Shown here: positions 1-64,000 of the stretch, piece after piece | Position numbering within the stretch: position 1 is the stretch's first letter | How the letters are laid out: each line of letters opens with the position of its first letter | Origin: Planctomycetota bacterium | Lineage (GTDB): Bacteria; Planctomycetota; Phycisphaerae; WQYP01 | Length of the DNA: 64,000 nucleotides | Assembly: GCA_021851715.1 (NCBI GenBank) | Contig: JAJZCR010000001.1 | Coordinates: 7,517 to 71,516 of the forward strand | Direction: 5' to 3' | Position numbers and translations under genes: made by a program | Notes under the pieces: model-generated | What the model saw: the letters and a program-made list of their open reading frames with translations, nothing else | Told to the model about the DNA's origin: nothing | Database searches by the model: none

Positions 1-537
1 CTGATCCATCAATGGGTGAACGCGAACCCAGTTGAACGGATTGCCGTCATGCTCATGTTGGCTGTAATAGTCGGCCATGCCGCTCTTGCCCCACCAACCC
101 TCGCCGCGCTCGGCCAGCAGATGATCGAAGGTTGCCCGCCGTCCCGCCAGCTTGAACGACAAATCCGTCGGCATGCCATCGACGAAGTTTTCGCTTTGGT
201 GATGGATCACCGCGTGGATATTGCGGAACCCGATCCGCAACAGGCTACGGAACAGATGCATCGCAAAGGGCACCAGCGCGTCGGTGTCCACCTGCACTGT
301 TCCTTTACGCTCCGGCGGCTCGACGGCATAGCTGCCCGCACCGTAATAAAACGGTGGCAGGATGACCAGGTTCATGTCTTTTTCCAACTTTTCCAGAATC
401 CGCAGAACCACCAGCGTATCAAGTCCCACCGCCAGATGCTCGCCGTGATATTCCAGTACGCCCAGCGGCAATACTATCGGCCAATGCTGATCGATGGCCG
501 TGCGAATCTGGTGCGGCAACATAAGCTCATAACGCAT
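1..537 (-). CDS. Creatininase-family amidohydrolase. N-terminal part only; the C-terminus runs off the window edge.
   Basis: My own reverse-complement translation gives MRYELMLPHQIRTAIDQHWPIVLPLGVLEYHGEHLAVGLDTLVV...HHQSENF. The ATG lies at 535-537 and the frame stays open to position 1. The shape resembles the creatininase / MftE-like fold. This ORF is not in the supplied track because it is truncated. Confidence 0.55.
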   Translation of the reverse strand, partial: MRYELMLPHQIRTAIDQHWPIVLPLGVLEYHGEHLAVGLDTLVVLRILEKLEKDMNLVILPPFYYGAGSYAVEPPERKGTVQVDTDALVPFAMHLFRSLLRIGFRNIHAVIHHQSENFVDGMPTDLSFKLAGRRATFDHLLAERGEGWWGKSGMADYYSQHEHDGNPFNWVRVHPLMDQ

Positions 538-546
538 AAATTGGCC

Positions 547-1704
547 TCACAATTCCGTCAGCCGGGCATACTTTCCGGACAATTTCTCTACGCCGTCGTT
601 GCTAACGCGAAGACCGTTCTCCCAGCGCAAACCGAAATCCCGATCCTGAAAAAATGTATCGACCTGAAAAGTCATATTCTCCTGCAGCCGGTACGTGGAG
701 GTCGATTCCATCCAGGGCCGCTCCACCTCCATCATTCCTACGCCGTGGCACGGGCCATACAGCATGTATTTGGCAAACCCTCGCTGTTGCACAAAGGCTT
801 CGTATTCCCGCACGACGTCATTGGCGGATTTACCGGCCTTGATCAATTCGAAAGTTTTGTGGTGCGCCTCCAGACCAAATTCCACCAGCCGCTTCTTGCG
901 CTGCGGCAATCGGCCGATCGAAAAAGGCAGCCCTACGCTGGACGCATACCCGCCCACACGCGCGCCGATATTCAACTGTATCACTTCGTTGCGGCGGATT
1001 TTGTTGTGCGAGGGACGGCTGATCGCGTTGTTGGTAGCCGGGCCGCAAAAACAGTACAAGGCATGGCCCTCGTATTCACCGCCATGCTGGTAGATCTCCC
1101 GCTGGGCAATGCCGATCACCTGAAGTTCGGTCATGCCCGGCTTAATCTCGCGCAGAATGGCCTCCACCGCCAACTCGCTGATCTGATATGCTTTCCGCAT
1201 CAACGCAATTTCGTTGGAGGACTTTACAATGCGAAGGCCCACCAGGGTATCGTCGGCCTTAACCAGTTCTACGCCGGGCAGAGTCTTTTGCAGGCCAAGG
1301 TATACCGGCAGGGTCATAATCGAAAAACCTATGAGCCCCAGCTTCTTTAACCGTCCGCCGGGCATCGCTTTTTTTACGACATCCGGAAATGTGGCAACGG
1401 CGATACCCGGGTACTCCGGTTCGGCTGACTCGCGATATTCGACCATTTTACAGATGCACCGGATTTTACTGCGCATCTCCGCGTAGGTTTGGCTTTCAGG
1501 GCCGATGAGCAAAATGGGATGGCCAACCGCCGGCATAAACACCCCGGCCGCTTCGAATGTCGGCCAGTATTCCGACAAATACCTGACATGGGCGCAGTCC
1601 GATTCGTTGGCATGGACCAGCGCCGCGTCCAACCCCGCTGCGGCGATGTTCTGTTGAAATCGCCGAATGCGCTGGCGATATTCACTGTCTGGAATTCTTA
1701 CCAT
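547..1704 (-). CDS. M24-family metallopeptidase (Xaa-Pro aminopeptidase / creatinase-like)
   Basis: 385-aa ORF with a typical pita-bread-fold arrangement (N-terminal domain plus catalytic domain, HGVG... motifs). It begins 10 bp after the creatininase-like gene ends. Confidence 0.7.
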   Translation of the reverse strand: MVRIPDSEYRQRIRRFQQNIAAAGLDAALVHANESDCAHVRYLSEYWPTFEAAGVFMPAVGHPILLIGPESQTYAEMRSKIRCICKMVEYRESAEPEYPGIAVATFPDVVKKAMPGGRLKKLGLIGFSIMTLPVYLGLQKTLPGVELVKADDTLVGLRIVKSSNEIALMRKAYQISELAVEAILREIKPGMTELQVIGIAQREIYQHGGEYEGHALYCFCGPATNNAISRPSHNKIRRNEVIQLNIGARVGGYASSVGLPFSIGRLPQRKKRLVEFGLEAHHKTFELIKAGKSANDVVREYEAFVQQRGFAKYMLYGPCHGVGMMEVERPWMESTSTYRLQENMTFQVDTFFQDRDFGLRWENGLRVSNDGVEKLSGKYARLTEL

Positions 1705-1781
1705 GATCTGATCTTCCTTAAATGTGGTTCACCAACAATTTTCGCAGCTTGCATCAGGCTGCGGAACGGGCACATTTTCCT

Positions 1782-4049
1782 TTATTCGGGGTGCCCGTTA
1801 TCCAATTTTGCGCGACTGCCTGGCAGCGCAGAACGCGACAAGGTGCGGAAAACTTTCCAAGCCGGCATATGCGATCCGGACCAGTCATACTCGGCAATGC
1901 CGTCGAGCCGGCGAATTTTCCGCAAAGGTTCTCCTGCAAGCTGCCACGGCTTGAATATCCAAAAAAGATCGCCCTCCGGATTCTCCCAGCGTACACCGGC
2001 ATCGCCGGGCAACAGCCGGCGCTGGCCCATCATGTACGGCAGAGCCTGGTTATAGAGATGGTTTAACTGCACCCACCAGTCCGGCAGTACATGCGTTTGG
2101 TCGTAAAGGCTCTGGTAGTTCACATAACCACGGTTGGCCATCATTCGAAAGAGAATGCGTTTAAGCTCCGACATGCCGCGATGGCGCGGGACGACATTCA
2201 TCCAGCAATCAAACGCCATATCTTCTTCACCCACCCACCAGCCGAAATCGTTCTGACCGGCGACGGCGCGGTCTTGTTTCAACCGCTCGCCGCGCAGATC
2301 GGCCACTCCAAAATGGCCCGTCCCCAGAGCCGAAATACTTTCGAAACAGAATGATCGGATGCCAGCCTTTTGCAAATCCGAGAGCAGCCGCGCAAACGCC
2401 GCATAATTACTCCGCATACGTGCAGAATAATTCATTTGCAGCATGCCCATGTTGGAATAGGAGTCAACGAACAGAAAATCAATTCCACCTTCCTGCTGCC
2501 AGCGCCGCAAATCGGAGATAACCTGGTCGCGAATGCCCGTATTCCAATCCGCAACGACAAGGGTCTCAAATCCGTAGCCCCCGCCCGCGGGTTGTCCATG
2601 GGCGTCAATCATGCGGTACTCCGGATGCTGCCGGTAAAGCGGAGAGCGCGGCGAGAAATGCGGGGCAAACCAGTGGCCGATTTCCATGCCCAGCGCGTGG
2701 CTTTTATCGGCAAGATACCGCCACGCCCTGATGCCTCCCCAGAAGTCAGAGGGGAAAAAGCGATGCGTTGCACACACACTTGCACAATGCAGATCGCCTT
2801 GTATACCGGCGTCGATCTTGCGCCGCATGCCGAACTCGGTTACGTCGCTCTGCGAAATTACAATGGGAAGGAATTGCCGTACCCCCTGTTGCGCCAGCCT
2901 GGGCAACAGCTTATCGGCCATCGCGTACAGCATTTCCTCGTGATCCACCGCGACGCCGCCGATCTTGATCCGCAGCCTGTTGGCCTTGCCGCGGGAAGCA
3001 CCTCCGCCAACGGAAGTAGTCCAACCGCCACCCGCCAGACGATGAGAACGCTGTCCGAGGCAGGTCTCGTACACCGTTGTGAGGCATGGGCGAACCACCG
3101 CCGGAGCCACCGTAAAAGTCTTCCGAATCCGGCCATAAACATGCTGCAACGCCTGCCACCACAAATCCCGCGCCTCATGCTCGGCCAGAGCCCCGCGAGC
3201 GAACAAAAGCCACTTGGGCGGCGTAACCGCCCGGCGAGCCAACTCGAAGCGATATTCATCAAGCACATGCAGCACATCCTCGCCACGCGGAGATTCAATC
3301 AGACTGGAGATGCCGTGGAAGTCAGGCCAGAATTGCAGCAGGGCACCATGCTGCGGGTGGTATTGAAAATCGAATCCCTGCACCAGCCCGGCACGGGTCG
3401 CGAACTGGAACGAATATCCCTGAGGATTACCATATCCCGCTAGCGTGCGCAGGCATGCTGTCGTAAACAACGTGCCTTTCGTACCGCGGTAAACGGGCAT
3501 GTTGCACTGTCCCTGGCTCAAGACGGTGTTGCCGGTGATGCGGCCGCCGATTTCCCAGGTGGCGTGTGTGAGCAGGCGATGGATCTTCCGCGTGCGGCTC
3601 CTGAATTCAAAGTGTTGGGAGAAACCGCGCCAGGTGCGCCCGGCCAGTTTGACCGACAGGGGGTGCAGCACCATTTGCAGTTCATCCTCGACGGATTCAG
3701 CGCCGCGATCCAGCCACACCAGGGGCTGCCCATAGTCGTCGAGATACTCGCCGCGTTCCCAGGGAACGCCGTTCGCGGTCATCATGATGTGCGTGCTGTG
3801 CCTGATGCGGATAACTTTATCAACCTGCAACCTGGTATACAGGAATCCCTCGGGCGTATCGAGGTGAACACCGATCGGTCGCGAGCCATCTCGCAGATCA
3901 ACGCCGTCCACGCGCACCCGTCCCATGCCGCGGAACTCCTTCTGCGCCGATTGGAGCACCTCAACTTCGATGCCTTTTTCCAGAAGCAGCCGCATGTTGT
4001 TACCCCCTGATTTTCTCTTTGCAACTGGATTTCTCCGCACGTCGATCAT
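1782..4049 (-). CDS. Cytoplasmic TIM-barrel glycoside-hydrolase-like protein. The family is not identifiable.
   Basis: The long ORF contains a GIDFLFVDSYSNMG segment resembling the G-x-D-G-F-R-x-D catalytic strand of GH13-like or GHL TIM barrels. Its likely start is ATG 4049-4047, which overlaps the sulfatase stop as ATGA and so suggests translational coupling. It has no signal peptide. Confidence 0.45.
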   Translation of the reverse strand: MIDVRRNPVAKRKSGGNNMRLLLEKGIEVEVLQSAQKEFRGMGRVRVDGVDLRDGSRPIGVHLDTPEGFLYTRLQVDKVIRIRHSTHIMMTANGVPWERGEYLDDYGQPLVWLDRGAESVEDELQMVLHPLSVKLAGRTWRGFSQHFEFRSRTRKIHRLLTHATWEIGGRITGNTVLSQGQCNMPVYRGTKGTLFTTACLRTLAGYGNPQGYSFQFATRAGLVQGFDFQYHPQHGALLQFWPDFHGISSLIESPRGEDVLHVLDEYRFELARRAVTPPKWLLFARGALAEHEARDLWWQALQHVYGRIRKTFTVAPAVVRPCLTTVYETCLGQRSHRLAGGGWTTSVGGGASRGKANRLRIKIGGVAVDHEEMLYAMADKLLPRLAQQGVRQFLPIVISQSDVTEFGMRRKIDAGIQGDLHCASVCATHRFFPSDFWGGIRAWRYLADKSHALGMEIGHWFAPHFSPRSPLYRQHPEYRMIDAHGQPAGGGYGFETLVVADWNTGIRDQVISDLRRWQQEGGIDFLFVDSYSNMGMLQMNYSARMRSNYAAFARLLSDLQKAGIRSFCFESISALGTGHFGVADLRGERLKQDRAVAGQNDFGWWVGEEDMAFDCWMNVVPRHRGMSELKRILFRMMANRGYVNYQSLYDQTHVLPDWWVQLNHLYNQALPYMMGQRRLLPGDAGVRWENPEGDLFWIFKPWQLAGEPLRKIRRLDGIAEYDWSGSHMPAWKVFRTLSRSALPGSRAKLDNGHPE

Positions 4050-5479
4050 ATGAAATCCGCCTTTCCGTGCGTCAATGCTCCCTTGGCTTTGTTGTATCGT
4101 GTGGGAGCCAGGGGTTCCCAATCGCCCATGTGGCTGCGGGACTGCTGGTATCGCATGAGGTGCATCAGCAAGCGGCGAATCAGCTTATCACGGATTGTGC
4201 TACAGTCCGGATCGTGCCAGCGGTTGTGCAATTCATCAGGATGCGGCAGCATGTCGAACAACTGGCCGTCGTCCGGCCGGTCGAGGTGGAAAGCCAGCTT
4301 ATGCTCGCGTGTGCGAATCATCCGGCACATGGAAGTTTCGGCGAAGACATACTCCCTGCCCGTCGGCCGCCAGCCGTCGATGGCCCGCAGAAAGCTATAT
4401 CCCTGGGCACGTGGCGCAACATCCCAGCCCATGCGTTCCATGAGGCTGGGCAGCAGATCGATTGTCTCCCACAGTCCCTCCACCACCTTGCCGTGGTTCT
4501 GCGGCCGCGTCGGATCGCACCACAGCAGCGGAACCTTGTAGAGTTGCTCATAGACCGGTACATTCTTGCCAAGCTGCCCGTATTCCCCACCGAAATCTCC
4601 ATGATCCGGACAGAACACCACCAGAGTTTCCCCGGCCAACCCCTGTGCATCCAGCGCCTCAAGAATTTGGCCGATCTGTTTATCGATCAAGCCGATCAAC
4701 GAATAGTAACGCGCCACGGCTTGCTGAAAAATTCCAGGATTCTCCCAGGCCCCCAGCTTCCAAAAATCTTCCGGGCCGGGCCGGGGTTGCAGCTTCGTTT
4801 GTTCAAAAAGCTCGTAGTCGTCCCAGGGAAGAGGCACACGATCGGGATGAACCAGTTTTTCGGTTTCCGCATCCGGCGAGTGCGGGGCGTGCGGCCGCTC
4901 AAACGTAACCCAGGCAAAAAAAGGCTTTTTTCCGGGTTGATGCTGCCGTAAAAATGAGATGGCGTGTTCGGCGGTCCACACTTCGGTGGAGTGTTCCTGC
5001 GGAATACGGCTGGTCCAGGTGAGAAAGCGGTTATGCGACCGCGGCGTTTGCAATGCGGCATCGCTAAGGCCATGCCTGGCCAGGTAGTCGCGATACTCGC
5101 CGCTATCGAGCGTATGCTGAACCTCAAAGGCCTTGCTCAAATCGTTGGGCAGGTGGCATTTGCCGAACACACCGGTCGCATAACCTCGGCGCTGAAACTC
5201 ATGCGCTAACGATGGTATATCCGTATCCAATGGCACATCGATATTGTTGCCGTAGTGCCCATGGGCAAAAGGATACATGCCCGTGAAAAAACAGGTCCGA
5301 CTCGGACTGCAGATTGCGGTGGGCGTGTAGGCGTGGCTGAAGCGAACGCCTTGCGCCACCAGCCGGTTGAGGTTCGGCGTCTCCACCAGCGGCTTGCCGT
5401 CGACACCCTTCGGGCAGCCTCGCAGGCAACTGATTGCTTCGGGGTGATGTTGGTCATCCATCAGGAAAATTACATTCAT
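4046..5479 (-). CDS. Formylglycine-dependent sulfatase (arylsulfatase family). No signal peptide.
   Basis: 477 aa. It carries the CSPSR formylglycine motif (C-x-P-x-R), the N-terminal VIFLMDDQ metal-binding start, and the GKCHL region. Confidence 0.85.
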   Translation of the reverse strand: MNVIFLMDDQHHPEAISCLRGCPKGVDGKPLVETPNLNRLVAQGVRFSHAYTPTAICSPSRTCFFTGMYPFAHGHYGNNIDVPLDTDIPSLAHEFQRRGYATGVFGKCHLPNDLSKAFEVQHTLDSGEYRDYLARHGLSDAALQTPRSHNRFLTWTSRIPQEHSTEVWTAEHAISFLRQHQPGKKPFFAWVTFERPHAPHSPDAETEKLVHPDRVPLPWDDYELFEQTKLQPRPGPEDFWKLGAWENPGIFQQAVARYYSLIGLIDKQIGQILEALDAQGLAGETLVVFCPDHGDFGGEYGQLGKNVPVYEQLYKVPLLWCDPTRPQNHGKVVEGLWETIDLLPSLMERMGWDVAPRAQGYSFLRAIDGWRPTGREYVFAETSMCRMIRTREHKLAFHLDRPDDGQLFDMLPHPDELHNRWHDPDCSTIRDKLIRRLLMHLMRYQQSRSHMGDWEPLAPTRYNKAKGALTHGKADFI

Positions 5480-5637
5480 GACCGTTGCTCCAGGTTTAGC
5501 GAGTCAACTACAGCCGATTCCTTGCACCGGCGTCTTGCATCGTGGCCGCCGACCGGCGCAGCCAAGCCGGTAATCCAACGGGATTGACCCGTGTGAAAAG
5601 TCTGGGGCCCCACTTGCGGCCCGTAGTGCCGGAGCGT

Positions 5638-8600
5638 TCACAGCAGCACTCGATATTCACCCGGTCGTAGCGTCACCTTGCGCTCCGCAAAAATCAGCCC
5701 CGGCAGCTTCATCGCCTGTCGCAGCCTGCTGGTAATCGGTTTATCTGTCGGATTGTTCACCGATACCTGCCATTGGCAACGATTCGGCGACGGATGATCC
5801 TGCAGCCGTATCACGTTGATGAATAATTCCTTCCCCTGGGAGTCGGCGATAATCGGATGGCCCGCAAGCATCTGCGTCTTCGCCGCCAGATCTACATATA
5901 GCGGCACCTGGGCACAGCCGAATTCATCCACGCCCAACGCCCGGTAGCGGTTCTTTCCTGAGCCGTTCTGTGTCAACACGTAACCACTTTTCTGGAACAG
6001 TCCGGCGCTCCAGCGACGGTTCAAACCCGTGACCCGCAACGGCAGAGTCAGGTTGGTTTTCCAGATGGGCCGGGGAACCAGCACTTCCACCGCCCCGTTG
6101 TCAGGGTGACATTCGATAATACCGGGCGATGCTACCCGCCGGCCACGCAGTATCTTCATCCCCGTCGGCTGGTCCAGGTAGGTCAGCAGGCGCGTTACCT
6201 CCGCCGGGTTTTTAAGTCCCATGTTGACCGGTACACCCAGCGAGAAAAGCTCAAAAGCATACGTGTTGCCCGTCTGAACCTTCCGGCCGGCGATGTCGGC
6301 ATGGATGTTGATTTGCGGATAACTTACCTGCATCCGCAGCGGCTCTCCGCGCACAATGAAAATATGGCTGCAGGCGGTATTCGGACTGTACAGGGCGAAC
6401 CAGTCGCCCGGCACAAGATGAAACGTGCCGACTTGGCCCGGCTGGCCATTGCGGCCGCAATACAGAAGCTTCTGCGTGATTTGGGCCGTGGCTTTACCCA
6501 GCAACAGATATGCCGGCGACGCCACCGACGCGATCCCGGCGTTGCTCTGGAGAAGCCGCAAATGTTCAACGCTGCAATCCTGCTTAAAACGAATGTCCGA
6601 TCGAAACAGGCAGGCATTGGTCCCTTCACGCACCCCCACCGCGGGCCAGCCCGTCTCCGGCACGCCCATGGTCGGCGAGATCCACTCCCAATAGCGCAGC
6701 GTAAAATCCATCAACTTGCCGGGGCCGGCCAGTGGCCCAAAGGTATCCCACGGGTTGACGACGGCCAGCACATCGGCGGAAAAAATCCGATCTTGCCGCG
6801 ACACCAAGGCCCCCGAGCCTTCATCGCAATAGTCCAACAGCGGCGTATTCTCAAAGCGTGGGCCATCTTCCTGCCCTTTGTCCGTACCCAGAACGGGCCG
6901 GCTTTCATTAAATGTAACTAGTGGAATTACCGCTGGCGGCCCTCCATCCCAGGTTTGCCCCGCGACATCCGCCGGAAGAGCCTGAACATGTGTGACGCAT
7001 TGCGATACAGGCCCGTGGGCGAAAAGTATCTGCTGGACGTAGGAATTGACGTGGTCTCCGCAATAGACCGGGGCCAACGATCCGTCCTTCCAGCAGCGGC
7101 GGGCAAAACTGACCGCGGTGCCACCTTTTTCATCCGTAGCCACCAGCACCAGATTGCGCTGGATCGTCGCATCCAGCAGCAGTGTTTCACGGAAGGTTTT
7201 GGCACCCTGTGGCAGGAATCGCCGGAAGACTTCCGGGCCGTTGTAAAGGGTGATCTCTTTTAAGCCAGTGGGAGCATCGACTTCCAGCTTCGCTGTCATG
7301 ATCGCCGCCGGCGTGACAAATTCCCGGGCCCCCAGCGTCCAGACACGTACCGTTTGCGGCCAGGCACGGATCATCGGGCCATCCGATGTAAACGTGTTAT
7401 AGGAGACATACTGGTTGGGCCACCATAGGCCATCAACAAAGATGTTGGAAACGGAACTCGCCTGCACGTACGTCAATGCATGGCCGAGGTCCACTTCACG
7501 CGCCATTGCCGACGGCGAACGTACCTCATTCAACGATACCGGCGTCGGAGGAATGGTGCCAGCCGCCGTGGCGAGATATTCAGCGGTCTGGTCCTCCACC
7601 AGTTGGCCGTTTTTGTAATAACGTATCGCCGCCATGCCATACACCCTCAGATCGCTGATGCGCATCAGACGCGGATTGTCGGAGAAATGGTAGTACCCAT
7701 GATTGCCGTGGTGATTCATCCAACGATATAACATCCAGTTAAAGGATGGCCCGTTAAAGCCGGTGTACTTGCCTTGCTGATTTTGCGGCTGGAGATCAAA
7801 TAGTGTCCGGCCGGGCCCGGTGAGCACATCCGCGCGCGGCCAGGGGTCATTGCCCGCAGTCGGCGGCCCAAAAAAGAACATGTGGTCCCCGGTATTTGCG
7901 TCGATGGTGTAACCAGGCAGCAGCAGAATTTCATCATCACTCCAGCGCCGGCAATCCGCCTGGAGCGACGTCCACTTCCCCGGCGTAAGTGTAGCGAAAT
8001 CATCGAGAAATACGATGAAGTGCAGCCCCGCCTTTTTGGCTGCCGCCACATACTGTTCCACCGTGCCATGCCCTGAACTGTACGTGGTTTTGGCACCGAT
8101 GAATCCGCGGTATACCGTCCCAACATTGGCCGGTGGCGACTTGCCTTGAGTCCAGGTGGCACCGGCGGCACCAAACCACCTGGTCAAGGCATCCTTTTTA
8201 AGATTTGGTGCCACCAGGGTTTGTGCACCAGTCCGATAGCCGCCGACCAGTTTGCCCGCCAGCGACGGCATGGCCAACCAGCGCCAAGTATTTTCCAGAA
8301 GCTGGCCAAAGTCGCTGTTTTTACCCCCGAATCCGCGCGAGAGCACCTGCCGGTCAAAAATCCATTTGACGCCGGAACCGACGGAAAATTGCGGCCACTG
8401 GTTCACCATCGCAATTCGTCCTGCGTGGTACGGCCGGATCGCAAACAGTGCCGGTGATTTGACCGGGCTTTTGCGCACAAAAACATGCGGCGGCGGTTTC
8501 GCGGCGCCGGCCGTATCCGCCGCCACATCGACCGGCTGCGCATACGCCGTTTTCGAAGCCTTGATCACCACCTGCCAGTCCGCATTCACCATGATTGGGC

Positions 8601-9264
8601 CGCCCGCCGCCGCGTTGTAGTGATGCTGGGTCGGATACCAGATACCCTGCACGCCCATGCTCACCGGTGCCGGGAACACCTGATCGGTATACGCCAATGG
8701 CACAGGATACGAGGCGTGTACGAGATGCCCCTGGTTGGCGGGGTTGGTTTCAACAATAGTCTCCATCGGCCATTTTGCGCCCCAATGGTCCGTCAAATCC
8801 GAAAGCATCTGCTTGACCCAGTTTTCCTCCATGGGCATCAAAAACACGCCACCGCCGGCGGCCAGGTAGCGCTCGATCAGGACCACAAATGCTCTGACCC
8901 GCTCTGGAGAGGAAGGTTCGTTAAGGCCCACGTTGGGATTGACCGCGAAGGCGTCCGGGGTGCAGTAAAGCACCAGCACGTTGTATTGTTTAATCCGATT
9001 CCAGGTCATCTCGCCGAGGTCATTGGTGTAGTCCACCTCAAAGCCCCTGGCGTGCAATTCCTGTAGATATTCCAGGTCAATCCAACTGTGGCCCGCTGTG
9101 TCCACGCCCCGTGGCGAGCAAAACAGGATCGACGGGCGGACCGTGGGACCCTTGGGCCCCCTGACGATAATCTTTCTGGCGCAGCTGGTTAAAAGCAAAC
9201 CGCCACCCATAGCGCCGATTTTTAAAAAACTACGGCGTTTCATGGGGGGGAAAAAAAGACTCAT
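5638..9264 (-). CDS. Large Tat-secreted protein of unknown function, about 1208 aa
   Basis: Start ATG 9264-9262 is preceded by AGGAG at an 8-nt spacing. A twin-arginine signal MSLFFPPMKRRSFLKIGAMGGGLLLTSC is present. The continuous ORF is far longer than chance would give. Function is not recognisable from motifs. Confidence 0.6.
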   Translation of the reverse strand: MSLFFPPMKRRSFLKIGAMGGGLLLTSCARKIIVRGPKGPTVRPSILFCSPRGVDTAGHSWIDLEYLQELHARGFEVDYTNDLGEMTWNRIKQYNVLVLYCTPDAFAVNPNVGLNEPSSPERVRAFVVLIERYLAAGGGVFLMPMEENWVKQMLSDLTDHWGAKWPMETIVETNPANQGHLVHASYPVPLAYTDQVFPAPVSMGVQGIWYPTQHHYNAAAGGPIMVNADWQVVIKASKTAYAQPVDVAADTAGAAKPPPHVFVRKSPVKSPALFAIRPYHAGRIAMVNQWPQFSVGSGVKWIFDRQVLSRGFGGKNSDFGQLLENTWRWLAMPSLAGKLVGGYRTGAQTLVAPNLKKDALTRWFGAAGATWTQGKSPPANVGTVYRGFIGAKTTYSSGHGTVEQYVAAAKKAGLHFIVFLDDFATLTPGKWTSLQADCRRWSDDEILLLPGYTIDANTGDHMFFFGPPTAGNDPWPRADVLTGPGRTLFDLQPQNQQGKYTGFNGPSFNWMLYRWMNHHGNHGYYHFSDNPRLMRISDLRVYGMAAIRYYKNGQLVEDQTAEYLATAAGTIPPTPVSLNEVRSPSAMAREVDLGHALTYVQASSVSNIFVDGLWWPNQYVSYNTFTSDGPMIRAWPQTVRVWTLGAREFVTPAAIMTAKLEVDAPTGLKEITLYNGPEVFRRFLPQGAKTFRETLLLDATIQRNLVLVATDEKGGTAVSFARRCWKDGSLAPVYCGDHVNSYVQQILFAHGPVSQCVTHVQALPADVAGQTWDGGPPAVIPLVTFNESRPVLGTDKGQEDGPRFENTPLLDYCDEGSGALVSRQDRIFSADVLAVVNPWDTFGPLAGPGKLMDFTLRYWEWISPTMGVPETGWPAVGVREGTNACLFRSDIRFKQDCSVEHLRLLQSNAGIASVASPAYLLLGKATAQITQKLLYCGRNGQPGQVGTFHLVPGDWFALYSPNTACSHIFIVRGEPLRMQVSYPQINIHADIAGRKVQTGNTYAFELFSLGVPVNMGLKNPAEVTRLLTYLDQPTGMKILRGRRVASPGIIECHPDNGAVEVLVPRPIWKTNLTLPLRVTGLNRRWSAGLFQKSGYVLTQNGSGKNRYRALGVDEFGCAQVPLYVDLAAKTQMLAGHPIIADSQGKELFINVIRLQDHPSPNRCQWQVSVNNPTDKPITSRLRQAMKLPGLIFAERKVTLRPGEYRVLL

Positions 9265-9285
9265 CAATAATTCTCCTGAAATTTA

Positions 9286-10287
9286 TTACGGAATCGCCGG
9301 CAACGACTGGGGCACCACGTAACCGCGGAACCATGCCAGTGTCCAGAGGTCGGGCAACGCCACATATTCCGCATGACCATCCAAAAACACCACATTCACC
9401 CCATCGCCATGGCGCAGCATGGCATCATATTCAAACCCGTCGGTTTGTGGGCCGGAATCCAGGTTATCCGCGTACTGGGCGGTGCCCGGGGCCGCGGCAG
9501 GGGTGGGGTTGGGATTGAGGTTATTCAGGTGCGAATCCGGAAATTGGTTGCTTTCCGGCCACGTTTGCCAAAAGATACTATCGAGAAAAAGCGGGATTTT
9601 GGAGCGGTCGTATGAAACAGAGTGCGTGGGCCACGCGTAGGGCTGCATCCACTTTATATAGTTCCATGTGGCCTGATTATAAAGATAACCGTTGTAGGCG
9701 TAACTGCACCACCAGCGGGTGGAGGCCCCATTCCAGTTAGCCCCGGTCTCGTAATGCCAGGCCACGGAGGCTGAGCCGGCCCCCGCCCAATCCAGAGCCG
9801 TGGTGGGCAGTTTCATCACCTGTGTGGATGGACACACCAGCGCGGTATTGGGGGAGCTGTCCACCATGCCCAGGGCGGGGTTGGTATTCAGGCCGCCCGG
9901 AACTATGTACGGGGTGTAGAAATGCACCCATGTATTTCCGCCCGGCATGTTCAGCGCCGAGTTATTCTCCCCGTAGTTACACCGCTGACCTTGGTAATCC
10001 GCCTGATATTGGATTACCGCCAGGCCAAGCTGCCGCTCGTTGGAAAGGCACAATACCGAATCCGCCGCCCGCCGGGCCGCGGCTAAGGCCGGCAAAAGCA
10101 GGGCAATCAGAAGGGCGATGATGGAGATCACCACCAAAAGTTCCACCAAGGTAAAACCGTGCAGGGGCCGACGGAACCCGGCAAAATTCCGCGGCGGGTG
10201 TGACTTTTTACAACCCCTGACACGGAGATACGTATTATGCCCGACGCCCGGAACAGTGTCATGTAGTACATTGGCGTTGATCTTCAT
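9286..10287 (-). CDS. Prepilin-type N-terminal cleavage/methylation domain protein (DUF1559 / H-x9-G class)
   Basis: It has the [17 protein letters not shown] prepilin motif and a C-terminal [13 protein letters not shown] signature typical of DUF1559 proteins in Verrucomicrobia and Planctomycetes. The leader would be unusually long (about 49 aa); no closer ATG, GTG or TTG start is visible. Confidence 0.7.
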
Positions 10288-10308
10288 AAGACCATCCTTT
10301 CACGGTTA

Positions 10309-12162
10309 CTACGCACCACCGCGCGATAAACAAGTGGCCAGGACTTCATATTCCCGGCCCATTGAGTGTTCATCGCTCACCGGCCCGCGGCCCATCCGGC
10401 GCGGCCAGGGCGCATCAACAGCGGCCCTGCGCCGGCTGCGGCCATCAGGCCCAGCGGAGCCGGTGGGCTTGGATGCGGCCGAGCTGAAATTGCCCAGTTC
10501 CAACTTTTTCTTGCCGGATTCCAGAAGCTCAAAACTGCCCGACCCACCGGTGATCTTGATTCGCGACCCCACGCTCACATTGGCAAAAGCGCCGGAAAGG
10601 CCATTGGAGAGCACGAAAGTGAACAGGTCGTTGGCGGTTGGAGTAAACCCGCCAACCAGGCGTACGGATAAATCGCCGCCCAAAGTGACCAAGCCGGCGA
10701 CGCCGGCACTGCCGGCATCGGCAGTCGTCGTGTCGAGAACGTCGTAGCCGTTGGTTTTCGTTCCCTGACTTGTACCCCCGATATCAATGGCCAGGGTGCC
10801 GGCAGTTTGTTTGTAATTGCCGCCGATGAGCGTTTTCCCCGTCGTCCCGATGCCGCCCACCGCCAGCGTACCCCCGGAATTGGTGAAGGTGCCGGCGCTG
10901 TTGGCGGTGGTAATGGGGGCGTAGCTAAGGCTGGAGCTGCACATCGCCAGCGTCCCGCCGGTAAACTTGAAGGTTCCCGTGAACCCGCCGCTGGTACCGG
11001 CGATTTCCGGCGTGGTAAGAGTGCCCCCCGACAGATTTACGGTGGCCCCCGTGCCAAGCTGCATGGCCTGGCTCTCCTTAACAGCACCGGTGCCTGCGAC
11101 GTGGAGAATACCCCCTGCCTGCAATTTAATCCCACCGACCGACAACGTGCCTCCGCTGACGCTCATCGTTGCGGTTCCGGGGTTGGTAGCGCCTTTGGCG
11201 AGGGTGCCGCCGCCGATGTAGTTGTAATTGCTCGAACAAACTTCAACCGTGCCGCCTGTTTGGGTATAATTGGAGACGCCCCTGGTTGCGCTACCGTCAA
11301 CGGGCTGCATGACAATCTGGTTGAGATAAACTTTCCCGCCGGAAATATCTGCGTTGGCCGTAGTGTTGGCTGCGCCTCCATCACCGCTCATAAAGAGGGT
11401 ATAGGTTTTCGTCAGATCGCTGCTATTACCGACCACGCCACCACTGACGTTGAGCGCTGCCGTGGTGGAACCGCGCTGGCTTGCCAGATAAATATGCGAG
11501 AAGTTCGCTCCTGGCGTGAGGGTGCCGCTGCTGACGTTCAGCGTTCCCGCCCCGGAGTAAGCCACCAGCAGGCCAGTTACACTGGGCGTGGTGACGCTAC
11601 CGCCGGTAACCCCAAAGGTTCCTCCATTTTTGACCATCACGTAATTGGAAGCGCCCAACGTTCCCCCAGAGATGTTCACGGTTCCGCCGCCGGAAAAAAA
11701 AGTGCCGACTTGCGAACCCTTTCCGGTTAAATCCAATGCACCGGCTCCGGAATTGGTGACGTTGACAGTGGCACCCTTAATGGGCGCGGCGATGGTATCG
11801 CCGGCACCCCCTGAATTTTCCGTGATGCTGCCCACCGTGAGCGCATGGCCGCCACCGCCGATGGTGTAGATATTCGTGCCCGCGGTGGCACCCAAAACCA
11901 GGCTGCTGATGGTGATCGCCTGGCTCAGCGAAATCGTCTGATGGCCGGTGAGGCCGCCGCTGAGATCAACTGCGTCGGTGGTCCCGTTTGGAAACGCGCT
12001 GTTGGGGCTCCAGTTCGTTTTCGTGTTCCAGGTGTAACGGCCGGCGCTGGCTGGTGTCCAGGTGTAAGTGGCGGCCACCGCGCCGGCGGACGTTACCCCC
12101 AGCGCCGCCCCGGCCATTGCCGCCAAAGCCAGCACTACCTTGATATTGAGTTTCCTGGACAT
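10309..12162 (-). CDS. Repetitive Gly/Thr/Ser-rich surface protein, paralog 1. Its PEP-CTERM-type tail is out of frame.
   Basis: MSRKLNIKVVLALAAMAGAALG signal peptide followed by TYTWTP...NWSPN and beta-strand repeat-like GGTL/VSGG units. The +1 frame from about 10475 to 10380 encodes PSPPAPLGLMAAAGAGPLLMRPGRAG, which is homologous to the PEP-CTERM tail of paralog 2. Confidence 0.6.
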   Translation of the reverse strand: MSRKLNIKVVLALAAMAGAALGVTSAGAVAATYTWTPASAGRYTWNTKTNWSPNSAFPNGTTDAVDLSGGLTGHQTISLSQAITISSLVLGATAGTNIYTIGGGGHALTVGSITENSGGAGDTIAAPIKGATVNVTNSGAGALDLTGKGSQVGTFFSGGGTVNISGGTLGASNYVMVKNGGTFGVTGGSVTTPSVTGLLVAYSGAGTLNVSSGTLTPGANFSHIYLASQRGSTTAALNVSGGVVGNSSDLTKTYTLFMSGDGGAANTTANADISGGKVYLNQIVMQPVDGSATRGVSNYTQTGGTVEVCSSNYNYIGGGTLAKGATNPGTATMSVSGGTLSVGGIKLQAGGILHVAGTGAVKESQAMQLGTGATVNLSGGTLTTPEIAGTSGGFTGTFKFTGGTLAMCSSSLSYAPITTANSAGTFTNSGGTLAVGGIGTTGKTLIGGNYKQTAGTLAIDIGGTSQGTKTNGYDVLDTTTADAGSAGVAGLVTLGGDLSVRLVGGFTPTANDLFTFVLSNGLSGAFANVSVGSRIKITGGSGSFELLESGKKKLELGNFSSAASKPTGSAGPDGRSRRRAAVDAPWPRRMGRGPVSDEHSMGREYEVLATCLSRGGA

Positions 12163-12275
12163 ACCATTAGTCTCTTTTCACGGCTGCTACGCACAACCGC
12201 ACGAAAAACAAGAGCCGGAGACTTTATATCCCCGGCCCTCCCGTTTTCATCACTCGCCAGTCGGCGGCCCGTCAT

Positions 12276-14162
12276 TCAGGCTCGGCGAGGGCGCATCAAT
12301 AGCAGCCCCACACCGGCCATGGCCAGCAGGCCAAGCGTCGCTGGTTCGGGTATAGACGTGCTTTCAAAATTCGACAGATAAAGTTCGTTGCCGGATTGTA
12401 AAAGCTCAAAACTTCCCGATCCGCCGATGACGCCGATTCGCGAATTCACCGCCACATTGGCAAAAGCGCCGGAAAGTCCATTGGAGAGCAGAAAAGCGAA
12501 CGCATCGGTCGCGGTCGGAGTAAACCCATTAACCAGGCTTACGGATAAATCGCCCCCCAACGTGACCAAGCCGGCACCGGCACCGCTGCCGGCATCGGCA
12601 GTCGTTGTGTCGAGAAGGTCGTAGCCGTTGGTTTTCACCCCCTGGTTGACTCCGCCAATGTCGATAGCCAGCGTGCCGGAGGTCTGATCGTAATTGCCGG
12701 CCAGTAACGTTTTCCCCGTGGTCCCCACTCCGCCCACCGCCAGCGTACCCCCGGAATTGGTGAAGGTGCCAGTGTTATTGGCGGTAGTAATGGGGTCGTA
12801 GCTCAGGCTGGAGTTGTACATCGACAGCGTTCCGCCGGTAAAGTTGAAGGTTCCCGTGAACCCGCCGCTGGCACCGGCGATTTCCGGCGTGGTAAGAATG
12901 CCTCCCGACAGATTTACGATACCCCCCGTGCTAAGCTGCATGGCTTGGCTCTCATCAACGGAACCGGTGCCGTTGACATTCAGAATACCCCCTGCCTGCA
13001 ATTTAATTCCACCGAGCGACAACGTACCGCCGCTGACGCGCATCGTTGCGGTTCCAGGAGTGGTGGCGGGGGAGGTGATAGTACCACCGCCGATGTAGTT
13101 ATAGTTGCCCGTATAAACGTCAACAGTGCCGCCCGTTTGCGTGAAATTGGAGGTGGCCGCGTTGGCACCACTGGCACCGGGCAGCATGACAATCTGGTTA
13201 AGATAAACATTACCACCGGAAATATTAACGTTCGACGTGGTACTCGCCGCGGCATCACCACTCAAATTGACGTGATAGGTTTTTGTGAGGTCGCTGCTAT
13301 AACCGAGCACACCACCGGTGACATTGAGCGATCCTGTGGTGGAGGAGCCTTGGTTGGCTATGTAAATCCCCAACCCGGAGCCGCTTCCCGGCACCAGGCT
13401 GCCGCTGCTCACGCTCAGCGTTCCAGCGCCGTTGTCACTGATCAGCATACCATTGGGGCTGGTCGTGGTTACGGCTCCTCCATTTACCGCAAAGGTACCC
13501 CCTATTTCGGCCCAGACCGAATAGATGCCTCCCGCAGTCAGCGTGCCGCCGGATACACTCACTGTCCCGCGCTCAGCGAAAATAGAACCCGTGGACGAGC
13601 CACCTCCGTCCAGCGCCAACGTGCCCGCCGCGTTGCCGGCGATCGAATCGTATTGGATGTAGTTGCCGCTGCCGCCGGAAAGCGTAAGCTTCCCAGAAAG
13701 CGTAAGCGTGCCCGCGCTGGAGTTGGTGATCACAAGGTTGTTGCCGCTTCCCGTGGAACCAGTGATCGGTGCGGCGATGGTATCGCCGGCGCTACCCAGG
13801 TTTTCCGTGATATTGCCGACTGTGAGCGCGTTGCCCGAGCCGCCGCCGACGGTGTAGGTGTTGGAACCGTCGCCGTTGGTGGCCGGGCTGCCCAACGTCA
13901 GCGCCGAAAGCGTAATTCCCCGGCCCAGCGAAATCACCTGATTGCCGACGATGCCGGGGGTGAGATAGGCCCCGTCGCTGGTCGCATTTGGAAACCCGGT
14001 GTTGGGGCTCCAGTTACTGGTGGTAGTCCAGGCGTAACTACCGCCAGTGGTTGGTGTCCAAGTGTACGTGGTTGCCCGCACGCCGGCGGACTGTACCGCC
14101 ATCGCCGCCCCGGCCACAGCCGCCGAAGCCAGCACTACTTTGAGATTGAGTTTCCTTGACAT
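12276..14162 (-). CDS. PEP-CTERM sorting-domain surface protein, paralog 2
   Basis: Start MSRKLNLKVV at 14162. The repeat architecture matches paralog 1. The C-terminus SIPEPATLGLLAMAGVGLLLMRPRRA is a canonical PEP motif plus transmembrane segment plus Arg cluster. Confidence 0.7.
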   Translation of the reverse strand: MSRKLNLKVVLASAAVAGAAMAVQSAGVRATTYTWTPTTGGSYAWTTTSNWSPNTGFPNATSDGAYLTPGIVGNQVISLGRGITLSALTLGSPATNGDGSNTYTVGGGSGNALTVGNITENLGSAGDTIAAPITGSTGSGNNLVITNSSAGTLTLSGKLTLSGGSGNYIQYDSIAGNAAGTLALDGGGSSTGSIFAERGTVSVSGGTLTAGGIYSVWAEIGGTFAVNGGAVTTTSPNGMLISDNGAGTLSVSSGSLVPGSGSGLGIYIANQGSSTTGSLNVTGGVLGYSSDLTKTYHVNLSGDAAASTTSNVNISGGNVYLNQIVMLPGASGANAATSNFTQTGGTVDVYTGNYNYIGGGTITSPATTPGTATMRVSGGTLSLGGIKLQAGGILNVNGTGSVDESQAMQLSTGGIVNLSGGILTTPEIAGASGGFTGTFNFTGGTLSMYNSSLSYDPITTANNTGTFTNSGGTLAVGGVGTTGKTLLAGNYDQTSGTLAIDIGGVNQGVKTNGYDLLDTTTADAGSGAGAGLVTLGGDLSVSLVNGFTPTATDAFAFLLSNGLSGAFANVAVNSRIGVIGGSGSFELLQSGNELYLSNFESTSIPEPATLGLLAMAGVGLLLMRPRRA

Positions 14163-14232
14163 ACAGCACTCTCCTTTCAAAAAAGAGCTAAATCGCAATC
14201 GGCCGGCGGCCACAAACCGCTGACACATTTGC

Positions 14233-15459
14233 TCAAACCTTTTGAGCCTTCCGTGGCCGCCGGATTCCAGCCGGCGCGCCGGCCCGGTCGATACCCTTAT
14301 CATCCGGTGCTGCCGCCGTCGCGCGGTCCGTCTCAACGATTTCGATATTCACTTCACTGCTTTCCGCCGCTTCTCCCTGTATGCGACTCAGCAGCATCTG
14401 TCCGAATTCCTGAACGAATTCATTGGGATCCACCTGTAATTTTACAATTGGAAACGGACTGGTCAGCCCGGAACCCTTGTTGAAATGCGTAACCACCAGC
14501 AGATCTTCCGGCACGCGAATGCCCAACTGACAAATAGCCATCGCCGCGCCCAAAAACAGCACATCGTCGCACACCACCAGGCCATCGGGTTTTTCCCGGC
14601 TGCTGGCCCAGATTTCCCGAAATTCCTCCCAGCCTGCGCCTGGCGCTCCAGGCGGAAGATCGTTGCGTATCCAAGATTGATTGACCGCCGCGCCCGCCGC
14701 TGCCAACGCTTTCTGAAAGCTGTCCAGCACCGGATCAGAACGCGGTACCCCTGGCAACCGCGGCTCCAGCCACTGCATCAACGCAATGCGCCGGCGGCCG
14801 TGCCGCAACAAGTACTCCGCTCCCATCTGACTCTTGCGCGGGTCGTAAATCAGTGGACAGCAGGAACCCGATGGTTCATTGATTTCCCGGGAGCGGACTA
14901 CGGGAATGTCCTTCCCGCGCAGCAGCTCCAACCAGCCTGAGCCGGTCGGTTCATCCAGGGCCAGGACCCCGCGTATCTGGTGGCTGTCAAGCGCTTGGGC
15001 AAATTCGGTGCAGGTTAGATCGGCGCGCGGCGGCTCCGCATGGGAAACATCGCCTACGTACAACTTGGCGGAAAAGCCCTGCGCTTGGAAAAAGCGCACC
15101 AATTGCCGCGGCACATAACGGTAAAAATAGGAGGCGTGCGGATCAAAAATATCCCGCTCGCACCACACCGCCACATGCCGGCCCGCATTCCAGTCGCAAA
15201 CGTAGGTTCCACTGCCGGAACGGCGTTCCACCAGACCTTGCGTTTCCAGCACGCTTAGCGATTCCCGCACCGTCTGATAGCTTACGCCGAATCCCTTGGC
15301 CATCTCCATAATCGGGGGCATGATCTGGCCCGGCTTGTAATGGGCCATGATTTCCCGCCGCAGGACGTCCGTGATCTGCTTGGCCAAGTTGGACCGCACG
15401 ATAGACTGGGTTGTAAACGCCGCATTTTTCATCAAATTCTCACGATCATTTTTTTGCAA
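14233..15459 (-). CDS. Hybrid transcriptional regulator: GntR-type winged HTH fused to a LacI-like periplasmic-binding-fold sugar-binding domain
   Basis: N-terminal ...FGVSYQTVRESLSVLETQGLVERRSGSGTYV matches the GntR HTH. The remainder resembles a LacI/PBP type 1 effector domain. The true start is probably MKNAAF at 15432. Confidence 0.7.
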   Translation of the reverse strand: MQKNDRENLMKNAAFTTQSIVRSNLAKQITDVLRREIMAHYKPGQIMPPIMEMAKGFGVSYQTVRESLSVLETQGLVERRSGSGTYVCDWNAGRHVAVWCERDIFDPHASYFYRYVPRQLVRFFQAQGFSAKLYVGDVSHAEPPRADLTCTEFAQALDSHQIRGVLALDEPTGSGWLELLRGKDIPVVRSREINEPSGSCCPLIYDPRKSQMGAEYLLRHGRRRIALMQWLEPRLPGVPRSDPVLDSFQKALAAAGAAVNQSWIRNDLPPGAPGAGWEEFREIWASSREKPDGLVVCDDVLFLGAAMAICQLGIRVPEDLLVVTHFNKGSGLTSPFPIVKLQVDPNEFVQEFGQMLLSRIQGEAAESSEVNIEIVETDRATAAAPDDKGIDRAGAPAGIRRPRKAQKV

Positions 15460-15689
15460 ATTATAAAGCCAATAGCTGCTAACTAACTACAATATTAACA
15501 AAATAAATCACAACGTCAATCAAAAAGCCTCAAAACCCCGATGGCCGTCAGATCGATCTCAATTTTTGCACATCATACCACCCGTCACGCACACTGTCAA
15601 ATAATAAAACACTCACAACTAATTCTAGTAGCAATCGAGTCAATCGCTTTCCGCTGATAACGATACCGACCGTCCCACCGCATGTCAAA

Positions 15690-17327
15690 TCAAAATTTCC
15701 GCCAAGTCCGGCCTGCGGATCCGTTGCATTCAGCGCACCGCCGCCGGGGCCACAGAAAAACACCAGCCCCCAGCAGCACGAAAAACATCGTTCGCGGCTC
15801 GGGCACCGCCGTAAAATTCCAGGCCAGTGCGTAGTCGCCGACCGGATTGGCGGCCGTTGCCGAACCAAGCTCCATTACCGCCAGATCATATTCGCCTGGC
15901 GTCAGGCCCGTCAGGTCAAGTTGTTGCACGTTATCGATGGCGCTTTGACTCCACGCAAGTTGCCCGGAGGTGTTGAGCAAATACAAATAATAGTGCGGCA
16001 TCTTCAGAGTGCCGCCTGCCCAGGTGACATTCCAGTCCAAGGTGGCGTTTAAATTCCATAGGGTATGCGCGCCGCCAGTGAGGTCAAATGCGTAGTGATT
16101 AAGTTGATTGTTTCCGACGGTGGTGGAAATGGCGGCCAGATTCCAACCCTCCAGCGATGATTCAACCGGCCCAACCAAGTTAGCAACCGGAACGGCATTA
16201 ACCGGCAGCGATGTGGCACCGGTGGCGGCGTGTTCACCGGCGATCAGGTTTTCATAAGAATTGTAAACATTTACCACACCCGAACCATACCGCGGATCCA
16301 GCGGCGTAATGGCGAAATTCGTCGGCGCATTGTACGTGTAGATTCCATTACCGGCGCTGTAAGAATTGGTCCAGCCGGGCGGCTTCGTCGCGCCGTTCAG
16401 GAGCAGGGCCTTAATCGTGCGAATATCCGTAGCGGCGGTGGCGGTGCCGGCTCCGCCCAGCCCCTCAGCCCCGGCCTGAACCAGCAGAGTAGCCGCACCG
16501 GAAACAACCGGCGTGCTGAAGCTGGTGGCGGTGCCGGGAGCGGTAATATCCGGCTTAGACCGGCCATCCCACGTTGGCCCAATGCCGGAACCACCATTCA
16601 GAGCCGCCACACCGATACTGTTGTAAGCGTCACCGGGCGGGTTGATTTGGCTCGGCGGCGAGGTGAGCGTGCTCGAACCATCGCCGATCGCGGATACAAA
16701 AAGGGTATTATTGGCGGCGGCATAGTTGTCGTAAAGAGCGTCGAGAAATGGGATGCCCGAGGGGGAGCTGTTTTCATAAGGAAAGATAAAGCTCTGGTTG
16801 ACCACTTCGGGAGCGTTGGTCTGCCCGGTTGGAACCAGTGTTTTTCCACCCGATATCGTCGTCCATGATTGCGTTGCATCCCACACATAGATGCTCGACA
16901 CCCCCGGCGATACGCCATGGTATGGAGATCCCCCGTAAAATATCTGGGCGACGTCGGTGGCATGGTTGGATTCTTCAGTAGTGTTCTGCGTGGAAGCTAC
17001 GGTTCCGTTACCGTTTACAAAGGTAAACTTGGAGGTCGGCTGGCCGGTGGAACTGATGATGGGTTCAAATGCGTCCGTTGTGGTCGAAGTGCTTGCCTCC
17101 ACTTGGGCCACCGTAACGCCGGATCCGGTAAGGCCGGGTGCCACCTGCTGAAGCTCGGACAGGCCAATTTGCTGGTCCAGCGTCAGCGCCCCGTTCACTG
17201 GCGGCACGCTAACTGTCGCCACTGCGGCCACAGCCAACACGCAATTGTAGCTGGAACAGAGCACCAGCCTGCGACGGTTTTTCCCAGCCATTACGTTGGG
17301 CCAAAGAAAAGATATTTTCGTTGCCAT
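15690..17327 (-). CDS. S8 subtilisin-like serine peptidase with a PEP-CTERM sorting tail
   Basis: HATDVAQIF (His box), GTSFSTPVVSGAATLL (Ser box) and a C-terminal VPEPRTMFFVLLGAGVFLWPRRR. Confidence 0.75.
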   Translation of the reverse strand: MATKISFLWPNVMAGKNRRRLVLCSSYNCVLAVAAVATVSVPPVNGALTLDQQIGLSELQQVAPGLTGSGVTVAQVEASTSTTTDAFEPIISSTGQPTSKFTFVNGNGTVASTQNTTEESNHATDVAQIFYGGSPYHGVSPGVSSIYVWDATQSWTTISGGKTLVPTGQTNAPEVVNQSFIFPYENSSPSGIPFLDALYDNYAAANNTLFVSAIGDGSSTLTSPPSQINPPGDAYNSIGVAALNGGSGIGPTWDGRSKPDITAPGTATSFSTPVVSGAATLLVQAGAEGLGGAGTATAATDIRTIKALLLNGATKPPGWTNSYSAGNGIYTYNAPTNFAITPLDPRYGSGVVNVYNSYENLIAGEHAATGATSLPVNAVPVANLVGPVESSLEGWNLAAISTTVGNNQLNHYAFDLTGGAHTLWNLNATLDWNVTWAGGTLKMPHYYLYLLNTSGQLAWSQSAIDNVQQLDLTGLTPGEYDLAVMELGSATAANPVGDYALAWNFTAVPEPRTMFFVLLGAGVFLWPRRRCAECNGSAGRTWRKF

Positions 17328-17368
17328 ATAATTCCTTTTTTGCGAAATACATATTGAATAGCTAATAG

Positions 17369-17394
17369 TTGCGATTATTAGCTACAAATCTTAT
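17369..17394. promoter_or_regulatory. Perfect 9-bp inverted repeat TAGCTAATA-N8-TATTAGCTA upstream of the subtilase start
   Basis: Read directly at 17369-17377 and 17386-17394, about 45 bp upstream of the subtilase ATG in an AT-rich stretch. Confidence 0.4.
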
Positions 17395-18734
17395 GTTTAT
17401 TCTACGCCAATGCGCCGGCAAGGTCAACCCAACCTTCCCATCTCGGCAGAACAGCTTTTTGCTTTTTCCAGCCAGCGTGTCGGCGGCAGGCGTGTGGCGT
17501 GGCGCGTAGCGGTGGCGGCTCGACGTGAGGGCGAGTGCGGCGGGGTCGAACGGGCGGGTTCAAAACGGGCGATCCGGGGCATGACCACATGCCGCGTTCA
17601 GGAAGAGTTGAGTTGGATTTGAATGCGTTCGGCGGCGGTGATCGATTCGCGGGCGCGGCAAAGCACGCTTTCCACCCCAGATTCAATACCATGATCATGG
17701 CCAGATTGCGCCACATAAGCCGGTGATCTGCGTAATAAAGCTTCATCTCCGGGCTGATTTCTTCAGCATGAACCAACGCTGGAGATTCTTCGTTCATGTC
17801 AGGTTCGTCTCCTGATGCATCGAAAAAAACTAATTGATATCTAATACAAACTATGCTTACAGGCAACACTATGGCCGCCCGACCACCATATCAACTCTTA
17901 CATTGAACCAGGAAAGCGTACGGATGCATGACACGTTTTACATATGAGGAAATGGATAACGTCAGTGATGGCTGGGAACATGAATGCTCAAGGCCGCAGC
18001 CTATCGATTTTCACGTCCGAATAAAATTGACGTTACAAAAAGAATCTGATAAGATTAACAAGCGTGGAAAATCAAAATTGTCGGCTTGCGTGCCGGAACT
18101 TTTGAGTTTTTCCAAGATGTGACGTTTGAGTTGATACGGAGTGCGTGGCTTGTAAGGCCGATGTGGTTGCGGTGAACCTAAAAAAAGCATCCGCGACCAA
18201 TCCAGCACGCCGGTTAAAGTTTTCCCTGGGCAAAATAGAAAGCTATCAGGGAAGACCGGTTCGCCCGGCGAACCGAATAGATTGACGAATGGTGAACCAA
18301 CAGTGGAAAACAACCCCTACAACCCGCAATGGATGCTCCCTGGTGGACATGGATCCTGGCATCACATTGGGCCAAACATTCCAGGCCAGGCATCCTGGAA
18401 TGTTCGCCATGGAAAATTCATGGGCATGGGGTCGCCACCCAAGGTGTCAGTCGGTTGCGTCGCATCGGAAAGCATCAGTTCCATGATTCGCAATAAGATT
18501 GTCGGCTCCGGTGTCTTACCGGGATCGCCGCCGAGCCGGTGGTAATTTCCTCCATTTGTCATCTATTTTAATCATGCGTGACGGCGCGGGCCTGGTCAGC
18601 TTGACCGAACCTGCGCGATAAGCCGCCAGATCCAGTCAACCATTCGTCCGGCACGTTGCCGGGCGAACAGCCGCGGCTTTACAGTTTCGCTGTTCCATCG
18701 GACCGGGCGAAGCTGGTTTGAGTGAGGTTTTCTT

Positions 18735-20369
18735 ATGAGCCATGACGCCATGTGCAATCTTATATTCTTTTCCCTGGCGCACCGAGTTCTACCGGGACCG
18801 GCGGCTTTGACCATTCAGATTGAAGCCATCAGTGTGCTGGTGGGGCTGGTCGTGGGGGGGCTCATCGCCGGGGCGGTGATCAAGGTTTTGGGTAAATCGA
18901 CCCGAAATCGGCAGAAAACGCAGGCGGATGACGTGCTGGCCGATGCCGGGCGAAAGGCCGTGGATATTCTGCGGCAAGCGGAAATGTCCGCCCGCGATCA
19001 AGCCCTGAAAATAAAGGAACTGGCGGAAAAGGAGCTGGACGCGTTGCGGGAGGAATTGCGCACGCTGGAACAGCGCCTGATCAAGCGAGAAGACATGCTG
19101 GACCGCAAACTGGATACCCTGACCAGCAAAGAAAAAAATCTCGAGGCCATGGAACGTTCGCTCACCGACCGTACCCGCAATGTGCAGGCCAAAGAACAGC
19201 AACTGGATCAGTCGCTGGATCGACAGAAGGAACTGCTCATTCAGATCACCAACTTGAGCATGGAGGAAGCCCGCCAGCTCCTGCTGGCCCGTGTGGAAGC
19301 CGAGGTGCGGCGCGATATGGCCACCATGGTGGATAAAATAGAGGAGCAGGCCCGTGAAGAGGCCAAGCAACGCTCCACCAATATCATGCTTCAGGCCATG
19401 CAGCGGTACGCCGCCGAGGTGACCAGTGAAGGTACCACCAAGGCGGTGGCCATTCCCAGTGATGATATGAAAGGCCGCATCATCGGTCGCGAGGGCCGTA
19501 ACATTCGGGCGTTTGAACAAGCGACTGGTGTGGATGTCATCATTGATGACACCCCCGGTGTGATTACCGTGAATTGTTTTGATCCGATCCGGCGCGAAGT
19601 GGCCCGGCTGACCATGGAGAAACTGATCGCCGACGGCCGCATTCATCCGGCACGGATCGAAGAGATCGTGAAACTTACAGAAAAGGAAATGGAAAACAAC
19701 ATTCGGCAGATCGGCAAAAAGGCGACGCTGGAAGCCAATATCGGCGGGCTGAATCCACGGATTTCCGAAATGCTCGGACGGCTGCACTATCGCACCAGCT
19801 ATGGGCAGAATGTACTTAGGCACTCCATGGAAGTGGCCTTTTTATCGCAGATGATTGCCGATGAACTGCGCCTCGACTCCGCGTTGGCCCGGCGGGCCGG
19901 ACTCTTGCATGACATCGGCAAGGCCATGGACCATGATCAGGAGGGCGGTCACCCGGCCCTGGGTATGGAATTCTGCCGGAAATTCAACGAGCCGGAGGCC
20001 GTGCTTAACGCCATCGGTGGGCACCACAACGACATCCCCGCCACCTCGCCGTATACCCCCATTGTCATGGCCGCTGATGCCATCAGCGGCGCGCGGCCCG
20101 GAGCCAGGCGCGAAAGCCTGGAACGCTACATCAAGCGGTTGCAGGAACTGGAAGCCATCGCCACAAGTTTTCCCGGGGTGCGGCAGGCCTTTGCCATTCA
20201 AGCCGGGCGCGAGGTGCGTGTCATCGTGGATCCGGAGCGTTGTGATGACGCCACCGCCAGATTGATTGCCCGTGAAGTGGCCAAACGCATTCAAAATGAA
20301 ATGACCTTTCCAGGCGAAATAAGGGTCACAGTGCTGCGTGAGGTGCGGGCCGTCGAGCTGGCTCGATGA
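18735..20369 (+). CDS. rny: Ribonuclease Y
   Basis: N-terminal transmembrane helix, then a coiled-coil, a KH domain (GRIIGREGRNIRAFE) and an HD domain (LLHDIGKA...GGHH). The true start may be TTG 18807 (MTIQIEAISVLVGLVVGG). Confidence 0.85.
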   Translation: MSHDAMCNLIFFSLAHRVLPGPAALTIQIEAISVLVGLVVGGLIAGAVIKVLGKSTRNRQKTQADDVLADAGRKAVDILRQAEMSARDQALKIKELAEKELDALREELRTLEQRLIKREDMLDRKLDTLTSKEKNLEAMERSLTDRTRNVQAKEQQLDQSLDRQKELLIQITNLSMEEARQLLLARVEAEVRRDMATMVDKIEEQAREEAKQRSTNIMLQAMQRYAAEVTSEGTTKAVAIPSDDMKGRIIGREGRNIRAFEQATGVDVIIDDTPGVITVNCFDPIRREVARLTMEKLIADGRIHPARIEEIVKLTEKEMENNIRQIGKKATLEANIGGLNPRISEMLGRLHYRTSYGQNVLRHSMEVAFLSQMIADELRLDSALARRAGLLHDIGKAMDHDQEGGHPALGMEFCRKFNEPEAVLNAIGGHHNDIPATSPYTPIVMAADAISGARPGARRESLERYIKRLQELEAIATSFPGVRQAFAIQAGREVRVIVDPERCDDATARLIAREVAKRIQNEMTFPGEIRVTVLREVRAVELAR

Positions 20370-20436
20370 CACGGGGCCACCGATGCTGCCGCCGGCGGAC
20401 TGGCCTTGCCACACTGCTTCCCGCTATGCTTATGGT

Positions 20437-20991
20437 ATGAAAGACGATGATGCACAGCCCAGAGCCGCGCCGCGTGATGCTCCGGAATCGCCGGTGGTTG
20501 CGCCCCGGCCGCTCACCTGGCGGATCTTGCTGCTGCCGGCAGCGTTTTTGATATTAGCTGCGGGCGTGGCCCAGTGGAACAGCATTGCCTGGGAAATTTC
20601 CGGCTTGCTGGGCCATCCGCGCCCGCGCGATACCATTGCCTGGCGCAGCGATTTTGCCGGGGCCCGACTGGCCGCGGGGCGGTTGCATCAACCGCTGCTG
20701 GTCGATTTCTGGGCTTCGTGGTGCTATCCATGCCGGGTGATGAAGCGGCGGGTATGGTCGAGCCGGGTGGTGCATCAACTGGTGGAAAAATCTTTTATTC
20801 CGGTGGCCGTGGATATGGATACACCCGCCGGCAAAGAGTTGGCGCTACGCTATGGGGTGCGGACCATTCCAGCTATTTTGGTCATGGATTCCGCGGGGCA
20901 GGTGCGAGATGTATCCACGACCATGGACAAAAATCAGACCCTGCATTTTTTGCGTACCAGTCTTCGTCGGTTTGCGCAAGCCAGTCCTTGA
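20437..20991 (+). CDS. Membrane-anchored thioredoxin-fold protein (TlpA/ResA-like thiol:disulfide oxidoreductase)
   Basis: WCYPC active site, with an N-terminal transmembrane helix WRILLLPAAFLILAAGVA. The start is MKDDD at 20437. Confidence 0.7.
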   Translation: MKDDDAQPRAAPRDAPESPVVAPRPLTWRILLLPAAFLILAAGVAQWNSIAWEISGLLGHPRPRDTIAWRSDFAGARLAAGRLHQPLLVDFWASWCYPCRVMKRRVWSSRVVHQLVEKSFIPVAVDMDTPAGKELALRYGVRTIPAILVMDSAGQVRDVSTTMDKNQTLHFLRTSLRRFAQASP

Positions 20992-21017
20992 GGCCGCCAT
21001 GGGGCGGCGCGCGCAAT

Positions 21018-21518
21018 TTAACCGACTGCGGCAATGGCAGCGGCGTAATTGGGTTCCTGCGCAATTTCCGGCACCAGTTCCGTATACTGCACCACGCCGT
21101 TGACATCCAGCACCAGGACTGCCCGGGCCAGGAGGCCGGCCAAGGGGCCATCGACGATGAACAGGCCGTAGGTTTTGCCAAATTCCGGATGGCGAAAGCC
21201 CGAAAGTACCTGAACGTTTTTAATACCCTCGGCTACGCAGAAGCGTTTGGACGCAAAGGGCAAATCCTGCGAAATGCACAGCACTGCAGCGTTTGGCAAT
21301 TTGGCCGCCTCTTCATTGAACTTGCGTACCGACATCGCACAAACTGATGTATCTAGACTTGGAAATACATTAAGAATCACTGCCTTGCCGGCGAAACTCT
21401 TCAGATGCACGGCGGACAGATCCTGGCGGGTCAGGGTGAAGTTCGGGGCGGTGGTTCGCACTGCGGGCAACTCACCCACGGTGTGCCACACCTCGCCTTT
21501 GAAAGTGACATTGGCCAT
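21018..21518 (-). CDS. tpx: Thiol peroxidase (atypical 2-Cys peroxiredoxin)
   Basis: 166 aa with the conserved Tpx layout (…FPSLDTSVCAMS… peroxidatic Cys, resolving Cys in CISQDLPFA). Confidence 0.85.
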   Translation of the reverse strand: MANVTFKGEVWHTVGELPAVRTTAPNFTLTRQDLSAVHLKSFAGKAVILNVFPSLDTSVCAMSVRKFNEEAAKLPNAAVLCISQDLPFASKRFCVAEGIKNVQVLSGFRHPEFGKTYGLFIVDGPLAGLLARAVLVLDVNGVVQYTELVPEIAQEPNYAAAIAAVG

Positions 21519-21836
21519 GAAGATTCTCCTTTCTTGTCAAGCACGCATGACTACATTCACCGCGGAGTCCGACTTTGATACAACGCTTCGCTTCTCACCG
21601 ACCGGTCTACCGTAGTTTGCCCGCGGGCACCAAAGGTTACCGGGCAGGGCAATCGCCGCCTGTGTTACCCCTGTCCGTACCCGTATATTGTGCCCGAGAA
21701 TTTATCCAATTGCCAGCACCAGCCATGGCCGCGCCCCATCCCCGGACCTGCGGCTGCGAATTTGTTTTATGCAGGGCGAACCGATACCATTTCAGAAGCG
21801 GCTTGCCGATGGCCGTGATGCACAACGGGAGTATCT

Positions 21837-23267
21837 ATGACCATCGTGAATCGCGGTTCTTCGACCAGTCCGGAACAACTGACCACCTCGCGTAAAGCCC
21901 TGGAAATAAATCTGGATCGGCGTCGCTATGGCACCTTTGCGGAAATCGGTGCCGGGCAGGAAGTGGTACGCTGGTTTTTTCTGGCGGGCGGGGCCTCCGG
22001 CACCATCGCCAAAAGCATGAGTGCGTATGACATGTCGGTGAGCGACGCCATTTATGGCAAATCGGAACGGTATGTCAGCCGGGCCAGACTCCAGAGCATG
22101 CTCGATTACGAACATGCATTGAATTTAAGCCGCCTCAACGACCTCCGTGGCGACACCACCTCGTTTTTTGTTTTTGCAGATACGGTGGCCGTCCGCGGAT
22201 TCAATTCCAACCGCGAGGGCCATGGCTGGATGGGGGTGAAATTTCAGGCTCATCCGCGGGATCAGGACAGCCAGATTATTCTGCACGTGCGCACGCTGGA
22301 TAAGGAAATAAGCCAGCAGCAGGAAGCCCTGGGCATAGTCGGGGTCAACCTGCTTTACGGGGCATTTTTCTATCATCACGAACCGGAGATGCTGCTGCGC
22401 TCTTTGCTCGACGGGCTGTCATCGAGCAGGGTGGAAATCGATATGATTGAATTTTCCGGTATCGAATTCCGCAGCGTGGATAATCGCATCATGAGTTTGC
22501 GCCTGGTCGAGACCGGCTTAAGTGATGCGGCCATGTTCGGCCCCGCCGGTGAAGTGCTCCAGCCATCGGAGGTGCTGCATAATCATCCCATTCTGGTAGA
22601 GCGGGGCAGTTTTCGTCCGGTTACTCATGTCAACATCGATATGATCAACAGTGCACGCGAGCAGTTCATCAACGACATGGGTCCTGGTGCCGAAAAACCC
22701 GTGGAACTCATGGAAATCACCATGCGGAATCTGATGGTGGCGGGCGATATTGATCTGCGGGATTTTCTGGCCCGGGTGGAAACCCTTGCGGCCTGCGGCA
22801 AAACCGTTCTTATTTCCGACTATTTTGAATTTTACCGGCTCACGGCGTTCGTAGCCCGATATACCAAAAAGCCTGTCGGCATCGCCATGGGGGCATCGAG
22901 TCTGATGGATCTCTTTGAGGAAAAATACTACCAGGATCTGGAAGGTGGAATTTTGGAATCGTTCGGCCGGCTCTTCAAAAATGAGCACCGCCTGTACATC
23001 TATCCCTTGCGCGATCCTGCCACCGGAGCCCTGGTTCGCGTGGAAAACTTCACCGTCAAGTCGGATCTGGCCAAACTTTACGGTTACCTGGTGGATCGCG
23101 GCTTTATTCGACAACTCGCCAAGTATAATGAAGACTACCTGCCCATATTTTCCCGGGATGTGCTGATAAAAATCAAGGCTGGGGACGATTTATGGCAAAC
23201 GATGGTACCGCAAGTGGTGGCGGAGATTATCAAAAAACGCGGCCTTTTCGGTTATCACGCCCGATAG
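21837..23267 (+). CDS. Conserved hypothetical protein, 476 aa, function not recognised
   Basis: Long ORF with clean coding composition and no transmembrane segment or signal peptide. I cannot assign a family from motifs. Confidence 0.5.
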   Translation: MTIVNRGSSTSPEQLTTSRKALEINLDRRRYGTFAEIGAGQEVVRWFFLAGGASGTIAKSMSAYDMSVSDAIYGKSERYVSRARLQSMLDYEHALNLSRLNDLRGDTTSFFVFADTVAVRGFNSNREGHGWMGVKFQAHPRDQDSQIILHVRTLDKEISQQQEALGIVGVNLLYGAFFYHHEPEMLLRSLLDGLSSSRVEIDMIEFSGIEFRSVDNRIMSLRLVETGLSDAAMFGPAGEVLQPSEVLHNHPILVERGSFRPVTHVNIDMINSAREQFINDMGPGAEKPVELMEITMRNLMVAGDIDLRDFLARVETLAACGKTVLISDYFEFYRLTAFVARYTKKPVGIAMGASSLMDLFEEKYYQDLEGGILESFGRLFKNEHRLYIYPLRDPATGALVRVENFTVKSDLAKLYGYLVDRGFIRQLAKYNEDYLPIFSRDVLIKIKAGDDLWQTMVPQVVAEIIKKRGLFGYHAR

Positions 23268-23285
23268 ACTCGGCGTTCTGCCGGG

Positions 23286-24854
23286 CTACACGCGAAGGCG
23301 CTGCCAACGGCCGTGGCGATAGGCCAGATAGTTAAAGACCGCGCGGTAGTTCAAATCCACGACTACGGCAATCCAGACGGCGGTAAGATTTGTGGCCGGC
23401 GTATGGTGCTGCCACAGGACCAGCAGCAACAGCGCCAGGATTCCCAGACGTACCAGCAAGACGCCGGTGATGGTGGAAATCATCGGCAATACCGTTTCGC
23501 CTGCGCCTTTCAGCGCTCCGGAAAACACAATCGCCAGCGCAAAGCCGGGTTGCGCCAGACCGGCCAGAATCATCGGCCAGAAGCCCACCTGGATCACCGG
23601 CGGAGAATGAACGATCAGGTCCAGCATGAATTGCGGGCAAAAGACCATTGGCAGAGCCAGCAGAGTCATGGTAACTAATGCCAGCCACGCGGCAATGTGG
23701 CCCGCCCGCCGCGCTTCCTCCGGTTTTTGGGCTCCCAGATATTGACCCACCAGCGTGGATGCGGCGATGCCAAAACCGAATCCCGGCAAAAAAGATATCG
23801 ACTCGATGCGCAATACTGATACGTGTGCGGCCAGGGTATAACCGTGCGGATCGGTGCGGGTATTGATGACAAACACCACAATCAGGAACTGCCCGGCCCA
23901 CAGCAAAACACCTTCCACCCAACTGGGCATGCCGATTTTCAGCACCCGCCGGAGAACATGGGGAACCACGCGTAGATGGCGCATTTGCAGGTGCAATTGG
24001 CGTCGGCCGGTAAATAAAATAATGCTCGTGCATACCCCGCCGGTCAGATACGCCAGCAGCGTGCCAAACGCATCTCCGGGCAGGCCCCAGGCCGGTGCGC
24101 CCATCCAGCCGTAGGTAAACGCTGTGGAAGCCACGCCATTGATCAACATGACCATGAACATGATGCGCATGGGGTTGACGGTATCGCCGGCGCCGCGGAT
24201 CGCCGCCATGCCGATCTGCGACGCGGTTTGCAGACTGATGGTGATGAGCATGATCCGCAGATATTGCTGGGCGAAAACCGCGGCTTGACCGGTAAGGCCG
24301 CAGATGACAATGACCTGGTGGGCAAACACAAACAGGCCCGTGGCGGTGAGCACTCCCACCAGAAAAGCCGCCGACACGCATGTGCCGGCCACGCGATTGG
24401 CTACACGTGTGCGGTTGGCGCCAATGGATCGGGCCACGATGGCCGTAGCCCCCACGCCCAGGGCGGCGGTCATCAGACCGGCAAACCATTGCAGATAGGT
24501 CATCAGGCCGACGGCGGCGGTGGCGGAGGCGATGGTGTTGGCCGTGCCGCGTATGTGGCCCGCAATGACCGTATCGGTAAGTCCGATGATGGCGTTGAGA
24601 ACTTGTTCTCCAATGGCCGGCATGGCGAGGCGCAAAACGGTTCGTGTTGAAACCGGTTGCAGCGTCAGGCTGGAAGGCCGACGATGGTGCGGATCGGTTA
24701 CGGGCTGGGTAGGCTGGGCCAGGGCCGCCGCCTGGCCTTCTTCCCATTCGGGATAATCGGTGGTTTGTGATGATTCTGAAGCCAAATAAATTCCTTCCGC
24801 ATGGGCGTAGTCGCCCCCCGCCCGCGCGATGCCACCGTGCCAGATTGTATCCAC
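23286..24854 (-). CDS. MATE-family multidrug/toxin efflux transporter
   Basis: 522 aa with 12 predicted transmembrane helices and MATE-like motifs (LRLAMPAIGEQVLNAIIGLTDT...). It has an N-terminal extension of about 75 aa. Confidence 0.8.
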   Translation of the reverse strand: MDTIWHGGIARAGGDYAHAEGIYLASESSQTTDYPEWEEGQAAALAQPTQPVTDPHHRRPSSLTLQPVSTRTVLRLAMPAIGEQVLNAIIGLTDTVIAGHIRGTANTIASATAAVGLMTYLQWFAGLMTAALGVGATAIVARSIGANRTRVANRVAGTCVSAAFLVGVLTATGLFVFAHQVIVICGLTGQAAVFAQQYLRIMLITISLQTASQIGMAAIRGAGDTVNPMRIMFMVMLINGVASTAFTYGWMGAPAWGLPGDAFGTLLAYLTGGVCTSIILFTGRRQLHLQMRHLRVVPHVLRRVLKIGMPSWVEGVLLWAGQFLIVVFVINTRTDPHGYTLAAHVSVLRIESISFLPGFGFGIAASTLVGQYLGAQKPEEARRAGHIAAWLALVTMTLLALPMVFCPQFMLDLIVHSPPVIQVGFWPMILAGLAQPGFALAIVFSGALKGAGETVLPMISTITGVLLVRLGILALLLLVLWQHHTPATNLTAVWIAVVVDLNYRAVFNYLAYRHGRWQRLRV

Positions 24855-25045
24855 ACAAGCCCCAAGCTGCCCTGGATGGAAAAAAGGGGGCTGGGCAAAG
24901 GGTGTCAGGCCGCTTCAATCGGACACGGCAATGAAAAAGATGACCATGATGGCCGGAACACACGCACAACGTAAATTTGCAGTCCATCACGTTTGCCATG
25001 TGTTGGAGGGAAGCAAGGGCTGCAAGGATCGGGTGGCAACAAAAG

Positions 25046-25084
25046 ATCCTCCGGCCGGTTTGTTCTCGGCTGGAGGATTTTGTT
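25046..25084. terminator. Bidirectional rho-independent-type hairpin with U-tracts on both sides
   Basis: Stem ATCCTCCGGCCG / CTCGGCTGGAGGAT with one mismatch, loop GTTTGTT, followed by TTTTGTT on the plus strand and AAAAG-derived CTTTTGTT on the minus strand. It lies immediately 3' of the PEP-CTERM remnant. Confidence 0.45.
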
Positions 25085-25103
25085 GGTGGTCAATGAAGTG
25101 AGG

Positions 25104-25462
25104 TCAGGCTGACTGCCGACGGCGGATCAGCAGGGTCCAACCGCCCACGGCCAGCATGGCCAGCGTTGCCGGTTCAGGGACCACACTGGCGGAGTTATAA
25201 ATTTGCCGGATGTCGCGGCTGGAAAGCTGCGTGTTGAAAACCGCAACCTCGTCGATGCCGCCGTCAAACCAACGGCCAGGAAATACAGTACTCTCCCCGA
25301 TGTTGAGGCGGCGTTATTCAAGGAATGCGGCCCTGGTGTATTTGAGGCCACCAGGGATCCATTTATATACAGATCGCGGGAGCTGTTGGCCGTAAAGGTG
25401 GCCGCCGCCACCGCGCGTCGGAATTCCAGCGCATAGACCATGACTATCGACCACCTTGTCAA
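25104..25462 (-). pseudogene. Remnant of a LamG (concanavalin-like) domain PEP-CTERM protein, N-terminally truncated and frameshifted
   Basis: Frame A (25127-25462) reads ...ATFTANSSRDLYINGSLVASNTPG. A second frame (about 25104-25290) reads ...FDGGIDEVAVFNTQLS...VPEPATLAMLAVGGWTLLIRRRQSA*, which is the classic LamG FDGxIDEV motif followed by PEP-CTERM. There is no start codon in the distal frame. Confidence 0.5.
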
Positions 25463-25628
25463 AAAGCCATCTTCGCATAATTCTCTATGATCGCCAGGAA
25501 CGAATGAAAAAGGCTCTAGCTTCCATTGGGACCGAGGCTACGACGCAGGTTTTCCACTTCCCTTGTTGGGCATAGGTGGGCAAAAGCTCCAGGTCAACTT
25601 CAACGGCCGGCAAAATCATGCTTTCCGA

Positions 25629-26786
25629 TTACTCGGCAGCAGGCACAAGTCGAGGTGAGGCAACGGCTGCGGCACTTGGGAATGCGGCCACGGTGATCTC
25701 TTCTTCAAAACGGGCGGGCACGCGATGCATGGAGGCCGGTGTGACCCCCTGCCGTTGTTGATCAATACATTCAAAACAGGCCTGCAGCCATTCGCGGATG
25801 TCAAAGCCGAGGCGTTTGGTGGACAATGCGCCGGATTTGGGCCAGGGAAAATTACAATGGGCTACAATTTTGACTTCCTCCGGCGTGGGCACACCGGCAT
25901 TGAGCAGACCGGCGGTGGCAGGCTCCACCAGATTATCGTCGGCGATAATCAGGGCATCCGGGCGATGGCTGTTGCCCGAATAAAAGAGCAGTTCCACTGC
26001 GGAAATAGCGCACTGGGGATAGATAACATCGACGGCTTGAACCCAGTGCGAACCGCTGTTGACGCCGCGTCGAGCTAATTCGCTCAACCAGTACAGGCGT
26101 TCCGCGGGCTGCCGGAACATGCCGGAACCGTCGAGCACTGCAATTCGCCGACAGCCCTGACCGGTGAGATAATCCAGGGCACGCGTGGCAAACGATTTTT
26201 TATCGACGTTGACGGCCGGGAATCCGAAGGAGGTGTCGGCCAAAACTACACGAGGTATGTCGGGGGTGGTATAGACTGGCGTATCGAGCAGGTTCTGCAG
26301 CGGTGCCGCGAAAAGTAATCCGGCGAGGCGATGGTTGTCCAGATCACGGAGCAGTTTTTGATAGTCTTCACTATTCTGGTGTTCTCCCAGACCATAATAG
26401 AAAACCAGGCGGCGCTGGCCCTGTTGGGTTATGTTCTGAGCTTCTTTGCACAGAGCGCTCCAGTAATGGAGCCAGCCGCCTTCTTCAGAGTGGCTGTGTG
26501 GAAATACCAATCCGTACTGGTAAAGATGGGGCGGATATTTGGCCACAAAAGTACCAGCCTTGCCGCGTGCATAAATATAGCCATCACGGGTCAGCCGATC
26601 GAGAGCGCGTTGCAATGTTACGCTGCTGACCTGGAATGTTTTTTCGAGTTGGGTGCGCAGCGGCAAACGGCTCTCCGGAGCAAGCTTGCCAGACCTGATT
26701 TGCCGACGCAGCGCATCAAGAATAATGCCCTGTTTTACCAGGGGGCGCTCACGAGAAGAACCATTTTTCGCGTTGGCCATTTTCAA
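25629..26786 (-). CDS. Second GntR-HTH / LacI-PBP hybrid transcriptional regulator
   Basis: N-terminal LEKTFQVSSVTLQRALDRLTRDGYIYARGKAGTFV HTH. The rest has a LacI-like sugar-binding-domain shape. Same architecture as 14233-15459. Confidence 0.7.
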   Translation of the reverse strand: MKMANAKNGSSRERPLVKQGIILDALRRQIRSGKLAPESRLPLRTQLEKTFQVSSVTLQRALDRLTRDGYIYARGKAGTFVAKYPPHLYQYGLVFPHSHSEEGGWLHYWSALCKEAQNITQQGQRRLVFYYGLGEHQNSEDYQKLLRDLDNHRLAGLLFAAPLQNLLDTPVYTTPDIPRVVLADTSFGFPAVNVDKKSFATRALDYLTGQGCRRIAVLDGSGMFRQPAERLYWLSELARRGVNSGSHWVQAVDVIYPQCAISAVELLFYSGNSHRPDALIIADDNLVEPATAGLLNAGVPTPEEVKIVAHCNFPWPKSGALSTKRLGFDIREWLQACFECIDQQRQGVTPASMHRVPARFEEEITVAAFPSAAAVASPRLVPAAE

Positions 26787-26808
26787 GAACCTTAATCTTT
26801 CTGTAATT

Positions 26809-26837
26809 AATGTACCATAAGAGCGACATTATGTACA
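26809..26837. promoter_or_regulatory. TGTAC-N17-GTACA inverted repeat / ATGTAC direct repeats just upstream of the regulator start
   Basis: AATGTACCATAAGAGCGACATTATGTACAA lies 23-50 bp upstream of the ATG at 26786. It is a GntR-type operator-like element. Confidence 0.35.
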
Positions 26838-27458
26838 ACGAATAATTGGGCGGCAAAGTTGCAGCGATGGCTGGGCCGGCCTACGGCGGCGTTTGGAGCT
26901 ACACTTTGTCGGTGTGGTCGAGACATCGTGACGGTCTTCAACTCGCGCAACCCCCTCCGTTGGCGTAAAAACGGCGAATCAGCGCGAGGTGCTCAATACG
27001 GGCAAGGCTTTGTCCACCGTCGGCGCAAACCAGAGGCGAAAACTGGTCTCCAACGTCAACTGTTGCGATGCCGGAGCTTTTTGCCGTGCATGCCAATCCA
27101 AGGCACCTGCCGTCGGCCGACCGTCTGCAACATATCGTTTCATATGTAATGAATCATCGTCCGACTGATCCCGGCAATCTCCGCGACGCGTGCAGGTGTT
27201 TCATCAGGGGGTCTTATTGGCAGCAGTTCCACCGGGGAGGGGCAAAACGATCATCTCCAGTTGTCGTCCAGCACACCATCTGTAAATTCCAGATGCCACA
27301 TCCTTGCATCCTCAAGTCAGGCGTGCCATTCCCGCTGTTTTTTGGCAGTTATTCTCGGATCAATCATCTGACAAACCCAAGCCCGGATAATGCTATACGG
27401 CCACATTCTGCTGTGATTACAACGGCGAGAACTTGCATTGTGCTGGCACTGGCAATAA

Positions 27459-27495
27459 TATACATTACAGTTATCGATGTTAAAGATAATGTATA
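27459..27495. promoter_or_regulatory. Perfect 9-bp inverted repeat TATACATTA-N19-TAATGTATA overlapping a TATAAT-like -10
   Basis: Read directly. It lies about 90 bp upstream of the secreted hydrolase gene and shares TAATGTAYA with the site at 26829-26837. Confidence 0.4.
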
Positions 27496-27581
27496 ATGTG
27501 CTACGGCCAGAAGAGGTTTGACGGCGGTATGGAATCGCCAAGCCACGTTTAGTTCGCAAATTTGTGCAAAGGGTACCGGTT

Positions 27582-30500
27582 ATGAGAAGGCTTTATTTAT
27601 CGGGTTGGATTGCGCCTATGGCGGCTTTGCTGGTAGCGGGCGCGGCGCAGGCCGCGGGGCCCAGCTTGCTGGACCGGCGCAACTTGAATGTGATGGGTTG
27701 CGCGGCGCCCAATATCCATTATGCCTTTGTAACGTCCAGCGAGCCTGGCAATGTTTTCTTTCCGGGTGATGCCGTCAATCTGCAGATACGGCTTTCGGCG
27801 GCGGGAAAGGGGAAGTTTCTGGAGTTTTCAATTGGCCGGATCGGCATGTACAAAAACCGGTATTGGCATCCCGGTTGGGCCAGCATGGTTCCCAGCGGCG
27901 TGCCGAAAATTGAGTTTCTGGGCTGGCGGGCGCATGTTCGTGTGGTGACCGGGGCGGCGGGCAAATTGGGTGCCGCGCTGGCTGCGTCTGGGCGAGGATA
28001 TCCCGCAGCTTCCGCGACTTACCTGAAGCCGGCTCCCGGAGGTGGGTCGATGTTGGAGGTGAGCCATTTGCCGGTGCCGGAACGGTATGGCTGCTACGTG
28101 ATAACTGTGGCACCGGATGGGAAAAATCCGCAATTTTTATGCACTGTGCTGCGGGCCCATCGGATTACGCCCGGGTTTAACACCGGTGCCCCGATTCTCA
28201 ACGAAGCGGCACTGATGACCCAGGGTGCCGATAACAATCCGGCCTTGTTGTTACGTGGTGCCCGGACGGCTTCGCGTCTGGGTCTGAAAATACTGCGTTT
28301 TGAGGCGCACTGGAGCAGTGTGGAACAGAAACGCGGGGTGTATAACTGGAGCAGTCTGGATCCGATGATGCACGCCATGGCCAAGGCCGGGGTGCGCACC
28401 ATGTGGACGGTGGACTGCGCGCCATTTTGGACCATGCCGTTTGATCAGCCCACGCCGGCCTGTATTCCCACCAAGGCGGATTGGTCTTGTGAACCGAAAT
28501 ATCTGCCGCTGTTTAAGAAATGGCTCAATGCCGCATGCCGGCGCTATTGGGATCATGGCCGGGGATCCTTGTGGGTGCTGGAAAACTGGAATGAGCCGTG
28601 GAATGGCATTTCCATCAGCGGTTGGGAAAGTGATATACCGCACTACCGGGCGATTATGCGAGTCATTGCAGCAGTGGCGCACGCCCAAAAGCCACCCATG
28701 AAAACTGCCGCCGCCGGTTGGATCGGCAACACGGAAAATATGTTTTTGACCGGCCGACACCCGGCCAAACAAATAAAAATGGTCGATATTTTCACGGATC
28801 ATTATGTGCAGCCGGATTTTTCCTACGGACCGATGGTGGCCCATTATTGGCAAAAACAAAGCATGGACACCGAAAGCTGGGTGGCCTGCAATGAAATGAT
28901 GCTGCCGCAGGTGATGACGCAGTTTATGGCCTGCGGCCAGGGACACGTGAATCCGTGTTATCCGGATTTTATTTATTTTAGCGCCCCCGGTTCACCCACC
29001 ACCTACACCATGCCCACACCGGTGGCATTGGCGTGCAATACATTCAGCTACTTTATTACCGACAAGCCATTTCGGCGGATGCTGTTTATGCATCATCTGC
29101 CGTTTGCCTTTGAGTTTGGAACAGATCCTCATGCGGTGGTGGTGCTGCTGGGGCGGCTGTTTACCCCGTTCGGCAATTCTTTGCGGTCGGTGCTGTGGTG
29201 GCAGTTTAACTTAACCCACGGTGGCACGATGAGCTTTAACAATGCCGATGGAGCCATCCATATTTATAATCTGGATGGCAACCGGGTTTTCATGCGTAAA
29301 AGAAGAGTCACCCTGCCCGTGACCACCCTGGCCTATTACCTGACGTGTCCCCAAGGGGGCGTGGAGCTGATTCGGCAGCGGCTGGCGGCGGCGAGGTACA
29401 AAGATGTGCGGCCGGTGGAAATCATTGCCCACGATTTTACCCAGTTTCTCAACCGTCCCGGAGCGCAACTGCACACCACGCTGCACAACCTGCTGCCGCG
29501 GAAAATCAGCGGTACGCTTAGCATTGTCGCCCCGGCGGGCATCAAGCTGGCCCAGGACCGGGTGCGGGTGGCGCTGAACCCGGGCCAATCGCTGGATGTG
29601 GCCGTGGCAGTCATTCAGGCGCGAATTGCCCGCACCAATGTTTATCCGTTTCGGTATGCATTTGCCAGCGCCGCCGGCCATGCCGGCTGGTCGGAAAATC
29701 TTCACGCGCTGGTGGCTGTGCATAAGACCATCAAGATCAACGGCGATTTAAGCCAGTGGAAGAGTATTCCTGGCGTGATGCACGGATGTGAGAAGGGGCA
29801 GGCCTGGTTTGCAAACCACCGTTGGCTGCCGTTTAGCCAGGAAGCGGCCAAATATCCGCATCAATTCTTCAGCCAGGTGAAACTGGCGTATGATTCCCGT
29901 TACTTTTATGTGTTGGCCCGTGTGAATGATGCGGTGGCCTATCCGGGACATCTACGGCTGGCCACGCGCAATGACGCGCAATATTTTCGCAGTGCCAAGG
30001 ATGACGTGTACTGCGAAAGCCTCAAGCCCTATGAAAAATTTATTCTTGCGGCCCCATGGAACACGCCGCTGGTCGTTCCTGCGGCACTGCAGCGCAATGC
30101 TCTGTTTGCAGCCTACGAAAAGTTTCTGGCTACCCATCGGCGGGCCAAAGCGGAAGTGGCCACAGGCGCTGCGGCAGTATTTTTCCGGGAGCGGAAAATC
30201 AACCCCCGCGCCACCTTTGCCGACGCCACATACGTTTATAAAAAGACTCCGCATGTGGATTTGCCATGGGTGGGCAACACTCTGCAATTTGCGCTGCACG
30301 TAATACCGGGTTACAACTCCCGGGATATGCGGTTGGATACAAAGCTGGTGCCCGCGGGTTTTCATGCCATGCCGGATACGGATTATGAATATGCGCTCTA
30401 TGCGTGCAAAGGCGGCGGCTCGGAATTGTGGCGGCTGCTGGCTCCCGGGGTGCCGCGGGGCTTTTATTGGCCCCGGCAGCCGCGGGCTAAGGTGGACCAA

Positions 30501-30791
30501 GGCCCGGTTGTCGGCAGCCTGCACCTGGTGAGGCACGATGGCAACATCACGATTTACGAAGCGGCGATTCCGTGGACAGAGCTTAGCCAATGGCATCCCC
30601 AGGCTGGTCGGACGTTTGGGTTTACGTTTATCGTCAATAGCTACCAGGGGCCGGACGCCGGTTTTGACAATCTCGCGGACGCCATTGCGTTCGGAGACAA
30701 CAAAAGCGCCACCAAACTCAACGGTCTGACGCTGCATCGCTATAACGAAGCCAAGCCGAGTTGTGCGGTACTCTGGGGACTGGTGAAATAA
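27582..30791 (+). CDS. Secreted large hydrolase, probably a clan GH-A-like glycoside hydrolase with extra C-terminal domains
   Basis: Signal peptide MRRLYLSGWIAPMAALLVAGAAQA. Central VLENWNEPWNG resembles the clan GH-A acid/base N-E-P strand. 1069 aa measured from ATG 27582. Confidence 0.55.
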   Translation: MRRLYLSGWIAPMAALLVAGAAQAAGPSLLDRRNLNVMGCAAPNIHYAFVTSSEPGNVFFPGDAVNLQIRLSAAGKGKFLEFSIGRIGMYKNRYWHPGWASMVPSGVPKIEFLGWRAHVRVVTGAAGKLGAALAASGRGYPAASATYLKPAPGGGSMLEVSHLPVPERYGCYVITVAPDGKNPQFLCTVLRAHRITPGFNTGAPILNEAALMTQGADNNPALLLRGARTASRLGLKILRFEAHWSSVEQKRGVYNWSSLDPMMHAMAKAGVRTMWTVDCAPFWTMPFDQPTPACIPTKADWSCEPKYLPLFKKWLNAACRRYWDHGRGSLWVLENWNEPWNGISISGWESDIPHYRAIMRVIAAVAHAQKPPMKTAAAGWIGNTENMFLTGRHPAKQIKMVDIFTDHYVQPDFSYGPMVAHYWQKQSMDTESWVACNEMMLPQVMTQFMACGQGHVNPCYPDFIYFSAPGSPTTYTMPTPVALACNTFSYFITDKPFRRMLFMHHLPFAFEFGTDPHAVVVLLGRLFTPFGNSLRSVLWWQFNLTHGGTMSFNNADGAIHIYNLDGNRVFMRKRRVTLPVTTLAYYLTCPQGGVELIRQRLAAARYKDVRPVEIIAHDFTQFLNRPGAQLHTTLHNLLPRKISGTLSIVAPAGIKLAQDRVRVALNPGQSLDVAVAVIQARIARTNVYPFRYAFASAAGHAGWSENLHALVAVHKTIKINGDLSQWKSIPGVMHGCEKGQAWFANHRWLPFSQEAAKYPHQFFSQVKLAYDSRYFYVLARVNDAVAYPGHLRLATRNDAQYFRSAKDDVYCESLKPYEKFILAAPWNTPLVVPAALQRNALFAAYEKFLATHRRAKAEVATGAAAVFFRERKINPRATFADATYVYKKTPHVDLPWVGNTLQFALHVIPGYNSRDMRLDTKLVPAGFHAMPDTDYEYALYACKGGGSELWRLLAPGVPRGFYWPRQPRAKVDQGPVVGSLHLVRHDGNITIYEAAIPWTELSQWHPQAGRTFGFTFIVNSYQGPDAGFDNLADAIAFGDNKSATKLNGLTLHRYNEAKPSCAVLWGLVK

Positions 30792-30867
30792 CGCGCGGTA
30801 ACCGCCGGGACAGCGGAGCCGCATGCGACATTATTTTTATATCTCGACGCAAGAAAGGGTTGAACCG

Positions 30868-31584
30868 ATGAATGCACTTTTTCCATCCACGTTGTCCCTG
30901 ATCATCATGCTGGCGGCCGGCGCATGGGCAGTGCCAGGGGCGGCGATGAACTCGCGGGTGCTGCCGTTGCGCATTGCCTGTGTGGGCGACAGTATCACGT
31001 GGGGGTACCATGTGCCGCACCGGTTGATCAATGCATATCCGGTGGTACTGCAGCGGCTGGTGGGACCGGCCTATGTGGTGCGGGGCTTTGGCCACAGCGG
31101 GGCCACCGCGTTAAGGCATCCCACGTGGAATGTTTCGTACTGGAACGTACCGGAATTTAAACAGGCCACGGCGTTTAAGCCTCATGTAGTGATTGTGATG
31201 CTGGGCACCAATGATTCCAACCATGGCAACCTGGCCGTGATGCGGCGGTATTTTAGTCGGGATTTTACTGCCCTGATCCGGCACTTTCAGAAGCTTTCCA
31301 CGCATCCGAAGGTTTTTATCTGTCTACCGCCATCACTGGGCGATGGAACCATCACCGGTCCGCAAGAGGCGGTGCCGAAAACCGGGGTGGCTCCGCGCAT
31401 TGTGGCGGTGGCCCGAAGGCTGCATCTGCCGCTGATCAATCTGCTCTACGCAATGGGCGGGCGGTGGAAGCTTTTTAATGCGGATCATATTCATCCCAAT
31501 ATCCAGGGTCAGAGAGTGCTGGCGCAGGTGGTCGATCATGCGCTGGTGAAGGCGGGGGTAGTTGTTGAGAGGACGCAGCAGTAA
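30868..31584 (+). CDS. SGNH/GDSL-family hydrolase (esterase/acetylesterase-like), secreted
   Basis: GDSITWG block I, GTND block III and DHIHPN block V. Signal peptide MNALFPSTLSLIIMLAAGAWAVPGAA. Confidence 0.75.
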   Translation: MNALFPSTLSLIIMLAAGAWAVPGAAMNSRVLPLRIACVGDSITWGYHVPHRLINAYPVVLQRLVGPAYVVRGFGHSGATALRHPTWNVSYWNVPEFKQATAFKPHVVIVMLGTNDSNHGNLAVMRRYFSRDFTALIRHFQKLSTHPKVFICLPPSLGDGTITGPQEAVPKTGVAPRIVAVARRLHLPLINLLYAMGGRWKLFNADHIHPNIQGQRVLAQVVDHALVKAGVVVERTQQ

Positions 31585-31661
31585 GCTGGCAGGGGTGCTG
31601 CAGGAGCCCGGATCCGGGAGCGACGGCGTGGAATCTTCCGACTACCGGGGCGGCGAGTATC

Positions 31662-32651
31662 CTACGACAGCCAATGCCGCAGGCGGCGTTTAAGCCTGTG
31701 CTGTAACCGGTGCAGGGTGCCGGGTACGGCCGGTATTTGCGAGATGTGCCGGCCGAGCTGAGTTTCCAGATCTTGGCAGTAACCAAGCAGTGGCGCAAAG
31801 TCCGCAAGTTCCCGCTGGATGAGAGTCCATGGTTCACGTATCAGCGCATCAGTCGGGTGCAGATGGTCGTCGGCCAGGGCGGTCAGCGATTCATAGGCCC
31901 GCCATACCACCGGCGGTACTGCCGGGTGATTTTGCAGGTCCTGCCGGGAGTGGATCGCATGACGCAGGTGCGCAGCCAGGAATTCCGCCGCGTAGGTATC
32001 CACCGCTTGAGCGACCGGGGGCGTCCAGGGCAAAGACAGGGAATTGGCCACGCGTTGCATCTGCCGGCGCGGGTCAGCCAGCAGGGCGTCGTAATTCACC
32101 ACCACGCAGGGGCGATCCCAGCTGCCGGTCAAGGCGGCGGCGTTGCGCAGCAACCAGAAGATGCAGGATCGGCGTACATCAAAGCCGGCGTCAATGCCAG
32201 CCAACGATGCCGCCACGCTCAGCGGATTGCGTACAGCCAGCACATAAGCATCCTGATAATGGTCCTGTCGCAGGAGGCCCTGCCAGAAGGGCAGGGTCAG
32301 GGTGGTCCGTGGATCCTTAAAGCCCCACAGGCGGCAGCGGCCATAGCGGTGGCGGATCAGTGATCGGGCTTGATCTTTTAAGGGCATAAGGGCGGGCAGG
32401 TTGAAGGTTGCGGGACTTACCAGGTTCAGGCTCATGTTGGATGAGCCTGCCACGGTCAGCACCGCATCATTGATCCGGCGCAAATCATCATCTTCAAAAT
32501 AGCCACGCGGATTTTCCTGCGGATCAGGCCGCACCAGATGATCACCGAGTTCAACGCCCAGCGCGGCTAATCCGCGGGCGATGGCGCTGGTGCCGCTGCG
32601 GCCGGCCCCCAGCACAAGAATAACACGCTGCACATCAGGTTGATCCATCAT
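31662..32651 (-). CDS. Sulfotransferase-family protein (P-loop PAPS-binding)
   Basis: 5'-PSB-like VLGAGRSGTS near the N-terminus and a 3'-PB-like VRNPLSVAAS. The start is taken as MMDQ at 32651. The ORF could extend to 32732, overlapping the upstream glycosyltransferase. Confidence 0.65.
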   Translation of the reverse strand: MMDQPDVQRVILVLGAGRSGTSAIARGLAALGVELGDHLVRPDPQENPRGYFEDDDLRRINDAVLTVAGSSNMSLNLVSPATFNLPALMPLKDQARSLIRHRYGRCRLWGFKDPRTTLTLPFWQGLLRQDHYQDAYVLAVRNPLSVAASLAGIDAGFDVRRSCIFWLLRNAAALTGSWDRPCVVVNYDALLADPRRQMQRVANSLSLPWTPPVAQAVDTYAAEFLAAHLRHAIHSRQDLQNHPAVPPVVWRAYESLTALADDHLHPTDALIREPWTLIQRELADFAPLLGYCQDLETQLGRHISQIPAVPGTLHRLQHRLKRRLRHWLS

Positions 32652-32671
32652 TTGTCCCGCTGGAAGTGTGT

Positions 32672-34660
32672 TTAATGCGGCTGGAGGCACGGTGTTCCGC
32701 GGCGGGTTGACCATTTGGCCCTGCGCAGACAATGTCGGCCACAGCCCAATTCCATGTCACCGGCCCGGACACAGGCCGGTCCGCCGAGCGGGCGGCTGAG
32801 GCAGGCGGCAAGAAGAATGAAAATGTACAGCGGCCAGCGGTGCCGGCGCAGCAGTCGGCGCAGGGCGCGAAACGGCCCGGTGATATTCCAGGAAATGGAT
32901 TGCTGCATGCGATTCACCACCTCCCAGGCCGCCGCCGCGGTATGAACGATGGGCCGGGCCTCCGACGGGTGCCCGCCGAGGCGGGCGGAAATGTCACGGA
33001 AGATACGTGTACTGCGCCAGGATGCGGATTGCCAGTGGCGGTCCACAAAGGCCTGGGGTGTCTGTGCCAGCCCGTGTGGCCATGGCAAGGCCGCGTCGCT
33101 TTGCCAGGTATGATACGTGCCGTGGGCGTAAAGCAGCAATTCGCGCAGCGGTGCGGGCGCAGCCTGCAGGTAGGGCTGAATGATACGCAGCCGGGCGGCA
33201 TGTGGATCGGTACTGCCGCACATGCCGGATGGGTTCATGCGATACCAGAAGAGCCGCCGGGGGATGGTCTGGAGATGAAAACCGCGCAGCACCGCCCTGG
33301 CAAAAAATTCCCAATCTTCAAACCCCACGCCGTAATCTTCGCCAAAACCGCCAAGTAATTCCATGGCCTGGCGCCGGATCAGGGCGTTGGCCGGCCCAAA
33401 CACATTACGAAAGGCACCGGCAGCCACCGCCGGCCCGAGAAACACTTGAATATTCCGCGGGGGCTGATTTTCCGCCGGTGGTTCCAGAGAGGAAAATCGT
33501 TCCATCGAGCAGGTTAAAATGTCCGCACCGGTGTGCCGGGCGACCCGCATAAACACGCTGATTTCATCGGATTGGGCCACATCGTCATCATCCATGAACA
33601 GCAGGTATTCGCCGCGGGCGGCCCGGGCGGCGGTATTGCGTGCCGCTCCCAGATAACGATTATTCTGGCGGATGATTTGCCAGTCCTTGACGGCGAATTC
33701 CGGCTCCAACGAGTTTAAAAAGCCGATTGCGGCGGGATCGGTACTGCCGTCATCACAAACAACCACCTCCAAATGCGGGTAATCCTGGTTGCGTATGGAT
33801 TCCAAAGCCCGGGCCAGAAGAAGTGGGCGATTAAAATGGCAGATACATACGCTTACCAGCGTTGCCGCGGCCTGGTCTTTGGGCGTGAAGGTCGAAACCG
33901 GGTCTGGGCATTTGGCCAGCAGACGATCGTGCCAGCGTAGCCATTGGGCAGTGCCGGCTGTTTGATCACAGGCCGGCTCAATCGTCACAGGGTCCGCATC
34001 CGGGGGCAGGTTCAGCCGGCCTGCCGCGGCCTGTGGTTGCGTGCTCCAGAGAGCATCGGCCATGGATACCATTTGCCGCTGCATGAAAGCGGCCTCAAGT
34101 TCCTCCACCTGATGTAAAAATGAAGGCTGGTCCGACCCTGCACGCGGGGCAGGATGGTCCAGGCCAACGACAAATCGGGTGTGCTGGAAGGCCCAGCCCT
34201 GATGTTTCGCCAGCATACTGTGGTAGCCCACTCCGGGCCACAGGGGCAGATGGACCAGGTTCAGGCGATCTTGTCGGCTAAGAAGAAACTGTAACAGGCG
34301 GTAGCTGGTTTGGGCCGGGCCGGCGGGTCCCACGCGCACTGCGGGCATATCCGGCAGTGCCGCAAAATCTATCCCCATGTTGCGATAGTGGTTGGTCCAG
34401 AACCGGATGGTTTGTGCCGGAGAGTGTGGACCGGGCAGATAAAGCACCTGCACATGATGGCCCGCCGCAGCCAGGGCGGCTGCCAGCGGGTCGGCGGAAT
34501 TGGCAGCAGACGCACCCGAACCGGCACCTGAGAGAACCGGCCGCAACAGGCAAATGTGAAGCGGGAGATTTGAGCTTAAAGCTCGGCCGGCAACCTGCGG
34601 TACGGCGAGAGCCGAATCGGCGGTGGCCCGGTTATATGTTTCGCCGACGGTTAAAGCCAT
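32672..34660 (-). CDS. Two-domain glycosyltransferase. The N-terminal half is GT-B Rossmann-like; the C-terminal half is family-2 (GT-A).
   Basis: VSVCICHFNRPLLLARALESIRNQDYPHLEVVVCDDGSTD and FMDDDD (DxD) match GT2. The N-terminal HICLL...AAALAAAGHHVQVL has a GT-B-like N-domain shape. Confidence 0.65.
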   Translation of the reverse strand: MALTVGETYNRATADSALAVPQVAGRALSSNLPLHICLLRPVLSGAGSGASAANSADPLAAALAAAGHHVQVLYLPGPHSPAQTIRFWTNHYRNMGIDFAALPDMPAVRVGPAGPAQTSYRLLQFLLSRQDRLNLVHLPLWPGVGYHSMLAKHQGWAFQHTRFVVGLDHPAPRAGSDQPSFLHQVEELEAAFMQRQMVSMADALWSTQPQAAAGRLNLPPDADPVTIEPACDQTAGTAQWLRWHDRLLAKCPDPVSTFTPKDQAAATLVSVCICHFNRPLLLARALESIRNQDYPHLEVVVCDDGSTDPAAIGFLNSLEPEFAVKDWQIIRQNNRYLGAARNTAARAARGEYLLFMDDDDVAQSDEISVFMRVARHTGADILTCSMERFSSLEPPAENQPPRNIQVFLGPAVAAGAFRNVFGPANALIRRQAMELLGGFGEDYGVGFEDWEFFARAVLRGFHLQTIPRRLFWYRMNPSGMCGSTDPHAARLRIIQPYLQAAPAPLRELLLYAHGTYHTWQSDAALPWPHGLAQTPQAFVDRHWQSASWRSTRIFRDISARLGGHPSEARPIVHTAAAAWEVVNRMQQSISWNITGPFRALRRLLRRHRWPLYIFILLAACLSRPLGGPACVRAGDMELGCGRHCLRRAKWSTRRGTPCLQPH

Positions 34661-34731
34661 TCGCCAACGGTCCTTTCTCTACTATTAAACGATTGATGCG
34701 GGCCGGGGTTGCAAAGGGGTGCGGCGCTTCA

Positions 34732-35172
34732 TCATTGGATCATGCGCAGCCACAGGGCGGTAGCCAAGCCCCAGATGATGTTAAGCAAGATGACAAACAA
34801 AAAGGTGGTGTGGCCGAAATCCATGCCCAGCCAGCCTTTGTGCATCCAAAAAGGGAAAACCACCAACAGGTCAAATGCGGCCGGCAGCAAGCCATACACC
34901 AGGCCGCGTTTGAAGGTGGAACCGGCCAGGAGCGGCAGCAAAAAGCACAGGCCGAAGATGCCGCCCCAGACCAGGTGCTGGTAAAACCGCCATTTATTAA
35001 AATCACCGGAAAGGCTGCAATGCAGCAAAGCAAAGAGATTCAATTTTCCGCAAAGCCAAGCCGCACCTGCATTGACCAGAGCGCCGAACATGCCGGCGGC
35101 AAAAGTCATGGAGATTTCGCGGGGCACGCTGCTGGAAGTACCGGCGGAGGCCATACAAACTCCTTGGGACAA
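34732..35172 (-). CDS. Small polytopic membrane protein, unknown function
   Basis: Four hydrophobic helices. It lies between xerC/D and the glycosyltransferase on the same strand with short gaps. Start is uncertain (alternative Met at 35154 or 35109). Confidence 0.4.
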   Translation of the reverse strand: MSQGVCMASAGTSSSVPREISMTFAAGMFGALVNAGAAWLCGKLNLFALLHCSLSGDFNKWRFYQHLVWGGIFGLCFLLPLLAGSTFKRGLVYGLLPAAFDLLVVFPFWMHKGWLGMDFGHTTFLFVILLNIIWGLATALWLRMIQ

Positions 35173-35211
35173 ACCCGACGGAGTATAGCATGGGCCGTGC
35201 GTGCCTTATTT

Positions 35212-36222
35212 TCAAGTGGCGCGTGGGTGGGCGCTTTCGTAGGCCTCGCGGATCCGGTGCGTGGTCAGGTGGGTGTAAATTTGCGTGGTGCTCAGACTCT
35301 GGTGGCCCAGCAATTCCTGCACCGACCGTAAATCCGCCCCATGGTTGAGCATGTGCGTGGCAAAGCTGTGCCGCAGCGTGTGCGGGCTGATATCCGGATC
35401 GAGGTGGGCTTCCAGCAGGTATTTATCCAACTTTCGCCGCACCGACCTGGTGCTTAATCGCTGGCCGTGCTTGTTAATGAACAGCGAAGAGACGGAACTG
35501 CCGGCGGGCACGGTAGAATTGCGCATGGGCATATATTTTTGAATGGCGTTCATGGCGGTCTGGCCGACGGGGTTCAGGCGTTCCTTTTTGCCTTTGCCGC
35601 GGACTTTGATGACATTGCCGGAAAAATCCACATCGTCGACATTAAGTCCCACCAGTTCGCTTACCCGCATGCCGGTGCTGTAAATGACTTCCAGCATGGC
35701 TTTATCGCGTGAACCAAGCAGGTCGGTATCTTTCGGGGTTTGCAGAAGCCGGTTGACCTGCTCTTCGGTCATAAATTTGGGCAGGCGTTTTTCCAGCTTC
35801 GGCGTGCGAATGGTGAGCATGGGGTTGTTGCCGGTGAGGCCGCGTTTGTTGAGGAATTTGAAAAAGCTGCGGAGGGTAGCCAGTTTTCTGGCCATGGTGG
35901 CTTTGGAATAATTCTGTTCGCGCATCTTCTGCAGGTAGTTGCGCACGTCATCAACATTGGCGTTCACCAGCAATTGATCGAGTTGCTCAGGCGAAGATTC
36001 GGTGGCCTGAGCCGCCGCGGCTGGAATGGCGGCCGGCGCTGATGCCGGCGAATTTCCCGTGCCATTTACCGCCGGTGTCGGGGCACCGGGATTAGCCAAA
36101 AAACCGCCGAATTGCTTGAGATCTGCGCCATAGCAGCGGCTGGTGTAGCTGGAAAAATGCCGTTCAAATTGCAGATAATTGAGAAAATCTTGAACCCGTG
36201 CTGGGAGAATGAAGGTTTCCAT
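35212..36222 (-). CDS. Tyrosine site-specific recombinase of the XerC/XerD type
   Basis: N-terminal LQFERHFSSYTSRCYGADL core-binding domain. The catalytic RHSFATHML...LGHQSLSTTQIYTH contains the R-H-R-Y residues. Start METFIL at 36222. Confidence 0.8.
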   Translation of the reverse strand: METFILPARVQDFLNYLQFERHFSSYTSRCYGADLKQFGGFLANPGAPTPAVNGTGNSPASAPAAIPAAAAQATESSPEQLDQLLVNANVDDVRNYLQKMREQNYSKATMARKLATLRSFFKFLNKRGLTGNNPMLTIRTPKLEKRLPKFMTEEQVNRLLQTPKDTDLLGSRDKAMLEVIYSTGMRVSELVGLNVDDVDFSGNVIKVRGKGKKERLNPVGQTAMNAIQKYMPMRNSTVPAGSSVSSLFINKHGQRLSTRSVRRKLDKYLLEAHLDPDISPHTLRHSFATHMLNHGADLRSVQELLGHQSLSTTQIYTHLTTHRIREAYESAHPRAT

Positions 36223-36813
36223 GATGAAATTACCGCCTCTATACCGGGGGACGTCATTTAGCCATTCCATAAGCCAGACAACGTCGCGCTACCGGCACGA
36301 CACAGGATGCCACCAGAGCGGCTTCCAGCCATCTCTGCCACGAAATCTCTCTTCGGCCATTTAGCGGCCGCACTTGCGGCCAAACTCATCGAAAAATCCC
36401 GCTCTGGGCATATTTGTTAAGCCCGGCCGGAATCCTTAAATTGCCGCTTGCCCCGAACACTTCTATCGGCTGTTTGGTTACGCGGACTGTACGTCGCGGA
36501 TGTTTTTGGAGCGGTGATTTTCGGGGCGGTAAAATTGGATAAAATGGGGGATTTGTATCGGACGGTGGGGGCCTATAACTTTAAGAGATAGGCCCGCAGG
36601 CTTGCAATTATTGTCCCAAGCGCCATAATCCGGTGTTTCGCGGTTGTCGCCGGACGTTGTCGGTGGTAACTGCGGTGACGGCAACGCCCAGGGCCGCCGG
36701 CCGCGACAGATATCGGACGGCAGCGCCCTGCAGGCAAGTCGGCGGTAACAGCGCTGATTCGCCGCCCGGGGCGGTGAATCCGGTGAAAATTTGAAGATTG
36801 GAAATAGCGGCGT

Positions 36814-37620
36814 ATGGATTATGCATTAGCGGTTGCAACGGCTCTGGGAGCCTTGAGCATTTATCTGCTTTTGCCGCGGGGACGTGGCTCGCTGGTAAAA
36901 ACCGGAGCGCTGGTGGGCGTATTGACGCTTGGCTCGGCCATGCTTTATTTGCTGCGCTGGGTAGGCCTTCATGAAGTGGAGAGCCAGGGTGCGGGGCTGA
37001 ATGTTTTTTTCTGCCTGTTTGCCCTGATTGCGGTGATCTCGGCCACGGCCGTGATCTGTCATCCGCGACCGTTGTATTGTGCGCTTTATTTTGTGCTGCT
37101 GACTCTGGCTGTGGCGGGGCTGTTTATTTTGCTCTTTGCCCAGTTCATGGCCATTGTGCTGATCATCATTTACGCCGGAGCCATTTTGGTTACCTACGTT
37201 TTCGTCATAATGTTGGCGAGTCCCGGCGGCAATGTGGCCGTGGCTGATTACGACCGTGTAACGACGGATCCATTGCTGGCGGTGCTGGTAAGTTTTGTGC
37301 TGCTGGGCACGGTGCTGCAACTGATGTTTATTGGTAAGCCGCGGGCATTTATGGCCGCGCGACCGTCCGGTCCGGTTGCGGTGGGCATGACCATGGGCCA
37401 CAAGATTTTGGCCGGCAAGCCGGCCCAGGCAGGTCAAAAGCCGGCTCCGAAGATGGGCGGGATGGAACTGCTGGGCGTGAACTTATATTCACAATATGCA
37501 TTGCCGCTGGAACTGGCCGGTATTTTGCTGACCATTTCCCTGGTTGGAGCGGTGATGATTGCCCGTAAGAACGAACCTGCCGCCGGGGTACTGGGAACAG
37601 GTCAAATGCCGACGGAATAA
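36814..37620 (+). CDS. nuoJ: NADH-quinone oxidoreductase subunit J
   Basis: Membrane protein with a NuoJ-like sequence and a Gly/Pro-rich internal loop. It is the first gene of the J-K-L-M-N run. Confidence 0.8.
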   Translation: MDYALAVATALGALSIYLLLPRGRGSLVKTGALVGVLTLGSAMLYLLRWVGLHEVESQGAGLNVFFCLFALIAVISATAVICHPRPLYCALYFVLLTLAVAGLFILLFAQFMAIVLIIIYAGAILVTYVFVIMLASPGGNVAVADYDRVTTDPLLAVLVSFVLLGTVLQLMFIGKPRAFMAARPSGPVAVGMTMGHKILAGKPAQAGQKPAPKMGGMELLGVNLYSQYALPLELAGILLTISLVGAVMIARKNEPAAGVLGTGQMPTE

Positions 37621-37646
37621 TTCCGCGGTTAAAAAAGGAATCGGCC

Positions 37647-37964
37647 ATGGCGGTGATGAGTCAAGCGATTTTATATGAATACCTGTCGCTGGGAGCGGTG
37701 CTGTTTGTGCTGGGGCTGATTGGTTTTGTGGCCCGCCGCAACATGATCCTGATATTTTTATCCACGGAAATCATGTTTCAGGGGGTGGCCATCAACCTGA
37801 TCGCCTTTGGCCGGTATTGGATGAATATGGACGGCCAGTCGTTTGTGATCTTTCTTTTAACCATAGCTGCGGCGGAAGCATCCCTGGCGTTGGGGCTGGT
37901 GATATTGCTGTTCCGTCGGCGGGAAACGTTGAATGTGGATGTCTGGTCGGAGATGCAGGGATAA
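37647..37964 (+). CDS. nuoK: NADH-quinone oxidoreductase subunit K
   Basis: 105 aa with three transmembrane helices and a conserved NuoK sequence (…GLVILLFRRR…). Confidence 0.9.
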   Translation: MAVMSQAILYEYLSLGAVLFVLGLIGFVARRNMILIFLSTEIMFQGVAINLIAFGRYWMNMDGQSFVIFLLTIAAAEASLALGLVILLFRRRETLNVDVWSEMQG

Positions 37965-38108
37965 ACGCCCAAAGGCGGACGGGGATTGAGCAAAGTGCGG
38001 GATGGATACGCAAGAATGTAATCGGTGAGCCACACCCCAGTATTGGCGGATGATTGCGGGGCTGATGGCCGGGCCAGAATGAAGTTATAGCCGGAGACTT
38101 TTCAACTT

Positions 38109-40199
38109 ATGCTGCCAGGTCTGTCAATTATGCAGAGCGTCGCTCTGATTCCCTTATTTCCGCTGCTGGCGGCGCTGATCATCACGTTGTCGGGTGCCAG
38201 GGTGCTTAAGTCGCGGTCCTGGATGCCTGCCGTGATCGGCGTGGCGATTTCAGCGGTGCTGGCGTTGTCGTTGTTGGTGATGTTCCAGCGGCGGCACATT
38301 GTCGGGGTCCAGCATCTCACCATTTACCATTGGATCAGTTCCGGCGGATTTTCCATTCCGATCGGCATTTATGTGGATCCGCTGACCAGTTTGTTTCTGG
38401 TGTTTGTCACGTTTGTTTCGACGTTGATATTCATTTATTCCTGCGGTTATATGCAGGGGGATTACGGCTATTTCCGCTTTTTTGCGTACCTGAGCCTGTT
38501 TGTGTTTTTCATGTGTACGCTGGTGCTGGCTGATAACTTCGTCCTGCTGTATTTAGGCTGGGAAGGCGTGGGTCTGGCCAGCTACCTGCTGGTGGGTTAT
38601 TACTATACCAAGCCGTCGGCGCGGGAGGCGGCCAAAAAAGCGTTCATCGTCAATCGGATTGGCGATACCTGTTTGGCCATTGCCATTTTCATTATTTACC
38701 TGGTTTTTCATACCGAAACATTCAGCCGGATTTTTCAGTCCAGCGACCTTAAGAATGTCGGGTTTCTGGCGGCCCATCACGGAACCCTGATCTGGATTGC
38801 ACTGCTGCTGATGTTTGGGGCATTCGCCAAATCGGCTCAGTTTCCGCTGCATGTGTGGTTGCCCGATGCCATGGAAGGTCCCACGCCGGTTTCCGCGCTT
38901 ATTCACGCCGCCACCATGGTTACCGCCGGCGTGTACCTGATCGCCCGCTGCATGCCACTGTTCACCCTGGCCATGCCGGTGTTGCATCTGGTGGGGGTGG
39001 TGGGCTGTTTCACGGCCTTTATGGCGGCCACCATTGCCATGTGTCAATATGACATGAAGCGCATATGGGCCTATTCCACGGTCTCGCAGCTTGGCTACAT
39101 GTTCATGGCGCTGGGCGTGGCTTCCGGCACGGCGGCGGTGTTTCATGTTTTTACACACGCCTTTTTCAAGGCCCTTCTGTTTTTGTCCACCGGGTCGGTG
39201 ATGCACGCGATGGGCGGCGAATTGGATATTCGCAAGATGTCGGGAATTCGCAAGGTGATGCCCATTACCGCCGGCTGCCTGTTGATCGGTGCCTTGGCGC
39301 TTTCAGGCTTTCCGGGTTTTTCCGGTTTTTTCAGCAAGGATGAAATTCTTACAGCGGCGATGAATGCCTCTTGGAACTGGGGGCCGCTGCTTTCGGTGGT
39401 GGGTTTTATAACCGCCCTGATCACAGCATATTACACCTTCCGGGTTTTTTTTCGTGTGTTCATGGGAGACCTGGTTCTGCCGGCCACAGCGGGTAAGCAC
39501 GAGCCATCCGCGTTTGTGCTGCCGGAGCAGGCGCGGCTCGAATCTTCTGCAGCGCATGGGTCGCATGGTAACACCGGGCACGAGACCGACGGGCATAAAC
39601 CATCGGACGGGTCCGCGGCCATGTGGATGCCGCTGATTATTCTGGCCTGTGGTGCCGCGTTGGCCGGATACCTGGGGGTCTTTGGCGGAGCCAACGGCGG
39701 CGGCTGGATTCAATCGTTTTTAAGCCCGGTGCATTTGCTCAATGGAGCGGCACATCCGGTTGTCATAACACCCGGGACCCATATTCCAGTGCAGACGGTG
39801 TCTACTGTACGCGTGGCTCCGGCCATGCTGATGGGTGCGGGTGCGGTGCTGGTTCTGCTGGGCGTGCTGGTTGCGGCCTATTTTCACTGGGCCAACCGCC
39901 GGGCCGCCGATGCTGTCGGTGCAGCCCTGGCACCCGTGGTTAAGTTCTTGGAAAACAAGTGGTACATCGACGAACTTTACAACTACGGCATTGTTCAACC
40001 GCTGTGGCTGTTCGGTCAGGCGCTATCCATTTTTGACCGCTTTGTGGTGGATGGGGTGGTGTTTATGATCGGCTTTTTCCCACAATTTACAGGCTATGTC
40101 CTTAAACCCACGCAAAGCGGACGGTTGCGGTATTACGGCATCGGCATGATTGCGGGTGTCGCGGTGGTGATACTGGGAGTGTTGTATCTGCTGCGGTAG
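38109..40199 (+). CDS. nuoL: NADH-quinone oxidoreductase subunit L
   Basis: Antiporter-like subunit with a proton-pumping core (…WLPDAMEGPTPVSALIHAATMVTAGVYL…). The start may be at 38130. Confidence 0.9.
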   Translation: MLPGLSIMQSVALIPLFPLLAALIITLSGARVLKSRSWMPAVIGVAISAVLALSLLVMFQRRHIVGVQHLTIYHWISSGGFSIPIGIYVDPLTSLFLVFVTFVSTLIFIYSCGYMQGDYGYFRFFAYLSLFVFFMCTLVLADNFVLLYLGWEGVGLASYLLVGYYYTKPSAREAAKKAFIVNRIGDTCLAIAIFIIYLVFHTETFSRIFQSSDLKNVGFLAAHHGTLIWIALLLMFGAFAKSAQFPLHVWLPDAMEGPTPVSALIHAATMVTAGVYLIARCMPLFTLAMPVLHLVGVVGCFTAFMAATIAMCQYDMKRIWAYSTVSQLGYMFMALGVASGTAAVFHVFTHAFFKALLFLSTGSVMHAMGGELDIRKMSGIRKVMPITAGCLLIGALALSGFPGFSGFFSKDEILTAAMNASWNWGPLLSVVGFITALITAYYTFRVFFRVFMGDLVLPATAGKHEPSAFVLPEQARLESSAAHGSHGNTGHETDGHKPSDGSAAMWMPLIILACGAALAGYLGVFGGANGGGWIQSFLSPVHLLNGAAHPVVITPGTHIPVQTVSTVRVAPAMLMGAGAVLVLLGVLVAAYFHWANRRAADAVGAALAPVVKFLENKWYIDELYNYGIVQPLWLFGQALSIFDRFVVDGVVFMIGFFPQFTGYVLKPTQSGRLRYYGIGMIAGVAVVILGVLYLLR

Positions 40200-40236
40200 C
40201 CCCAATCCTCTGGACCGTTGAAACCGGAGCCGGGCC

Positions 40237-41931
40237 ATGGACGCACCGGCCCGCAAAATAAAATCGGGATGTAAAAATAACATGAACAGCAACCTGTTAA
40301 TACCCTTGATGCTACTGGCTACCATGATCGGTGCACTGCTGGTGTTGGCCCTGCCCCGCTGCGACAACGACCGAACCGCAGGCATGCTGGCTTTTTTTGT
40401 TTCGCTGGTGCCGCTGGCCCTGGGCGTGCTGATGGCCACGCATTTTAATTACCAGGATGGCGGGCAGTGGCAGGAAGTTTTTAACGCGGCCTGGATTCCG
40501 CAACTGGGCATACGATTTTCCGTGGGTATTGATGCCATCAGTCTGTGGCTGACTCTGCTGACGGTGGTGGTAACGCCGCTGTGCATTCTCGACGGAATAG
40601 GCAAAGTCCGTCATCGGCATAACGAATTTTATTTTTGGATGCTGTTGATGTATTTCGGCCTGATCGGCATGTTTTGCGCCACGGATGTCATGCTGTTTTA
40701 CCTGTTTTTTGAATTTACCCTCATTCCCATGTTTTTCCTGATCGGAATATGGGGAGGGGCGGAACGCCGGCGGGCGGCGGGCAAATTTTTTCTGTATGCC
40801 TTTACCGGCTCGGTGTTTGTGTTGGCCAGTCTTATTTACCTGGCCTGGGTACACGACGCCAAATTCGGCACGGTATCCTTTTCACTAAACGCCCTGTACA
40901 AAGCCGGGCAATCCTTAAGCCTTGGCCAGCAATGCCTGGTGTTTGCGGGATTACTCATCGGCTTTGCCATCAAGGTGCCGCTGTTTCCGGTGCATACCTG
41001 GCTGCCGCTGGCCTTGTCCGAATCTCCCACACCCGCGGCCGTGATGATGGCCACTTTTAAACTGGGGGCATACGGCCTGATCCGTTTTGCCCTGCCCATG
41101 TTGCCGCTGGCGGTGGAGCGGCTGACACCTTTGCTGGCGGTGTTGTGCATTATCTCCATCCTTTACGCGGCCCTGGTAAGCTGGGTGCAAAAGGATATGA
41201 AAAAATTGATTGCCTATTCGCTGGTCAGCCATCTGGGCCTGTGCGTGCTGGCCATGCTGGCTTTGACCACCACGGGGCTGACCGGATCCGTGATGATCAT
41301 GATCAACCAGGGCCTGACCGTAGCTGCGCTGCTGCTGATCATCGGCATGATTCAACAACGATACGGTACCCGCAACCTGAAAGATGTCTCCGGCTTGTTC
41401 CTGCGATTGCCGGCCCTGGGTTTTTTTGCGGGATTTTTTGTCATCGCCACCGTTGCGGTTCCCGGCCTGAACGGTTTTATCAGTGAATTGCTTTCACTGG
41501 TGGGAACTTATGTCAGCGGCGGCAGCCACGGCGGACAGCTTGGCCCATTCTACGCCATTCCCGCGGCGCTGGGCATGATTTTCGGGGCCTTGTATATGCT
41601 GTATTGGCTTGGCAAGGTCTTTTTTGGGCCGCTGGAAGAACCGGTCCTGGATTCTTCCGCCGCTTCCGCTCCTGTTGCCGTGCCGCCAAGGGACTTAAAT
41701 TTCCGCGAATGGCTCGTCTTGGCGCCCTTGGCGGTATTGGTGCTGATTTTGGGCATTTATCCCAATCCGCTGCTGCGGTCACTCGATCCGGCGGTCAGGG
41801 AAATTCGCGCCCCGGACGTGGCGGTGGAAATGTCCGGTCCGGCCGGACATCCGTCGGAGATGGTGCTGTCCGCCCGCCATAAGTTACTCGTTAAGCGATC
41901 GCCGCAGGTGGTTGCGGCATCCATGCGCTGA
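40237..41931 (+). CDS. nuoM: NADH-quinone oxidoreductase subunit M
   Basis: Antiporter-like subunit (…FKVPLFPVHTWLPLA...). The start may be MNSNLL at 40282. Confidence 0.9.
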   Translation: MDAPARKIKSGCKNNMNSNLLIPLMLLATMIGALLVLALPRCDNDRTAGMLAFFVSLVPLALGVLMATHFNYQDGGQWQEVFNAAWIPQLGIRFSVGIDAISLWLTLLTVVVTPLCILDGIGKVRHRHNEFYFWMLLMYFGLIGMFCATDVMLFYLFFEFTLIPMFFLIGIWGGAERRRAAGKFFLYAFTGSVFVLASLIYLAWVHDAKFGTVSFSLNALYKAGQSLSLGQQCLVFAGLLIGFAIKVPLFPVHTWLPLALSESPTPAAVMMATFKLGAYGLIRFALPMLPLAVERLTPLLAVLCIISILYAALVSWVQKDMKKLIAYSLVSHLGLCVLAMLALTTTGLTGSVMIMINQGLTVAALLLIIGMIQQRYGTRNLKDVSGLFLRLPALGFFAGFFVIATVAVPGLNGFISELLSLVGTYVSGGSHGGQLGPFYAIPAALGMIFGALYMLYWLGKVFFGPLEEPVLDSSAASAPVAVPPRDLNFREWLVLAPLAVLVLILGIYPNPLLRSLDPAVREIRAPDVAVEMSGPAGHPSEMVLSARHKLLVKRSPQVVAASMR

Positions 41932-41948
41932 ATTGTAAGGGATATTAC

Positions 41949-43577
41949 GTGGCTGATGATGTAAACACCTCGCTGCTGGGCTTATTGCCAGAGATTATTT
42001 TGCTTTGCGCCGCCGCGGTGGTTTTGCTTTTGGGGCTGGTCCGTCGCGATGTGCTGCGCCGGCTGACGCAGTGGACGGCGGTCATCGGGGTCATCGTGGC
42101 GCTGGTGGCGGCCTATAGCAACGACGTTCAGAGCCATACCACTTCGCTGGGTGCCTTCATGACACTTTTGACCTGTGGTATCGGGTTGCTGCTGCTGTTT
42201 TCCGCCTGGGAAATGCCGTTTGCCATGGATCCTGCCCATACCGATCGCCACTATCGCGGCGAATTTTTTGCCATGTTACTTTGCTCGCTGGCGGGCGTCA
42301 GTATGATGGCCAAAGTCAATAACCTGATCTGGCTGTTTCTGGCGTTGGAATTGGTTTCCATTCCTACGTACATTCTGGTGGCCACGGGCCGCGGCCAAAG
42401 CGAAGCCCAGGAAGCCGGCATCAAGTATTTTTTTCTGGGGGCGCTTTCAGCCGCCATTTATCTTTTCGGCTTCAGCTACCTCTACGGCTTTTCCGGCAGT
42501 ACGCAGTTTTCAGCCATCACCGCGGTTTTTCAATCCGATATCAGCCAGCACCAACTGCCCTGGATGGCCATTATCGGGTTGCTTTTGGTGCTGCTGGGCA
42601 TTTCCTACAAAATTGCCGCTGTGCCGCTGCACTTTTACGCCGCTGATGTGTATCAGGGGGCGGCCACGCCAGTTACCGCCTTTCTTTCTTTTGCGCCCAA
42701 AGCCGCCGGCTTTGTGGCCATCATTTTGCTGCTGGGCCTGACCGGCTGGCATTTTTCCAGCGGCCCCGACATCACCATTCCAGCGCTGCTCACGGTGATG
42801 GCGGTTTTAACCATGACCATCGGCAATGTGCTGGCGCTGCTGCAGCGCAACATCAAGCGCATGTTTGCCTTCAGTTCCATCGCCCACAGTGGCTACATTC
42901 TGGCGGCATTGGTGGCCGGACCAGCCTTGGTTGCCGGCGGTGGCTGGGCTCATGACGGCGTTGCTGCGGCCCTGTTTTACCTGGCCGCTTACAGCCTCAT
43001 GACCGTGGGGGCGTTTGCGGCGCTCATTTATATGCAGGGCAAAGCGGATGGGGCGGAAGATATTGACGATATTGCCGGCATTTCCTCCGAACATCCCCTG
43101 ACTGCTGCCTGCATGGCCATATGCCTGCTGAGCCTGATTGGTATGCCGGGGACTATTGGCTTTCTGGGCAAGCTCTTTATTGTGCAGGCGGATCTTTCCA
43201 CCGGCCATTGGATTCTGGCCATTCTGGTGGTGGTGAACGCGGCGATAGCCGCGGCGTATTACTTGCGCATTATTGCCGCGATGTATGTGCGGGAGCCATG
43301 GACTCCGTCGCACGTGCGTACCACGCTGGCCCCGCGGTTTGCCGCAGCCCTGTGTGCCGCCATGGTTATTGGCTTCGGTTTGGCCCCCAGTCGGTTGCTG
43401 TCTGACATTCGCCGCGCCGCCGATTTCATGGCAGGCAGTTCCGGTGCCGTGCGCCTGACAGCCCTCCCAAAAGATACTCCGGGGGCAACAGCCCGGTTAT
43501 TGCCGCCATCGCCGGTACTGGGCCGGAATCCGGCCGCGGTCGCACTGCGTATGCCATCGCGTTTGATCGGCCGGTGA
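41949..43577 (+). CDS. nuoN: NADH-quinone oxidoreductase subunit N
   Basis: Antiporter-like subunit. It is the last gene of the run. Confidence 0.9.
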   Translation: MADDVNTSLLGLLPEIILLCAAAVVLLLGLVRRDVLRRLTQWTAVIGVIVALVAAYSNDVQSHTTSLGAFMTLLTCGIGLLLLFSAWEMPFAMDPAHTDRHYRGEFFAMLLCSLAGVSMMAKVNNLIWLFLALELVSIPTYILVATGRGQSEAQEAGIKYFFLGALSAAIYLFGFSYLYGFSGSTQFSAITAVFQSDISQHQLPWMAIIGLLLVLLGISYKIAAVPLHFYAADVYQGAATPVTAFLSFAPKAAGFVAIILLLGLTGWHFSSGPDITIPALLTVMAVLTMTIGNVLALLQRNIKRMFAFSSIAHSGYILAALVAGPALVAGGGWAHDGVAAALFYLAAYSLMTVGAFAALIYMQGKADGAEDIDDIAGISSEHPLTAACMAICLLSLIGMPGTIGFLGKLFIVQADLSTGHWILAILVVVNAAIAAAYYLRIIAAMYVREPWTPSHVRTTLAPRFAAALCAAMVIGFGLAPSRLLSDIRRAADFMAGSSGAVRLTALPKDTPGATARLLPPSPVLGRNPAAVALRMPSRLIGR

Positions 43578-43716
43578 AATTTCCGTGGCCCGGCGGTAGG
43601 CTGCCAAAGGCGAAACGATCAGACCCATGAAGACATAACGGTGGTACCGGCCCGCGCAAGAGCACCAAATCAGCGCCGGCCCAATGGTGATAAGTAAATA
43701 ACAAAAGAGGTGTTTC

Positions 43717-44922
43717 ATGCAATTGGCACAGCGGCTTGACGTTGTCGCGGAGTCCATCACCCTGGCGGTTACGGCGCGGGCGGCCGTCTTGCGCAAGCAA
43801 GGCGTGGATGTGGTAAGCTTTGGGGCCGGTGAGCCGGATTTCGACACCCCCGGCCCCATTAAAAAAGCCGCCATTGATGCCCTTCTGGCCGGCAAAACCA
43901 AGTATGAACCTACGCCCGGCACGCCGGAGGCCCGCCAAGCCATCGCGGGCAAGCTGTCCCGCCACAATCATTTACACTACAAGCCTGAGGAAATTATCGT
44001 CTCGGTCGGTGGTAAGCACTCCCTGTATACAGCGTTTATGGCAGTCCTTAACCCCGGCGATGAAGTCATTATTCCCGCACCCTATTGGGTCAGCTATCCG
44101 GAAATGGTGAAATTGGCGGGTGGCGTGCCGGTGTTCGTCAAGGGGCAGGAGAACTGCGATTTTAAAATCTCTCCCGAGCAGCTTGCCGCGGCTATCACCC
44201 CTAAAACCCGCATGGTCATCATCAATTCGCCCAGCAATCCCGGCGGTCATACGTATCATCCTGCCGAGCTTTCCGCTCTGGCTGCGGTCCTGGAGCCGCA
44301 CCGCGATATCTGGGTCTGCAGCGATGAAATTTACGAGCGACTCATCTATGTCGGCCAGCAAACCTGTTCATGGGCCGCCCTCAACTGGGAAGTCTGGAAA
44401 GACCGCACCATTACCTGCAATTGCCTGAGTAAAACCTACGCCATGACTGGTTGGCGCATCGGCTATACCGCGGGGCCCAAAAGCTTGATCGCCGCCATGA
44501 ACAAGCTGCAAAGCCAAATGACCAGTAACATCACCAGCTTTTGCATGCCCGCCATTGTAGAAGCCTACAGCAATCCCAATCTGGAACAGGATGTGGAAAA
44601 AATGCGTGAAGCCTTTGAGGCCCGCGGTCTGCATATCTGGAAGAGGCTTAACGCCATTCCCGGCCTCAAGTGCGTGCGGCCCACCGGGGCGTTTTATGTG
44701 TTTCCAGATATCAGCGGGGTGCTGAATCGTTCGCTGGGGCCCTCGGCCCAGGTGGCGACGCAAGCCGTTGAGTTCTGCAAAATCATTCTCGATGAAGCGC
44801 ACGTTGCCCTGGTGCCCGGTACCGACTTTGGCTTTCCCGACCATGTTCGCCTGAGCTTTGCCACCAGCATGGTTAATATTGATAAAGGTGTTGATCGCCT
44901 GGAAGCATTTTTGAAGTGCTGA
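43717..44922 (+). CDS. Class I PLP-dependent aminotransferase (aspartate/aromatic type)
   Basis: GEPDFDTP, NSPSNPGG and the SKTYAMTGWRIGY Lys-pyridoxal motif. Confidence 0.85.
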   Translation: MQLAQRLDVVAESITLAVTARAAVLRKQGVDVVSFGAGEPDFDTPGPIKKAAIDALLAGKTKYEPTPGTPEARQAIAGKLSRHNHLHYKPEEIIVSVGGKHSLYTAFMAVLNPGDEVIIPAPYWVSYPEMVKLAGGVPVFVKGQENCDFKISPEQLAAAITPKTRMVIINSPSNPGGHTYHPAELSALAAVLEPHRDIWVCSDEIYERLIYVGQQTCSWAALNWEVWKDRTITCNCLSKTYAMTGWRIGYTAGPKSLIAAMNKLQSQMTSNITSFCMPAIVEAYSNPNLEQDVEKMREAFEARGLHIWKRLNAIPGLKCVRPTGAFYVFPDISGVLNRSLGPSAQVATQAVEFCKIILDEAHVALVPGTDFGFPDHVRLSFATSMVNIDKGVDRLEAFLKC

Positions 44923-45034
44923 CCGCCGCTGACTGACTTGGATATAACGTTTTGCCCCGCGCCAAGCGGATGCCCATGAACATTTCCGCTGCTTACTCCA
45001 TGCGGGATAGCCGGAGGTGGCCCCACGCATGGCC

Positions 45035-45085
45035 GCACCCCAACCACAATGCATAGCCGTGCGCTTTGCCTTGTGGTTGGGGTGC
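45035..45085. terminator. 15-bp perfect stem hairpin (GCACCCCAACCACAA-N21-TTGTGGTTGGGGTGC) between convergent genes
   Basis: Read directly. It is nested inside a 171-bp element bounded by a 15-bp inverted repeat GGATATAACGTTTTG (44940-44954) and CAAAGCGTTATATCC (45096-45110), with one mismatch. Confidence 0.5.
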
Positions 45086-45117
45086 AACCCGAAGTCAAAG
45101 CGTTATATCCGCACTGC

Positions 45118-45684
45118 TTACCGATTGCCCGGCGGGGGCGTTAGCACTTGACCGATGGTATAAATGGCCGCGTTATCGACCATGATCGGGCCGGAGATAA
45201 TGGGTACGCCGTTCACGGCCGTGATTTTCCCATTGCCGGTGATTAAAACCATCTTATGTCCATTGGCCGTCAGCTCGCGCAGCGTGGCGTGGCGCGGGTC
45301 GAGCACCACGGGGCTGGCGATGGCATGATAGAAAATAAGGTTGCGCAGCGACTGGCGATTTTTCGATTTCATCAGGGTGGCCAGTTTGGCCGGGGCAATT
45401 TTGGCAAACGCGGCGTTGGTCGGAGCAAAGAAAGTATAATAGGCACCGCGCTGCGAGAAGGTTTCTTTCAGGTGCGCTTTTCTGAGGGCCTTGGCCAGCG
45501 TCGTCCACTGCGGTTCGCAATTGATAATTTTGTACAGCGGGCTATGCGCCACGCGCGACGGATTACGCAACAATTTTTTGCAGGCGCACTTATGGAAATG
45601 TTGCTGCCATTGCGAACAGCCCGGCAATGCCGCAGCCAACCCGACCATAAGAACAAGGGCCATCCAGAATTTCTTATAAGCCAT
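45118..45684 (-). CDS. Fasciclin (FAS1) domain lipoprotein
   Basis: Signal peptide with lipobox LAAALPGC. FAS1-like YTFFAPTNAAF...IYTIGQVL. Confidence 0.7.
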   Translation of the reverse strand: MAYKKFWMALVLMVGLAAALPGCSQWQQHFHKCACKKLLRNPSRVAHSPLYKIINCEPQWTTLAKALRKAHLKETFSQRGAYYTFFAPTNAAFAKIAPAKLATLMKSKNRQSLRNLIFYHAIASPVVLDPRHATLRELTANGHKMVLITGNGKITAVNGVPIISGPIMVDNAAIYTIGQVLTPPPGNR

Positions 45685-45867
45685 GTGGTACCCCTTAACA
45701 AAAACCGTTCAGAACAGGCAATATAGAGGCAATGATCGGTAAATTCAACTTGAATTTACCGGTGGAGGATCCGCGAGCCAGGGTGGCTGCCGCGGGAATT
45801 TACTGGCTCAATGCGGCCCCCGGCGGTATGATACTGTGTGGATGTTCCGGGTTGACGCGAGGAAACC

Positions 45868-47904
45868 ATGCGCCTGGGAATTCGGCGCAAGCTGATAGGC
45901 ACTCTTATTCTGGTTGGTCTGCTGCCGCTGGCCTTGAGCCTGATTGCCATTCTCGGCTTAGGTGCTCGCCTGCGCATCAATACCATCCATGTGTCCCTTC
46001 GCGCCCGGGCCAATACCTACGCCCATGAAATTGCCGATCGCCTGCAGGCGGAACTGGACCGGCTTTATTTGTTGGCCCACCTGCCGGAAGTCGTGGCCTA
46101 CACCCGTGAACAGGATGTGTTGGCAACAAAGCGATCCGCTGGAACAACCACGCGGCCTGGAGCCGGCACCCGGCGCATCGAGAATAGGTGGCCCAGTCTG
46201 CCGAGTAATGCGTCACCTTTGCGGATCATTCTGCATAACCCGATTGCCGATCGGCTGCGGCTGGTCAGCCGCAGCAGTCGCGGCGAATATCACATGCTGG
46301 CGGCCGATCGCTATGGCCGCTTGATTGCGGCGGATGTCAAGCCCACAATGTTTTTCCAAGCCGGGCAAGCTTGGTGGAAAAAGGCCATGACCCCGGGCTG
46401 CAGCGGTTACATCAGTTCCATTTTGATTGATCCGGAAAATCGCCAGCCATCCATCGTTCTGGCCGTACCGGTCCGTGAGAACCATGGACATCAAATTTAT
46501 GGTGTGCTGAAAGAGACATGCGACATTCGCTGGATTCAAAAAAGTTTCGCCCGTGGCGTAGGCCCCATTGGTGCCACGGCCCAGATTTTTGACAGCCACT
46601 CCAAGACCACGGCTTTTTTGGTGGGCCGATTGTCGGTCGCACGGGGAGCGCAGGCCAGATTTATCAAAAATCAAGGCCGAATGGATGGTCGCTGGTGGCG
46701 CGAACTGCTGCACGGACCGATTCTGGGATCTGCTCCGGTAGCTTTTGGCATGGGCTTGCAGGTTGGAAGCGGTCATGTGGTGGTGCCGCACTGGAGTGTG
46801 CTGGTCAGTGAACCCACTGCATTGGTGGTCAAGCCCATATACACCATTGGCCGCACCATCGCTTTTGTCGGTGTGGTGCTTATTGCATTGCTGTTTTTGG
46901 TGGGCTACGGCATCAGCCAGCGGGAAATCGTCAATCCCATTATGCGTCTCAGGCAGGCTGCCGGTGCCGTCGGTCGCGGAGAGCTTAATGTGCGGGTTAT
47001 TTCTGAGGACCAGACGGGGCATGTTTTTTTTCAACACGATGAATTAGGCGACCTGGCCCATGATTTTGACAATATGACCCGCCAGTTACAGCGAAATATC
47101 CACCAGTTGGAACGCAGTGATGAGGCCAAAAAAAGATTTCTGGAACTCGCCGGCCATGAATTGCGCACCCCCGTGACCACCATTGTGCTCACGGCGGATT
47201 TGCTGCGGCGGCAACTCAATATCGCCGCTGCCGATGGCGGCAACACGTCCGAAATGCTCCATGCGCTGGATATCATCGGGGCTCGCGCCCGCCGGCTGGA
47301 CAAAATGATCAACGATATCCTGAAACTGGTGCAGACTGATCAATTTTCAGCGCCTCTCAATCGCACCACCTTCGATATGCATGCCTTGATTTTAGAGGTG
47401 TGCCGCGATCAAAGTGCGTTTTTGGCGGAACGCCGGCAGAAAATTGAATTGGATATGCCTGACCAGTTGCCGCCGTTTTTTGGAGATCGTGAAAAGCTCA
47501 GCGATGTGCTCATCAATGTCCTGACCAATGCGATCCGATTTTCCCCCGATGGTGCCGTGATTCATCTGGCCGCCCACAAAACCGTGGATGATCGCCTCGA
47601 AATTCTCATTTGCGACTCCGGTTCCGGCATTGCCCCCCAGCATCTGGATCAAATCTTCCAGCCATTCCAGACCGGCGAAGATATGCGGCATCATCACAGT
47701 GGGACGGTCGAGTATGGCAGCCGCGGATTGGGGCTGGGGTTGGCCATTGTACGTCGCTTTGTCGAAGCCCATGATGGGCGGGTGGATGTTCGTTCTACGC
47801 CAGAGGGAACCCAAGTATTTATCAGTTTGCCGCTGACCATGCCGCAGCCGGCAGCACCCGAGCCGTCGTTGCCTGCCGCTATTGCGGATTTCCCCACGAT
47901 TTAG
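45868..47904 (+). CDS. Sensor histidine kinase with a periplasmic sensing domain, HAMP, HisKA and HATPase_c
   Basis: Two transmembrane segments flank a periplasmic domain of about 270 aa. H-box ELAGHELRTP. G-boxes DSGSGI and GLGLGLAIV. Confidence 0.85.
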   Translation: MRLGIRRKLIGTLILVGLLPLALSLIAILGLGARLRINTIHVSLRARANTYAHEIADRLQAELDRLYLLAHLPEVVAYTREQDVLATKRSAGTTTRPGAGTRRIENRWPSLPSNASPLRIILHNPIADRLRLVSRSSRGEYHMLAADRYGRLIAADVKPTMFFQAGQAWWKKAMTPGCSGYISSILIDPENRQPSIVLAVPVRENHGHQIYGVLKETCDIRWIQKSFARGVGPIGATAQIFDSHSKTTAFLVGRLSVARGAQARFIKNQGRMDGRWWRELLHGPILGSAPVAFGMGLQVGSGHVVVPHWSVLVSEPTALVVKPIYTIGRTIAFVGVVLIALLFLVGYGISQREIVNPIMRLRQAAGAVGRGELNVRVISEDQTGHVFFQHDELGDLAHDFDNMTRQLQRNIHQLERSDEAKKRFLELAGHELRTPVTTIVLTADLLRRQLNIAAADGGNTSEMLHALDIIGARARRLDKMINDILKLVQTDQFSAPLNRTTFDMHALILEVCRDQSAFLAERRQKIELDMPDQLPPFFGDREKLSDVLINVLTNAIRFSPDGAVIHLAAHKTVDDRLEILICDSGSGIAPQHLDQIFQPFQTGEDMRHHHSGTVEYGSRGLGLGLAIVRRFVEAHDGRVDVRSTPEGTQVFISLPLTMPQPAAPEPSLPAAIADFPTI

Positions 47905-48085
47905 AAAGCCTGCTCCAGGGCAGGTGATCAAGACACGTGTAACCAATCACGATCCATTGTCTCGGGAGCCTGAAGCCGCCGAATTGCCGATTTCATCTGA
48001 CGTTTCATTTTGAACATTTATGAACCTGTACATGTGCATGGTGCTGCCCTGGCTGCTATAATACGGGCATACGGCGAGGTGCCTT

Positions 48086-48361
48086 ATGGCCATCATGATT
48101 CAACTGCCGACTGAGATCGAAGAATATCTCCGTGGTCAGAACCCGCGGCTGGACACGCATGCCCGTGATCAGTTCCTGGTTGCCCAGTACCAGGCCGGTA
48201 AGCTGAGCACCGGGGATATCACCGTGATCCTGGGCTTGGAGACGCGCTTCCAGGCTGAAGAATGGCTTGCCGAACACGGTGCCTGTCAGAACTATTCCGC
48301 CGAAGACCTGGAGGCCGATAGTCAGACCCTTAATCGTATTCTTGGACCGGTGCGCCCCTGA
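48086..48361 (+). CDS. UPF0175-family small protein (putative antitoxin)
   Basis: 91 aa. ...GKLSTGDITVILGLETRFQAEEWLAEHGA matches the UPF0175 HTH-like core. Its stop overlaps the next ATG (TGATG). Confidence 0.55.
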   Translation: MAIMIQLPTEIEEYLRGQNPRLDTHARDQFLVAQYQAGKLSTGDITVILGLETRFQAEEWLAEHGACQNYSAEDLEADSQTLNRILGPVRP

Positions 48362-48858
48362 TGCTTGTGGTTTCTGAGCCAGCCCCGTCAACATCCTGAT
48401 CCGCATCGGGCAGATCGATGTGCTGCCTGTGTTGTTTAAATCCGTGGTGATCCCCACCGCCGTTGTACAAGAACTGACCCATCCAGCTACGCCTCAGAGG
48501 GTCCGGGACTGGATGGCCCGCCCACCGGTTTGGTTTTCTGTACGCTCCCCGTCGGCACCGGCACCTTTGACCATGTTACGTCATCGCGGTGAACGTGATG
48601 CCATCAGCCTTGCCCAGGAGATTCGCGCTGACGCCCTCCTGCTGGACGAAGCAAAAGCCCGCAACGAAGCGCTTTCTCTCGGCCGTTGCCGTCATCGGCA
48701 CTGTTGGCGTCCTCCAGCGAGCTGCTGACCAAGGACTGATTAACGACCTGAAGTCTGTGCATGACCCGTTCCGACAAGCCAAGTTCCACGTCAGCGAGAA
48801 GGTTCTACAAGATTCCTTGGCACGCCACGTGACCTTCCGACAGACTCGCGGCAAGTAA
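48361..48858 (+). pseudogene. DUF3368 (PIN-like) toxin gene disrupted by at least two frameshifts
   Basis: Frame 1 reads MLVVSEPAP.... The +1 frame reads VNILIRIGQIDVLPVLFKSVVIPTAVVQELT...RGERDAISLAQEIRADALLLDEAKARNEA. A later frame reads ...VAVIGTVGVLQRAADQGLINDLKSVHDPFRQAKFHVSEKVLQDSLA. Together these reconstitute a full DUF3368 consensus. Confidence 0.5.
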
Positions 48859-48979
48859 TCCTGTACCATGGTTCTTCTTGCGCGGTCCCTCAAGTGGTGG
48901 CCGCTCCGCCGCTCCTGCAATGGACCATGCCGGGGTCGTATTTCGTAAGCCCCACAGGTAAGATATTACCATTCTGCGG

Positions 48980-50281
48980 GTGAATGACATGGCTATCGCG
49001 TTTCTTTCTCCCTGGTGGTTGATCGCTGCAGTGGTCGTCGCCGGACTGGCGCTGCTGGCAGTATGGTCGCTCGGGCTTACGCCAATGCCCACTTCCACCT
49101 TGCAATTCTGGCAGTCAGCGGCGAGTTCCGCAGGCCGTCAGGATTCACGCAAAATAGATCCGCTCTGGCTGCTGGTGGCGGTGGCCACAGCGCTGGCCGC
49201 CCTGGCTCTTTTACAGCCTATTCTCAAAACTTTTCCACCTCGATCCGCCATGCAGGCACCGCCCACCATCATTGCCGCCGGAGCCGCCATTCCGCAAGCC
49301 CAAACAGGCTCCATTTTCGTACGCTCGCGGACGCTGCTAACCGGTCCCGGCCCATTGCAACTCGACATTTCGTGGCCAGGTGGACGACAGGCCGAGCAAA
49401 TTTCCGCTCGTCAGCTTCAAGCCGGAATCACATTTGCTGGCATACCCACTTCCGCCAAAGTCTGGAACATTGCCCTGACTGCCACGGGCAACATCCTTTG
49501 GCGACAAACTTTGAAACGCCAAACGCCGCCGACCGTGGCCGTTAATTTTCTTGGGACGCCTCCACGGTCCCTGGTCCGTTTGTGCAGCTTGGTCAAAGGG
49601 GTGGCGATAAACAAGCTAGGGCTTCACCCTGCTTTGTGGATTCTCAAGACCGCCCATACCAGCCTTGGCCGAGCCTCCATCGCTCATGGTGATACGGTGC
49701 TGGCCATAGCTCCCGCAGTTCTGCCCGGTATTACCCTTCATTCACCAGATGCGATTGTTCCGGCCCGAGGCCGGGCCATGGCGCACTTGCTTCTGGAGAA
49801 GACCCTCTCTGATCGGCTGTTGGATCATGTCCGGCTGAATCAGATCGGATGCAGGATTTTTTACAAGGCGCACCTCAATGCACATTGGAAAGTACTGGTA
49901 ACGGCCACGGGCCAAGGTTTGGGTAGCCACCCATGGCCCTTCCTGGCCCAGCGTTATGAAAAAAACGGCAGTGTATGGGAGTTCTGGCTGGCGGTACCGT
50001 TGAATTTTCGCTCTACGTCCTGGCCCCGGCACAGCTCGTTTGTGATTTTTTTCGCCAATGTGCTCCAACGTCTGCGTGCCCACGGCCCAGCGGATATGTC
50101 GGTTACGCGGTGGGTGGCCCCGGCTTTACCGCTTACGCCCGGTAGCGCAGCACCGCATCAACCACCCGGCCCGAAGATCATTTCATTGGCGGGTTGGTTG
50201 GCCCTGGTGGCGGGGGGGCTGGTGACGGTGGCGATGGTTGGTTTTCTGCGGCGAATCTGGCCGGTTCGAACTGCACGATAA
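48980..50281 (+). CDS. Membrane-anchored hypothetical protein with a BatA / N-terminal double-transmembrane-domain-like start
   Basis: N-terminal AFLSPWWLIAAVVVAGLALLAVWSL, with a second transmembrane segment at the C-terminus. 433 aa. Its 3' end overlaps panC convergently. Confidence 0.45.
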   Translation: MNDMAIAFLSPWWLIAAVVVAGLALLAVWSLGLTPMPTSTLQFWQSAASSAGRQDSRKIDPLWLLVAVATALAALALLQPILKTFPPRSAMQAPPTIIAAGAAIPQAQTGSIFVRSRTLLTGPGPLQLDISWPGGRQAEQISARQLQAGITFAGIPTSAKVWNIALTATGNILWRQTLKRQTPPTVAVNFLGTPPRSLVRLCSLVKGVAINKLGLHPALWILKTAHTSLGRASIAHGDTVLAIAPAVLPGITLHSPDAIVPARGRAMAHLLLEKTLSDRLLDHVRLNQIGCRIFYKAHLNAHWKVLVTATGQGLGSHPWPFLAQRYEKNGSVWEFWLAVPLNFRSTSWPRHSSFVIFFANVLQRLRAHGPADMSVTRWVAPALPLTPGSAAPHQPPGPKIISLAGWLALVAGGLVTVAMVGFLRRIWPVRTAR

Positions 50282-51146
50282 CATTATCAATCAGCCGGGT
50301 TGAACCCAGCCGCGCCGCCGCCAGCAGTACGCATGGATCCGCAATTTCCTGTGTATACGGTGCCAGAGTTGTCGGATCATACGCTGTGGCATAATCCACA
50401 CGTAACCCCGCGGCCGTGATGGCTTTCCGCAATTGCCCGGCCACTGCCTCGGCCGATGTGCCCCCGGCACGAATGTCCGCGGCAGCCTGGCTCAGTGCTG
50501 CGTAAATGGCCGCCGCCTTGGGGCGCTCATCGGCGCTAAGGTAACGGTTGCGGCTGCTCATCGCCAACCCATCGGCTTCACGCAGCGTGGGAGCCGTGAT
50601 CACCTGGACTGGCATGTCCAAATCCGCGATCATTTTTCTGAGAATAAACTGCTGCTGAAAATCCTTCTGTCCCAGCAGCAGGTGTGTGGGGGCGATGATA
50701 TGCAACAGTTTGGCCACTACGGTGCAAACGCCCCGGAAATGTCCCGGGCGAACCGCCCCTTCCAGTACCTCGCCATGGGAGCCGGGATCAACGGTAACTG
50801 CAGGCCCGCTGTGCGGATACATTTCCTCCCGCTCCGGGGCAAAAAGGCTCTGTGCATCCCATTGCGCCAGCAATTCCACGTCGGCGGCAAAAGGCCGCGG
50901 ATAGCGTGCAAAATCTTCTCCCGGCCCGAACTGCGTTGGGTTCACAAAAATCGATGTACACACGTGCCCGCCGCGCCCCACGATTTCCCCGGCCAGTTTC
51001 ACCAGGCTGCCATGTCCCTCGTGCAAAGCTCCCATGGTGGGTACAAAGGCAATCGGTTGGCCCGGTGCCAGCGTGCCGCGGAACCTGCGCCATTCCGCAG
51101 CAGTGCGGAAAATGTTCAGCGGCGATTGGGACATGGGTTTCATCAT
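50178..51146 (-). CDS. panC: Pantoate--beta-alanine ligase
   Basis: VPTMGALHEGH, MSSRN and other PanC blocks. The N-terminus is chosen near MMKPMSQSPLNIF. It has an unusual Pro-rich extension of about 35 aa (PSPPSPAPPPPGPTNPPMK). Confidence 0.8.
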   Translation of the reverse strand: MMKPMSQSPLNIFRTAAEWRRFRGTLAPGQPIAFVPTMGALHEGHGSLVKLAGEIVGRGGHVCTSIFVNPTQFGPGEDFARYPRPFAADVELLAQWDAQSLFAPEREEMYPHSGPAVTVDPGSHGEVLEGAVRPGHFRGVCTVVAKLLHIIAPTHLLLGQKDFQQQFILRKMIADLDMPVQVITAPTLREADGLAMSSRNRYLSADERPKAAAIYAALSQAAADIRAGGTSAEAVAGQLRKAITAAGLRVDYATAYDPTTLAPYTQEIADPCVLLAAARLGSTRLIDNVIVQFEPARFAAENQPSPPSPAPPPPGPTNPPMK

Positions 51147-51280
51147 GGTGTGCATTGAAAGAGAGAATCCCCGGAATGTAAAGCGTCCGCGGGTTTCTGA
51201 CATCCGGCTTTCCTGTGGTAGAATAACGTGCCGCACCAGCGTGGACAGCACGACCAGTGTCAAAAGTACAGGATGAAAGC

Positions 51281-52261
51281 GCCATGGCTCGAAAATTTAC
51301 CGATCTGACTGAAAAGGAAATCCTTGCCATGGCGATCACGCAGGAAGAAGAAGATGGCCGCATCTATGGCGAATTTGCCCTGACCTTGCGCCCCACATTC
51401 CCGGAATCTGCCAAGGTCTTTGACGAAATGCAAAAAGAAGAATCGGACCACCGGCACAGGCTCATCGAACTGTACCGGCAGCATTTCGGAGAGCATATTC
51501 CCCTGATTAAACGCGATGAAATCCGCGGGTTTATCAAGCGCAGTCCGCTTTGGCTGGTGCTGAAAAAAGGCCCCAAAGCCATGCGCCAACAGGCCGAAAT
51601 CATGGAACTGGAAACGCGGCGTTTTTATGAAAAGTCCGCCGCGCGTACCACCGATGCCTCCATTCGCAAATTGCTCATTGATCTGGCCGAGGCCGAGCAA
51701 AAACATTCCGATGTTGCCGCCCACCTGGGGGAGACCAACATTACATTCGACGTACAAAAACAGGAAGAGGAAGCGAACAAGAGATTGTTTGTGCTGCAAA
51801 TTGTCCAGCCCGGCCTTGTGGGCCTCATGGACGGTTCTGTTTCCACCCTGGCACCCATTTTTGCCGTGGCGTTTTTCAGCCATGATCCGTGGGCTGCCTT
51901 TCTGGCGGGGCTGGCTACGTCGGTAGGTGCTGGTATCTCCATGGGTTTTGCGGAAGCTCTTTCCGACGATGGTGCCCTGACCGGCCGCGGACACCCCTTC
52001 GTGCGGGGGATGGTCTGCGGCTTGATGACTGCGGCGGGCGGCCTGGGCCACACCCTGCCGTTTCTCATTCCGCATTTTTTTACTGCGACCAGTGTTGCGG
52101 CCGTGGTGGTGTTTTTTGAACTGATCGGAATCAGTTGGATTCGCTACCGGTTCATGGATACACCACTCTGGCAATCATTTCGCACGGTGTTCATCGGCGG
52201 CTTACTGGTCTTTCTCGCTGGTGTGGCCATCGGCTATTTTGGTCACGGCGTGGGAGGTTAA
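51281..52261 (+). CDS. Ferritin-like (rubrerythrin-type) domain fused to a VIT1/CCC1-family iron/manganese transporter
   Basis: N-terminal ...ILAMAITQEEEDGRIYGEF...ESDHRHRL di-iron-like motifs. The C-terminal half carries VIT-family membrane helices. Confidence 0.65.
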   Translation, partial: AMARKFTDLTEKEILAMAITQEEEDGRIYGEFALTLRPTFPESAKVFDEMQKEESDHRHRLIELYRQHFGEHIPLIKRDEIRGFIKRSPLWLVLKKGPKAMRQQAEIMELETRRFYEKSAARTTDASIRKLLIDLAEAEQKHSDVAAHLGETNITFDVQKQEEEANKRLFVLQIVQPGLVGLMDGSVSTLAPIFAVAFFSHDPWAAFLAGLATSVGAGISMGFAEALSDDGALTGRGHPFVRGMVCGLMTAAGGLGHTLPFLIPHFFTATSVAAVVVFFELIGISWIRYRFMDTPLWQSFRTVFIGGLLVFLAGVAIGYFGHGVGG

Positions 52262-52356
52262 GCTGCAACATGAGCGTCTTACACATCGCCTGCGCCCAAT
52301 TCGGTGGGTGCCGCACAAGCCTTGAACAAGATGGCCTCATGGAATTATGGCCGAGG

Positions 52357-52779
52357 TTACTCATCGGCCACCGACCGCCATACGCTGGCGATAAGGCTGA
52401 AGATGGTGGTGAAGGTTAAAAGTATCCAGCGGCCGAAGGTCATTGGCCAGCCAAGCAGGGCATGCATGATCTGGTTAAGAAGCCAGTCGGTAAACCAGAC
52501 GGGTATCCAGCAGGCCAATACCAGTAAAATGGTCAGCACGATGCCGCCAAACCCCGCCTCGGCCACCGCATCTTCGGCGATGTACCAGCCGATGATTCCT
52601 CCGGCTACCGCCCCGATGAACGGGTCAAAAAGCATCGGAACTCCGCTGGCGGTGAGCTGGGTAATAAAAAAAATGATAACCCACACGCCGGCAATCCACA
52701 GGTCCTTTTTGGCCAGGAAAATCAGGAGTTGCCGCAATTCTTCCAATCCTGCCGGTATGCGTGAGCTTCGTTTCGGCAT
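52357..52779 (-). CDS. Small membrane protein, unknown function
   Basis: 140 aa, four hydrophobic helices, no recognisable motif. Confidence 0.35.
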   Translation of the reverse strand: MPKRSSRIPAGLEELRQLLIFLAKKDLWIAGVWVIIFFITQLTASGVPMLFDPFIGAVAGGIIGWYIAEDAVAEAGFGGIVLTILLVLACWIPVWFTDWLLNQIMHALLGWPMTFGRWILLTFTTIFSLIASVWRSVADE

Positions 52780-53128
52780 GGCATGAATCCCGCATTACGG
52801 TCGTGGCGCTGCCAGCCCACGGAAAGTCGGGGCGTGGTTCGCCACTGTATATTCATTATATCACGGCCAGGTTCTGTGGCATTCGGGTCCGGGGGGAGGT
52901 GGGTGTAACTGCGTCCACTATGAAAGACGGGAGCCTGGAGCAGCGCTTCGCGAGAAAAAACGCCACGGGAACCGCAGATGTTTTCCAGCCTAGAGCGGTT
53001 CTCAAAAGTCTTGTTGCAGGTGTGGTATATATTCGTACATAAGGAACAATACATCACCTTAAAACATGCGACATTATTGATGAGAACTGCTCTAACCGCA
53101 GGTTCCCGCCGCCCCCATTAGCACTGGC

Positions 53129-53159
53129 TTGACTTCCTGCGTGCCCAGCGTCTATAATT
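53129..53159 (+). promoter_or_regulatory. Sigma-70-like promoter of the ars operon (TTGACT-N19-TATAAT)
   Basis: TTGACT at 53129-53134 and TATAAT at 53154-53159, about 57 bp upstream of the arsR ATG. Confidence 0.45.
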
Positions 53160-53192
53160 CGTCAATTGACGAAGTGTGGAAGTATTTTCCAC
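53158..53192. promoter_or_regulatory. Putative ArsR operator: perfect 16-bp palindrome TTCGTCAATTGACGAA plus adjacent GTGGAA-N5-TTCCAC
   Basis: Read directly. The palindrome overlaps the end of the -10 element and lies between the promoter and arsR. Confidence 0.5.
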
Positions 53193-53215
53193 GGGCACAG
53201 AGCACTGGAGCGGTC

Positions 53216-53587
53216 ATGATGATGCGTGAATTTATCCAAATGGCTGCGGCCCTTGCCGATCCGGCACGGGTGCGGGCATTGTTGGCGTTGCGCGATGGAG
53301 AATTGTGCCTGTGCCAAATTATTGACCTGCTGGGTTTGGCACCATCCACGGTTTCGCGTCATTTGAATCTGCTTTATCAGGCCAAATTGGTGGAACGGCG
53401 TAAGCAGGGACGATGGATGTATTTTACCCTGGCGGGTAAAGCCGCCTCGCCACCGGTGCAGCAGGCGATCGCCTGGGCCGGTGCCGCGCTGGCTGCGGAT
53501 GGCTTGATCAAACAGGACGCCCGGCGTGTGAAAAGCCTGTGCCGGCAGGACCTTGTGGAGCTTTGTGCATGTTATCGTCCAAGTTGA
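53216..53587 (+). CDS. arsR: ArsR/SmtB-family arsenite-responsive repressor
   Basis: ELCLCQI metal-binding motif inside the HTH (…LGLAPSTVSRHLNLLYQAKLV…). Confidence 0.85.
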   Translation: MMMREFIQMAAALADPARVRALLALRDGELCLCQIIDLLGLAPSTVSRHLNLLYQAKLVERRKQGRWMYFTLAGKAASPPVQQAIAWAGAALAADGLIKQDARRVKSLCRQDLVELCACYRPS

Positions 53588-54054
53588 AAATTCTGTTTTT
53601 ATGTACGGGTAATTCCTGCCGCAGTCAGATGGCTGAAGGCTGGGCCAGGGCCTTGAAAGGGGATGTTCTGGAACCGTATTCGGCGGGCATTGAAGTGCAC
53701 GGCTTAAATCCCACTGCGGTCAAGGTGATGGCAGAAGCAGGTGTGGATATCAGCGGGCACCGGTCCAAGATGGTGAGTGAATTGAGGGATGTTTCTTTTG
53801 ACGCGGTGATTACCGTGTGCGGCCACGCCCACGAAACCTGCCCCGCCTGGCTGGATAAAAAAAGTACGCTGCGGCACGTGGGCTTTGATGACCCTCCCAA
53901 GTTGGCCAAAACCGCCAAAACCCCTGAGGAAGCATTGGGCCATTACCGGCGTGTACGTGATGAGATTCGGGCATTTGTACAAACGCTGCCGGAATCACTT
54001 GGCAAAAATGTTTTATCGGCGCAGGCCGGGGCTGGTGAAGGGAGCCGACGATGA
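53569..54054 (+). CDS. arsC: Arsenate reductase, thioredoxin-coupled LMW-PTP type
   Basis: CTGNSCRS P-loop and downstream Cys pair in VITVCGHAHETCP. It overlaps arsR by 19 nt. Confidence 0.85.
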   Translation: MLSSKLKILFLCTGNSCRSQMAEGWARALKGDVLEPYSAGIEVHGLNPTAVKVMAEAGVDISGHRSKMVSELRDVSFDAVITVCGHAHETCPAWLDKKSTLRHVGFDDPPKLAKTAKTPEEALGHYRRVRDEIRAFVQTLPESLGKNVLSAQAGAGEGSRR

Positions 54055-54146
54055 AAGGTGTGTTCGCAGTATCTGATGCCGCCATGTGCTGTTCCACCGG
54101 CGTATGCGGGCCGGAGGCAGGCAAATCCGGAATGCAGGGCCTGTGA
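54051..54146 (+). CDS. 31-codon ORF encoding an ArsD-like N-terminal head (arsD remnant or mini-ArsD)
   Basis: MKGVFAVSDAAMCCSTGVCGPEAGKSGMQGL*. The first 20 residues match the ArsD N-terminus (MKTLMVFDPAMCCSTGVCG), including Cys12-Cys13-Cys18. There is an ATGA overlap with the arsC stop and a GGAG 6 nt upstream. Confidence 0.4.
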   Translation: MKGVFAVSDAAMCCSTGVCGPEAGKSGMQGL

Positions 54147-54207
54147 CGGAAAAGATCCTGGAGTCCTGGCGGTTGGCGTAAGCGGATCATAAAAAAGAAG
54201 CGCGAAC

Positions 54208-55380
54208 ATGTCACGGGTATTCAAAAAACTTTCGGTTCTCGACCGCTTTCTGACGCTGTGGATTTTCGCAGCCATGGGGGTGGGCATCGGGGTGGGATAT
54301 TTATGGAAGGGCTTGCCGCGGGTGATGGGGCATTTTGAGTTCGGCACCACCAACCTGCTTCTGGCCGCGGGCCTGATTTTGATGATGTATCCGCCGCTGG
54401 CCAAAGTCCGCTATGAAGAACTGGGTAAGGTATTTGGCAACGTCCGGGTGCTGGGGCTTTCGTTGCTGCAAAATTGGGTGATCGGCCCGATGGTGATGTT
54501 TGCCCTGGCGGCCCTGTTTTTACATGGCCATCCGATGTTTATGATCGGGCTGATTTTGATTGGTCTGGCCCGCTGCATCGCCATGGTGATTGTGTGGAAC
54601 GAGTTGGCACGCGGCGATACGGATTACGCCGCGGGTTTGGTGGCATTTAACAGTGTTTTTCAGGTGGTTTTTTACAGCTTGTATGCTTGGCTGTTTATTA
54701 AGGTGCTGCCGCCGCTGGTGGGGTTGCACTTTCCGGCGGTGAACCTGGCGGAAATTTCCATGGTAAGCATCGCCCGGAGCGTCTTTATTTATCTGGGTAT
54801 TCCATTTTTAGCTGGTCTGGTGACGAGAATGGTGCTGATACGTGCCTGCGGTAAGCCTTGGTATGAACAGCACTTTATCCCGCGCATCAGCCCCATAACC
54901 CTGGTGGCGCTGCTGTTTACCATTGTGGTGATGTTTGCGTATCAGGGTCGGCAGATCATAGGGGAGCCTGGTTCGGTAGTACTGATAGCGATACCCTTGC
55001 TGATTTATTTTGTGGTAATGTTTTTGATCAGTTTTTGGATGGGGCGTCGGATCGGGGCTGATTACGCCCAAACTGCGACCATTTCGTTCACGGCCGCCAG
55101 CAATAATTTTGAGCTGGCCATTGCCGTGGCGGTGGCGCTGTTTGGCGTGGCCAGCCCGGTGGCATTTACGGCGGTCATCGGCCCGTTGGTGGAAGTGCCG
55201 GTGATGATTGGTCTGGTGACTGTAGCACTGTATTTTCAGCGGCGTTATTTTGGCCGGACGGTGAGCAATGGCTTGCCCTCACCAGGCGCAGCAGCCTGCC
55301 CCACCTTCATTCCTACCGGTGTGGGAGGCGGGAGTGCTATTTCCGAACAAGGGGCCGGCTTGGGTCATAAGGAGTCTTAG
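54208..55380 (+). CDS. acr3: ACR3-family arsenite efflux permease
   Basis: 390 aa with 10 transmembrane helices and ACR3 signature regions (…MYPPLAKV…, …CIAMVIVWN…). Confidence 0.9.
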
Positions 55381-55381
55381 C

Positions 55382-56329
55382 ATGTCTGAATCGATTGTTG
55401 ATACCGTGAAATCTCGTTATGGAGCCGTGGCCGAATCTTCTCTTTCCAGCCGGGATGTCGGCGTTCGGGCTGTGGCCGAGGCGTTTGGTTATACAGCGGT
55501 GGAATTGTTGGCGATTCCCGCTGACGCCAACATGGGGCTTTCCTGCGGCAATCCGACGGCGATGGCCTCGCTGAAGGCGGGGGAAGTAGTGGTGGATTTT
55601 GGCTGCGGCGGCGGGTTGGATGTATTTCTGGCGGCGGCGAAAGTGGGGCCGCAGGGCAAAGCCATCGGCATTGATATGACCCCGGCCATGATTGAGCGGG
55701 CACGAAAAAACGCCGCCCGTGGTCCGGATGGCCGGCCATACACGAATGTGGAATTCATTCTTGCCGCCATGGATCGGACCACATTGCCCAGTGGCAGTGT
55801 GGATTGCGTGATTTCTAATTGCGTGATCAATTTGGCCGAGGATAAGGCGGCGGTGTTTCGGGAAATAGAGCGGATACTCAAGCCCGGCGGGCGGCTGGCG
55901 ATCAGCGATATTGCGCTCAAAAAACCCCTGCCGCCGGAGTTGGCAAATAACGTGGCAGCCTATGTGGGTTGCATTGCGGGGGCCATATCGATGGAGGATT
56001 ATGAGCGGCAGCTTAAACACGCCGGATTGACACAAGTGGTGATCATGGATAGCGGAGCAGATTTGAATTCCTACGCCAAGGCGGAAGGCCAGAGCGGCTG
56101 CTGCGGACCGGCGATGAATGACCAGGCCGGCCAGGATGCCAATGCGTTGAAACCCGGGGGCGATTCGCCCTTACGGGTGCTGCCCGCCACGTGCTGCGAT
56201 CAGAATGCAGCGCATCGGGTCGGCGGGGTGGAAAAGCCTCTTCATGGGGTGATGCGCGATTTGCTGGCCCGTTACAACATCAACGATTACGCAGCCAGCG
56301 TGAAGGTGCTGGCGATTAAGCCGAATTAG
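55382..56329 (+). CDS. arsM: Arsenite S-adenosylmethionine methyltransferase
   Basis: SAM-binding VVDFGCGGG and conserved Cys residues (…LSCGNPTA…, …CVISNCV…). It starts 1 nt after the acr3 stop. Confidence 0.85.
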
Positions 56330-56468
56330 ACATTGGCAGGCGTGGCGATAACTGTGGTGAAAAATTGGCGCATGGAGCCACACCAGACGGTGCCGCAATG
56401 CAGCACAGCAGAGCACTGGGGCGGGCGGCAGGAACCTTTGCAATCGGGGTAAGGCTTAAACCAACAGA

Positions 56469-57149
56469 TCAAATAAGCTCCAGAAGCTTCTTGATTGGCG
56501 CAAGGCCGGAATGGTCTGCATTCCATAGCCCTGCTTTTGCGCTTTCGCCAAGCGTTTGCTCAGGCTTGGCTGACGCGGCAATTAAACTGTGCACTTTAAC
56601 CTTCGCTTTCCAGTTGTTGATCGCCGAGGAATCCCGGCGGTCTGGCTGCTGCAAACACGACATAAATCTCTCTACGCATTCCGGAGGCTGATTTCCCGCA
56701 TATGCCTCCAAAAGCATATCCTCTATACATCCAGATTCCTTTTCGTGGGGCACAATCAGGTAGGCTGTGTTGGGGCCACCGGCAGGACCCGGTGATGCGG
56801 GCTTCAGAGGTGCCTGTGGAACGGCGAGGCCCGCGGCTCGAAAGGCCGCTGATAGTGATCGAGCAGTTCCTGTTTTGTCACCCTCCGCATCATAAATCGC
56901 CCCAACCGCTTTCACATGTTCGCGGAAACCAGACGTACGAACAAGGACGTCAAACGCCGATTGCATGTCATCACGGCCACCACCATTTAAAACCCATATC
57001 TGTCGGGTTTGCAGCAATTTCGGGAATAGTCCGCGTATAAGGAACTCGAGGTTTTTGCCTTCGACTATCACAATCGCCCGTGTCTCCGGCGAGGGCTTAA
57101 AGCCTCCTGCGGAAACCGCAGCCGCGGTCCTGGCACCAGATAGGGCCAT
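56469..57149 (-). CDS. DUF4276-family (TOPRIM/OLD-nuclease-like) protein, partner of the upstream ATPase
   Basis: N-terminal AIVIVEGKNLEFLIRGLFPKLL (VEG-x-E signature), an acidic cluster YDAEGD, and a later CIEDMLLEAY. Its ATG overlaps the ATPase stop. Confidence 0.55.
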   Translation of the reverse strand: MALSGARTAAAVSAGGFKPSPETRAIVIVEGKNLEFLIRGLFPKLLQTRQIWVLNGGGRDDMQSAFDVLVRTSGFREHVKAVGAIYDAEGDKTGTARSLSAAFRAAGLAVPQAPLKPASPGPAGGPNTAYLIVPHEKESGCIEDMLLEAYAGNQPPECVERFMSCLQQPDRRDSSAINNWKAKVKVHSLIAASAKPEQTLGESAKAGLWNADHSGLAPIKKLLELI

Positions 57150-58243
57150 CAACGCACCTCAACGTCTATCTTTTCGGCTGTGCGCAACATCTCTGTGTCG
57201 TAACGTGTCGGCTCAACGTTACCATCTACCTGGCGGTCAAGCCGAAATATGGCCACATCGTTTGTGCCTTCCGGAAAGGCCTTGACCAAAGCTCGGAGCA
57301 TCTCTTCATTATGGGTTGAGCAAAATAGCTGCACCTTACATTGACTGCACATTGCGGCAACACCCTGCCAGAAGCCCGGCATCGTAGAATAATGGAGGCC
57401 AGAATCAATTTCGTCCACGATGACCATCTTGGCATTGCGGCCAGCTAAACCAGTTGCGATCAGGCAAATGCGGCAAAAGCCATCTCCCAAAAGCTGAATC
57501 GGCATGCGGCGCAATTGCTCGCCCAAATCGGCCAACACAGCAGTCTGGCCGCCACGCACTCCCGCCCACAGCCCCCGCACTTTCGGGTTGACAGTGCGCA
57601 ATAGTTCGTAAAGCATCTCCTCGAGCCTTTCCTGCGCCAGGTCGGTAAGAACATTTGCTGTCTCGTTGAGGCTTGTTGCCCTCCTCGCATGCACATAAAA
57701 GGCTCCCGGATCACCGCTTGCAACCAGGAACGGCGGCTGCGGTTGAAGAAGGCCTTGCGGCGTCAAAATGGCACGCATGTTGTCGCCGGTTGTTCTGGGC
57801 AGGATGCGGTAGAGCACGCCGCCTATGCGGTCTTCGCCAGTTGTAGCCGGTGGGCCGGGCTCAAAGATGTCGCCCGGCTTTTGTTCATCCTGACCGCCCA
57901 CGGCAGGAATGGTTCCGTAATCACCGAAAATCGCTGATATCTCCAGCCCGCGCTCTCCATGTTCGCCAGTGGCACCCAACGAAATCCGTACCCTTGGATC
58001 CAGATTGAAAAAAAAGCAGCGCAAGGGCACATCGAATTGCGGCGAAGCCCTCGGCTGATCACGCCAGGCCGCCAGGTTCAACAATAGTTGCGGGGCCGCC
58101 CTATTCCCCAGAATCATCAGCGATTCCAGCAGCGATGTTTTTCCGCAGCCGTTTTCACCAATGAAGATATTGAGGCGTGCCAACCCGTCAATCTTAAGCG
58201 ATTTTATGCCTCGAAAATTTTGTACCCGAATTTGAGAAAACAT
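57149..58243 (-). CDS. AAA_21/ABC-type ATPase (OLD / AriA / PtuA / AbiLi-like)
   Basis: N-terminal IRVQNFRGIKSLKIDGLARLNIFIGENGCGKTSLLESL (Walker A). C-terminal MVIVDEIDSGLH (Walker B / D-loop) and CSTHNEEML (H-loop). It lacks ABC transporter partners or an ABC-signature transporter context. Confidence 0.75.
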   Translation of the reverse strand: MFSQIRVQNFRGIKSLKIDGLARLNIFIGENGCGKTSLLESLMILGNRAAPQLLLNLAAWRDQPRASPQFDVPLRCFFFNLDPRVRISLGATGEHGERGLEISAIFGDYGTIPAVGGQDEQKPGDIFEPGPPATTGEDRIGGVLYRILPRTTGDNMRAILTPQGLLQPQPPFLVASGDPGAFYVHARRATSLNETANVLTDLAQERLEEMLYELLRTVNPKVRGLWAGVRGGQTAVLADLGEQLRRMPIQLLGDGFCRICLIATGLAGRNAKMVIVDEIDSGLHYSTMPGFWQGVAAMCSQCKVQLFCSTHNEEMLRALVKAFPEGTNDVAIFRLDRQVDGNVEPTRYDTEMLRTAEKIDVEVR

Positions 58244-58614
58244 AACCGATGCCCCCGGCGATTTTTTATATATTAACCTCCACGGTCAGGAATTGCCAGG
58301 GGCCTTACAGCCGCGTTTTTCGCCGCCACTAACTTTTGCACTGTTGCGCCGGTCCGGGATTGCCGCACCGTTTTAATCGTCGGCGACGGGCTGTCTATCC
58401 ACCAGGGCGAATTGCTTGAGTCGCGGCCAGTTAATTCGCAGGCAGAGAGCCGTCATCGGGGAGCTGCCAACGGCCATCGCCGGTCTGTTTTACGGGGGCA
58501 GCCTGCGACAACTGTCTGCGTGCTTTTTTGTAGTTGACCTATTCGCGGTGATTGTTGCTGCCGCCTCCAAAGTGTGCCAGCCCTCATTGCTGCGAAGGCA
58601 AGTTGATGGAGAGG

Positions 58615-58623
58615 TGCTATAAT
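58615..58623 (+). promoter_or_regulatory. Extended -10 promoter element TGcTATAAT
   Basis: TG at 58615-58616 and TATAAT at 58618-58623, upstream of the small ORF and TatD-like gene pair. Confidence 0.35.
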
Positions 58624-58676
58624 TCAATGGGTTGTCGGCGGTGCCCGGAAAGTCCGTTCTTGGAGGCTGTATTGTC

Positions 58677-58916
58677 ATGGCAGCGACTATCACTCATCCC
58701 CGTCCGGCCAGCGAAACGCTGGATATTTATTTTCTGGAAATGCGGGCGAAATTGCTGGAAATCGGTGCGACGCTGGATCGTATTGATCGCTCCGCGCGGC
58801 CGGAGGAAGTGGTTGCGGATCCGCGACTGGCGTTTATCCGGGAGGCTTTGGCAGTGCTGCAATCCGCCGGGCCGGAGCGGGCACGGCGGATAGAGGAACT
58901 CTATTCTCTTCAGTAA
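58677..58916 (+). CDS. Small hypothetical protein, about 79 aa
   Basis: MAATITHPRPASETLDIYFLEMRAKLLEIGATLDRIDR.... The start is taken as ATG 58677; the supplied ORF begins at TTG 58632. No recognisable family. Confidence 0.35.
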   Translation: MAATITHPRPASETLDIYFLEMRAKLLEIGATLDRIDRSARPEEVVADPRLAFIREALAVLQSAGPERARRIEELYSLQ

Positions 58917-58974
58917 GTGGGTGCCGGGCAACGTGCTTGTGGGGGCTGGCGGCGATGACACGAGGAGCGTTTGA

Positions 58975-59838
58975 ATGTTTTTTATAGATCCGCATATTCA
59001 CATGGTATCGCGCACGACGGCGGATTATGAGATGCTGGCGCTGTCGGGAGTGGTGGCAGTAAGCGAGCCGGCGTTTTGGGCCGGGTTTGACCGTTCGCCG
59101 GCGGGCTTTGTTGATTATTTTCGGCAGTTGACGGAATTTGAACCCGTGCGGGCGGCGCAATTCGGCATTGATCATTATTGCTGGATATGTTTAAACCCCA
59201 AAGAGGCGGAAGATTTGGGCAAGGCACGTGAGGTTTTGGCGGAAATGCCGCGATTTTTGGATCAACCCAATGTGCTGGGCATTGGAGAGATCGGGCTGAA
59301 TAAAAATACCGCCAACGAGGTCAAGGTATTTCAGCAGCACGTGCAGATGGCCATTGATGCGGCCCGCCGACAAACAGCGGGTGCTTCCCCGGCCATGCGT
59401 CATGCCCTGATTCTGATTCATACTCCGCACCTGCAGGACAAGCTCAAAGGTACGCGGCTGATTTTGGAGATGCTCAAGGATTTCGGCAACGCGATTGATC
59501 CCGGCCGGGTGCTGATCGATCACGTGGAGGAACACACCATCGGCCTGGTGAAAGAGGCGGGGTATTGGGCGGGCATGACGATTTACCCGATCAGCAAAGC
59601 CACACCGCAGCGGGCGGTGGATATGATGGAAATGTATGGGCCGGAGCGTCTATGCGTCAATGCGGCCGCGGATTGGGGCGTGAGCGATCCGCTCAACACC
59701 CATCGGACCATGCAGGAGGCGCGTCGTCGCGGGCACCCGCTGCCGGTGCTGCTGGATGTATTTTATAACAACCCGGCCCGATTTTTCGGCCAAAATCCCC
59801 GCTTCAAGCCCAAACCCATGCGGATGGCCACGCTCTAA
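58975..59838 (+). CDS. TatD-like / amidohydrolase-superfamily metal-dependent hydrolase
   Basis: N-terminal FIDPHIHM metal-binding motif, with later His/Asp/Glu ligand positions (…IHTPH…, …IDHVEEH…). Confidence 0.65.
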   Translation: MFFIDPHIHMVSRTTADYEMLALSGVVAVSEPAFWAGFDRSPAGFVDYFRQLTEFEPVRAAQFGIDHYCWICLNPKEAEDLGKAREVLAEMPRFLDQPNVLGIGEIGLNKNTANEVKVFQQHVQMAIDAARRQTAGASPAMRHALILIHTPHLQDKLKGTRLILEMLKDFGNAIDPGRVLIDHVEEHTIGLVKEAGYWAGMTIYPISKATPQRAVDMMEMYGPERLCVNAAADWGVSDPLNTHRTMQEARRRGHPLPVLLDVFYNNPARFFGQNPRFKPKPMRMATL

Positions 59839-59907
59839 CTCAGTGGAGCAAGCGTTCGTCCTATTCCCACATCTCCGTTGGCTGTTGGAGCACCAGCGCA
59901 CTTTGCC

Positions 59908-61785
59908 TTAATGCTGTTGGAGAGGCCTGGTCGCCGGCAGCAGGGGCGAGGGCGAACCAGCGGGACGGGTTGTGGGGAGCGTCTTGGGTTCCAGCCATGG
60001 CGGAAGATGCAAGGGTACATGAGCCAGTGCCGGGTTAAGGCGGATGACTTTTTGGTACATGGCCTGGGCCTTCCGGTTGTGACCGGCCAGCAGGTAAAGG
60101 GCGGCCAGTTCCTGCGTGGCCCCCAGATTATGCCTGTCCAGCATCAGGACATGCTCATAGGCCTTTCTGGCCAGCAGGTACTGATGCAGGCGTTCGCTGC
60201 ACCAGGCGTATTCCGACCAGGCAAAGACCTGGTTGGGCGCACGGTCTAAAACGCGTTCCCAATACCACTTGGCCCGCCGATATTCACCTAAATCCTGATG
60301 CAATTGAGCCAGTCCCATGTGTACGTAGAGATTATCCGGCAGTACGCGATTGGCTTTTTTCATAAAGGGCATGGCTTCGTGGAGATATTTTCTATTGTTG
60401 AGCCGGTTGCCCAGGGTATTGAGCGCCCCGCCGTAACCTAAGTTTCCTTCGCCTGAATTGGGGTCATACGCCAGAACGTGGGCCCATAAATAGGCGCTGG
60501 ATTCGTAGTTCCGGCTTTGGGCATAACTGATGTCCGTGAGCAGAATAAGAATTACCGCACTGCAGATTCCGAAAACCAGTTTTGCCCTTGTGCCTGCCCA
60601 CTGCGAGAGCCGCCACAATCCCGCGGCAAAACCGGTGATCAGGGCGATGCAGGCCAGATATTGATAATGATCCGCCACAAAGGTGTAGATCATGGTGTAA
60701 TAGGAAATAAATCCCAAAATCGGCCCGATCAGCAGGGTGTAGATAATAAGCATGACCGAAAAGCCCCGGCCCAGGCGATGGCGCAGCAGCCACGCGGCGG
60801 CAAAAACGCCCACGACGGCGATCGGATACATCCAGTGCCACCCGCCCAGCGTGTGCAGATTCCATCGCCGGTACACTTCCAGCAGGGGGATAGGCCAGAG
60901 CAGCTTGCCGGGGTAAAACCACCAGGCCCGGCTGGCGATGAGCACCCGTTGCACCATGGACAAATCCCATGTGCGGCCCTCCGCGCCGGAAGCGGCGCGT
61001 TCCACATGAATGGTAATCCAGGCGAAAAGCGCCGCCGCGATAAACCATGGGACGACGGCGCGAATATCCTGCCATTGAATTTTTCCGCGTTTCCACCAGA
61101 GCAATGCCAGCAACACCACAGGCAAGGTCAATCCAGCAGTTTTGGCCGTCAGGGCCAGTACAAACAAGGCGGTGGCGCACCAGTACCATTTCCAGTGATA
61201 GTGCGCAGGTGGAATCTGGCAGCCCGAATGCGGGTCGGGCGATGCATCCAGCCCGGAAGCGCGCACATAGGCCAGGGTGGCCAGCAGGTATAAAAATCCG
61301 GAGAGCAGATTTTTCATTTCAGCCACCCAGCCGACGGTTTCCACCTGCACCGGATGAATGGTGAAAATGGCCGCCGCCAGCCACGCTCCGCGAATACGTA
61401 ATCGAGCCAGCAGCCACCAGAGCAAGAGTCCATTGATCGCTTGCAGCAGGATATTCACCAGGTGATACCAGATCGGATTGAAGTTCCAGAGGTGATATTC
61501 GACGTTAAATACGGTAAACACCAGCGGATAATACTGCGGATCCTGGGTGAGGTTGATCCAGGCCATCAGGAGTTTATCCCAATGCAACACCACTGGATTG
61601 TGCAGCAGCCACAGCCGGTCATCCCAGATGAATTTGGCCCAGCGCAGGGGGGCGTAGGCGATCAGGGTCAGCAGCAAAATGCCCACTGCTCCCACCGGCA
61701 CGGCCCAGCCGGAGGTGTTGCCGGCGGGCAGGTTGGTGTTTTTTGTACCAGGCTGGTTGGCGGAGTTTGACTTTTCTTCAAGCAT
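59908..61785 (-). CDS. PMT/GT-C-like polytopic membrane glycosyltransferase-type protein with C-terminal TPR repeats
   Basis: The N-terminal half of about 430 aa carries many transmembrane helices and an early FIWDD acidic motif. The C-terminal half has TPR-like repeats (…AWSEYAWCSERLHQYLLARKAYEHVLMLD…). Start MLEEKS at 61785. Confidence 0.6.
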   Translation of the reverse strand: MLEEKSNSANQPGTKNTNLPAGNTSGWAVPVGAVGILLLTLIAYAPLRWAKFIWDDRLWLLHNPVVLHWDKLLMAWINLTQDPQYYPLVFTVFNVEYHLWNFNPIWYHLVNILLQAINGLLLWWLLARLRIRGAWLAAAIFTIHPVQVETVGWVAEMKNLLSGFLYLLATLAYVRASGLDASPDPHSGCQIPPAHYHWKWYWCATALFVLALTAKTAGLTLPVVLLALLWWKRGKIQWQDIRAVVPWFIAAALFAWITIHVERAASGAEGRTWDLSMVQRVLIASRAWWFYPGKLLWPIPLLEVYRRWNLHTLGGWHWMYPIAVVGVFAAAWLLRHRLGRGFSVMLIIYTLLIGPILGFISYYTMIYTFVADHYQYLACIALITGFAAGLWRLSQWAGTRAKLVFGICSAVILILLTDISYAQSRNYESSAYLWAHVLAYDPNSGEGNLGYGGALNTLGNRLNNRKYLHEAMPFMKKANRVLPDNLYVHMGLAQLHQDLGEYRRAKWYWERVLDRAPNQVFAWSEYAWCSERLHQYLLARKAYEHVLMLDRHNLGATQELAALYLLAGHNRKAQAMYQKVIRLNPALAHVPLHLPPWLEPKTLPTTRPAGSPSPLLPATRPLQQH

Positions 61786-61832
61786 GACAAGTTCCGATGC
61801 AGGACGAGTGCCAGTGTAACATGAAAGACGCA

Positions 61833-64000
61833 TTATTCATGAGGCGGTCCGGTCCCGGCCGACGGCCGTATGGGCGGGTGGTGGACCATAATATCCGGAT
61901 CAATTTTTTTGGCCTGTTTAACGCACGCCCGGGCCTGGGCCGACAGGCCCTGCTTTTGCAAAGCCACGGACAAAAGCATCCAGCCCATGGCATTGTGGGA
62001 ATTGATTTTCAGCGATTGGCGAAGCTGGACCGCGGCCCGCCGGTAAACCTCGTTGCGGAGCAGAAACAAACCGTAAGCCTGGTATAACTCGGCACTGTGG
62101 GGACGGCGGGCCAGCAGGTGGTGATATTCCTGGTTGGCCTGATCGACCAGACCAAGATGGGCCAACAGGCGGGCGTAAGCAAAGCGCAGCGGAATATTTT
62201 CAGGATCCAGCTTCACGGCCCGTCGATACTCGCGGACGGCCAGCGCCGGTTTTCCCGTGTGCAGAAACATCGCCCCGAGAGCCTCGTGCGCCGATGTGTC
62301 GGCAGGGGATATCCGCACGGTCTTGCGAAGATACTTTATCGCCTGGGGCCACCGGCCCATGTACATGAGCACCTGTCCCATGGCCATATTGGCCTGGGGC
62401 ATATCGGGATGGGCTTTTACAGCCGCTCTGGCGTAGCTTAGCGCGAGCTTGGCGTGGTGATGCGCCAGAGCCAGGCTGGCCAGGCGGCTTAAGGCGCGGC
62501 CATTGTGCGGGTCGCGCTTGAGGATGTCGAAGAGTTCAGCCAGGCCCGCTCTGGTATCGCCAACTTCGAAGTCTGCTTTGGACAGCAGCAGTCGCGCGGA
62601 AAGGTCATTGGGTTCTATGGCAATGGCTTGCTGGGCCTCGTGCCGGGCGCTAAATACCCGGGCCGGGCGGCGGCGCATGGCAATTTGCGCCAGGTTATTG
62701 CGCGCGGGCCACGCCAGCGGATTGCTTTTCAAGGTGCTGTGCCACAGCATGGAGGGGCTTTGATAAAGCCGGGCATTCAGGTTGGAAACCGTCAGTAAAA
62801 TCAACACCACCACCAGCCCGAGGGCCTCCATGGTGATGCGTCCTCCGGTGTTGAGCCGATCATGCCATAGCCGCCACCCGGCACCAATCAATGCCATGAT
62901 TCCCAGGATGGCCAGGTAGGAAAGCGTATTGGCCGCAGTGGTGTAACGCATCCAGGGCATTTTAATCAGGCCGATCACCGGCAATACCGCCAGGAGGTAA
63001 AACCCCAACCCCAGCAGAATGGCGCGGCCCATCCGATTGTGTTTAGCGGCCAGCCAGAGCAAGGCGGCGAAGACCGCCGCGGCAGCCACCAGCGGCAGAT
63101 AAGCCCAAAAGCCGGCGGCGGCAATGGGCCACGGTCTGTAAATCAGGGTCAGGTTTACCGGCCAAAGCAACTTGAAAAGATAAAACCAAAACGCCCAACC
63201 ACTTATCGCCAATCGCCGGCCTAACGGCAGATGGACTTTGGCGGCAATAGGACCTGAAAACCAAAGCGTGGCCGCCACCACCACCACCACCACAAAAATC
63301 AGCACCGGCACCAGATCATTCAACATGCGCCGGTTCAGCCGTTCGCCCCGCCACCAACCCAGCAGCAGCAGCAGCAGCGGTGCTCCCGCAACCAGCATGG
63401 GGTGGCAAAGCAGGGCCGCCACGATGAACGCCAGGCTGACAATGCGCCGCCATGGGTGCTGGGGGGTATCCAGATAATCAACCCAAAACCACAGGCCTCC
63501 GAGCAAAAAGCCGGTGGCCAGTATGCTGCCGGTCTGGGAAATGTAGGCGGTGGTTTGCAGCGTCAGCGGATGCACGGCAAAAATTAAGGCGGCGGCGAAG
63601 GCTCCGGGCATGGCCAACCGGATCAGAAATCGCCAAAGTAAAATCACCAGGCCGCTGGTGAGCACCAGGCTCAGGACATGATAGTTCAGCGGCGATGGGC
63701 CAAAAAAGTGGTATTCCAGCCAGAAGAGGGTTTTGGTTAAAGGGGCAAAATGTGTTTGTGACGGCGAGTACCAGACGTTGCTCAGGCCCGCTTTACCGGT
63801 GACCAGCACATTGTTGAGAATGTTGTCCCAATCCTGCCAAATGAAGCGACCATTGAGCGCCGGCCAGGAGGCGATCCACACGGCGGCTACCAGCAAAGCT
63901 CCGTTGATGAAAGTGCGCAGCGGAATGGCCCAGACCTTCCATTGCCGGGGGGTGGGTAAGCTGCCACCAACTGTATTTGCCGGCGGTGTTGCGCCACTGT
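61833..64000 (-). CDS. Paralogous PMT/GT-C-like membrane protein with TPR repeats, 5' end beyond the window
   Basis: Same architecture (…RFIWQDWD… then transmembrane helices, then TPR). The reading frame stays open upstream of the listed TTG 63896 to the window edge. Confidence 0.6.
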   Translation of the reverse strand, partial: SGATPPANTVGGSLPTPRQWKVWAIPLRTFINGALLVAAVWIASWPALNGRFIWQDWDNILNNVLVTGKAGLSNVWYSPSQTHFAPLTKTLFWLEYHFFGPSPLNYHVLSLVLTSGLVILLWRFLIRLAMPGAFAAALIFAVHPLTLQTTAYISQTGSILATGFLLGGLWFWVDYLDTPQHPWRRIVSLAFIVAALLCHPMLVAGAPLLLLLLGWWRGERLNRRMLNDLVPVLIFVVVVVVAATLWFSGPIAAKVHLPLGRRLAISGWAFWFYLFKLLWPVNLTLIYRPWPIAAAGFWAYLPLVAAAAVFAALLWLAAKHNRMGRAILLGLGFYLLAVLPVIGLIKMPWMRYTTAANTLSYLAILGIMALIGAGWRLWHDRLNTGGRITMEALGLVVVLILLTVSNLNARLYQSPSMLWHSTLKSNPLAWPARNNLAQIAMRRRPARVFSARHEAQQAIAIEPNDLSARLLLSKADFEVGDTRAGLAELFDILKRDPHNGRALSRLASLALAHHHAKLALSYARAAVKAHPDMPQANMAMGQVLMYMGRWPQAIKYLRKTVRISPADTSAHEALGAMFLHTGKPALAVREYRRAVKLDPENIPLRFAYARLLAHLGLVDQANQEYHHLLARRPHSAELYQAYGLFLLRNEVYRRAAVQLRQSLKINSHNAMGWMLLSVALQKQGLSAQARACVKQAKKIDPDIMVHHPPIRPSAGTGPPHE

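Follow-up and report, generated by a model that had tools for sequence, protein, structure and literature searches.

The enzymes that sulfate glycans in bacteria have been little characterised. According to one paper, no prokaryotic sulfotransferase that acts on glycosaminoglycans is known (PMC7356697), the sulfotransferase of the Cobetia marina capsule was assigned from the genome (PMC11766843), and Planctomycetota are noted more for the large number of their sulfatase genes (PMC6388578). The ABC-transporter-dependent sulfated capsule of C. marina KMM 1449 (Rha2S) is encoded with sulfotransferase (ST), glycosyltransferase (GT) and PAPS genes (PMC11766843). In this capsule cluster, in that of Vibrio sp. 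KMM 8419 and in the putative sulfated-GAG cluster of Pontiella, a cytoplasmic ST of the PF13469 type or related to it lies beside GT2 and GT4 enzymes (PMC11766843, PMC11641403, PMC7356697), as at the locus described here, and PAPS-dependent glycan sulfation before export is likewise predicted. The likeness drawn here is one of gene content, and these clusters comprise tens of genes, including transporter, precursor and PAPS genes, whereas the locus described here is an isolated two-gene unit.

In E. coli O9a and in Klebsiella O12, Wzt recognises a terminal cap, which is methyl/phosphomethyl in the case of WbdD and beta-Kdo in that of WbbB. It is the C-terminal domain of Wzt that recognises the cap in characterised systems (PMC9445017).

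Here we describe a GT gene followed by an ST gene within a 64-kb stretch of planctomycetal DNA (the window). To judge from their sequences, the two plausibly constitute a sulfated-glycan biosynthesis module for the cell envelope, as a split and trimmed version of a widespread protein family.

Layout and boundaries of the locus

An earlier note on this DNA had described three minus-strand ORFs, for a small membrane protein, a GT and an ST, that lie downstream of xerC/D and converge on an SGNH hydrolase and a large secreted protein. All three ORFs were present as it had described them, and the surrounding layout was confirmed (Table 1). Neither the hydrolase nor the 1075-aa protein, which had no above-threshold Pfam match and no PDB sequence match, adjoins the GT-ST pair in the relatives L004, L090 and L093, and both were rejected as members of the locus.

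Table 1. Features of the locus, with positions in the window
Feature	Position	Strand	Remarks
1075-aa signal-peptide protein	27564-30791	+	converges on the minus-strand genes
SGNH/GDSL hydrolase	30823-31584	+	converges on the minus-strand genes
ST ORF	31662-32732	-	356 aa as longest ORF, TTG start
ST gene	31662..32648	-	328 aa from ATG 32648; alternative ATG 32651
GT-ST intergenic spacer	32649..32671	-	20-23 nt; GGGA 6 nt before first ATG
GT gene	32672..34660	-	662 aa: half-GT4, GT2, helical C-terminal region, tail
GT tail (aa 611-662)	32675..32830	-	poorly conserved; only in window protein and its ortholog at locus L094
GT helical region (aa 481-610)	32831..33220	-	two SW..(T/R)..(P)..R motifs: SWRSTRIFR, SWNITGPFR
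GT2 (GT-A) catalytic domain (aa 269-480)	33221..33856	-	PF00535 (Glycos_transf_2), E=4e-26
Half-GT4 domain (aa 34-250)	33911..34561	-	single Rossmann, N-terminal (acceptor-side) half of GT4
Small membrane protein ORF	34732-35172	-	146 aa as longest ORF
xerC	35212-36270		upstream of the three ORFs; TIGR02224, 345 bits

The small membrane protein, which would have 140 aa if ATG 35154 (with AAGGAG 5 nt upstream) is its start, had been counted as part of the same locus. No homolog of it was found in the 498 nt that precede the orthologous GT gene at L094 or across all 80 ST loci fetched, and its homologs (61% and 46-50% identity) sit in unrelated contexts in Phycisphaerae and Desulfomonile. Co-conservation of a three-gene locus thus fails, and synteny rules the membrane protein out as part of the GT-ST system.

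The overlap of the GT and ST genes that had been reported arises only with the TTG start at 32732 and is an artefact of choosing the longest ORF. The GT stop codon is TAA 32674-32672, and the conserved ST start (ATG 32651/32648, giving MMDQP/MDQP), which is the one used in public gene calls and in all homologs, comes 20-23 nt later. The 28-codon N-terminal extension from the TTG is without conservation and is broken by in-frame stops in the orthologs L094/L095 and L004. Thus, the TTG was rejected as the start, and the real junction is a spacer, comparable to the 22-29 nt at the orthologous junctions.

A scan of positions 31400-36800 found promoter and terminator sites to be no more numerous than in shuffled sequence. 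Pfam scans of 36 ORFs, which left out about 17 shorter ones (90-257 aa, from a greedy ORF call), revealed no PAPS, exporter (Wzm/Wzt, Wzx/Wzy), or nucleotide-sugar and other precursor genes in the window, and neither the permease nor the ATPase that, encoded with GTs, define a Wzm/Wzt pathway was among them.

The predicted sulfotransferase

The 328-aa protein is predicted from its sequence and model to be a PAPS-type sulfotransferase of the Sulfotransfer_3/TPST-like kind, which agrees with the earlier identification from the GAGRSGTS and RNP motifs. Residues 38-238 of the 356-aa ORF matched Pfam Sulfotransfer_3 (PF13469) over profile positions 2-216 of 216, with 32.7 bits against a gathering cutoff of 27. 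The protein has a 5'-PSB motif (GAGRSGTS, aa 14-21), an FKDPR motif with K111, a 3'-PB motif (RNPLSVAAS, R140...S148) and long C-terminal helices (aa 268-327). In the family alignment G31, E52, K111, R140, N141, P142 and S148 are invariant; among 32 homologs R17-S18-G19-T20-S21 are invariant or nearly so, and R140 and S148 are invariant.

The AF2 model (pLDDT 88.4, pTM 0.85) was compared with the PDB by Foldseek, and 50 of the 50 listed matches were PAPS sulfotransferases (probability 1.00, TM 0.32-0.52). The best were tyrosylprotein sulfotransferases (TPSTs), with moderate TM scores of 0.45-0.5, so structure by itself leaves room for a non-carbohydrate acceptor. The top sequence matches were the ST domains of CurM and OLS, and RNPLSVAAS aligns with VRHPYSVIES in the 3'-PB region of CurM ST. 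A close kinship with NodH was rejected because no match to nodH-bearing Sinorhizobium plasmids was obtained at E<=1e-3 (PLSDB).

The predicted glycosyltransferase

The 662-aa protein is predicted, from sequence and model alike, to be a glycosyltransferase with an intact inverting GT2 (GT-A) domain. In 42 homologs D303/D304 (DDGS), DDD 357-359 (DxD), E441 and D449 of this domain are invariant, and E448 and E451 are nearly so (90% or more). Its pLDDT is mostly above 95, and its sequence and fold matches include K4 chondroitin polymerase, PglI/AvpGT and heparosan synthase 2, with E-values of about 1e-13 for the GT-A fold matches.

The earlier description of a "GT-B-like plus GT2" enzyme holds for the GT2 part, but of the GT-B part only the N-terminal half is present. 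This half gave only sub-threshold matches to PF13439 and PF13579, and the AF2 model has one Rossmann domain ahead of GT2 rather than the two of GT4 (GT-B) enzymes, which include a Glycos_transf_1 donor-binding domain with the EX7E region. Homologs of about 770 aa are full GT4-GT2 fusions with the C-terminal Glycos_transf_1 half, and the alignment has a clean gap in the window protein at the place of the ELVFFGRLExRKG...PSLxEN domain of six homologs (P0123, P0127, P0130, P0132, P0176 and P0144). The donor-binding half of GT4 has therefore been deleted from the 662-aa protein.

The helical region that follows GT2 is common to the whole GT4-GT2 family and to the linkers of ST-multiGT fusions. The strict form of its motif, [ST]SW..T.P[LM]R, occurs in 8 of 37 fusions and 8 of 42 GTs; it is thus a recurrent and not a defining feature, and was rejected as a universal family marker. 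The tail (pLDDT <50) has a borderline hydrophobic stretch at aa 613-631 (WPLYIFILLAACL, Kyte-Doolittle 1.7), which may serve as a membrane anchor. No signal peptide was detected in the GT or the ST and no TM segment in the ST, and the two products are predicted to be cytoplasmic.

Relative to L094, dN/dS is 0.24 for the half-GT4, 0.20 for GT2, 0.24 for the helical region and 0.20-0.24 for the ST, and all retained GT domains and the ST are under purifying selection (dN/dS 0.20-0.24 over dS of 0.6-1.0). The tail has a dN/dS of 0.70, and the GT termini overall are under relaxed selection (about 0.7).

Conservation of the pair and of its family

The conserved unit consists of two genes, GT then ST. 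This order is found in four Planctomycetota lineages, that of the window included, with differing flanks, and the orthologous pairs have ST/GT identities of 84/88%, 72/68% and 74/78%. At L094, a 662-aa GT ortholog (68% identical) with the same architecture lies directly before the ST, and the same gene order occurs in six Binatia-type loci. An IS insertion in the FK5.bin10 lineage truncates the GT at aa 314 and leaves the ST intact; the ST may thus not strictly need this GT. The half-GT4 plus GT2 architecture recurs independently in P0168, which is inside a large intact glycan cluster, and in P0175.

At E<=1e-30 the ST family falls into 1,012 clusters, and GTDB species representatives encode it at no fewer than 556 loci. 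Of the 80 family loci that were fetched, 37 have the ST fused to GT domains, as the N-terminal domain of a multi-GT protein of 600-1800 aa in which GT2 (20/37), GT4-type (15/37), RgpF and WbsX domains recur. The view that bacterial STs are seldom coupled to GTs is wrong at the level of sequence, and such coupling is not rare in genomes. Two single-chain ST-GT4-GT2 proteins, P0191 and P0151, are homologous to both window proteins. The searchable literature yielded no biochemically characterised protein from this ST subfamily or from the GT4-GT2 family.

The neighbours of family STs are dominated by GTs, Wzm/Wzt and dTDP-rhamnose genes. Immediate neighbours included APS kinase (3 of 71 upstream, 4 of 68 downstream), two ATP sulfurylases and two CysQ-like proteins, and a Pfam scan of 110 neighbouring proteins at eight loci with Wzt_C found four APS kinases. 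At L014, a GT_C-like match lies just downstream of an ST. Given that the GT and the ST are kept as a pair in relatives and are fused in other organisms, a biosynthetic and not a catabolic role in making a sulfated glycoconjugate, as the earlier note had suggested, is the best reading. Of the two findings that the note had named as refuting it, absence of ST fold similarity in the 356-aa protein and absence of co-conservation in related genomes, neither was obtained for the GT and the ST.

Proposed function

The best explanation overall, which we hold to be probable, is sugar transfer by GT2 followed by PAPS-dependent sulfation of an envelope glycan by the ST before export. At the cytoplasmic membrane face the GT2 domain, with a nucleotide sugar as donor, would glycosylate an envelope glycan or a glycolipid, and the ST would then O-sulfate that glycan with PAPS, ahead of export. 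The half-GT4, unable to bind a donor, is probably kept for acceptor binding, membrane binding or scaffolding, while the helical C-terminal regions of the GT and the ST may keep the enzymes in contact, in place of the covalent link of the ST-GT4-GT2 fusions. What we infer here is the order of the reactions, the physical interaction of GT and ST, the nature of acceptor and sugar, and what the half-GT4 does.

A special case of this explanation, rather than an alternative to it, would be that GT2 puts the last sugar on an ABC-transporter-dependent glycan and the ST sulfates this non-reducing end, which would halt elongation and flag the chain for export. Such a cap would be analogous to those of WbdD and WbbB. 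In its favour, the N-terminal position of the ST on a multi-GT protein in 37 of 80 loci resembles the layout of WbbB, in two members the ST is followed by coiled-coil-type Pfam matches (SlyX, ATG16), ABC ATPases make up 14 of 71 upstream neighbours, with 10 of them being Wzt proteins with the C-terminal carbohydrate-binding domain (Wzt_C), and in Pseudomonas sputi the gene order is Wzm-Wzt(CBM)-ST-fusion. We nevertheless regard such capping as unlikely. Methyltransferases encoded in the same Wzt_C clusters (five proteins across the eight loci) could supply the cap, the Wzt of the Wzm/Wzt genes beside the closest GT4-GT2 plus ST pair, in Binatia, is without a CBM, the 64-kb window has no Wzt gene, and the sulfated ABC-dependent capsule of C. 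marina bears sulfate on every repeat and not at the terminus (PMC11766843). Nor did the searchable literature yield a paper on the ST-multiGT fusion family, on sulfate as an O-antigen or chain terminator, or tying sulfation to chain termination. A broader form of the idea, that the whole ST family makes a previously unrecognised glycan cap, with terminal sulfation ending the chain and marking it for Wzm/Wzt export, and that the window pair is a minimal split capping module whose dead half-GT4 attaches to the acceptor chain or to a polymerase as partner, is in our judgement quite unlikely.

The pair might instead be what decay has left of an earlier ST-GT4-GT2 polysaccharide system, with no product made any longer; the lost donor-binding half, the IS-truncated GT of FK5.bin10, the isolation from export and precursor genes and the relaxed selection on the GT termini speak for this. 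Low dN/dS in every retained domain and in the ST, intact GT2 and ST catalytic residues, the identical 662-aa architecture in a 68%-identical ortholog, and the independent recurrence of half-GT4 plus GT2, once within an intact glycan cluster, make decay very unlikely; moreover, pathway genes in Planctomycetota are usually scattered. There is a similarly slim chance that the acceptor of the ST is not a carbohydrate but either a protein tyrosine, as with RaxST and TPSTs, or a lipid or polyketide hydroxyl, as with CurM ST, and that the adjacent GT is incidental or the product a glycopeptide or glycolipid. The TPST fold matches, the CurM/OLS sequence matches and a Salinisphaera ST homolog among lipid-A-type genes (LpxL-like, LpxO-like, MsbA-like) point this way, while the recurrent fusions to GT2, GT4, RgpF and WbsX domains, the glycan-type neighbours and the lack of precursor-peptide or PKS genes nearby argue against it, and, with no match to the nodH-bearing plasmids at E<=1e-3, the ST is not closely related to NodH either.

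Sulfation of an envelope glycan thus remains the explanation that we prefer. The finding in itself is a routine annotation refinement and not a surprise, but the pair is a small and tractable example from an ST plus GT family that is very large and uncharacterised. Provided that they are expressed, the two soluble proteins could serve as a simple in vitro system in which to define acceptor and regiochemistry for the family, and could show whether a half GT-B acts as a non-catalytic acceptor-binding module; they would also add evidence that Planctomycetota make sulfated glycans.

Comparison with known systems

The GT2 modules of E. coli K4 chondroitin polymerase and Pasteurella heparosan synthase, soluble or peripheral GT-A enzymes that act on growing glycan chains, are, among solved structures, the best matches of the GT2 domain in sequence and fold (E=4e-25). 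Identity is about 16-21%, the window protein combines a single GT-A module with a dead half GT-B, and the matches point to no particular sugar. For the ST, the closest solved structures are TPSTs and the ST domains of CurM and OLS, with which it shares the fold, the GxxRSGT(S/T) 5'-PSB (Arg for Lys) and the R-x7-S 3'-PB. Identity is 16-18% at TM 0.45-0.5, and the genomic context of the window ST points to carbohydrate and not to peptide or acyl acceptors.

NodH, which has been assigned to PF13469 (PMC11625862), Stf0, LpsS and KpsS are likewise PAPS-dependent sulfotransferases for sugars of envelope or signal glycoconjugates, but none of them is fused to a glycosyltransferase, and Stf1 is only a distant fold match to the window ST. 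WbbB (Klebsiella O12) and WbdD (E. coli O9a) resemble relatives of the pair within the family in having an N-terminal modifying domain on a polymerase-type multi-GT protein, beside Wzm and a CBM-bearing Wzt. They differ in that GT99 and the WbdD kinase/methyltransferase are not homologous to these proteins, in that the group would be sulfate instead of Kdo or methyl phosphate, and in that the window is without Wzm/Wzt.

The ST-GT4-GT2 and ST-multiGT fusions, such as P0191, P0151 and the 1000-1800-aa proteins of Pseudomonas, Massilia and Marinobacter, are homologous to both window proteins, with 31-33% identity in the ST, 43-46% over a segment spanning GT2, and a common SW..T.PLR helical linker motif. 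In contrast to these fusions, the window version is divided between two genes whose order is reversed, with the GT ahead of the ST, and the donor-binding half of GT4 has been lost from it.

Layout of the locus and the GT/ST junction

The earlier note had proposed a candidate sulfated glycoconjugate locus; its observation was confirmed in part and its interpretation was supported in part. Three consecutive minus-strand ORFs were indeed present at 31662-35172, encoding a small membrane protein, a glycosyltransferase (GT) and a sulfotransferase (ST), with xerC upstream and genes for an SGNH hydrolase and a 1075-aa protein convergent on them. The small membrane protein likely starts at ATG 35154, with AAGGAG 5 nt upstream, which gives 140 aa. 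The GT and ST genes, however, do not overlap as the note had read them. That overlap depends on TTG 32732, while the public gene call for ST is a 328-aa protein from ATG 32648 (P0001, 100% identical) and the alignment of ST homologs begins at MDQP in all of them. The 28-codon extension from TTG is unconserved and is broken by in-frame stops in the orthologs at L094/L095 and L004, by which TTG 32732 was ruled out as the ST start. Thus, the real junction is a spacer of 20-23 nt past the GT stop codon (TAA 32674-32672).

Features of the window discussed in the text
Feature	Coordinates	Strand	Remark
Arsenic-resistance-type operon	53129-55380	+	
ATPase and DUF3226 genes	56469-58243	-	
xerC	35212-36270	-	upstream of the three ORFs; TIGR02224, 345 bits
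Small membrane protein ORF	34732-35172	-	longest ORF, 146 aa
GT ORF	32672-34660	-	662 aa
ST longest ORF	31662-32732	-	356 aa from TTG
SGNH/GDSL hydrolase	30823-31584	+	converges on the minus-strand ORFs
1075-aa signal-peptide protein	27564-30791	+	converges on the minus-strand ORFs

The sulfotransferase

The ST clears the gathering threshold of Pfam Sulfotransfer_3 (32.7 vs. 27 bits). Across 32 aligned homologs, E52, K111 (FKDPR) and the 3'-phosphate-binding R140-N-P...S148 are all invariant, and the 5'-phosphosulfate-binding loop G-x-x-R17-S-G-T-S is fully or almost fully conserved. A profile search of the PDB aligned the RNPLSVAAS region with VRHPYSVIES of the CurM and olefin-synthase sulfotransferase domains. 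AlphaFold gave a confident model (pLDDT 88.4, pTM 0.85), and all 50 of the 50 PDB fold matches listed are PAPS-dependent sulfotransferases (probability 1.00, TM 0.32-0.52), including TPST1/2, the CurM sulfotransferase, cytosolic SULTs and Stf1 of M. tuberculosis. Sequence prediction found neither a signal peptide nor a transmembrane segment. The Pfam score, motifs and fold matches thus agree on the sulfotransferase identity, and the reading does not fall for want of fold similarity.

The glycosyltransferase

Residues 269-480 of GT form a GT2 (GT-A) domain (PF00535, E=4e-26), in which D303/D304, DDD 357-359, E441 and D449 are invariant among 42 homologs and the predicted model has pLDDT mostly above 95. 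Among solved structures, it is best matched by K4 chondroitin polymerase, PglI/AvpGT and heparosan synthase 2. Residues 34-250 gave only sub-threshold matches to the GT4 N-domain. Typical members of the GT4-GT2 family, of ~770 aa, have a complete GT4 (Glyco_transf_4 plus Glycos_transf_1) followed by GT2 and a helical C-terminus. In our alignment of these homologs, the donor-binding domain Glycos_transf_1 is a single clean gap in four proteins (the window GT, its 68%-identical L094 ortholog, P0168 and P0175), while the other aligned proteins carry it; in the predicted GT model, one Rossmann domain precedes GT2. The gap and the single Rossmann domain show that the part described earlier as GT-B-like is half a GT-B fold, for which conventional GT4 catalysis is not possible. 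The proposed fusion of a GT-B-like domain with GT2 therefore stands for GT2 and only for half of GT-B.

Comparison of the window GT with its L094 ortholog gave dN/dS values of 0.24 for the half-GT4 domain, 0.20 for GT2 and 0.24 for the helical region (aa 481-610), and of 0.67 and 0.70 for the first 33 and the last 52 residues, respectively. At 0.24, the half-GT4 domain is not junk. Within the tail, whose predicted structure is of low confidence, lies a single borderline hydrophobic stretch (aa 613-631). We noticed that the motif [ST]SW[RKNE]x[TL]xP[LM]R is present two times toward the C-terminus in many members of the GT4-GT2 family (window 32831-33220, GT aa 481-610) and also ~60-100 aa past the ST domain in several fusions of ST with multiple GTs. 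No Pfam family covers the motif, which may be the signature of a helical module for docking or membrane binding.

Conservation of the GT-ST pair

The order GT then ST is found in an identical public contig and in orthologous pairs with ST/GT identities of 84/88% (L090), 72/68% (L094, L095) and 74/78% (L004-L010, Planctomycetota MAG FK5.bin10). The flanks vary: in L004 they comprise an insertion sequence (IS) and a GH35 gene, and the downstream genes of L090 and L093 are different. In six Binatia-type loci, a full GT4-GT2 homolog directly precedes a family ST; divergent Wzm/Wzt, another ST and a methyltransferase are encoded there as well. The proteins P0191 (1131 aa) and P0151 (1146 aa) combine ST-GT4-GT2 in a single chain, with parts homologous to both window proteins. 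Given this recurrence of the pair and of the fusions, the reading is not undone by an absence of GT/ST co-conservation.

The window pair has its most complete relative in a Binatia-type MAG (L022:6004-13959), in which a full GT4-GT2 homolog precedes two Sulfotransfer_3 genes in tandem and a methyltransferase gene, and Wzm and a Wzt that lacks the CBM are encoded divergently on the upstream side; the arrangement is similar in L017, L021, L023 and L032. In the FK5.bin10 lineage (L004:82-2216, also L005-L010), an IS with HTH and DDE_3 transposase genes lies directly upstream of the GT ortholog, which starts at the equivalent of aa 314 and lacks the GT2 start. The adjacent ST is intact (dN/dS 0.23 vs. 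the window ST), and this state is seen in 17 contigs from several samples.

The wider sulfotransferase family

The ST family is large: at E<=1e-3, an exhaustive HMMER scan gave 18,276 cluster representatives, a number that falls to 10,895 at E<=1e-10 and to 1,012 at E<=1e-30. Among the best 150 representatives, 62 exceed 600 aa in length, with the ST N-terminal in 61 of these. At least 556 loci of GTDB species representatives encode an ST relative, and in 37 of 80 fetched loci the ST is fused to multi-GT proteins, with GT2 in 20, GT4-type domains in 15, WbsX in 9 and RgpF in 9. At the sequence level, the earlier view that bacteria seldom couple an ST to a GT thus fails. The immediate upstream neighbors (n=71) include ABC ATPases (14, of which 10 have the Wzt C-terminal carbohydrate-binding domain), GT4 (9), GT2 (7), RmlC (5), APS kinase (3) and ATP sulfurylase (2); downstream are GT2 (9), GT4 (6), a second ST (6), APS kinase (4) and CysQ-like proteins (2). 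The gene order in Pseudomonas sputi is GT2, Wzm, Wzt(CBM), ST-RgpF-WbsX. Culturable relatives in which an ST-multiGT fusion neighbors a CBM-bearing Wzt include P. sputi BML-PP014, Massilia eburnea and Pseudomonas koreensis B1M1-15. These neighbors and fusions place the family mainly in ABC-transporter-dependent synthesis of envelope polysaccharides, tied to PAPS supply.

Sulfated ABC-dependent capsules with ST, GT and PAPS genes have been described in structure and genomics (PMC11766843, PMC11641403), and in a PVC bacterium the synthesis of sulfated GAG-like polymers was proposed for PF13469 STs encoded beside GT2/GT4 genes (PMC7356697). Searches of the available literature turned up no biochemical work on this ST subfamily or on ST-GT fusions; the ST-GT family is very common yet experimentally untouched. 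Cereibacter sphaeroides 2.4.1, a model organism, could serve as a tractable system: its plasmid pA (67365-86045) encodes an ST of 36% identity, in whose vicinity lie genes for a GH99-like/WbsX-type protein, another sulfotransferase and ABC-transporter/sugar-transporter functions. In Salinisphaera sp. LB1 (CP029488.1, 2529626-2550642), a 39%-identical homolog lies among genes for an LpxL-like acyltransferase, two ELM1-like proteins, an LpxO-like hydroxylase and an MsbA-like ABC transporter, a context that suggests lipid A or core sulfation.

Neighboring genes and the rest of the window

None of the ortholog loci described above yielded a homolog of xerC, of the SGNH hydrolase, of the 1075-aa protein or of the small membrane protein. 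The last of these (34732-35154 from its likely start) is one of a family whose members, of ~135 aa, have 3-4 predicted transmembrane segments and no Pfam match, with 74 cluster representatives in Phycisphaerae, Desulfomonile, Thermodesulfobacteriota and Geobacterales. Its homologs in Phycisphaerae (61% identity) and Desulfomonile (46-50%) have unrelated neighborhoods, and no conserved neighborhood was seen for the family; on this synteny the protein is not part of the coupled unit. The 1075-aa protein, with its N-terminal signal peptide, had no Pfam match above threshold, only a sub-threshold CBM9 match, and no PDB sequence match, so that its "GH-like" label is unsupported.

Pfam scans of 36 window ORFs, with ~17 shorter ones (90-257 aa, greedy ORF call) left out, detected no cysC/N/D, Wzm/Wzt, Wzx/Wzy or nucleotide-sugar genes. 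This absence is weak evidence because pathway genes are commonly scattered in Planctomycetota. XerC has 352 aa against the 295 positions of its TIGR02224 profile, and an Ala/Pro-rich low-complexity insertion of ~50 aa (around aa 55-100) splits its N-terminal SAM-like domain. The arsenic-resistance-type operon encodes an ArsR-family HTH protein, a low-molecular-weight phosphatase (ArsC-like) and an SBF/Acr3-type permease. The genes for an AAA_15/AAA_21 ATPase (364 aa) and, next in order, a DUF3226 protein (227 aa) resemble a two-gene defense-type module.

Proposed mechanism

The identities of the domains, the selection on them, the co-conservation of the pair and the contexts of the family are established by the analysis; for the order of reactions, the substrates and the GT-ST interaction, we infer a three-step model, which is the best supported and which we regard as fairly likely. 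The GT2 domain, cytoplasmic and membrane-peripheral, would attach a sugar to an envelope glycan, lipid-linked or of another kind, and the ST would then sulfate the GT2 product using PAPS. The half-GT4 domain and helical C-termini would bind the acceptor or the membrane and possibly hold GT and ST together, an association that would stand in for the covalent link of the ST-GT fusion proteins.

On a less likely reading, suggested by the WbbB/WbdD-like layout and by the CBM-bearing Wzt neighbors, the sulfate would be a cap that terminates chain growth; methyltransferases within the same clusters weaken this suggestion, as do the sulfates of the Cobetia capsule, which are internal. That the ST acts on a non-carbohydrate acceptor, also less likely, is favored by its fold similarity to TPST and CurM and by the lipid-A-type context in Salinisphaera, but the dominant GT fusions in the ST family speak against it. 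The view that the pair is a decaying remnant is contradicted by the dN/dS values and by the intact catalytic residues.

The window pair is plausibly a new representative of an established type of system, glycan biosynthesis with PAPS-dependent sulfation. Compared with the ST-GT4-GT2 fusions and the full GT4-GT2 homologs, it is split and trimmed.

Follow-up and report, generated by a model that had tools for sequence, protein, structure and literature searches.

A coupled gene pair for a Rad50/SMC-like ABC ATPase and a DUF3226 Toprim-fold protein as a candidate split OLD-like antiphage module

The window, that is, the whole stretch of 64,000 nucleotides that was analysed, contains two overlapping genes that probably constitute a module for defence against phages or mobile elements. 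One encodes an ABC ATPase resembling Rad50/SMC, and the other, translationally coupled to it, a DUF3226-family protein that resembles an OLD-type Toprim nuclease and stands alone. Modules that combine an ABC ATPase with a Toprim domain (OLD, Gabija, PARIS, AbiL) are a recurring design in bacterial immunity, and their trigger and target are known for few of them. The original prediction presented the pair as an OLD/PARIS/AbiL-like candidate antiphage module. Its general architecture holds, with an AbiLi-type ATPase and a Toprim-like partner, but the partner has no match to AbiLii, AriB or DUF4276 models, and the antiphage role is the one that analogy with those systems suggests. The annotation of the window should be corrected accordingly to DUF3226 instead of DUF4276, and to a stand-alone insertion instead of a defence island.

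Gene organisation and local context

The ATPase gene (57149..58243, minus strand), of PDC-M38A type, encodes a protein of 364 aa, and the gene of its Toprim-fold partner (56469..57149, minus strand), of PDC-M38B type, one of 226 aa that starts with an ATG at 57149; the ORF listing offers an alternative TTG start at 57152, one codon longer. Both the sequence and the gene calls at homologous loci support a TGATG stop/start overlap of 1 nt between them (57147..57153, minus strand): at the junction, ...GTG CGT TGA TGG..., the A of the TGA stop is also the A of the ATG start, which implies translational coupling. This arrangement of two minus-strand genes had been proposed beforehand and is borne out by the ORF listing and the junction sequence, and in homologous pairs elsewhere the two genes overlap, or lie apart, by no more than a few bases. 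Neither ORF is a chance ORF; both are genuine genes. Strong homologues were found for each of them, and a related metagenome contig carries a copy of the pair at the same locus that is 87-91% identical, so that the pair is present in both contigs compared for this lineage. Comparison with this copy gives a dN/dS of 0.38 (ATPase) and 0.53 (partner). Neither gene is disrupted, and purifying selection acts on both.

The promoter of the pair presumably lies in the upstream intergenic region (58244..58631, minus strand), which is shared with a divergent 94-aa ORF and in which an AT-rich stretch, TTAATATATAAAAAAT, lies just upstream of the ATPase start. A consensus promoter scan inside this region detected none, with weak consensus matches only, and no Rfam family was found in it. 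At the other end, ~85 nt past the partner stop, a terminator-like hairpin followed by a T-run (56366..56385, minus strand; a consensus match only) possibly marks the end of a two-gene operon; it falls in the interval that separates the pair from arsM, which is convergent. Relative to another locus of the family (L005), synteny breaks here, where a variable ars operon lies next to the pair. The earlier proposal of an accessory patch that also includes a recombinase is weak, as nuo genes, an aminotransferase, a histidine kinase and panC separate the XerC/D-like recombinase of the window (35212..36270) from the pair. As for signs of mobile elements, the window has no tRNA genes, flanking repeats or GC deviation, and no defence-island context was seen in it. 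A retron-like or RNA-guided variant was considered and rejected, no associated ncRNA, tRNA or flanking repeats having been found.

The ATPase and its DUF3226 partner

The two Pfam families expected for the ATPase, PF13175 and PF13304, both score above their gathering thresholds (AAA_15, 53.9 bits with a cut-off of 32.1; AAA_21, 53.0 bits with a cut-off of 27). The motifs quoted in the original prediction are all present, namely the Walker A (G29-ENGCGKT36), the Walker B/D-loop (V274-IVDEIDSGLH284) and the H-loop (S309-THN312, including T310-H311), together with a signature-like LGDG at residues 252-255. In an alignment of 41 sequences of the family, the invariant or nearly invariant columns are G29-x-N-G-x-GKT36, D277-E278, G282-L283-H284, T310-H311 and G253-D254-G255, and the window ATPase has every one of these residues. 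A beta-rich insert occupies approximately residues 60-190, with a disordered variable loop (111-136) within it. Although the protein had been regarded as unusually short, 364 aa is a normal length for the family, in which more than 100 homologues measure 330-400 aa.

The ATPase has the fold of a Rad50/SMC-like ABC protein and not that of a transporter nucleotide-binding domain (NBD); transporter NBDs rank structurally below Rad50/SMC and defence ATPases. Its closest sequence models all bear defence labels (AbiLi, PDC-M38, AriA and HEC). The best single PADLOC match is to the AbiLi-labelled PDLC02336 (9.7e-49, model positions 1-340 of 340), and five PDC-M38A models are matched at 5e-40 to 2e-16 (PDLC04611 at 5.1e-40, PDLC04608 at 3.9e-35). 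A housekeeping ATP-binding subunit of an ABC transporter, with syntenic transporter genes in relatives, was the finding that the original prediction named as contradicting it. The annotations of some homologues do read EcfA2 or ABC transport ATPase, and at one locus (L010) a branched-chain amino-acid ABC transporter lies upstream, but this transporter is encoded on the other strand, together with an ATPase of its own. At no other locus examined does a conserved permease or binding-protein gene lie beside the pair, the scores of the ATPase on transporter models are far below their cut-offs, and its conserved neighbour is a Toprim protein. With no syntenic permeases and such scores, the transporter explanation is effectively refuted and we give it a negligible probability.

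The partner had been assigned to DUF4276 (PF14103), to which it has no match even at E<=1; its sole significant Pfam match is DUF3226 (PF11536; E 2.8e-14, 53.9 bits with a cut-off of 27, profile positions 2-204 of 208). By contrast, the Toprim relationship that was part of the same assignment stands. The protein folds as a four-stranded parallel sheet between helices, superposable on known Toprim domains, and the features that define Toprim in PMC6755086 (an invariant Glu after strand 1, a conserved Gly and a DxD motif) are provided by E30, G58 and D87-A-E89. The VEG-x-E start that had suggested DUF4276 is correct as to VEG and not as to the spacing, which is VEG-x3-E (...IVIVEGKNLEF). The motif of the DUF3226 family is V-E-G-x-D, and the window partner has N at the D position. 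This family becomes visible only by an exhaustive HMMER scan: word-index searches for homologues of the partner gave only 3 and 9 proteins, and the full scan with DUF3226 gave 2362 representatives of 50% identity clusters at E<=1e-3.

The putative active-site residues of the partner are E30, N33 (Asp in the family), D87, E89, E143 and K183. An alignment of 137 sequences of the family shows strong conservation of E30 (99%), the adjacent G31 (99%), D87 (100%), D/E at position 89 (96%), E143 (99%) and K183 (98%), as well as a nearly invariant Gly after strand 2 (G58, 84%); E143 starts a helix (142-148) and K183 lies within another (174-191). As described in PMC6755086, the machinery of Bp OLD consists of E400, D455xD457, E508 and K562, with an OLD-specific second metal site formed by E404, T506 and E508 and the catalytic K562 located in the helical domain. 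Judging from the sequence, the signature residues of the partner appear to parallel E400, D455xD457, E508 and K562, and their order and conservation make N33, E143 and K183 candidate equivalents of the second metal site and the lysine, position 33, the second acidic residue of the family, probably corresponding to the metal-B ligand E404. When the partner family is aligned by hhalign with the Class 1 OLD protein YbjD of E. coli (E 0.0025), VEG falls on LLVEGETE and DAE on VDGDE, and the alignment continues through the C-terminal lysine helix. Sister partners have weak matches to the Toprim, OLD-like_TOPRIM, RloB and RT-Toprim models; the window partner has no match to the Pfam OLD-like_TOPRIM family. 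A Foldseek search of the partner against PDB gave nothing significant, a PDB sequence search with the partner and then with the family profile gave a marginal match to PH0156 only, and no PHROGs family matches it. The partner also contains a Cys triad (C141, C158 and C165), which across the DUF3226 family consists of C158 and C165 plus C146 or, compensating, C141, and its first ~24 residues form a low-confidence N-terminal extension.

Since position 33 carries Asp in 73% and Asn in only 6% of the 137 sequences, the D33N change might mean that the nuclease of the window pair is a remnant, decaying or already inactive, which would leave only the ATPase or a scaffold without catalysis. This would agree with PMC13261556, where the Toprim domain of E. 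coli YbjD is reported to be dispensable for its anti-phage phenotypes. We consider it unlikely. N33 is common to the nearest relatives of the partner (P0002, P0114 and P0115, 38-87% identical) and thus looks like a conserved state of the subclade rather than decay. Moreover, every other signature residue is intact, the nearby E35 could substitute, neither ORF is disrupted and dN/dS stays below 1 for both and, according to PMC6755086, single metal-ligand mutants of Bp OLD keep activity.

Distribution of the pair and its bearing on function

Genomes were scanned with the ATPase alignment (best match 29% identical), and co-occurrence is therefore counted from the ATPase side only. Of 51 loci where a family ATPase is followed by sufficient downstream sequence, 41 have a DUF3226 ORF that directly abuts the ATPase stop. 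These loci come from Chloroflexota, Cyanobacteria, Acidobacteriota, Spirochaetota, Firmicutes, Proteobacteria, Planctomycetota and other phyla, and also from viral contigs. The genes around the pair differ at every locus compared. Eight viral contigs in IMG/VR carry the pair, one of them a Klebsiella lambdoid prophage where it has the P helicase loader on one side and NinB/Q on the other. In related Klebsiella phages these flanks are present at 92-96% identity and the pair is missing, the slot that it occupies in this prophage being variable. A megablast search with the Klebsiella-prophage pair detected no copy either among INPHARED phages or in complete E. coli genomes, and tblastn found neither its partner in INPHARED phage genomes nor the window partner in PLSDB plasmids. 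In 21 genomic loci, only ~6-10 of the 126 neighbouring proteins match defence models at 1e-10, and a defence-island context of the pair outside the window is weakly supported.

Such a distribution is difficult to reconcile with a module for DNA repair, recombination or chromosome maintenance that works on host DNA, like RecF-RecR or SbcCD/Rad50-Mre11. The pair is sporadic across phyla, with different neighbours at every locus, its copies are pseudogenised or interrupted at three of them (L016, L026 and L041), and it occupies a variable prophage slot. In addition, the closest models of the ATPase are all labelled as defence, and dN/dS values of 0.4-0.5 are high for a core repair gene. A repair role is, in our opinion, improbable. 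Slightly less so, though still rather doubtful, is a selfish addiction module of the toxin-antitoxin kind, in which the ATPase would restrain a Toprim toxin and the pair would maintain itself or a linked region such as the ars cluster, without a dedicated antiviral role. The tight coupling of the genes, their horizontal spread and their position beside the variable ars operon at a synteny break are in line with this possibility, and PARIS is formally a toxin-antitoxin-like pair (PMC13064643). However, the toxicity of AriB needs its prior loading on AriA, and PARIS is a bona fide defence system (PMC11464382), so toxin-antitoxin behaviour and defence are not exclusive.

Proposed mechanism and comparison with known systems

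If the pair is, as we favour, a module directed against phages or mobile elements, its mechanism can be modelled on those of OLD, Gabija and PARIS. The ATPase would dimerise or oligomerise and serve as an ATP-dependent sensor or regulator. The part responsible is probably the variable beta-rich insert, whose position is that of the coiled coil in Rad50/SMC proteins and of the trigger-binding inserts in AriA. The ATPase would hold or license the Toprim partner, which may cut nucleic acid by two-metal catalysis through E30, D87/E89 and E143, aided by K183. The substrate could be DNA, as in OLD and GajA, or tRNA, as in AriB, and cleavage would stop the phage or other invading element. What we infer for the pair is that the partner is a nuclease with such a substrate, that the two proteins form a complex and that a trigger sets off a defence phenotype. 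Being compact (364 + 226 aa), the pair is suited to biochemistry. More tentatively, and with low confidence, the DUF3226 pairs might represent a distinct and widespread class of split OLD-like immune systems, with a small Cys-triad effector, a beta-rich sensor insert in a compact ATPase and, possibly, a trigger, target or regulation different from those of OLD, Gabija and PARIS (for example, redox or metal sensing via the cysteines).

In contrast with the OLD proteins, both of Class 1 (P2 Old, Ts OLD and YbjD) and Class 2 (GajA and Bp OLD), the window pair splits the ATPase and the Toprim domain onto two polypeptides. Its ATPase is shorter, with the beta-rich insert replacing the dimerisation/coiled-coil elements, and the conserved Cys triad of the partner is absent from the OLD description in the available part of PMC6755086. 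Unlike GajA systems, no UvrD-like GajB gene accompanies the pair. With respect to PARIS ("Class 4 OLD"), the window partner has no DUF4435/AriB match and one family member hits AriB only at E 0.009. The pair recalls AbiL, also an ABC ATPase plus a Toprim/OLD-like protein (PMC13064643), through its AbiLi-type ATPase, which matches PDLC02336 over its full length, but none of the AbiLii models is hit by the window partner at E<=1, and one family member reaches only E 0.036. The resemblance to RloAB is limited to a sub-threshold RloB match on one sister protein. The AAA_21 plus DUF4276 pairs have the same kind of architecture, an AAA_15/21 ATPase with a small Toprim-like partner, and differ in the Pfam family of the latter; DUF4276 is among the domains in the tree of AAA15/21 defence proteins of the PARIS paper (PMC11464382).

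The founding DUF3226 structure, that of PH0156 from Pyrococcus horikoshii (PDB 2p62), comes from structural genomics, has no function assigned to it and shows only marginal sequence similarity to the window partner. The DUF3226 branch is large, extending over many bacterial phyla and some prophages, and PH0156 and PF11536 acquire a testable function now that the family is tied to the nuclease machinery of OLD and to a fixed partner ATPase. The literature searched contained nothing on DUF3226, PF11536 or PDC-M38, experimental reports included. PDC-M38 (A + B) is listed in PADLOC as a phage-defence candidate from a guilt-by-embedding survey, in which PDC systems are defined by their embedding in BREX, DISARM or type I RM loci and where the nearest tested analogue, HEC-01 (ATPase plus Toprim), gave no protection in assays (bioRxiv 10.1101/2024.01.29.577857). 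The window pair has the same gene order, ATPase then partner, adjacent and on one strand. In other genomes, the proteins paired with family ATPases match PDC-M38B models at 1e-51 to 1e-105, whereas the window partner, from a divergent subclade with N33 and the ~24-residue N-terminal extension, matches a single model (PDLC04623), only at E 0.004 and in its C-terminal residues 131-219, and for this reason PADLOC might not call the pair. The gap is bridged by DUF3226 relatives of the window partner that match PDC-M38B, P0197 at 2.4e-18 and P0119 at 6.6e-13, and the pair is a divergent example of this already listed candidate pairing rather than a new system.

Two overlapping genes and their surroundings

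The minus strand of the window carries an ATPase gene (57149..58243, 364 aa) followed by a partner gene (226 aa) that runs from an ATG at 57149 to a stop at 56469. The ORF list and the sequence agree with the original prediction on the position of both ORFs and on their 1-nt overlap, visible in the junction CGT TGA TGG, where one base is common to stop and start. Such translational coupling would secure the co-production of the two proteins. Identical copies of the ORFs occur on several metagenome contigs, and a related contig (L005) has a copy in the same position, with a partner 87% and an ATPase 91% identical; compared with this copy, the ATPase gene has a dN/dS of 0.38 and the partner gene one of 0.53 (dS ~0.12). 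Both are real genes.

On its divergent side, the pair is accompanied by two plus-strand ORFs (58632-59838), one of 94 aa belonging to no family and a TatD-like one of 287 aa with a weak match to TatD_DNase (E 1e-4, below the cut-off), both kept beside the pair in L005 and absent beside its distant homologues. The other side is occupied by a convergent ars cluster (arsR-arsC-ACR3-arsM, 53129-56329). L005 shows the same arrangement, with the addition of arsD, a CMD-domain gene and arsA in the ars cluster (10809-16522), and its synteny with the window stops just past arsR, which marks the ars region as variable among close relatives. The accessory patch proposed for this context finds little support: between the pair and a tyrosine recombinase (35212-36270, minus strand; Phage_int_SAM_1 and Phage_integrase domains in a XerC/D architecture) lie nuoJ-N-type genes, panC and genes for an aminotransferase and a histidine kinase, and there is no tRNA gene, Rfam match, flanking repeat or GC anomaly. 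The surroundings of the pair form no recognisable island. Given its neighbours, a glycosyltransferase and nuoJ-N-type genes, the recombinase probably serves a housekeeping role and is unlikely to be an island integrase. Adjoining panC, a plus-strand gene (51257-52261) encodes a rubrerythrin domain fused to a VIT1 (vacuolar iron transporter-like) membrane domain.

The ATPase and its DUF3226 partner

The three motifs first noted in the ATPase, GENGCGKT (residues 29-36), VIVDEIDSGLH (274-284) and STHN (309-312), are all found, in invariant or nearly invariant columns of the 41-sequence family alignment. Its Pfam matches to AAA_15 (3e-14) and AAA_21 (7e-14) both exceed gathering scores, and among PADLOC models it matches an AbiLi-labelled one over its full length (1e-48) and five of PDC-M38A, the ATPase component of a phage-defence candidate (top 5e-40), followed by AriA, PDC-M07A, HEC-01A/02A, NsnB, GajA, mad3 and PtuA. 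Its 364 aa, initially considered unusually short, are a normal length for the family, most of whose >100 homologues have 330-400 aa. NCBIfam models of transporters and of RecF/RecN/Rad50 match it at the P-loop region only, far under their cut-offs. A transporter role, as in a housekeeping ABC component with syntenic transporter genes, is excluded by these distant transporter matches and by the loci compared across phyla, in which no transporter genes are conserved beside the pair. The ATPase insert contains a loop (residues 111-136, window 57836-57913) rich in Gly, Pro and acidic residues, with pLDDT <50 and wide variation in length and sequence across the family, which is possibly a specificity determinant.

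The partner had been predicted to belong to DUF4276, for which a Pfam search gave no match at E ≤ 1; it matches instead DUF3226 (PF11536) at 2.8e-14 over profile positions 2-204 of 208. Searches of its sequence against the PDB and PHROGs yielded nothing useful and a word-index search only three homologues; an HMMER scan covering all 1.84 billion cluster representatives retrieved 2362 proteins at E ≤ 1e-3 (1209 at E ≤ 1e-10), nearly all of 200-220 aa. One homologue (P0113, 443 aa) has two tandem DUF3226 domains, each with VEGKD, RDAE/RDAG, GMLE and K motifs. The signature of 137 aligned DUF3226 sequences reads V-E30-G31-x-D33 ... D87-A-[DE]89 ... P134 ... G140-x-L-E143 ... C158-x6-C165 ... K183, with conservation reaching 100% for D87, 99% for E30, G31 and E143, 98% for C158 and K183, and 96% for C165. 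The VEG expected at the partner N-terminus is present, though with a different spacing from the VEG-x-E proposed (VEGKNLE, or VEG-x3-E). Every signature residue is found in the window partner except at position 33, which is Asn, as in its nearest relatives, where the family has D33; that the window pair is a catalytically weakened copy nevertheless seems less likely. A third Cys is located at position 146 (61%) or 141 (23%, window partner included), a compensatory alternation that suggests, with C158 and C165, a metal or redox site. No such Cys triad was found described for OLD Toprim domains in the OLD literature consulted.

Against known structures, the partner scored 11.3 with PH0156, the DUF3226 founder (2p62), 10.2 with the C-terminal nuclease region of Burkholderia Class 2 OLD (6nk8, 154 residues aligned), 10.0 with T7 primase (1nui), 9.5 with Thermus OLD (6p74), 7.5-7.8 with DnaG, GajA, Topo VI-A and a small Toprim protein (5guj, 8u7i, 1d3y and 2i5r, respectively), and 7.2 with the Retron Eco2 Toprim (9i2f). 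According to PMC6755086, the OLD active site is made up of E400 (the Toprim Glu), E404, D455xD457, T506/E508 on the helical domain's first helix, and K562; DUF3226 positions 30, 33, 87/89, 143 and 183 have the same order and spacing. An hhalign comparison of the DUF3226 profile with E. coli YbjD, a Class 1 OLD, placed VEG on LLVEGETE and DAE on VDGDE (E 0.0025, probability 12%), the alignment extending through the lysine-bearing C-terminal helix. A Foldseek search of the partner against the PDB gave no significant match. We consider its Toprim fold well supported and only infer a residue-by-residue catalytic equivalence to OLD.

Distribution in genomes and viral contigs

Scanning the ATPase alignment through 185,579 species-representative genomes returned 80 loci, and the same scan of IMG/VR 33, all ORFs of which were searched with HMMs from both families. 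Of the 51 loci whose family ATPase reaches E<1e-40 and which extend 600 nt or more downstream of it, 41 have a same-strand DUF3226 ORF starting at the ATPase stop or a few bases from it. Several exceptions have an xEGxxD protein downstream instead, with PDC-M38B matches of 1e-51 to 1e-105, weak ones to Pfam DUF3226 and sub-threshold ones to Toprim, OLD-like_TOPRIM, RloB and RT-Toprim; others are interrupted or frameshifted copies. Because the hosts span many phyla (Chloroflexota, Cyanobacteria, including the isolate Gloeothece verrucosa, Acidobacteriota, Gemmatimonadota, Spirochaetota, Firmicutes, Proteobacteria, Planctomycetota, Verrucomicrobiota and Bacteroidota) and the flanking genes differ in every locus, the pair behaves like a cassette of two genes that moves horizontally. 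It might also be a selfish toxin-antitoxin-like module, which we find less likely.

Individual loci depart from this organization in various ways. A Chloroflexota MAG contig (L008) starts within a DUF3226 gene (1-531) and ends within a family ATPase gene (10222-10526), with cobalamin-biosynthesis genes between them, reflecting either two copies of the pair flanking a cobalamin cluster or an assembly break at a repeat. In a cyanobacterial MAG (L025:321-3397), the ATPase and DUF3226 genes are followed in tandem by another ATPase paralogue of the family (E 4e-62). Degraded copies include one with a 2.2-kb insertion separating the ATPase from a DUF3226 fragment (L016:7113-9840) and two with frameshifted partners (L026:6954-7780 and L041:6336-7192). 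In three Bacteroidota loci (L045, L047 and L053), a variant of the system combines an ATPase of ~710 aa, with a long extension at its N-terminus, and a partner of ~295 aa that matches the PDC-M38B model PDLC04615 at 2e-105.

Eight IMG/VR viral contigs carry the pair, which was found in 0 of 50,697 phage records. In a Klebsiella lambdoid prophage (UViG_2721755834_000004; L093:2304-10206), it has the lambda-type O/P replication genes on one side and NinB/Q on the other, and the flanks recur in related Klebsiella phages at 92-96% identity with other DNA in the slot, a presence/absence polymorphism of the pair in a variable prophage site. Such slots are known mainly as sites of accessory and defence genes.

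Putative function and relation to known systems

PDC-M38 is one of 145 untested PADLOC candidates chosen for their embedding in BREX, DISARM or type I RM loci; HEC-01, another combination of ATPase and Toprim, gave no protection when assayed by the same authors (bioRxiv 10.1101/2024.01.29.577857). This result and the scarcity of defence-matching neighbours (roughly 6-10 of 126 proteins at 1e-10 in PADLOC, 21 genomic loci) argue against a strong defence signal. The best-supported reading, in which we place moderate confidence, is by analogy an OLD- or PARIS-like split of labour. Sensing or regulation would fall to the ABC ATPase, probably via its variable insert, and the DUF3226 protein would act as a two-metal Toprim nuclease effector on DNA, as OLD and GajA do, or on tRNA, like AriB. 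A repair-type ATPase/Toprim pair is a less likely reading.

The partner belongs to DUF3226 and the ATPase to the AAA_15/21 ATPases. The pair is very probably a divergent member of PDC-M38: component A is matched and component B is adjacent, but the sequence link of the latter is weak for the window partner and strong through its family members. AbiL and PARIS were rejected on the partner, and DUF4276 was rejected as well; the pair is therefore a new, divergent member of a catalogued kind known only as an experimentally untested candidate. The literature searched contained no mention of DUF3226, PF11536 or PDC-M38 and, because a link of DUF3226/PH0156 to OLD nucleases is also absent from it, the family is of somewhat greater interest than the window copy. 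The D33N substitution of the window partner and the conserved Cys triad are features that known systems leave unexplained. The pair would work like a split version of the OLD nuclease, with ATPase and Toprim on separate genes.
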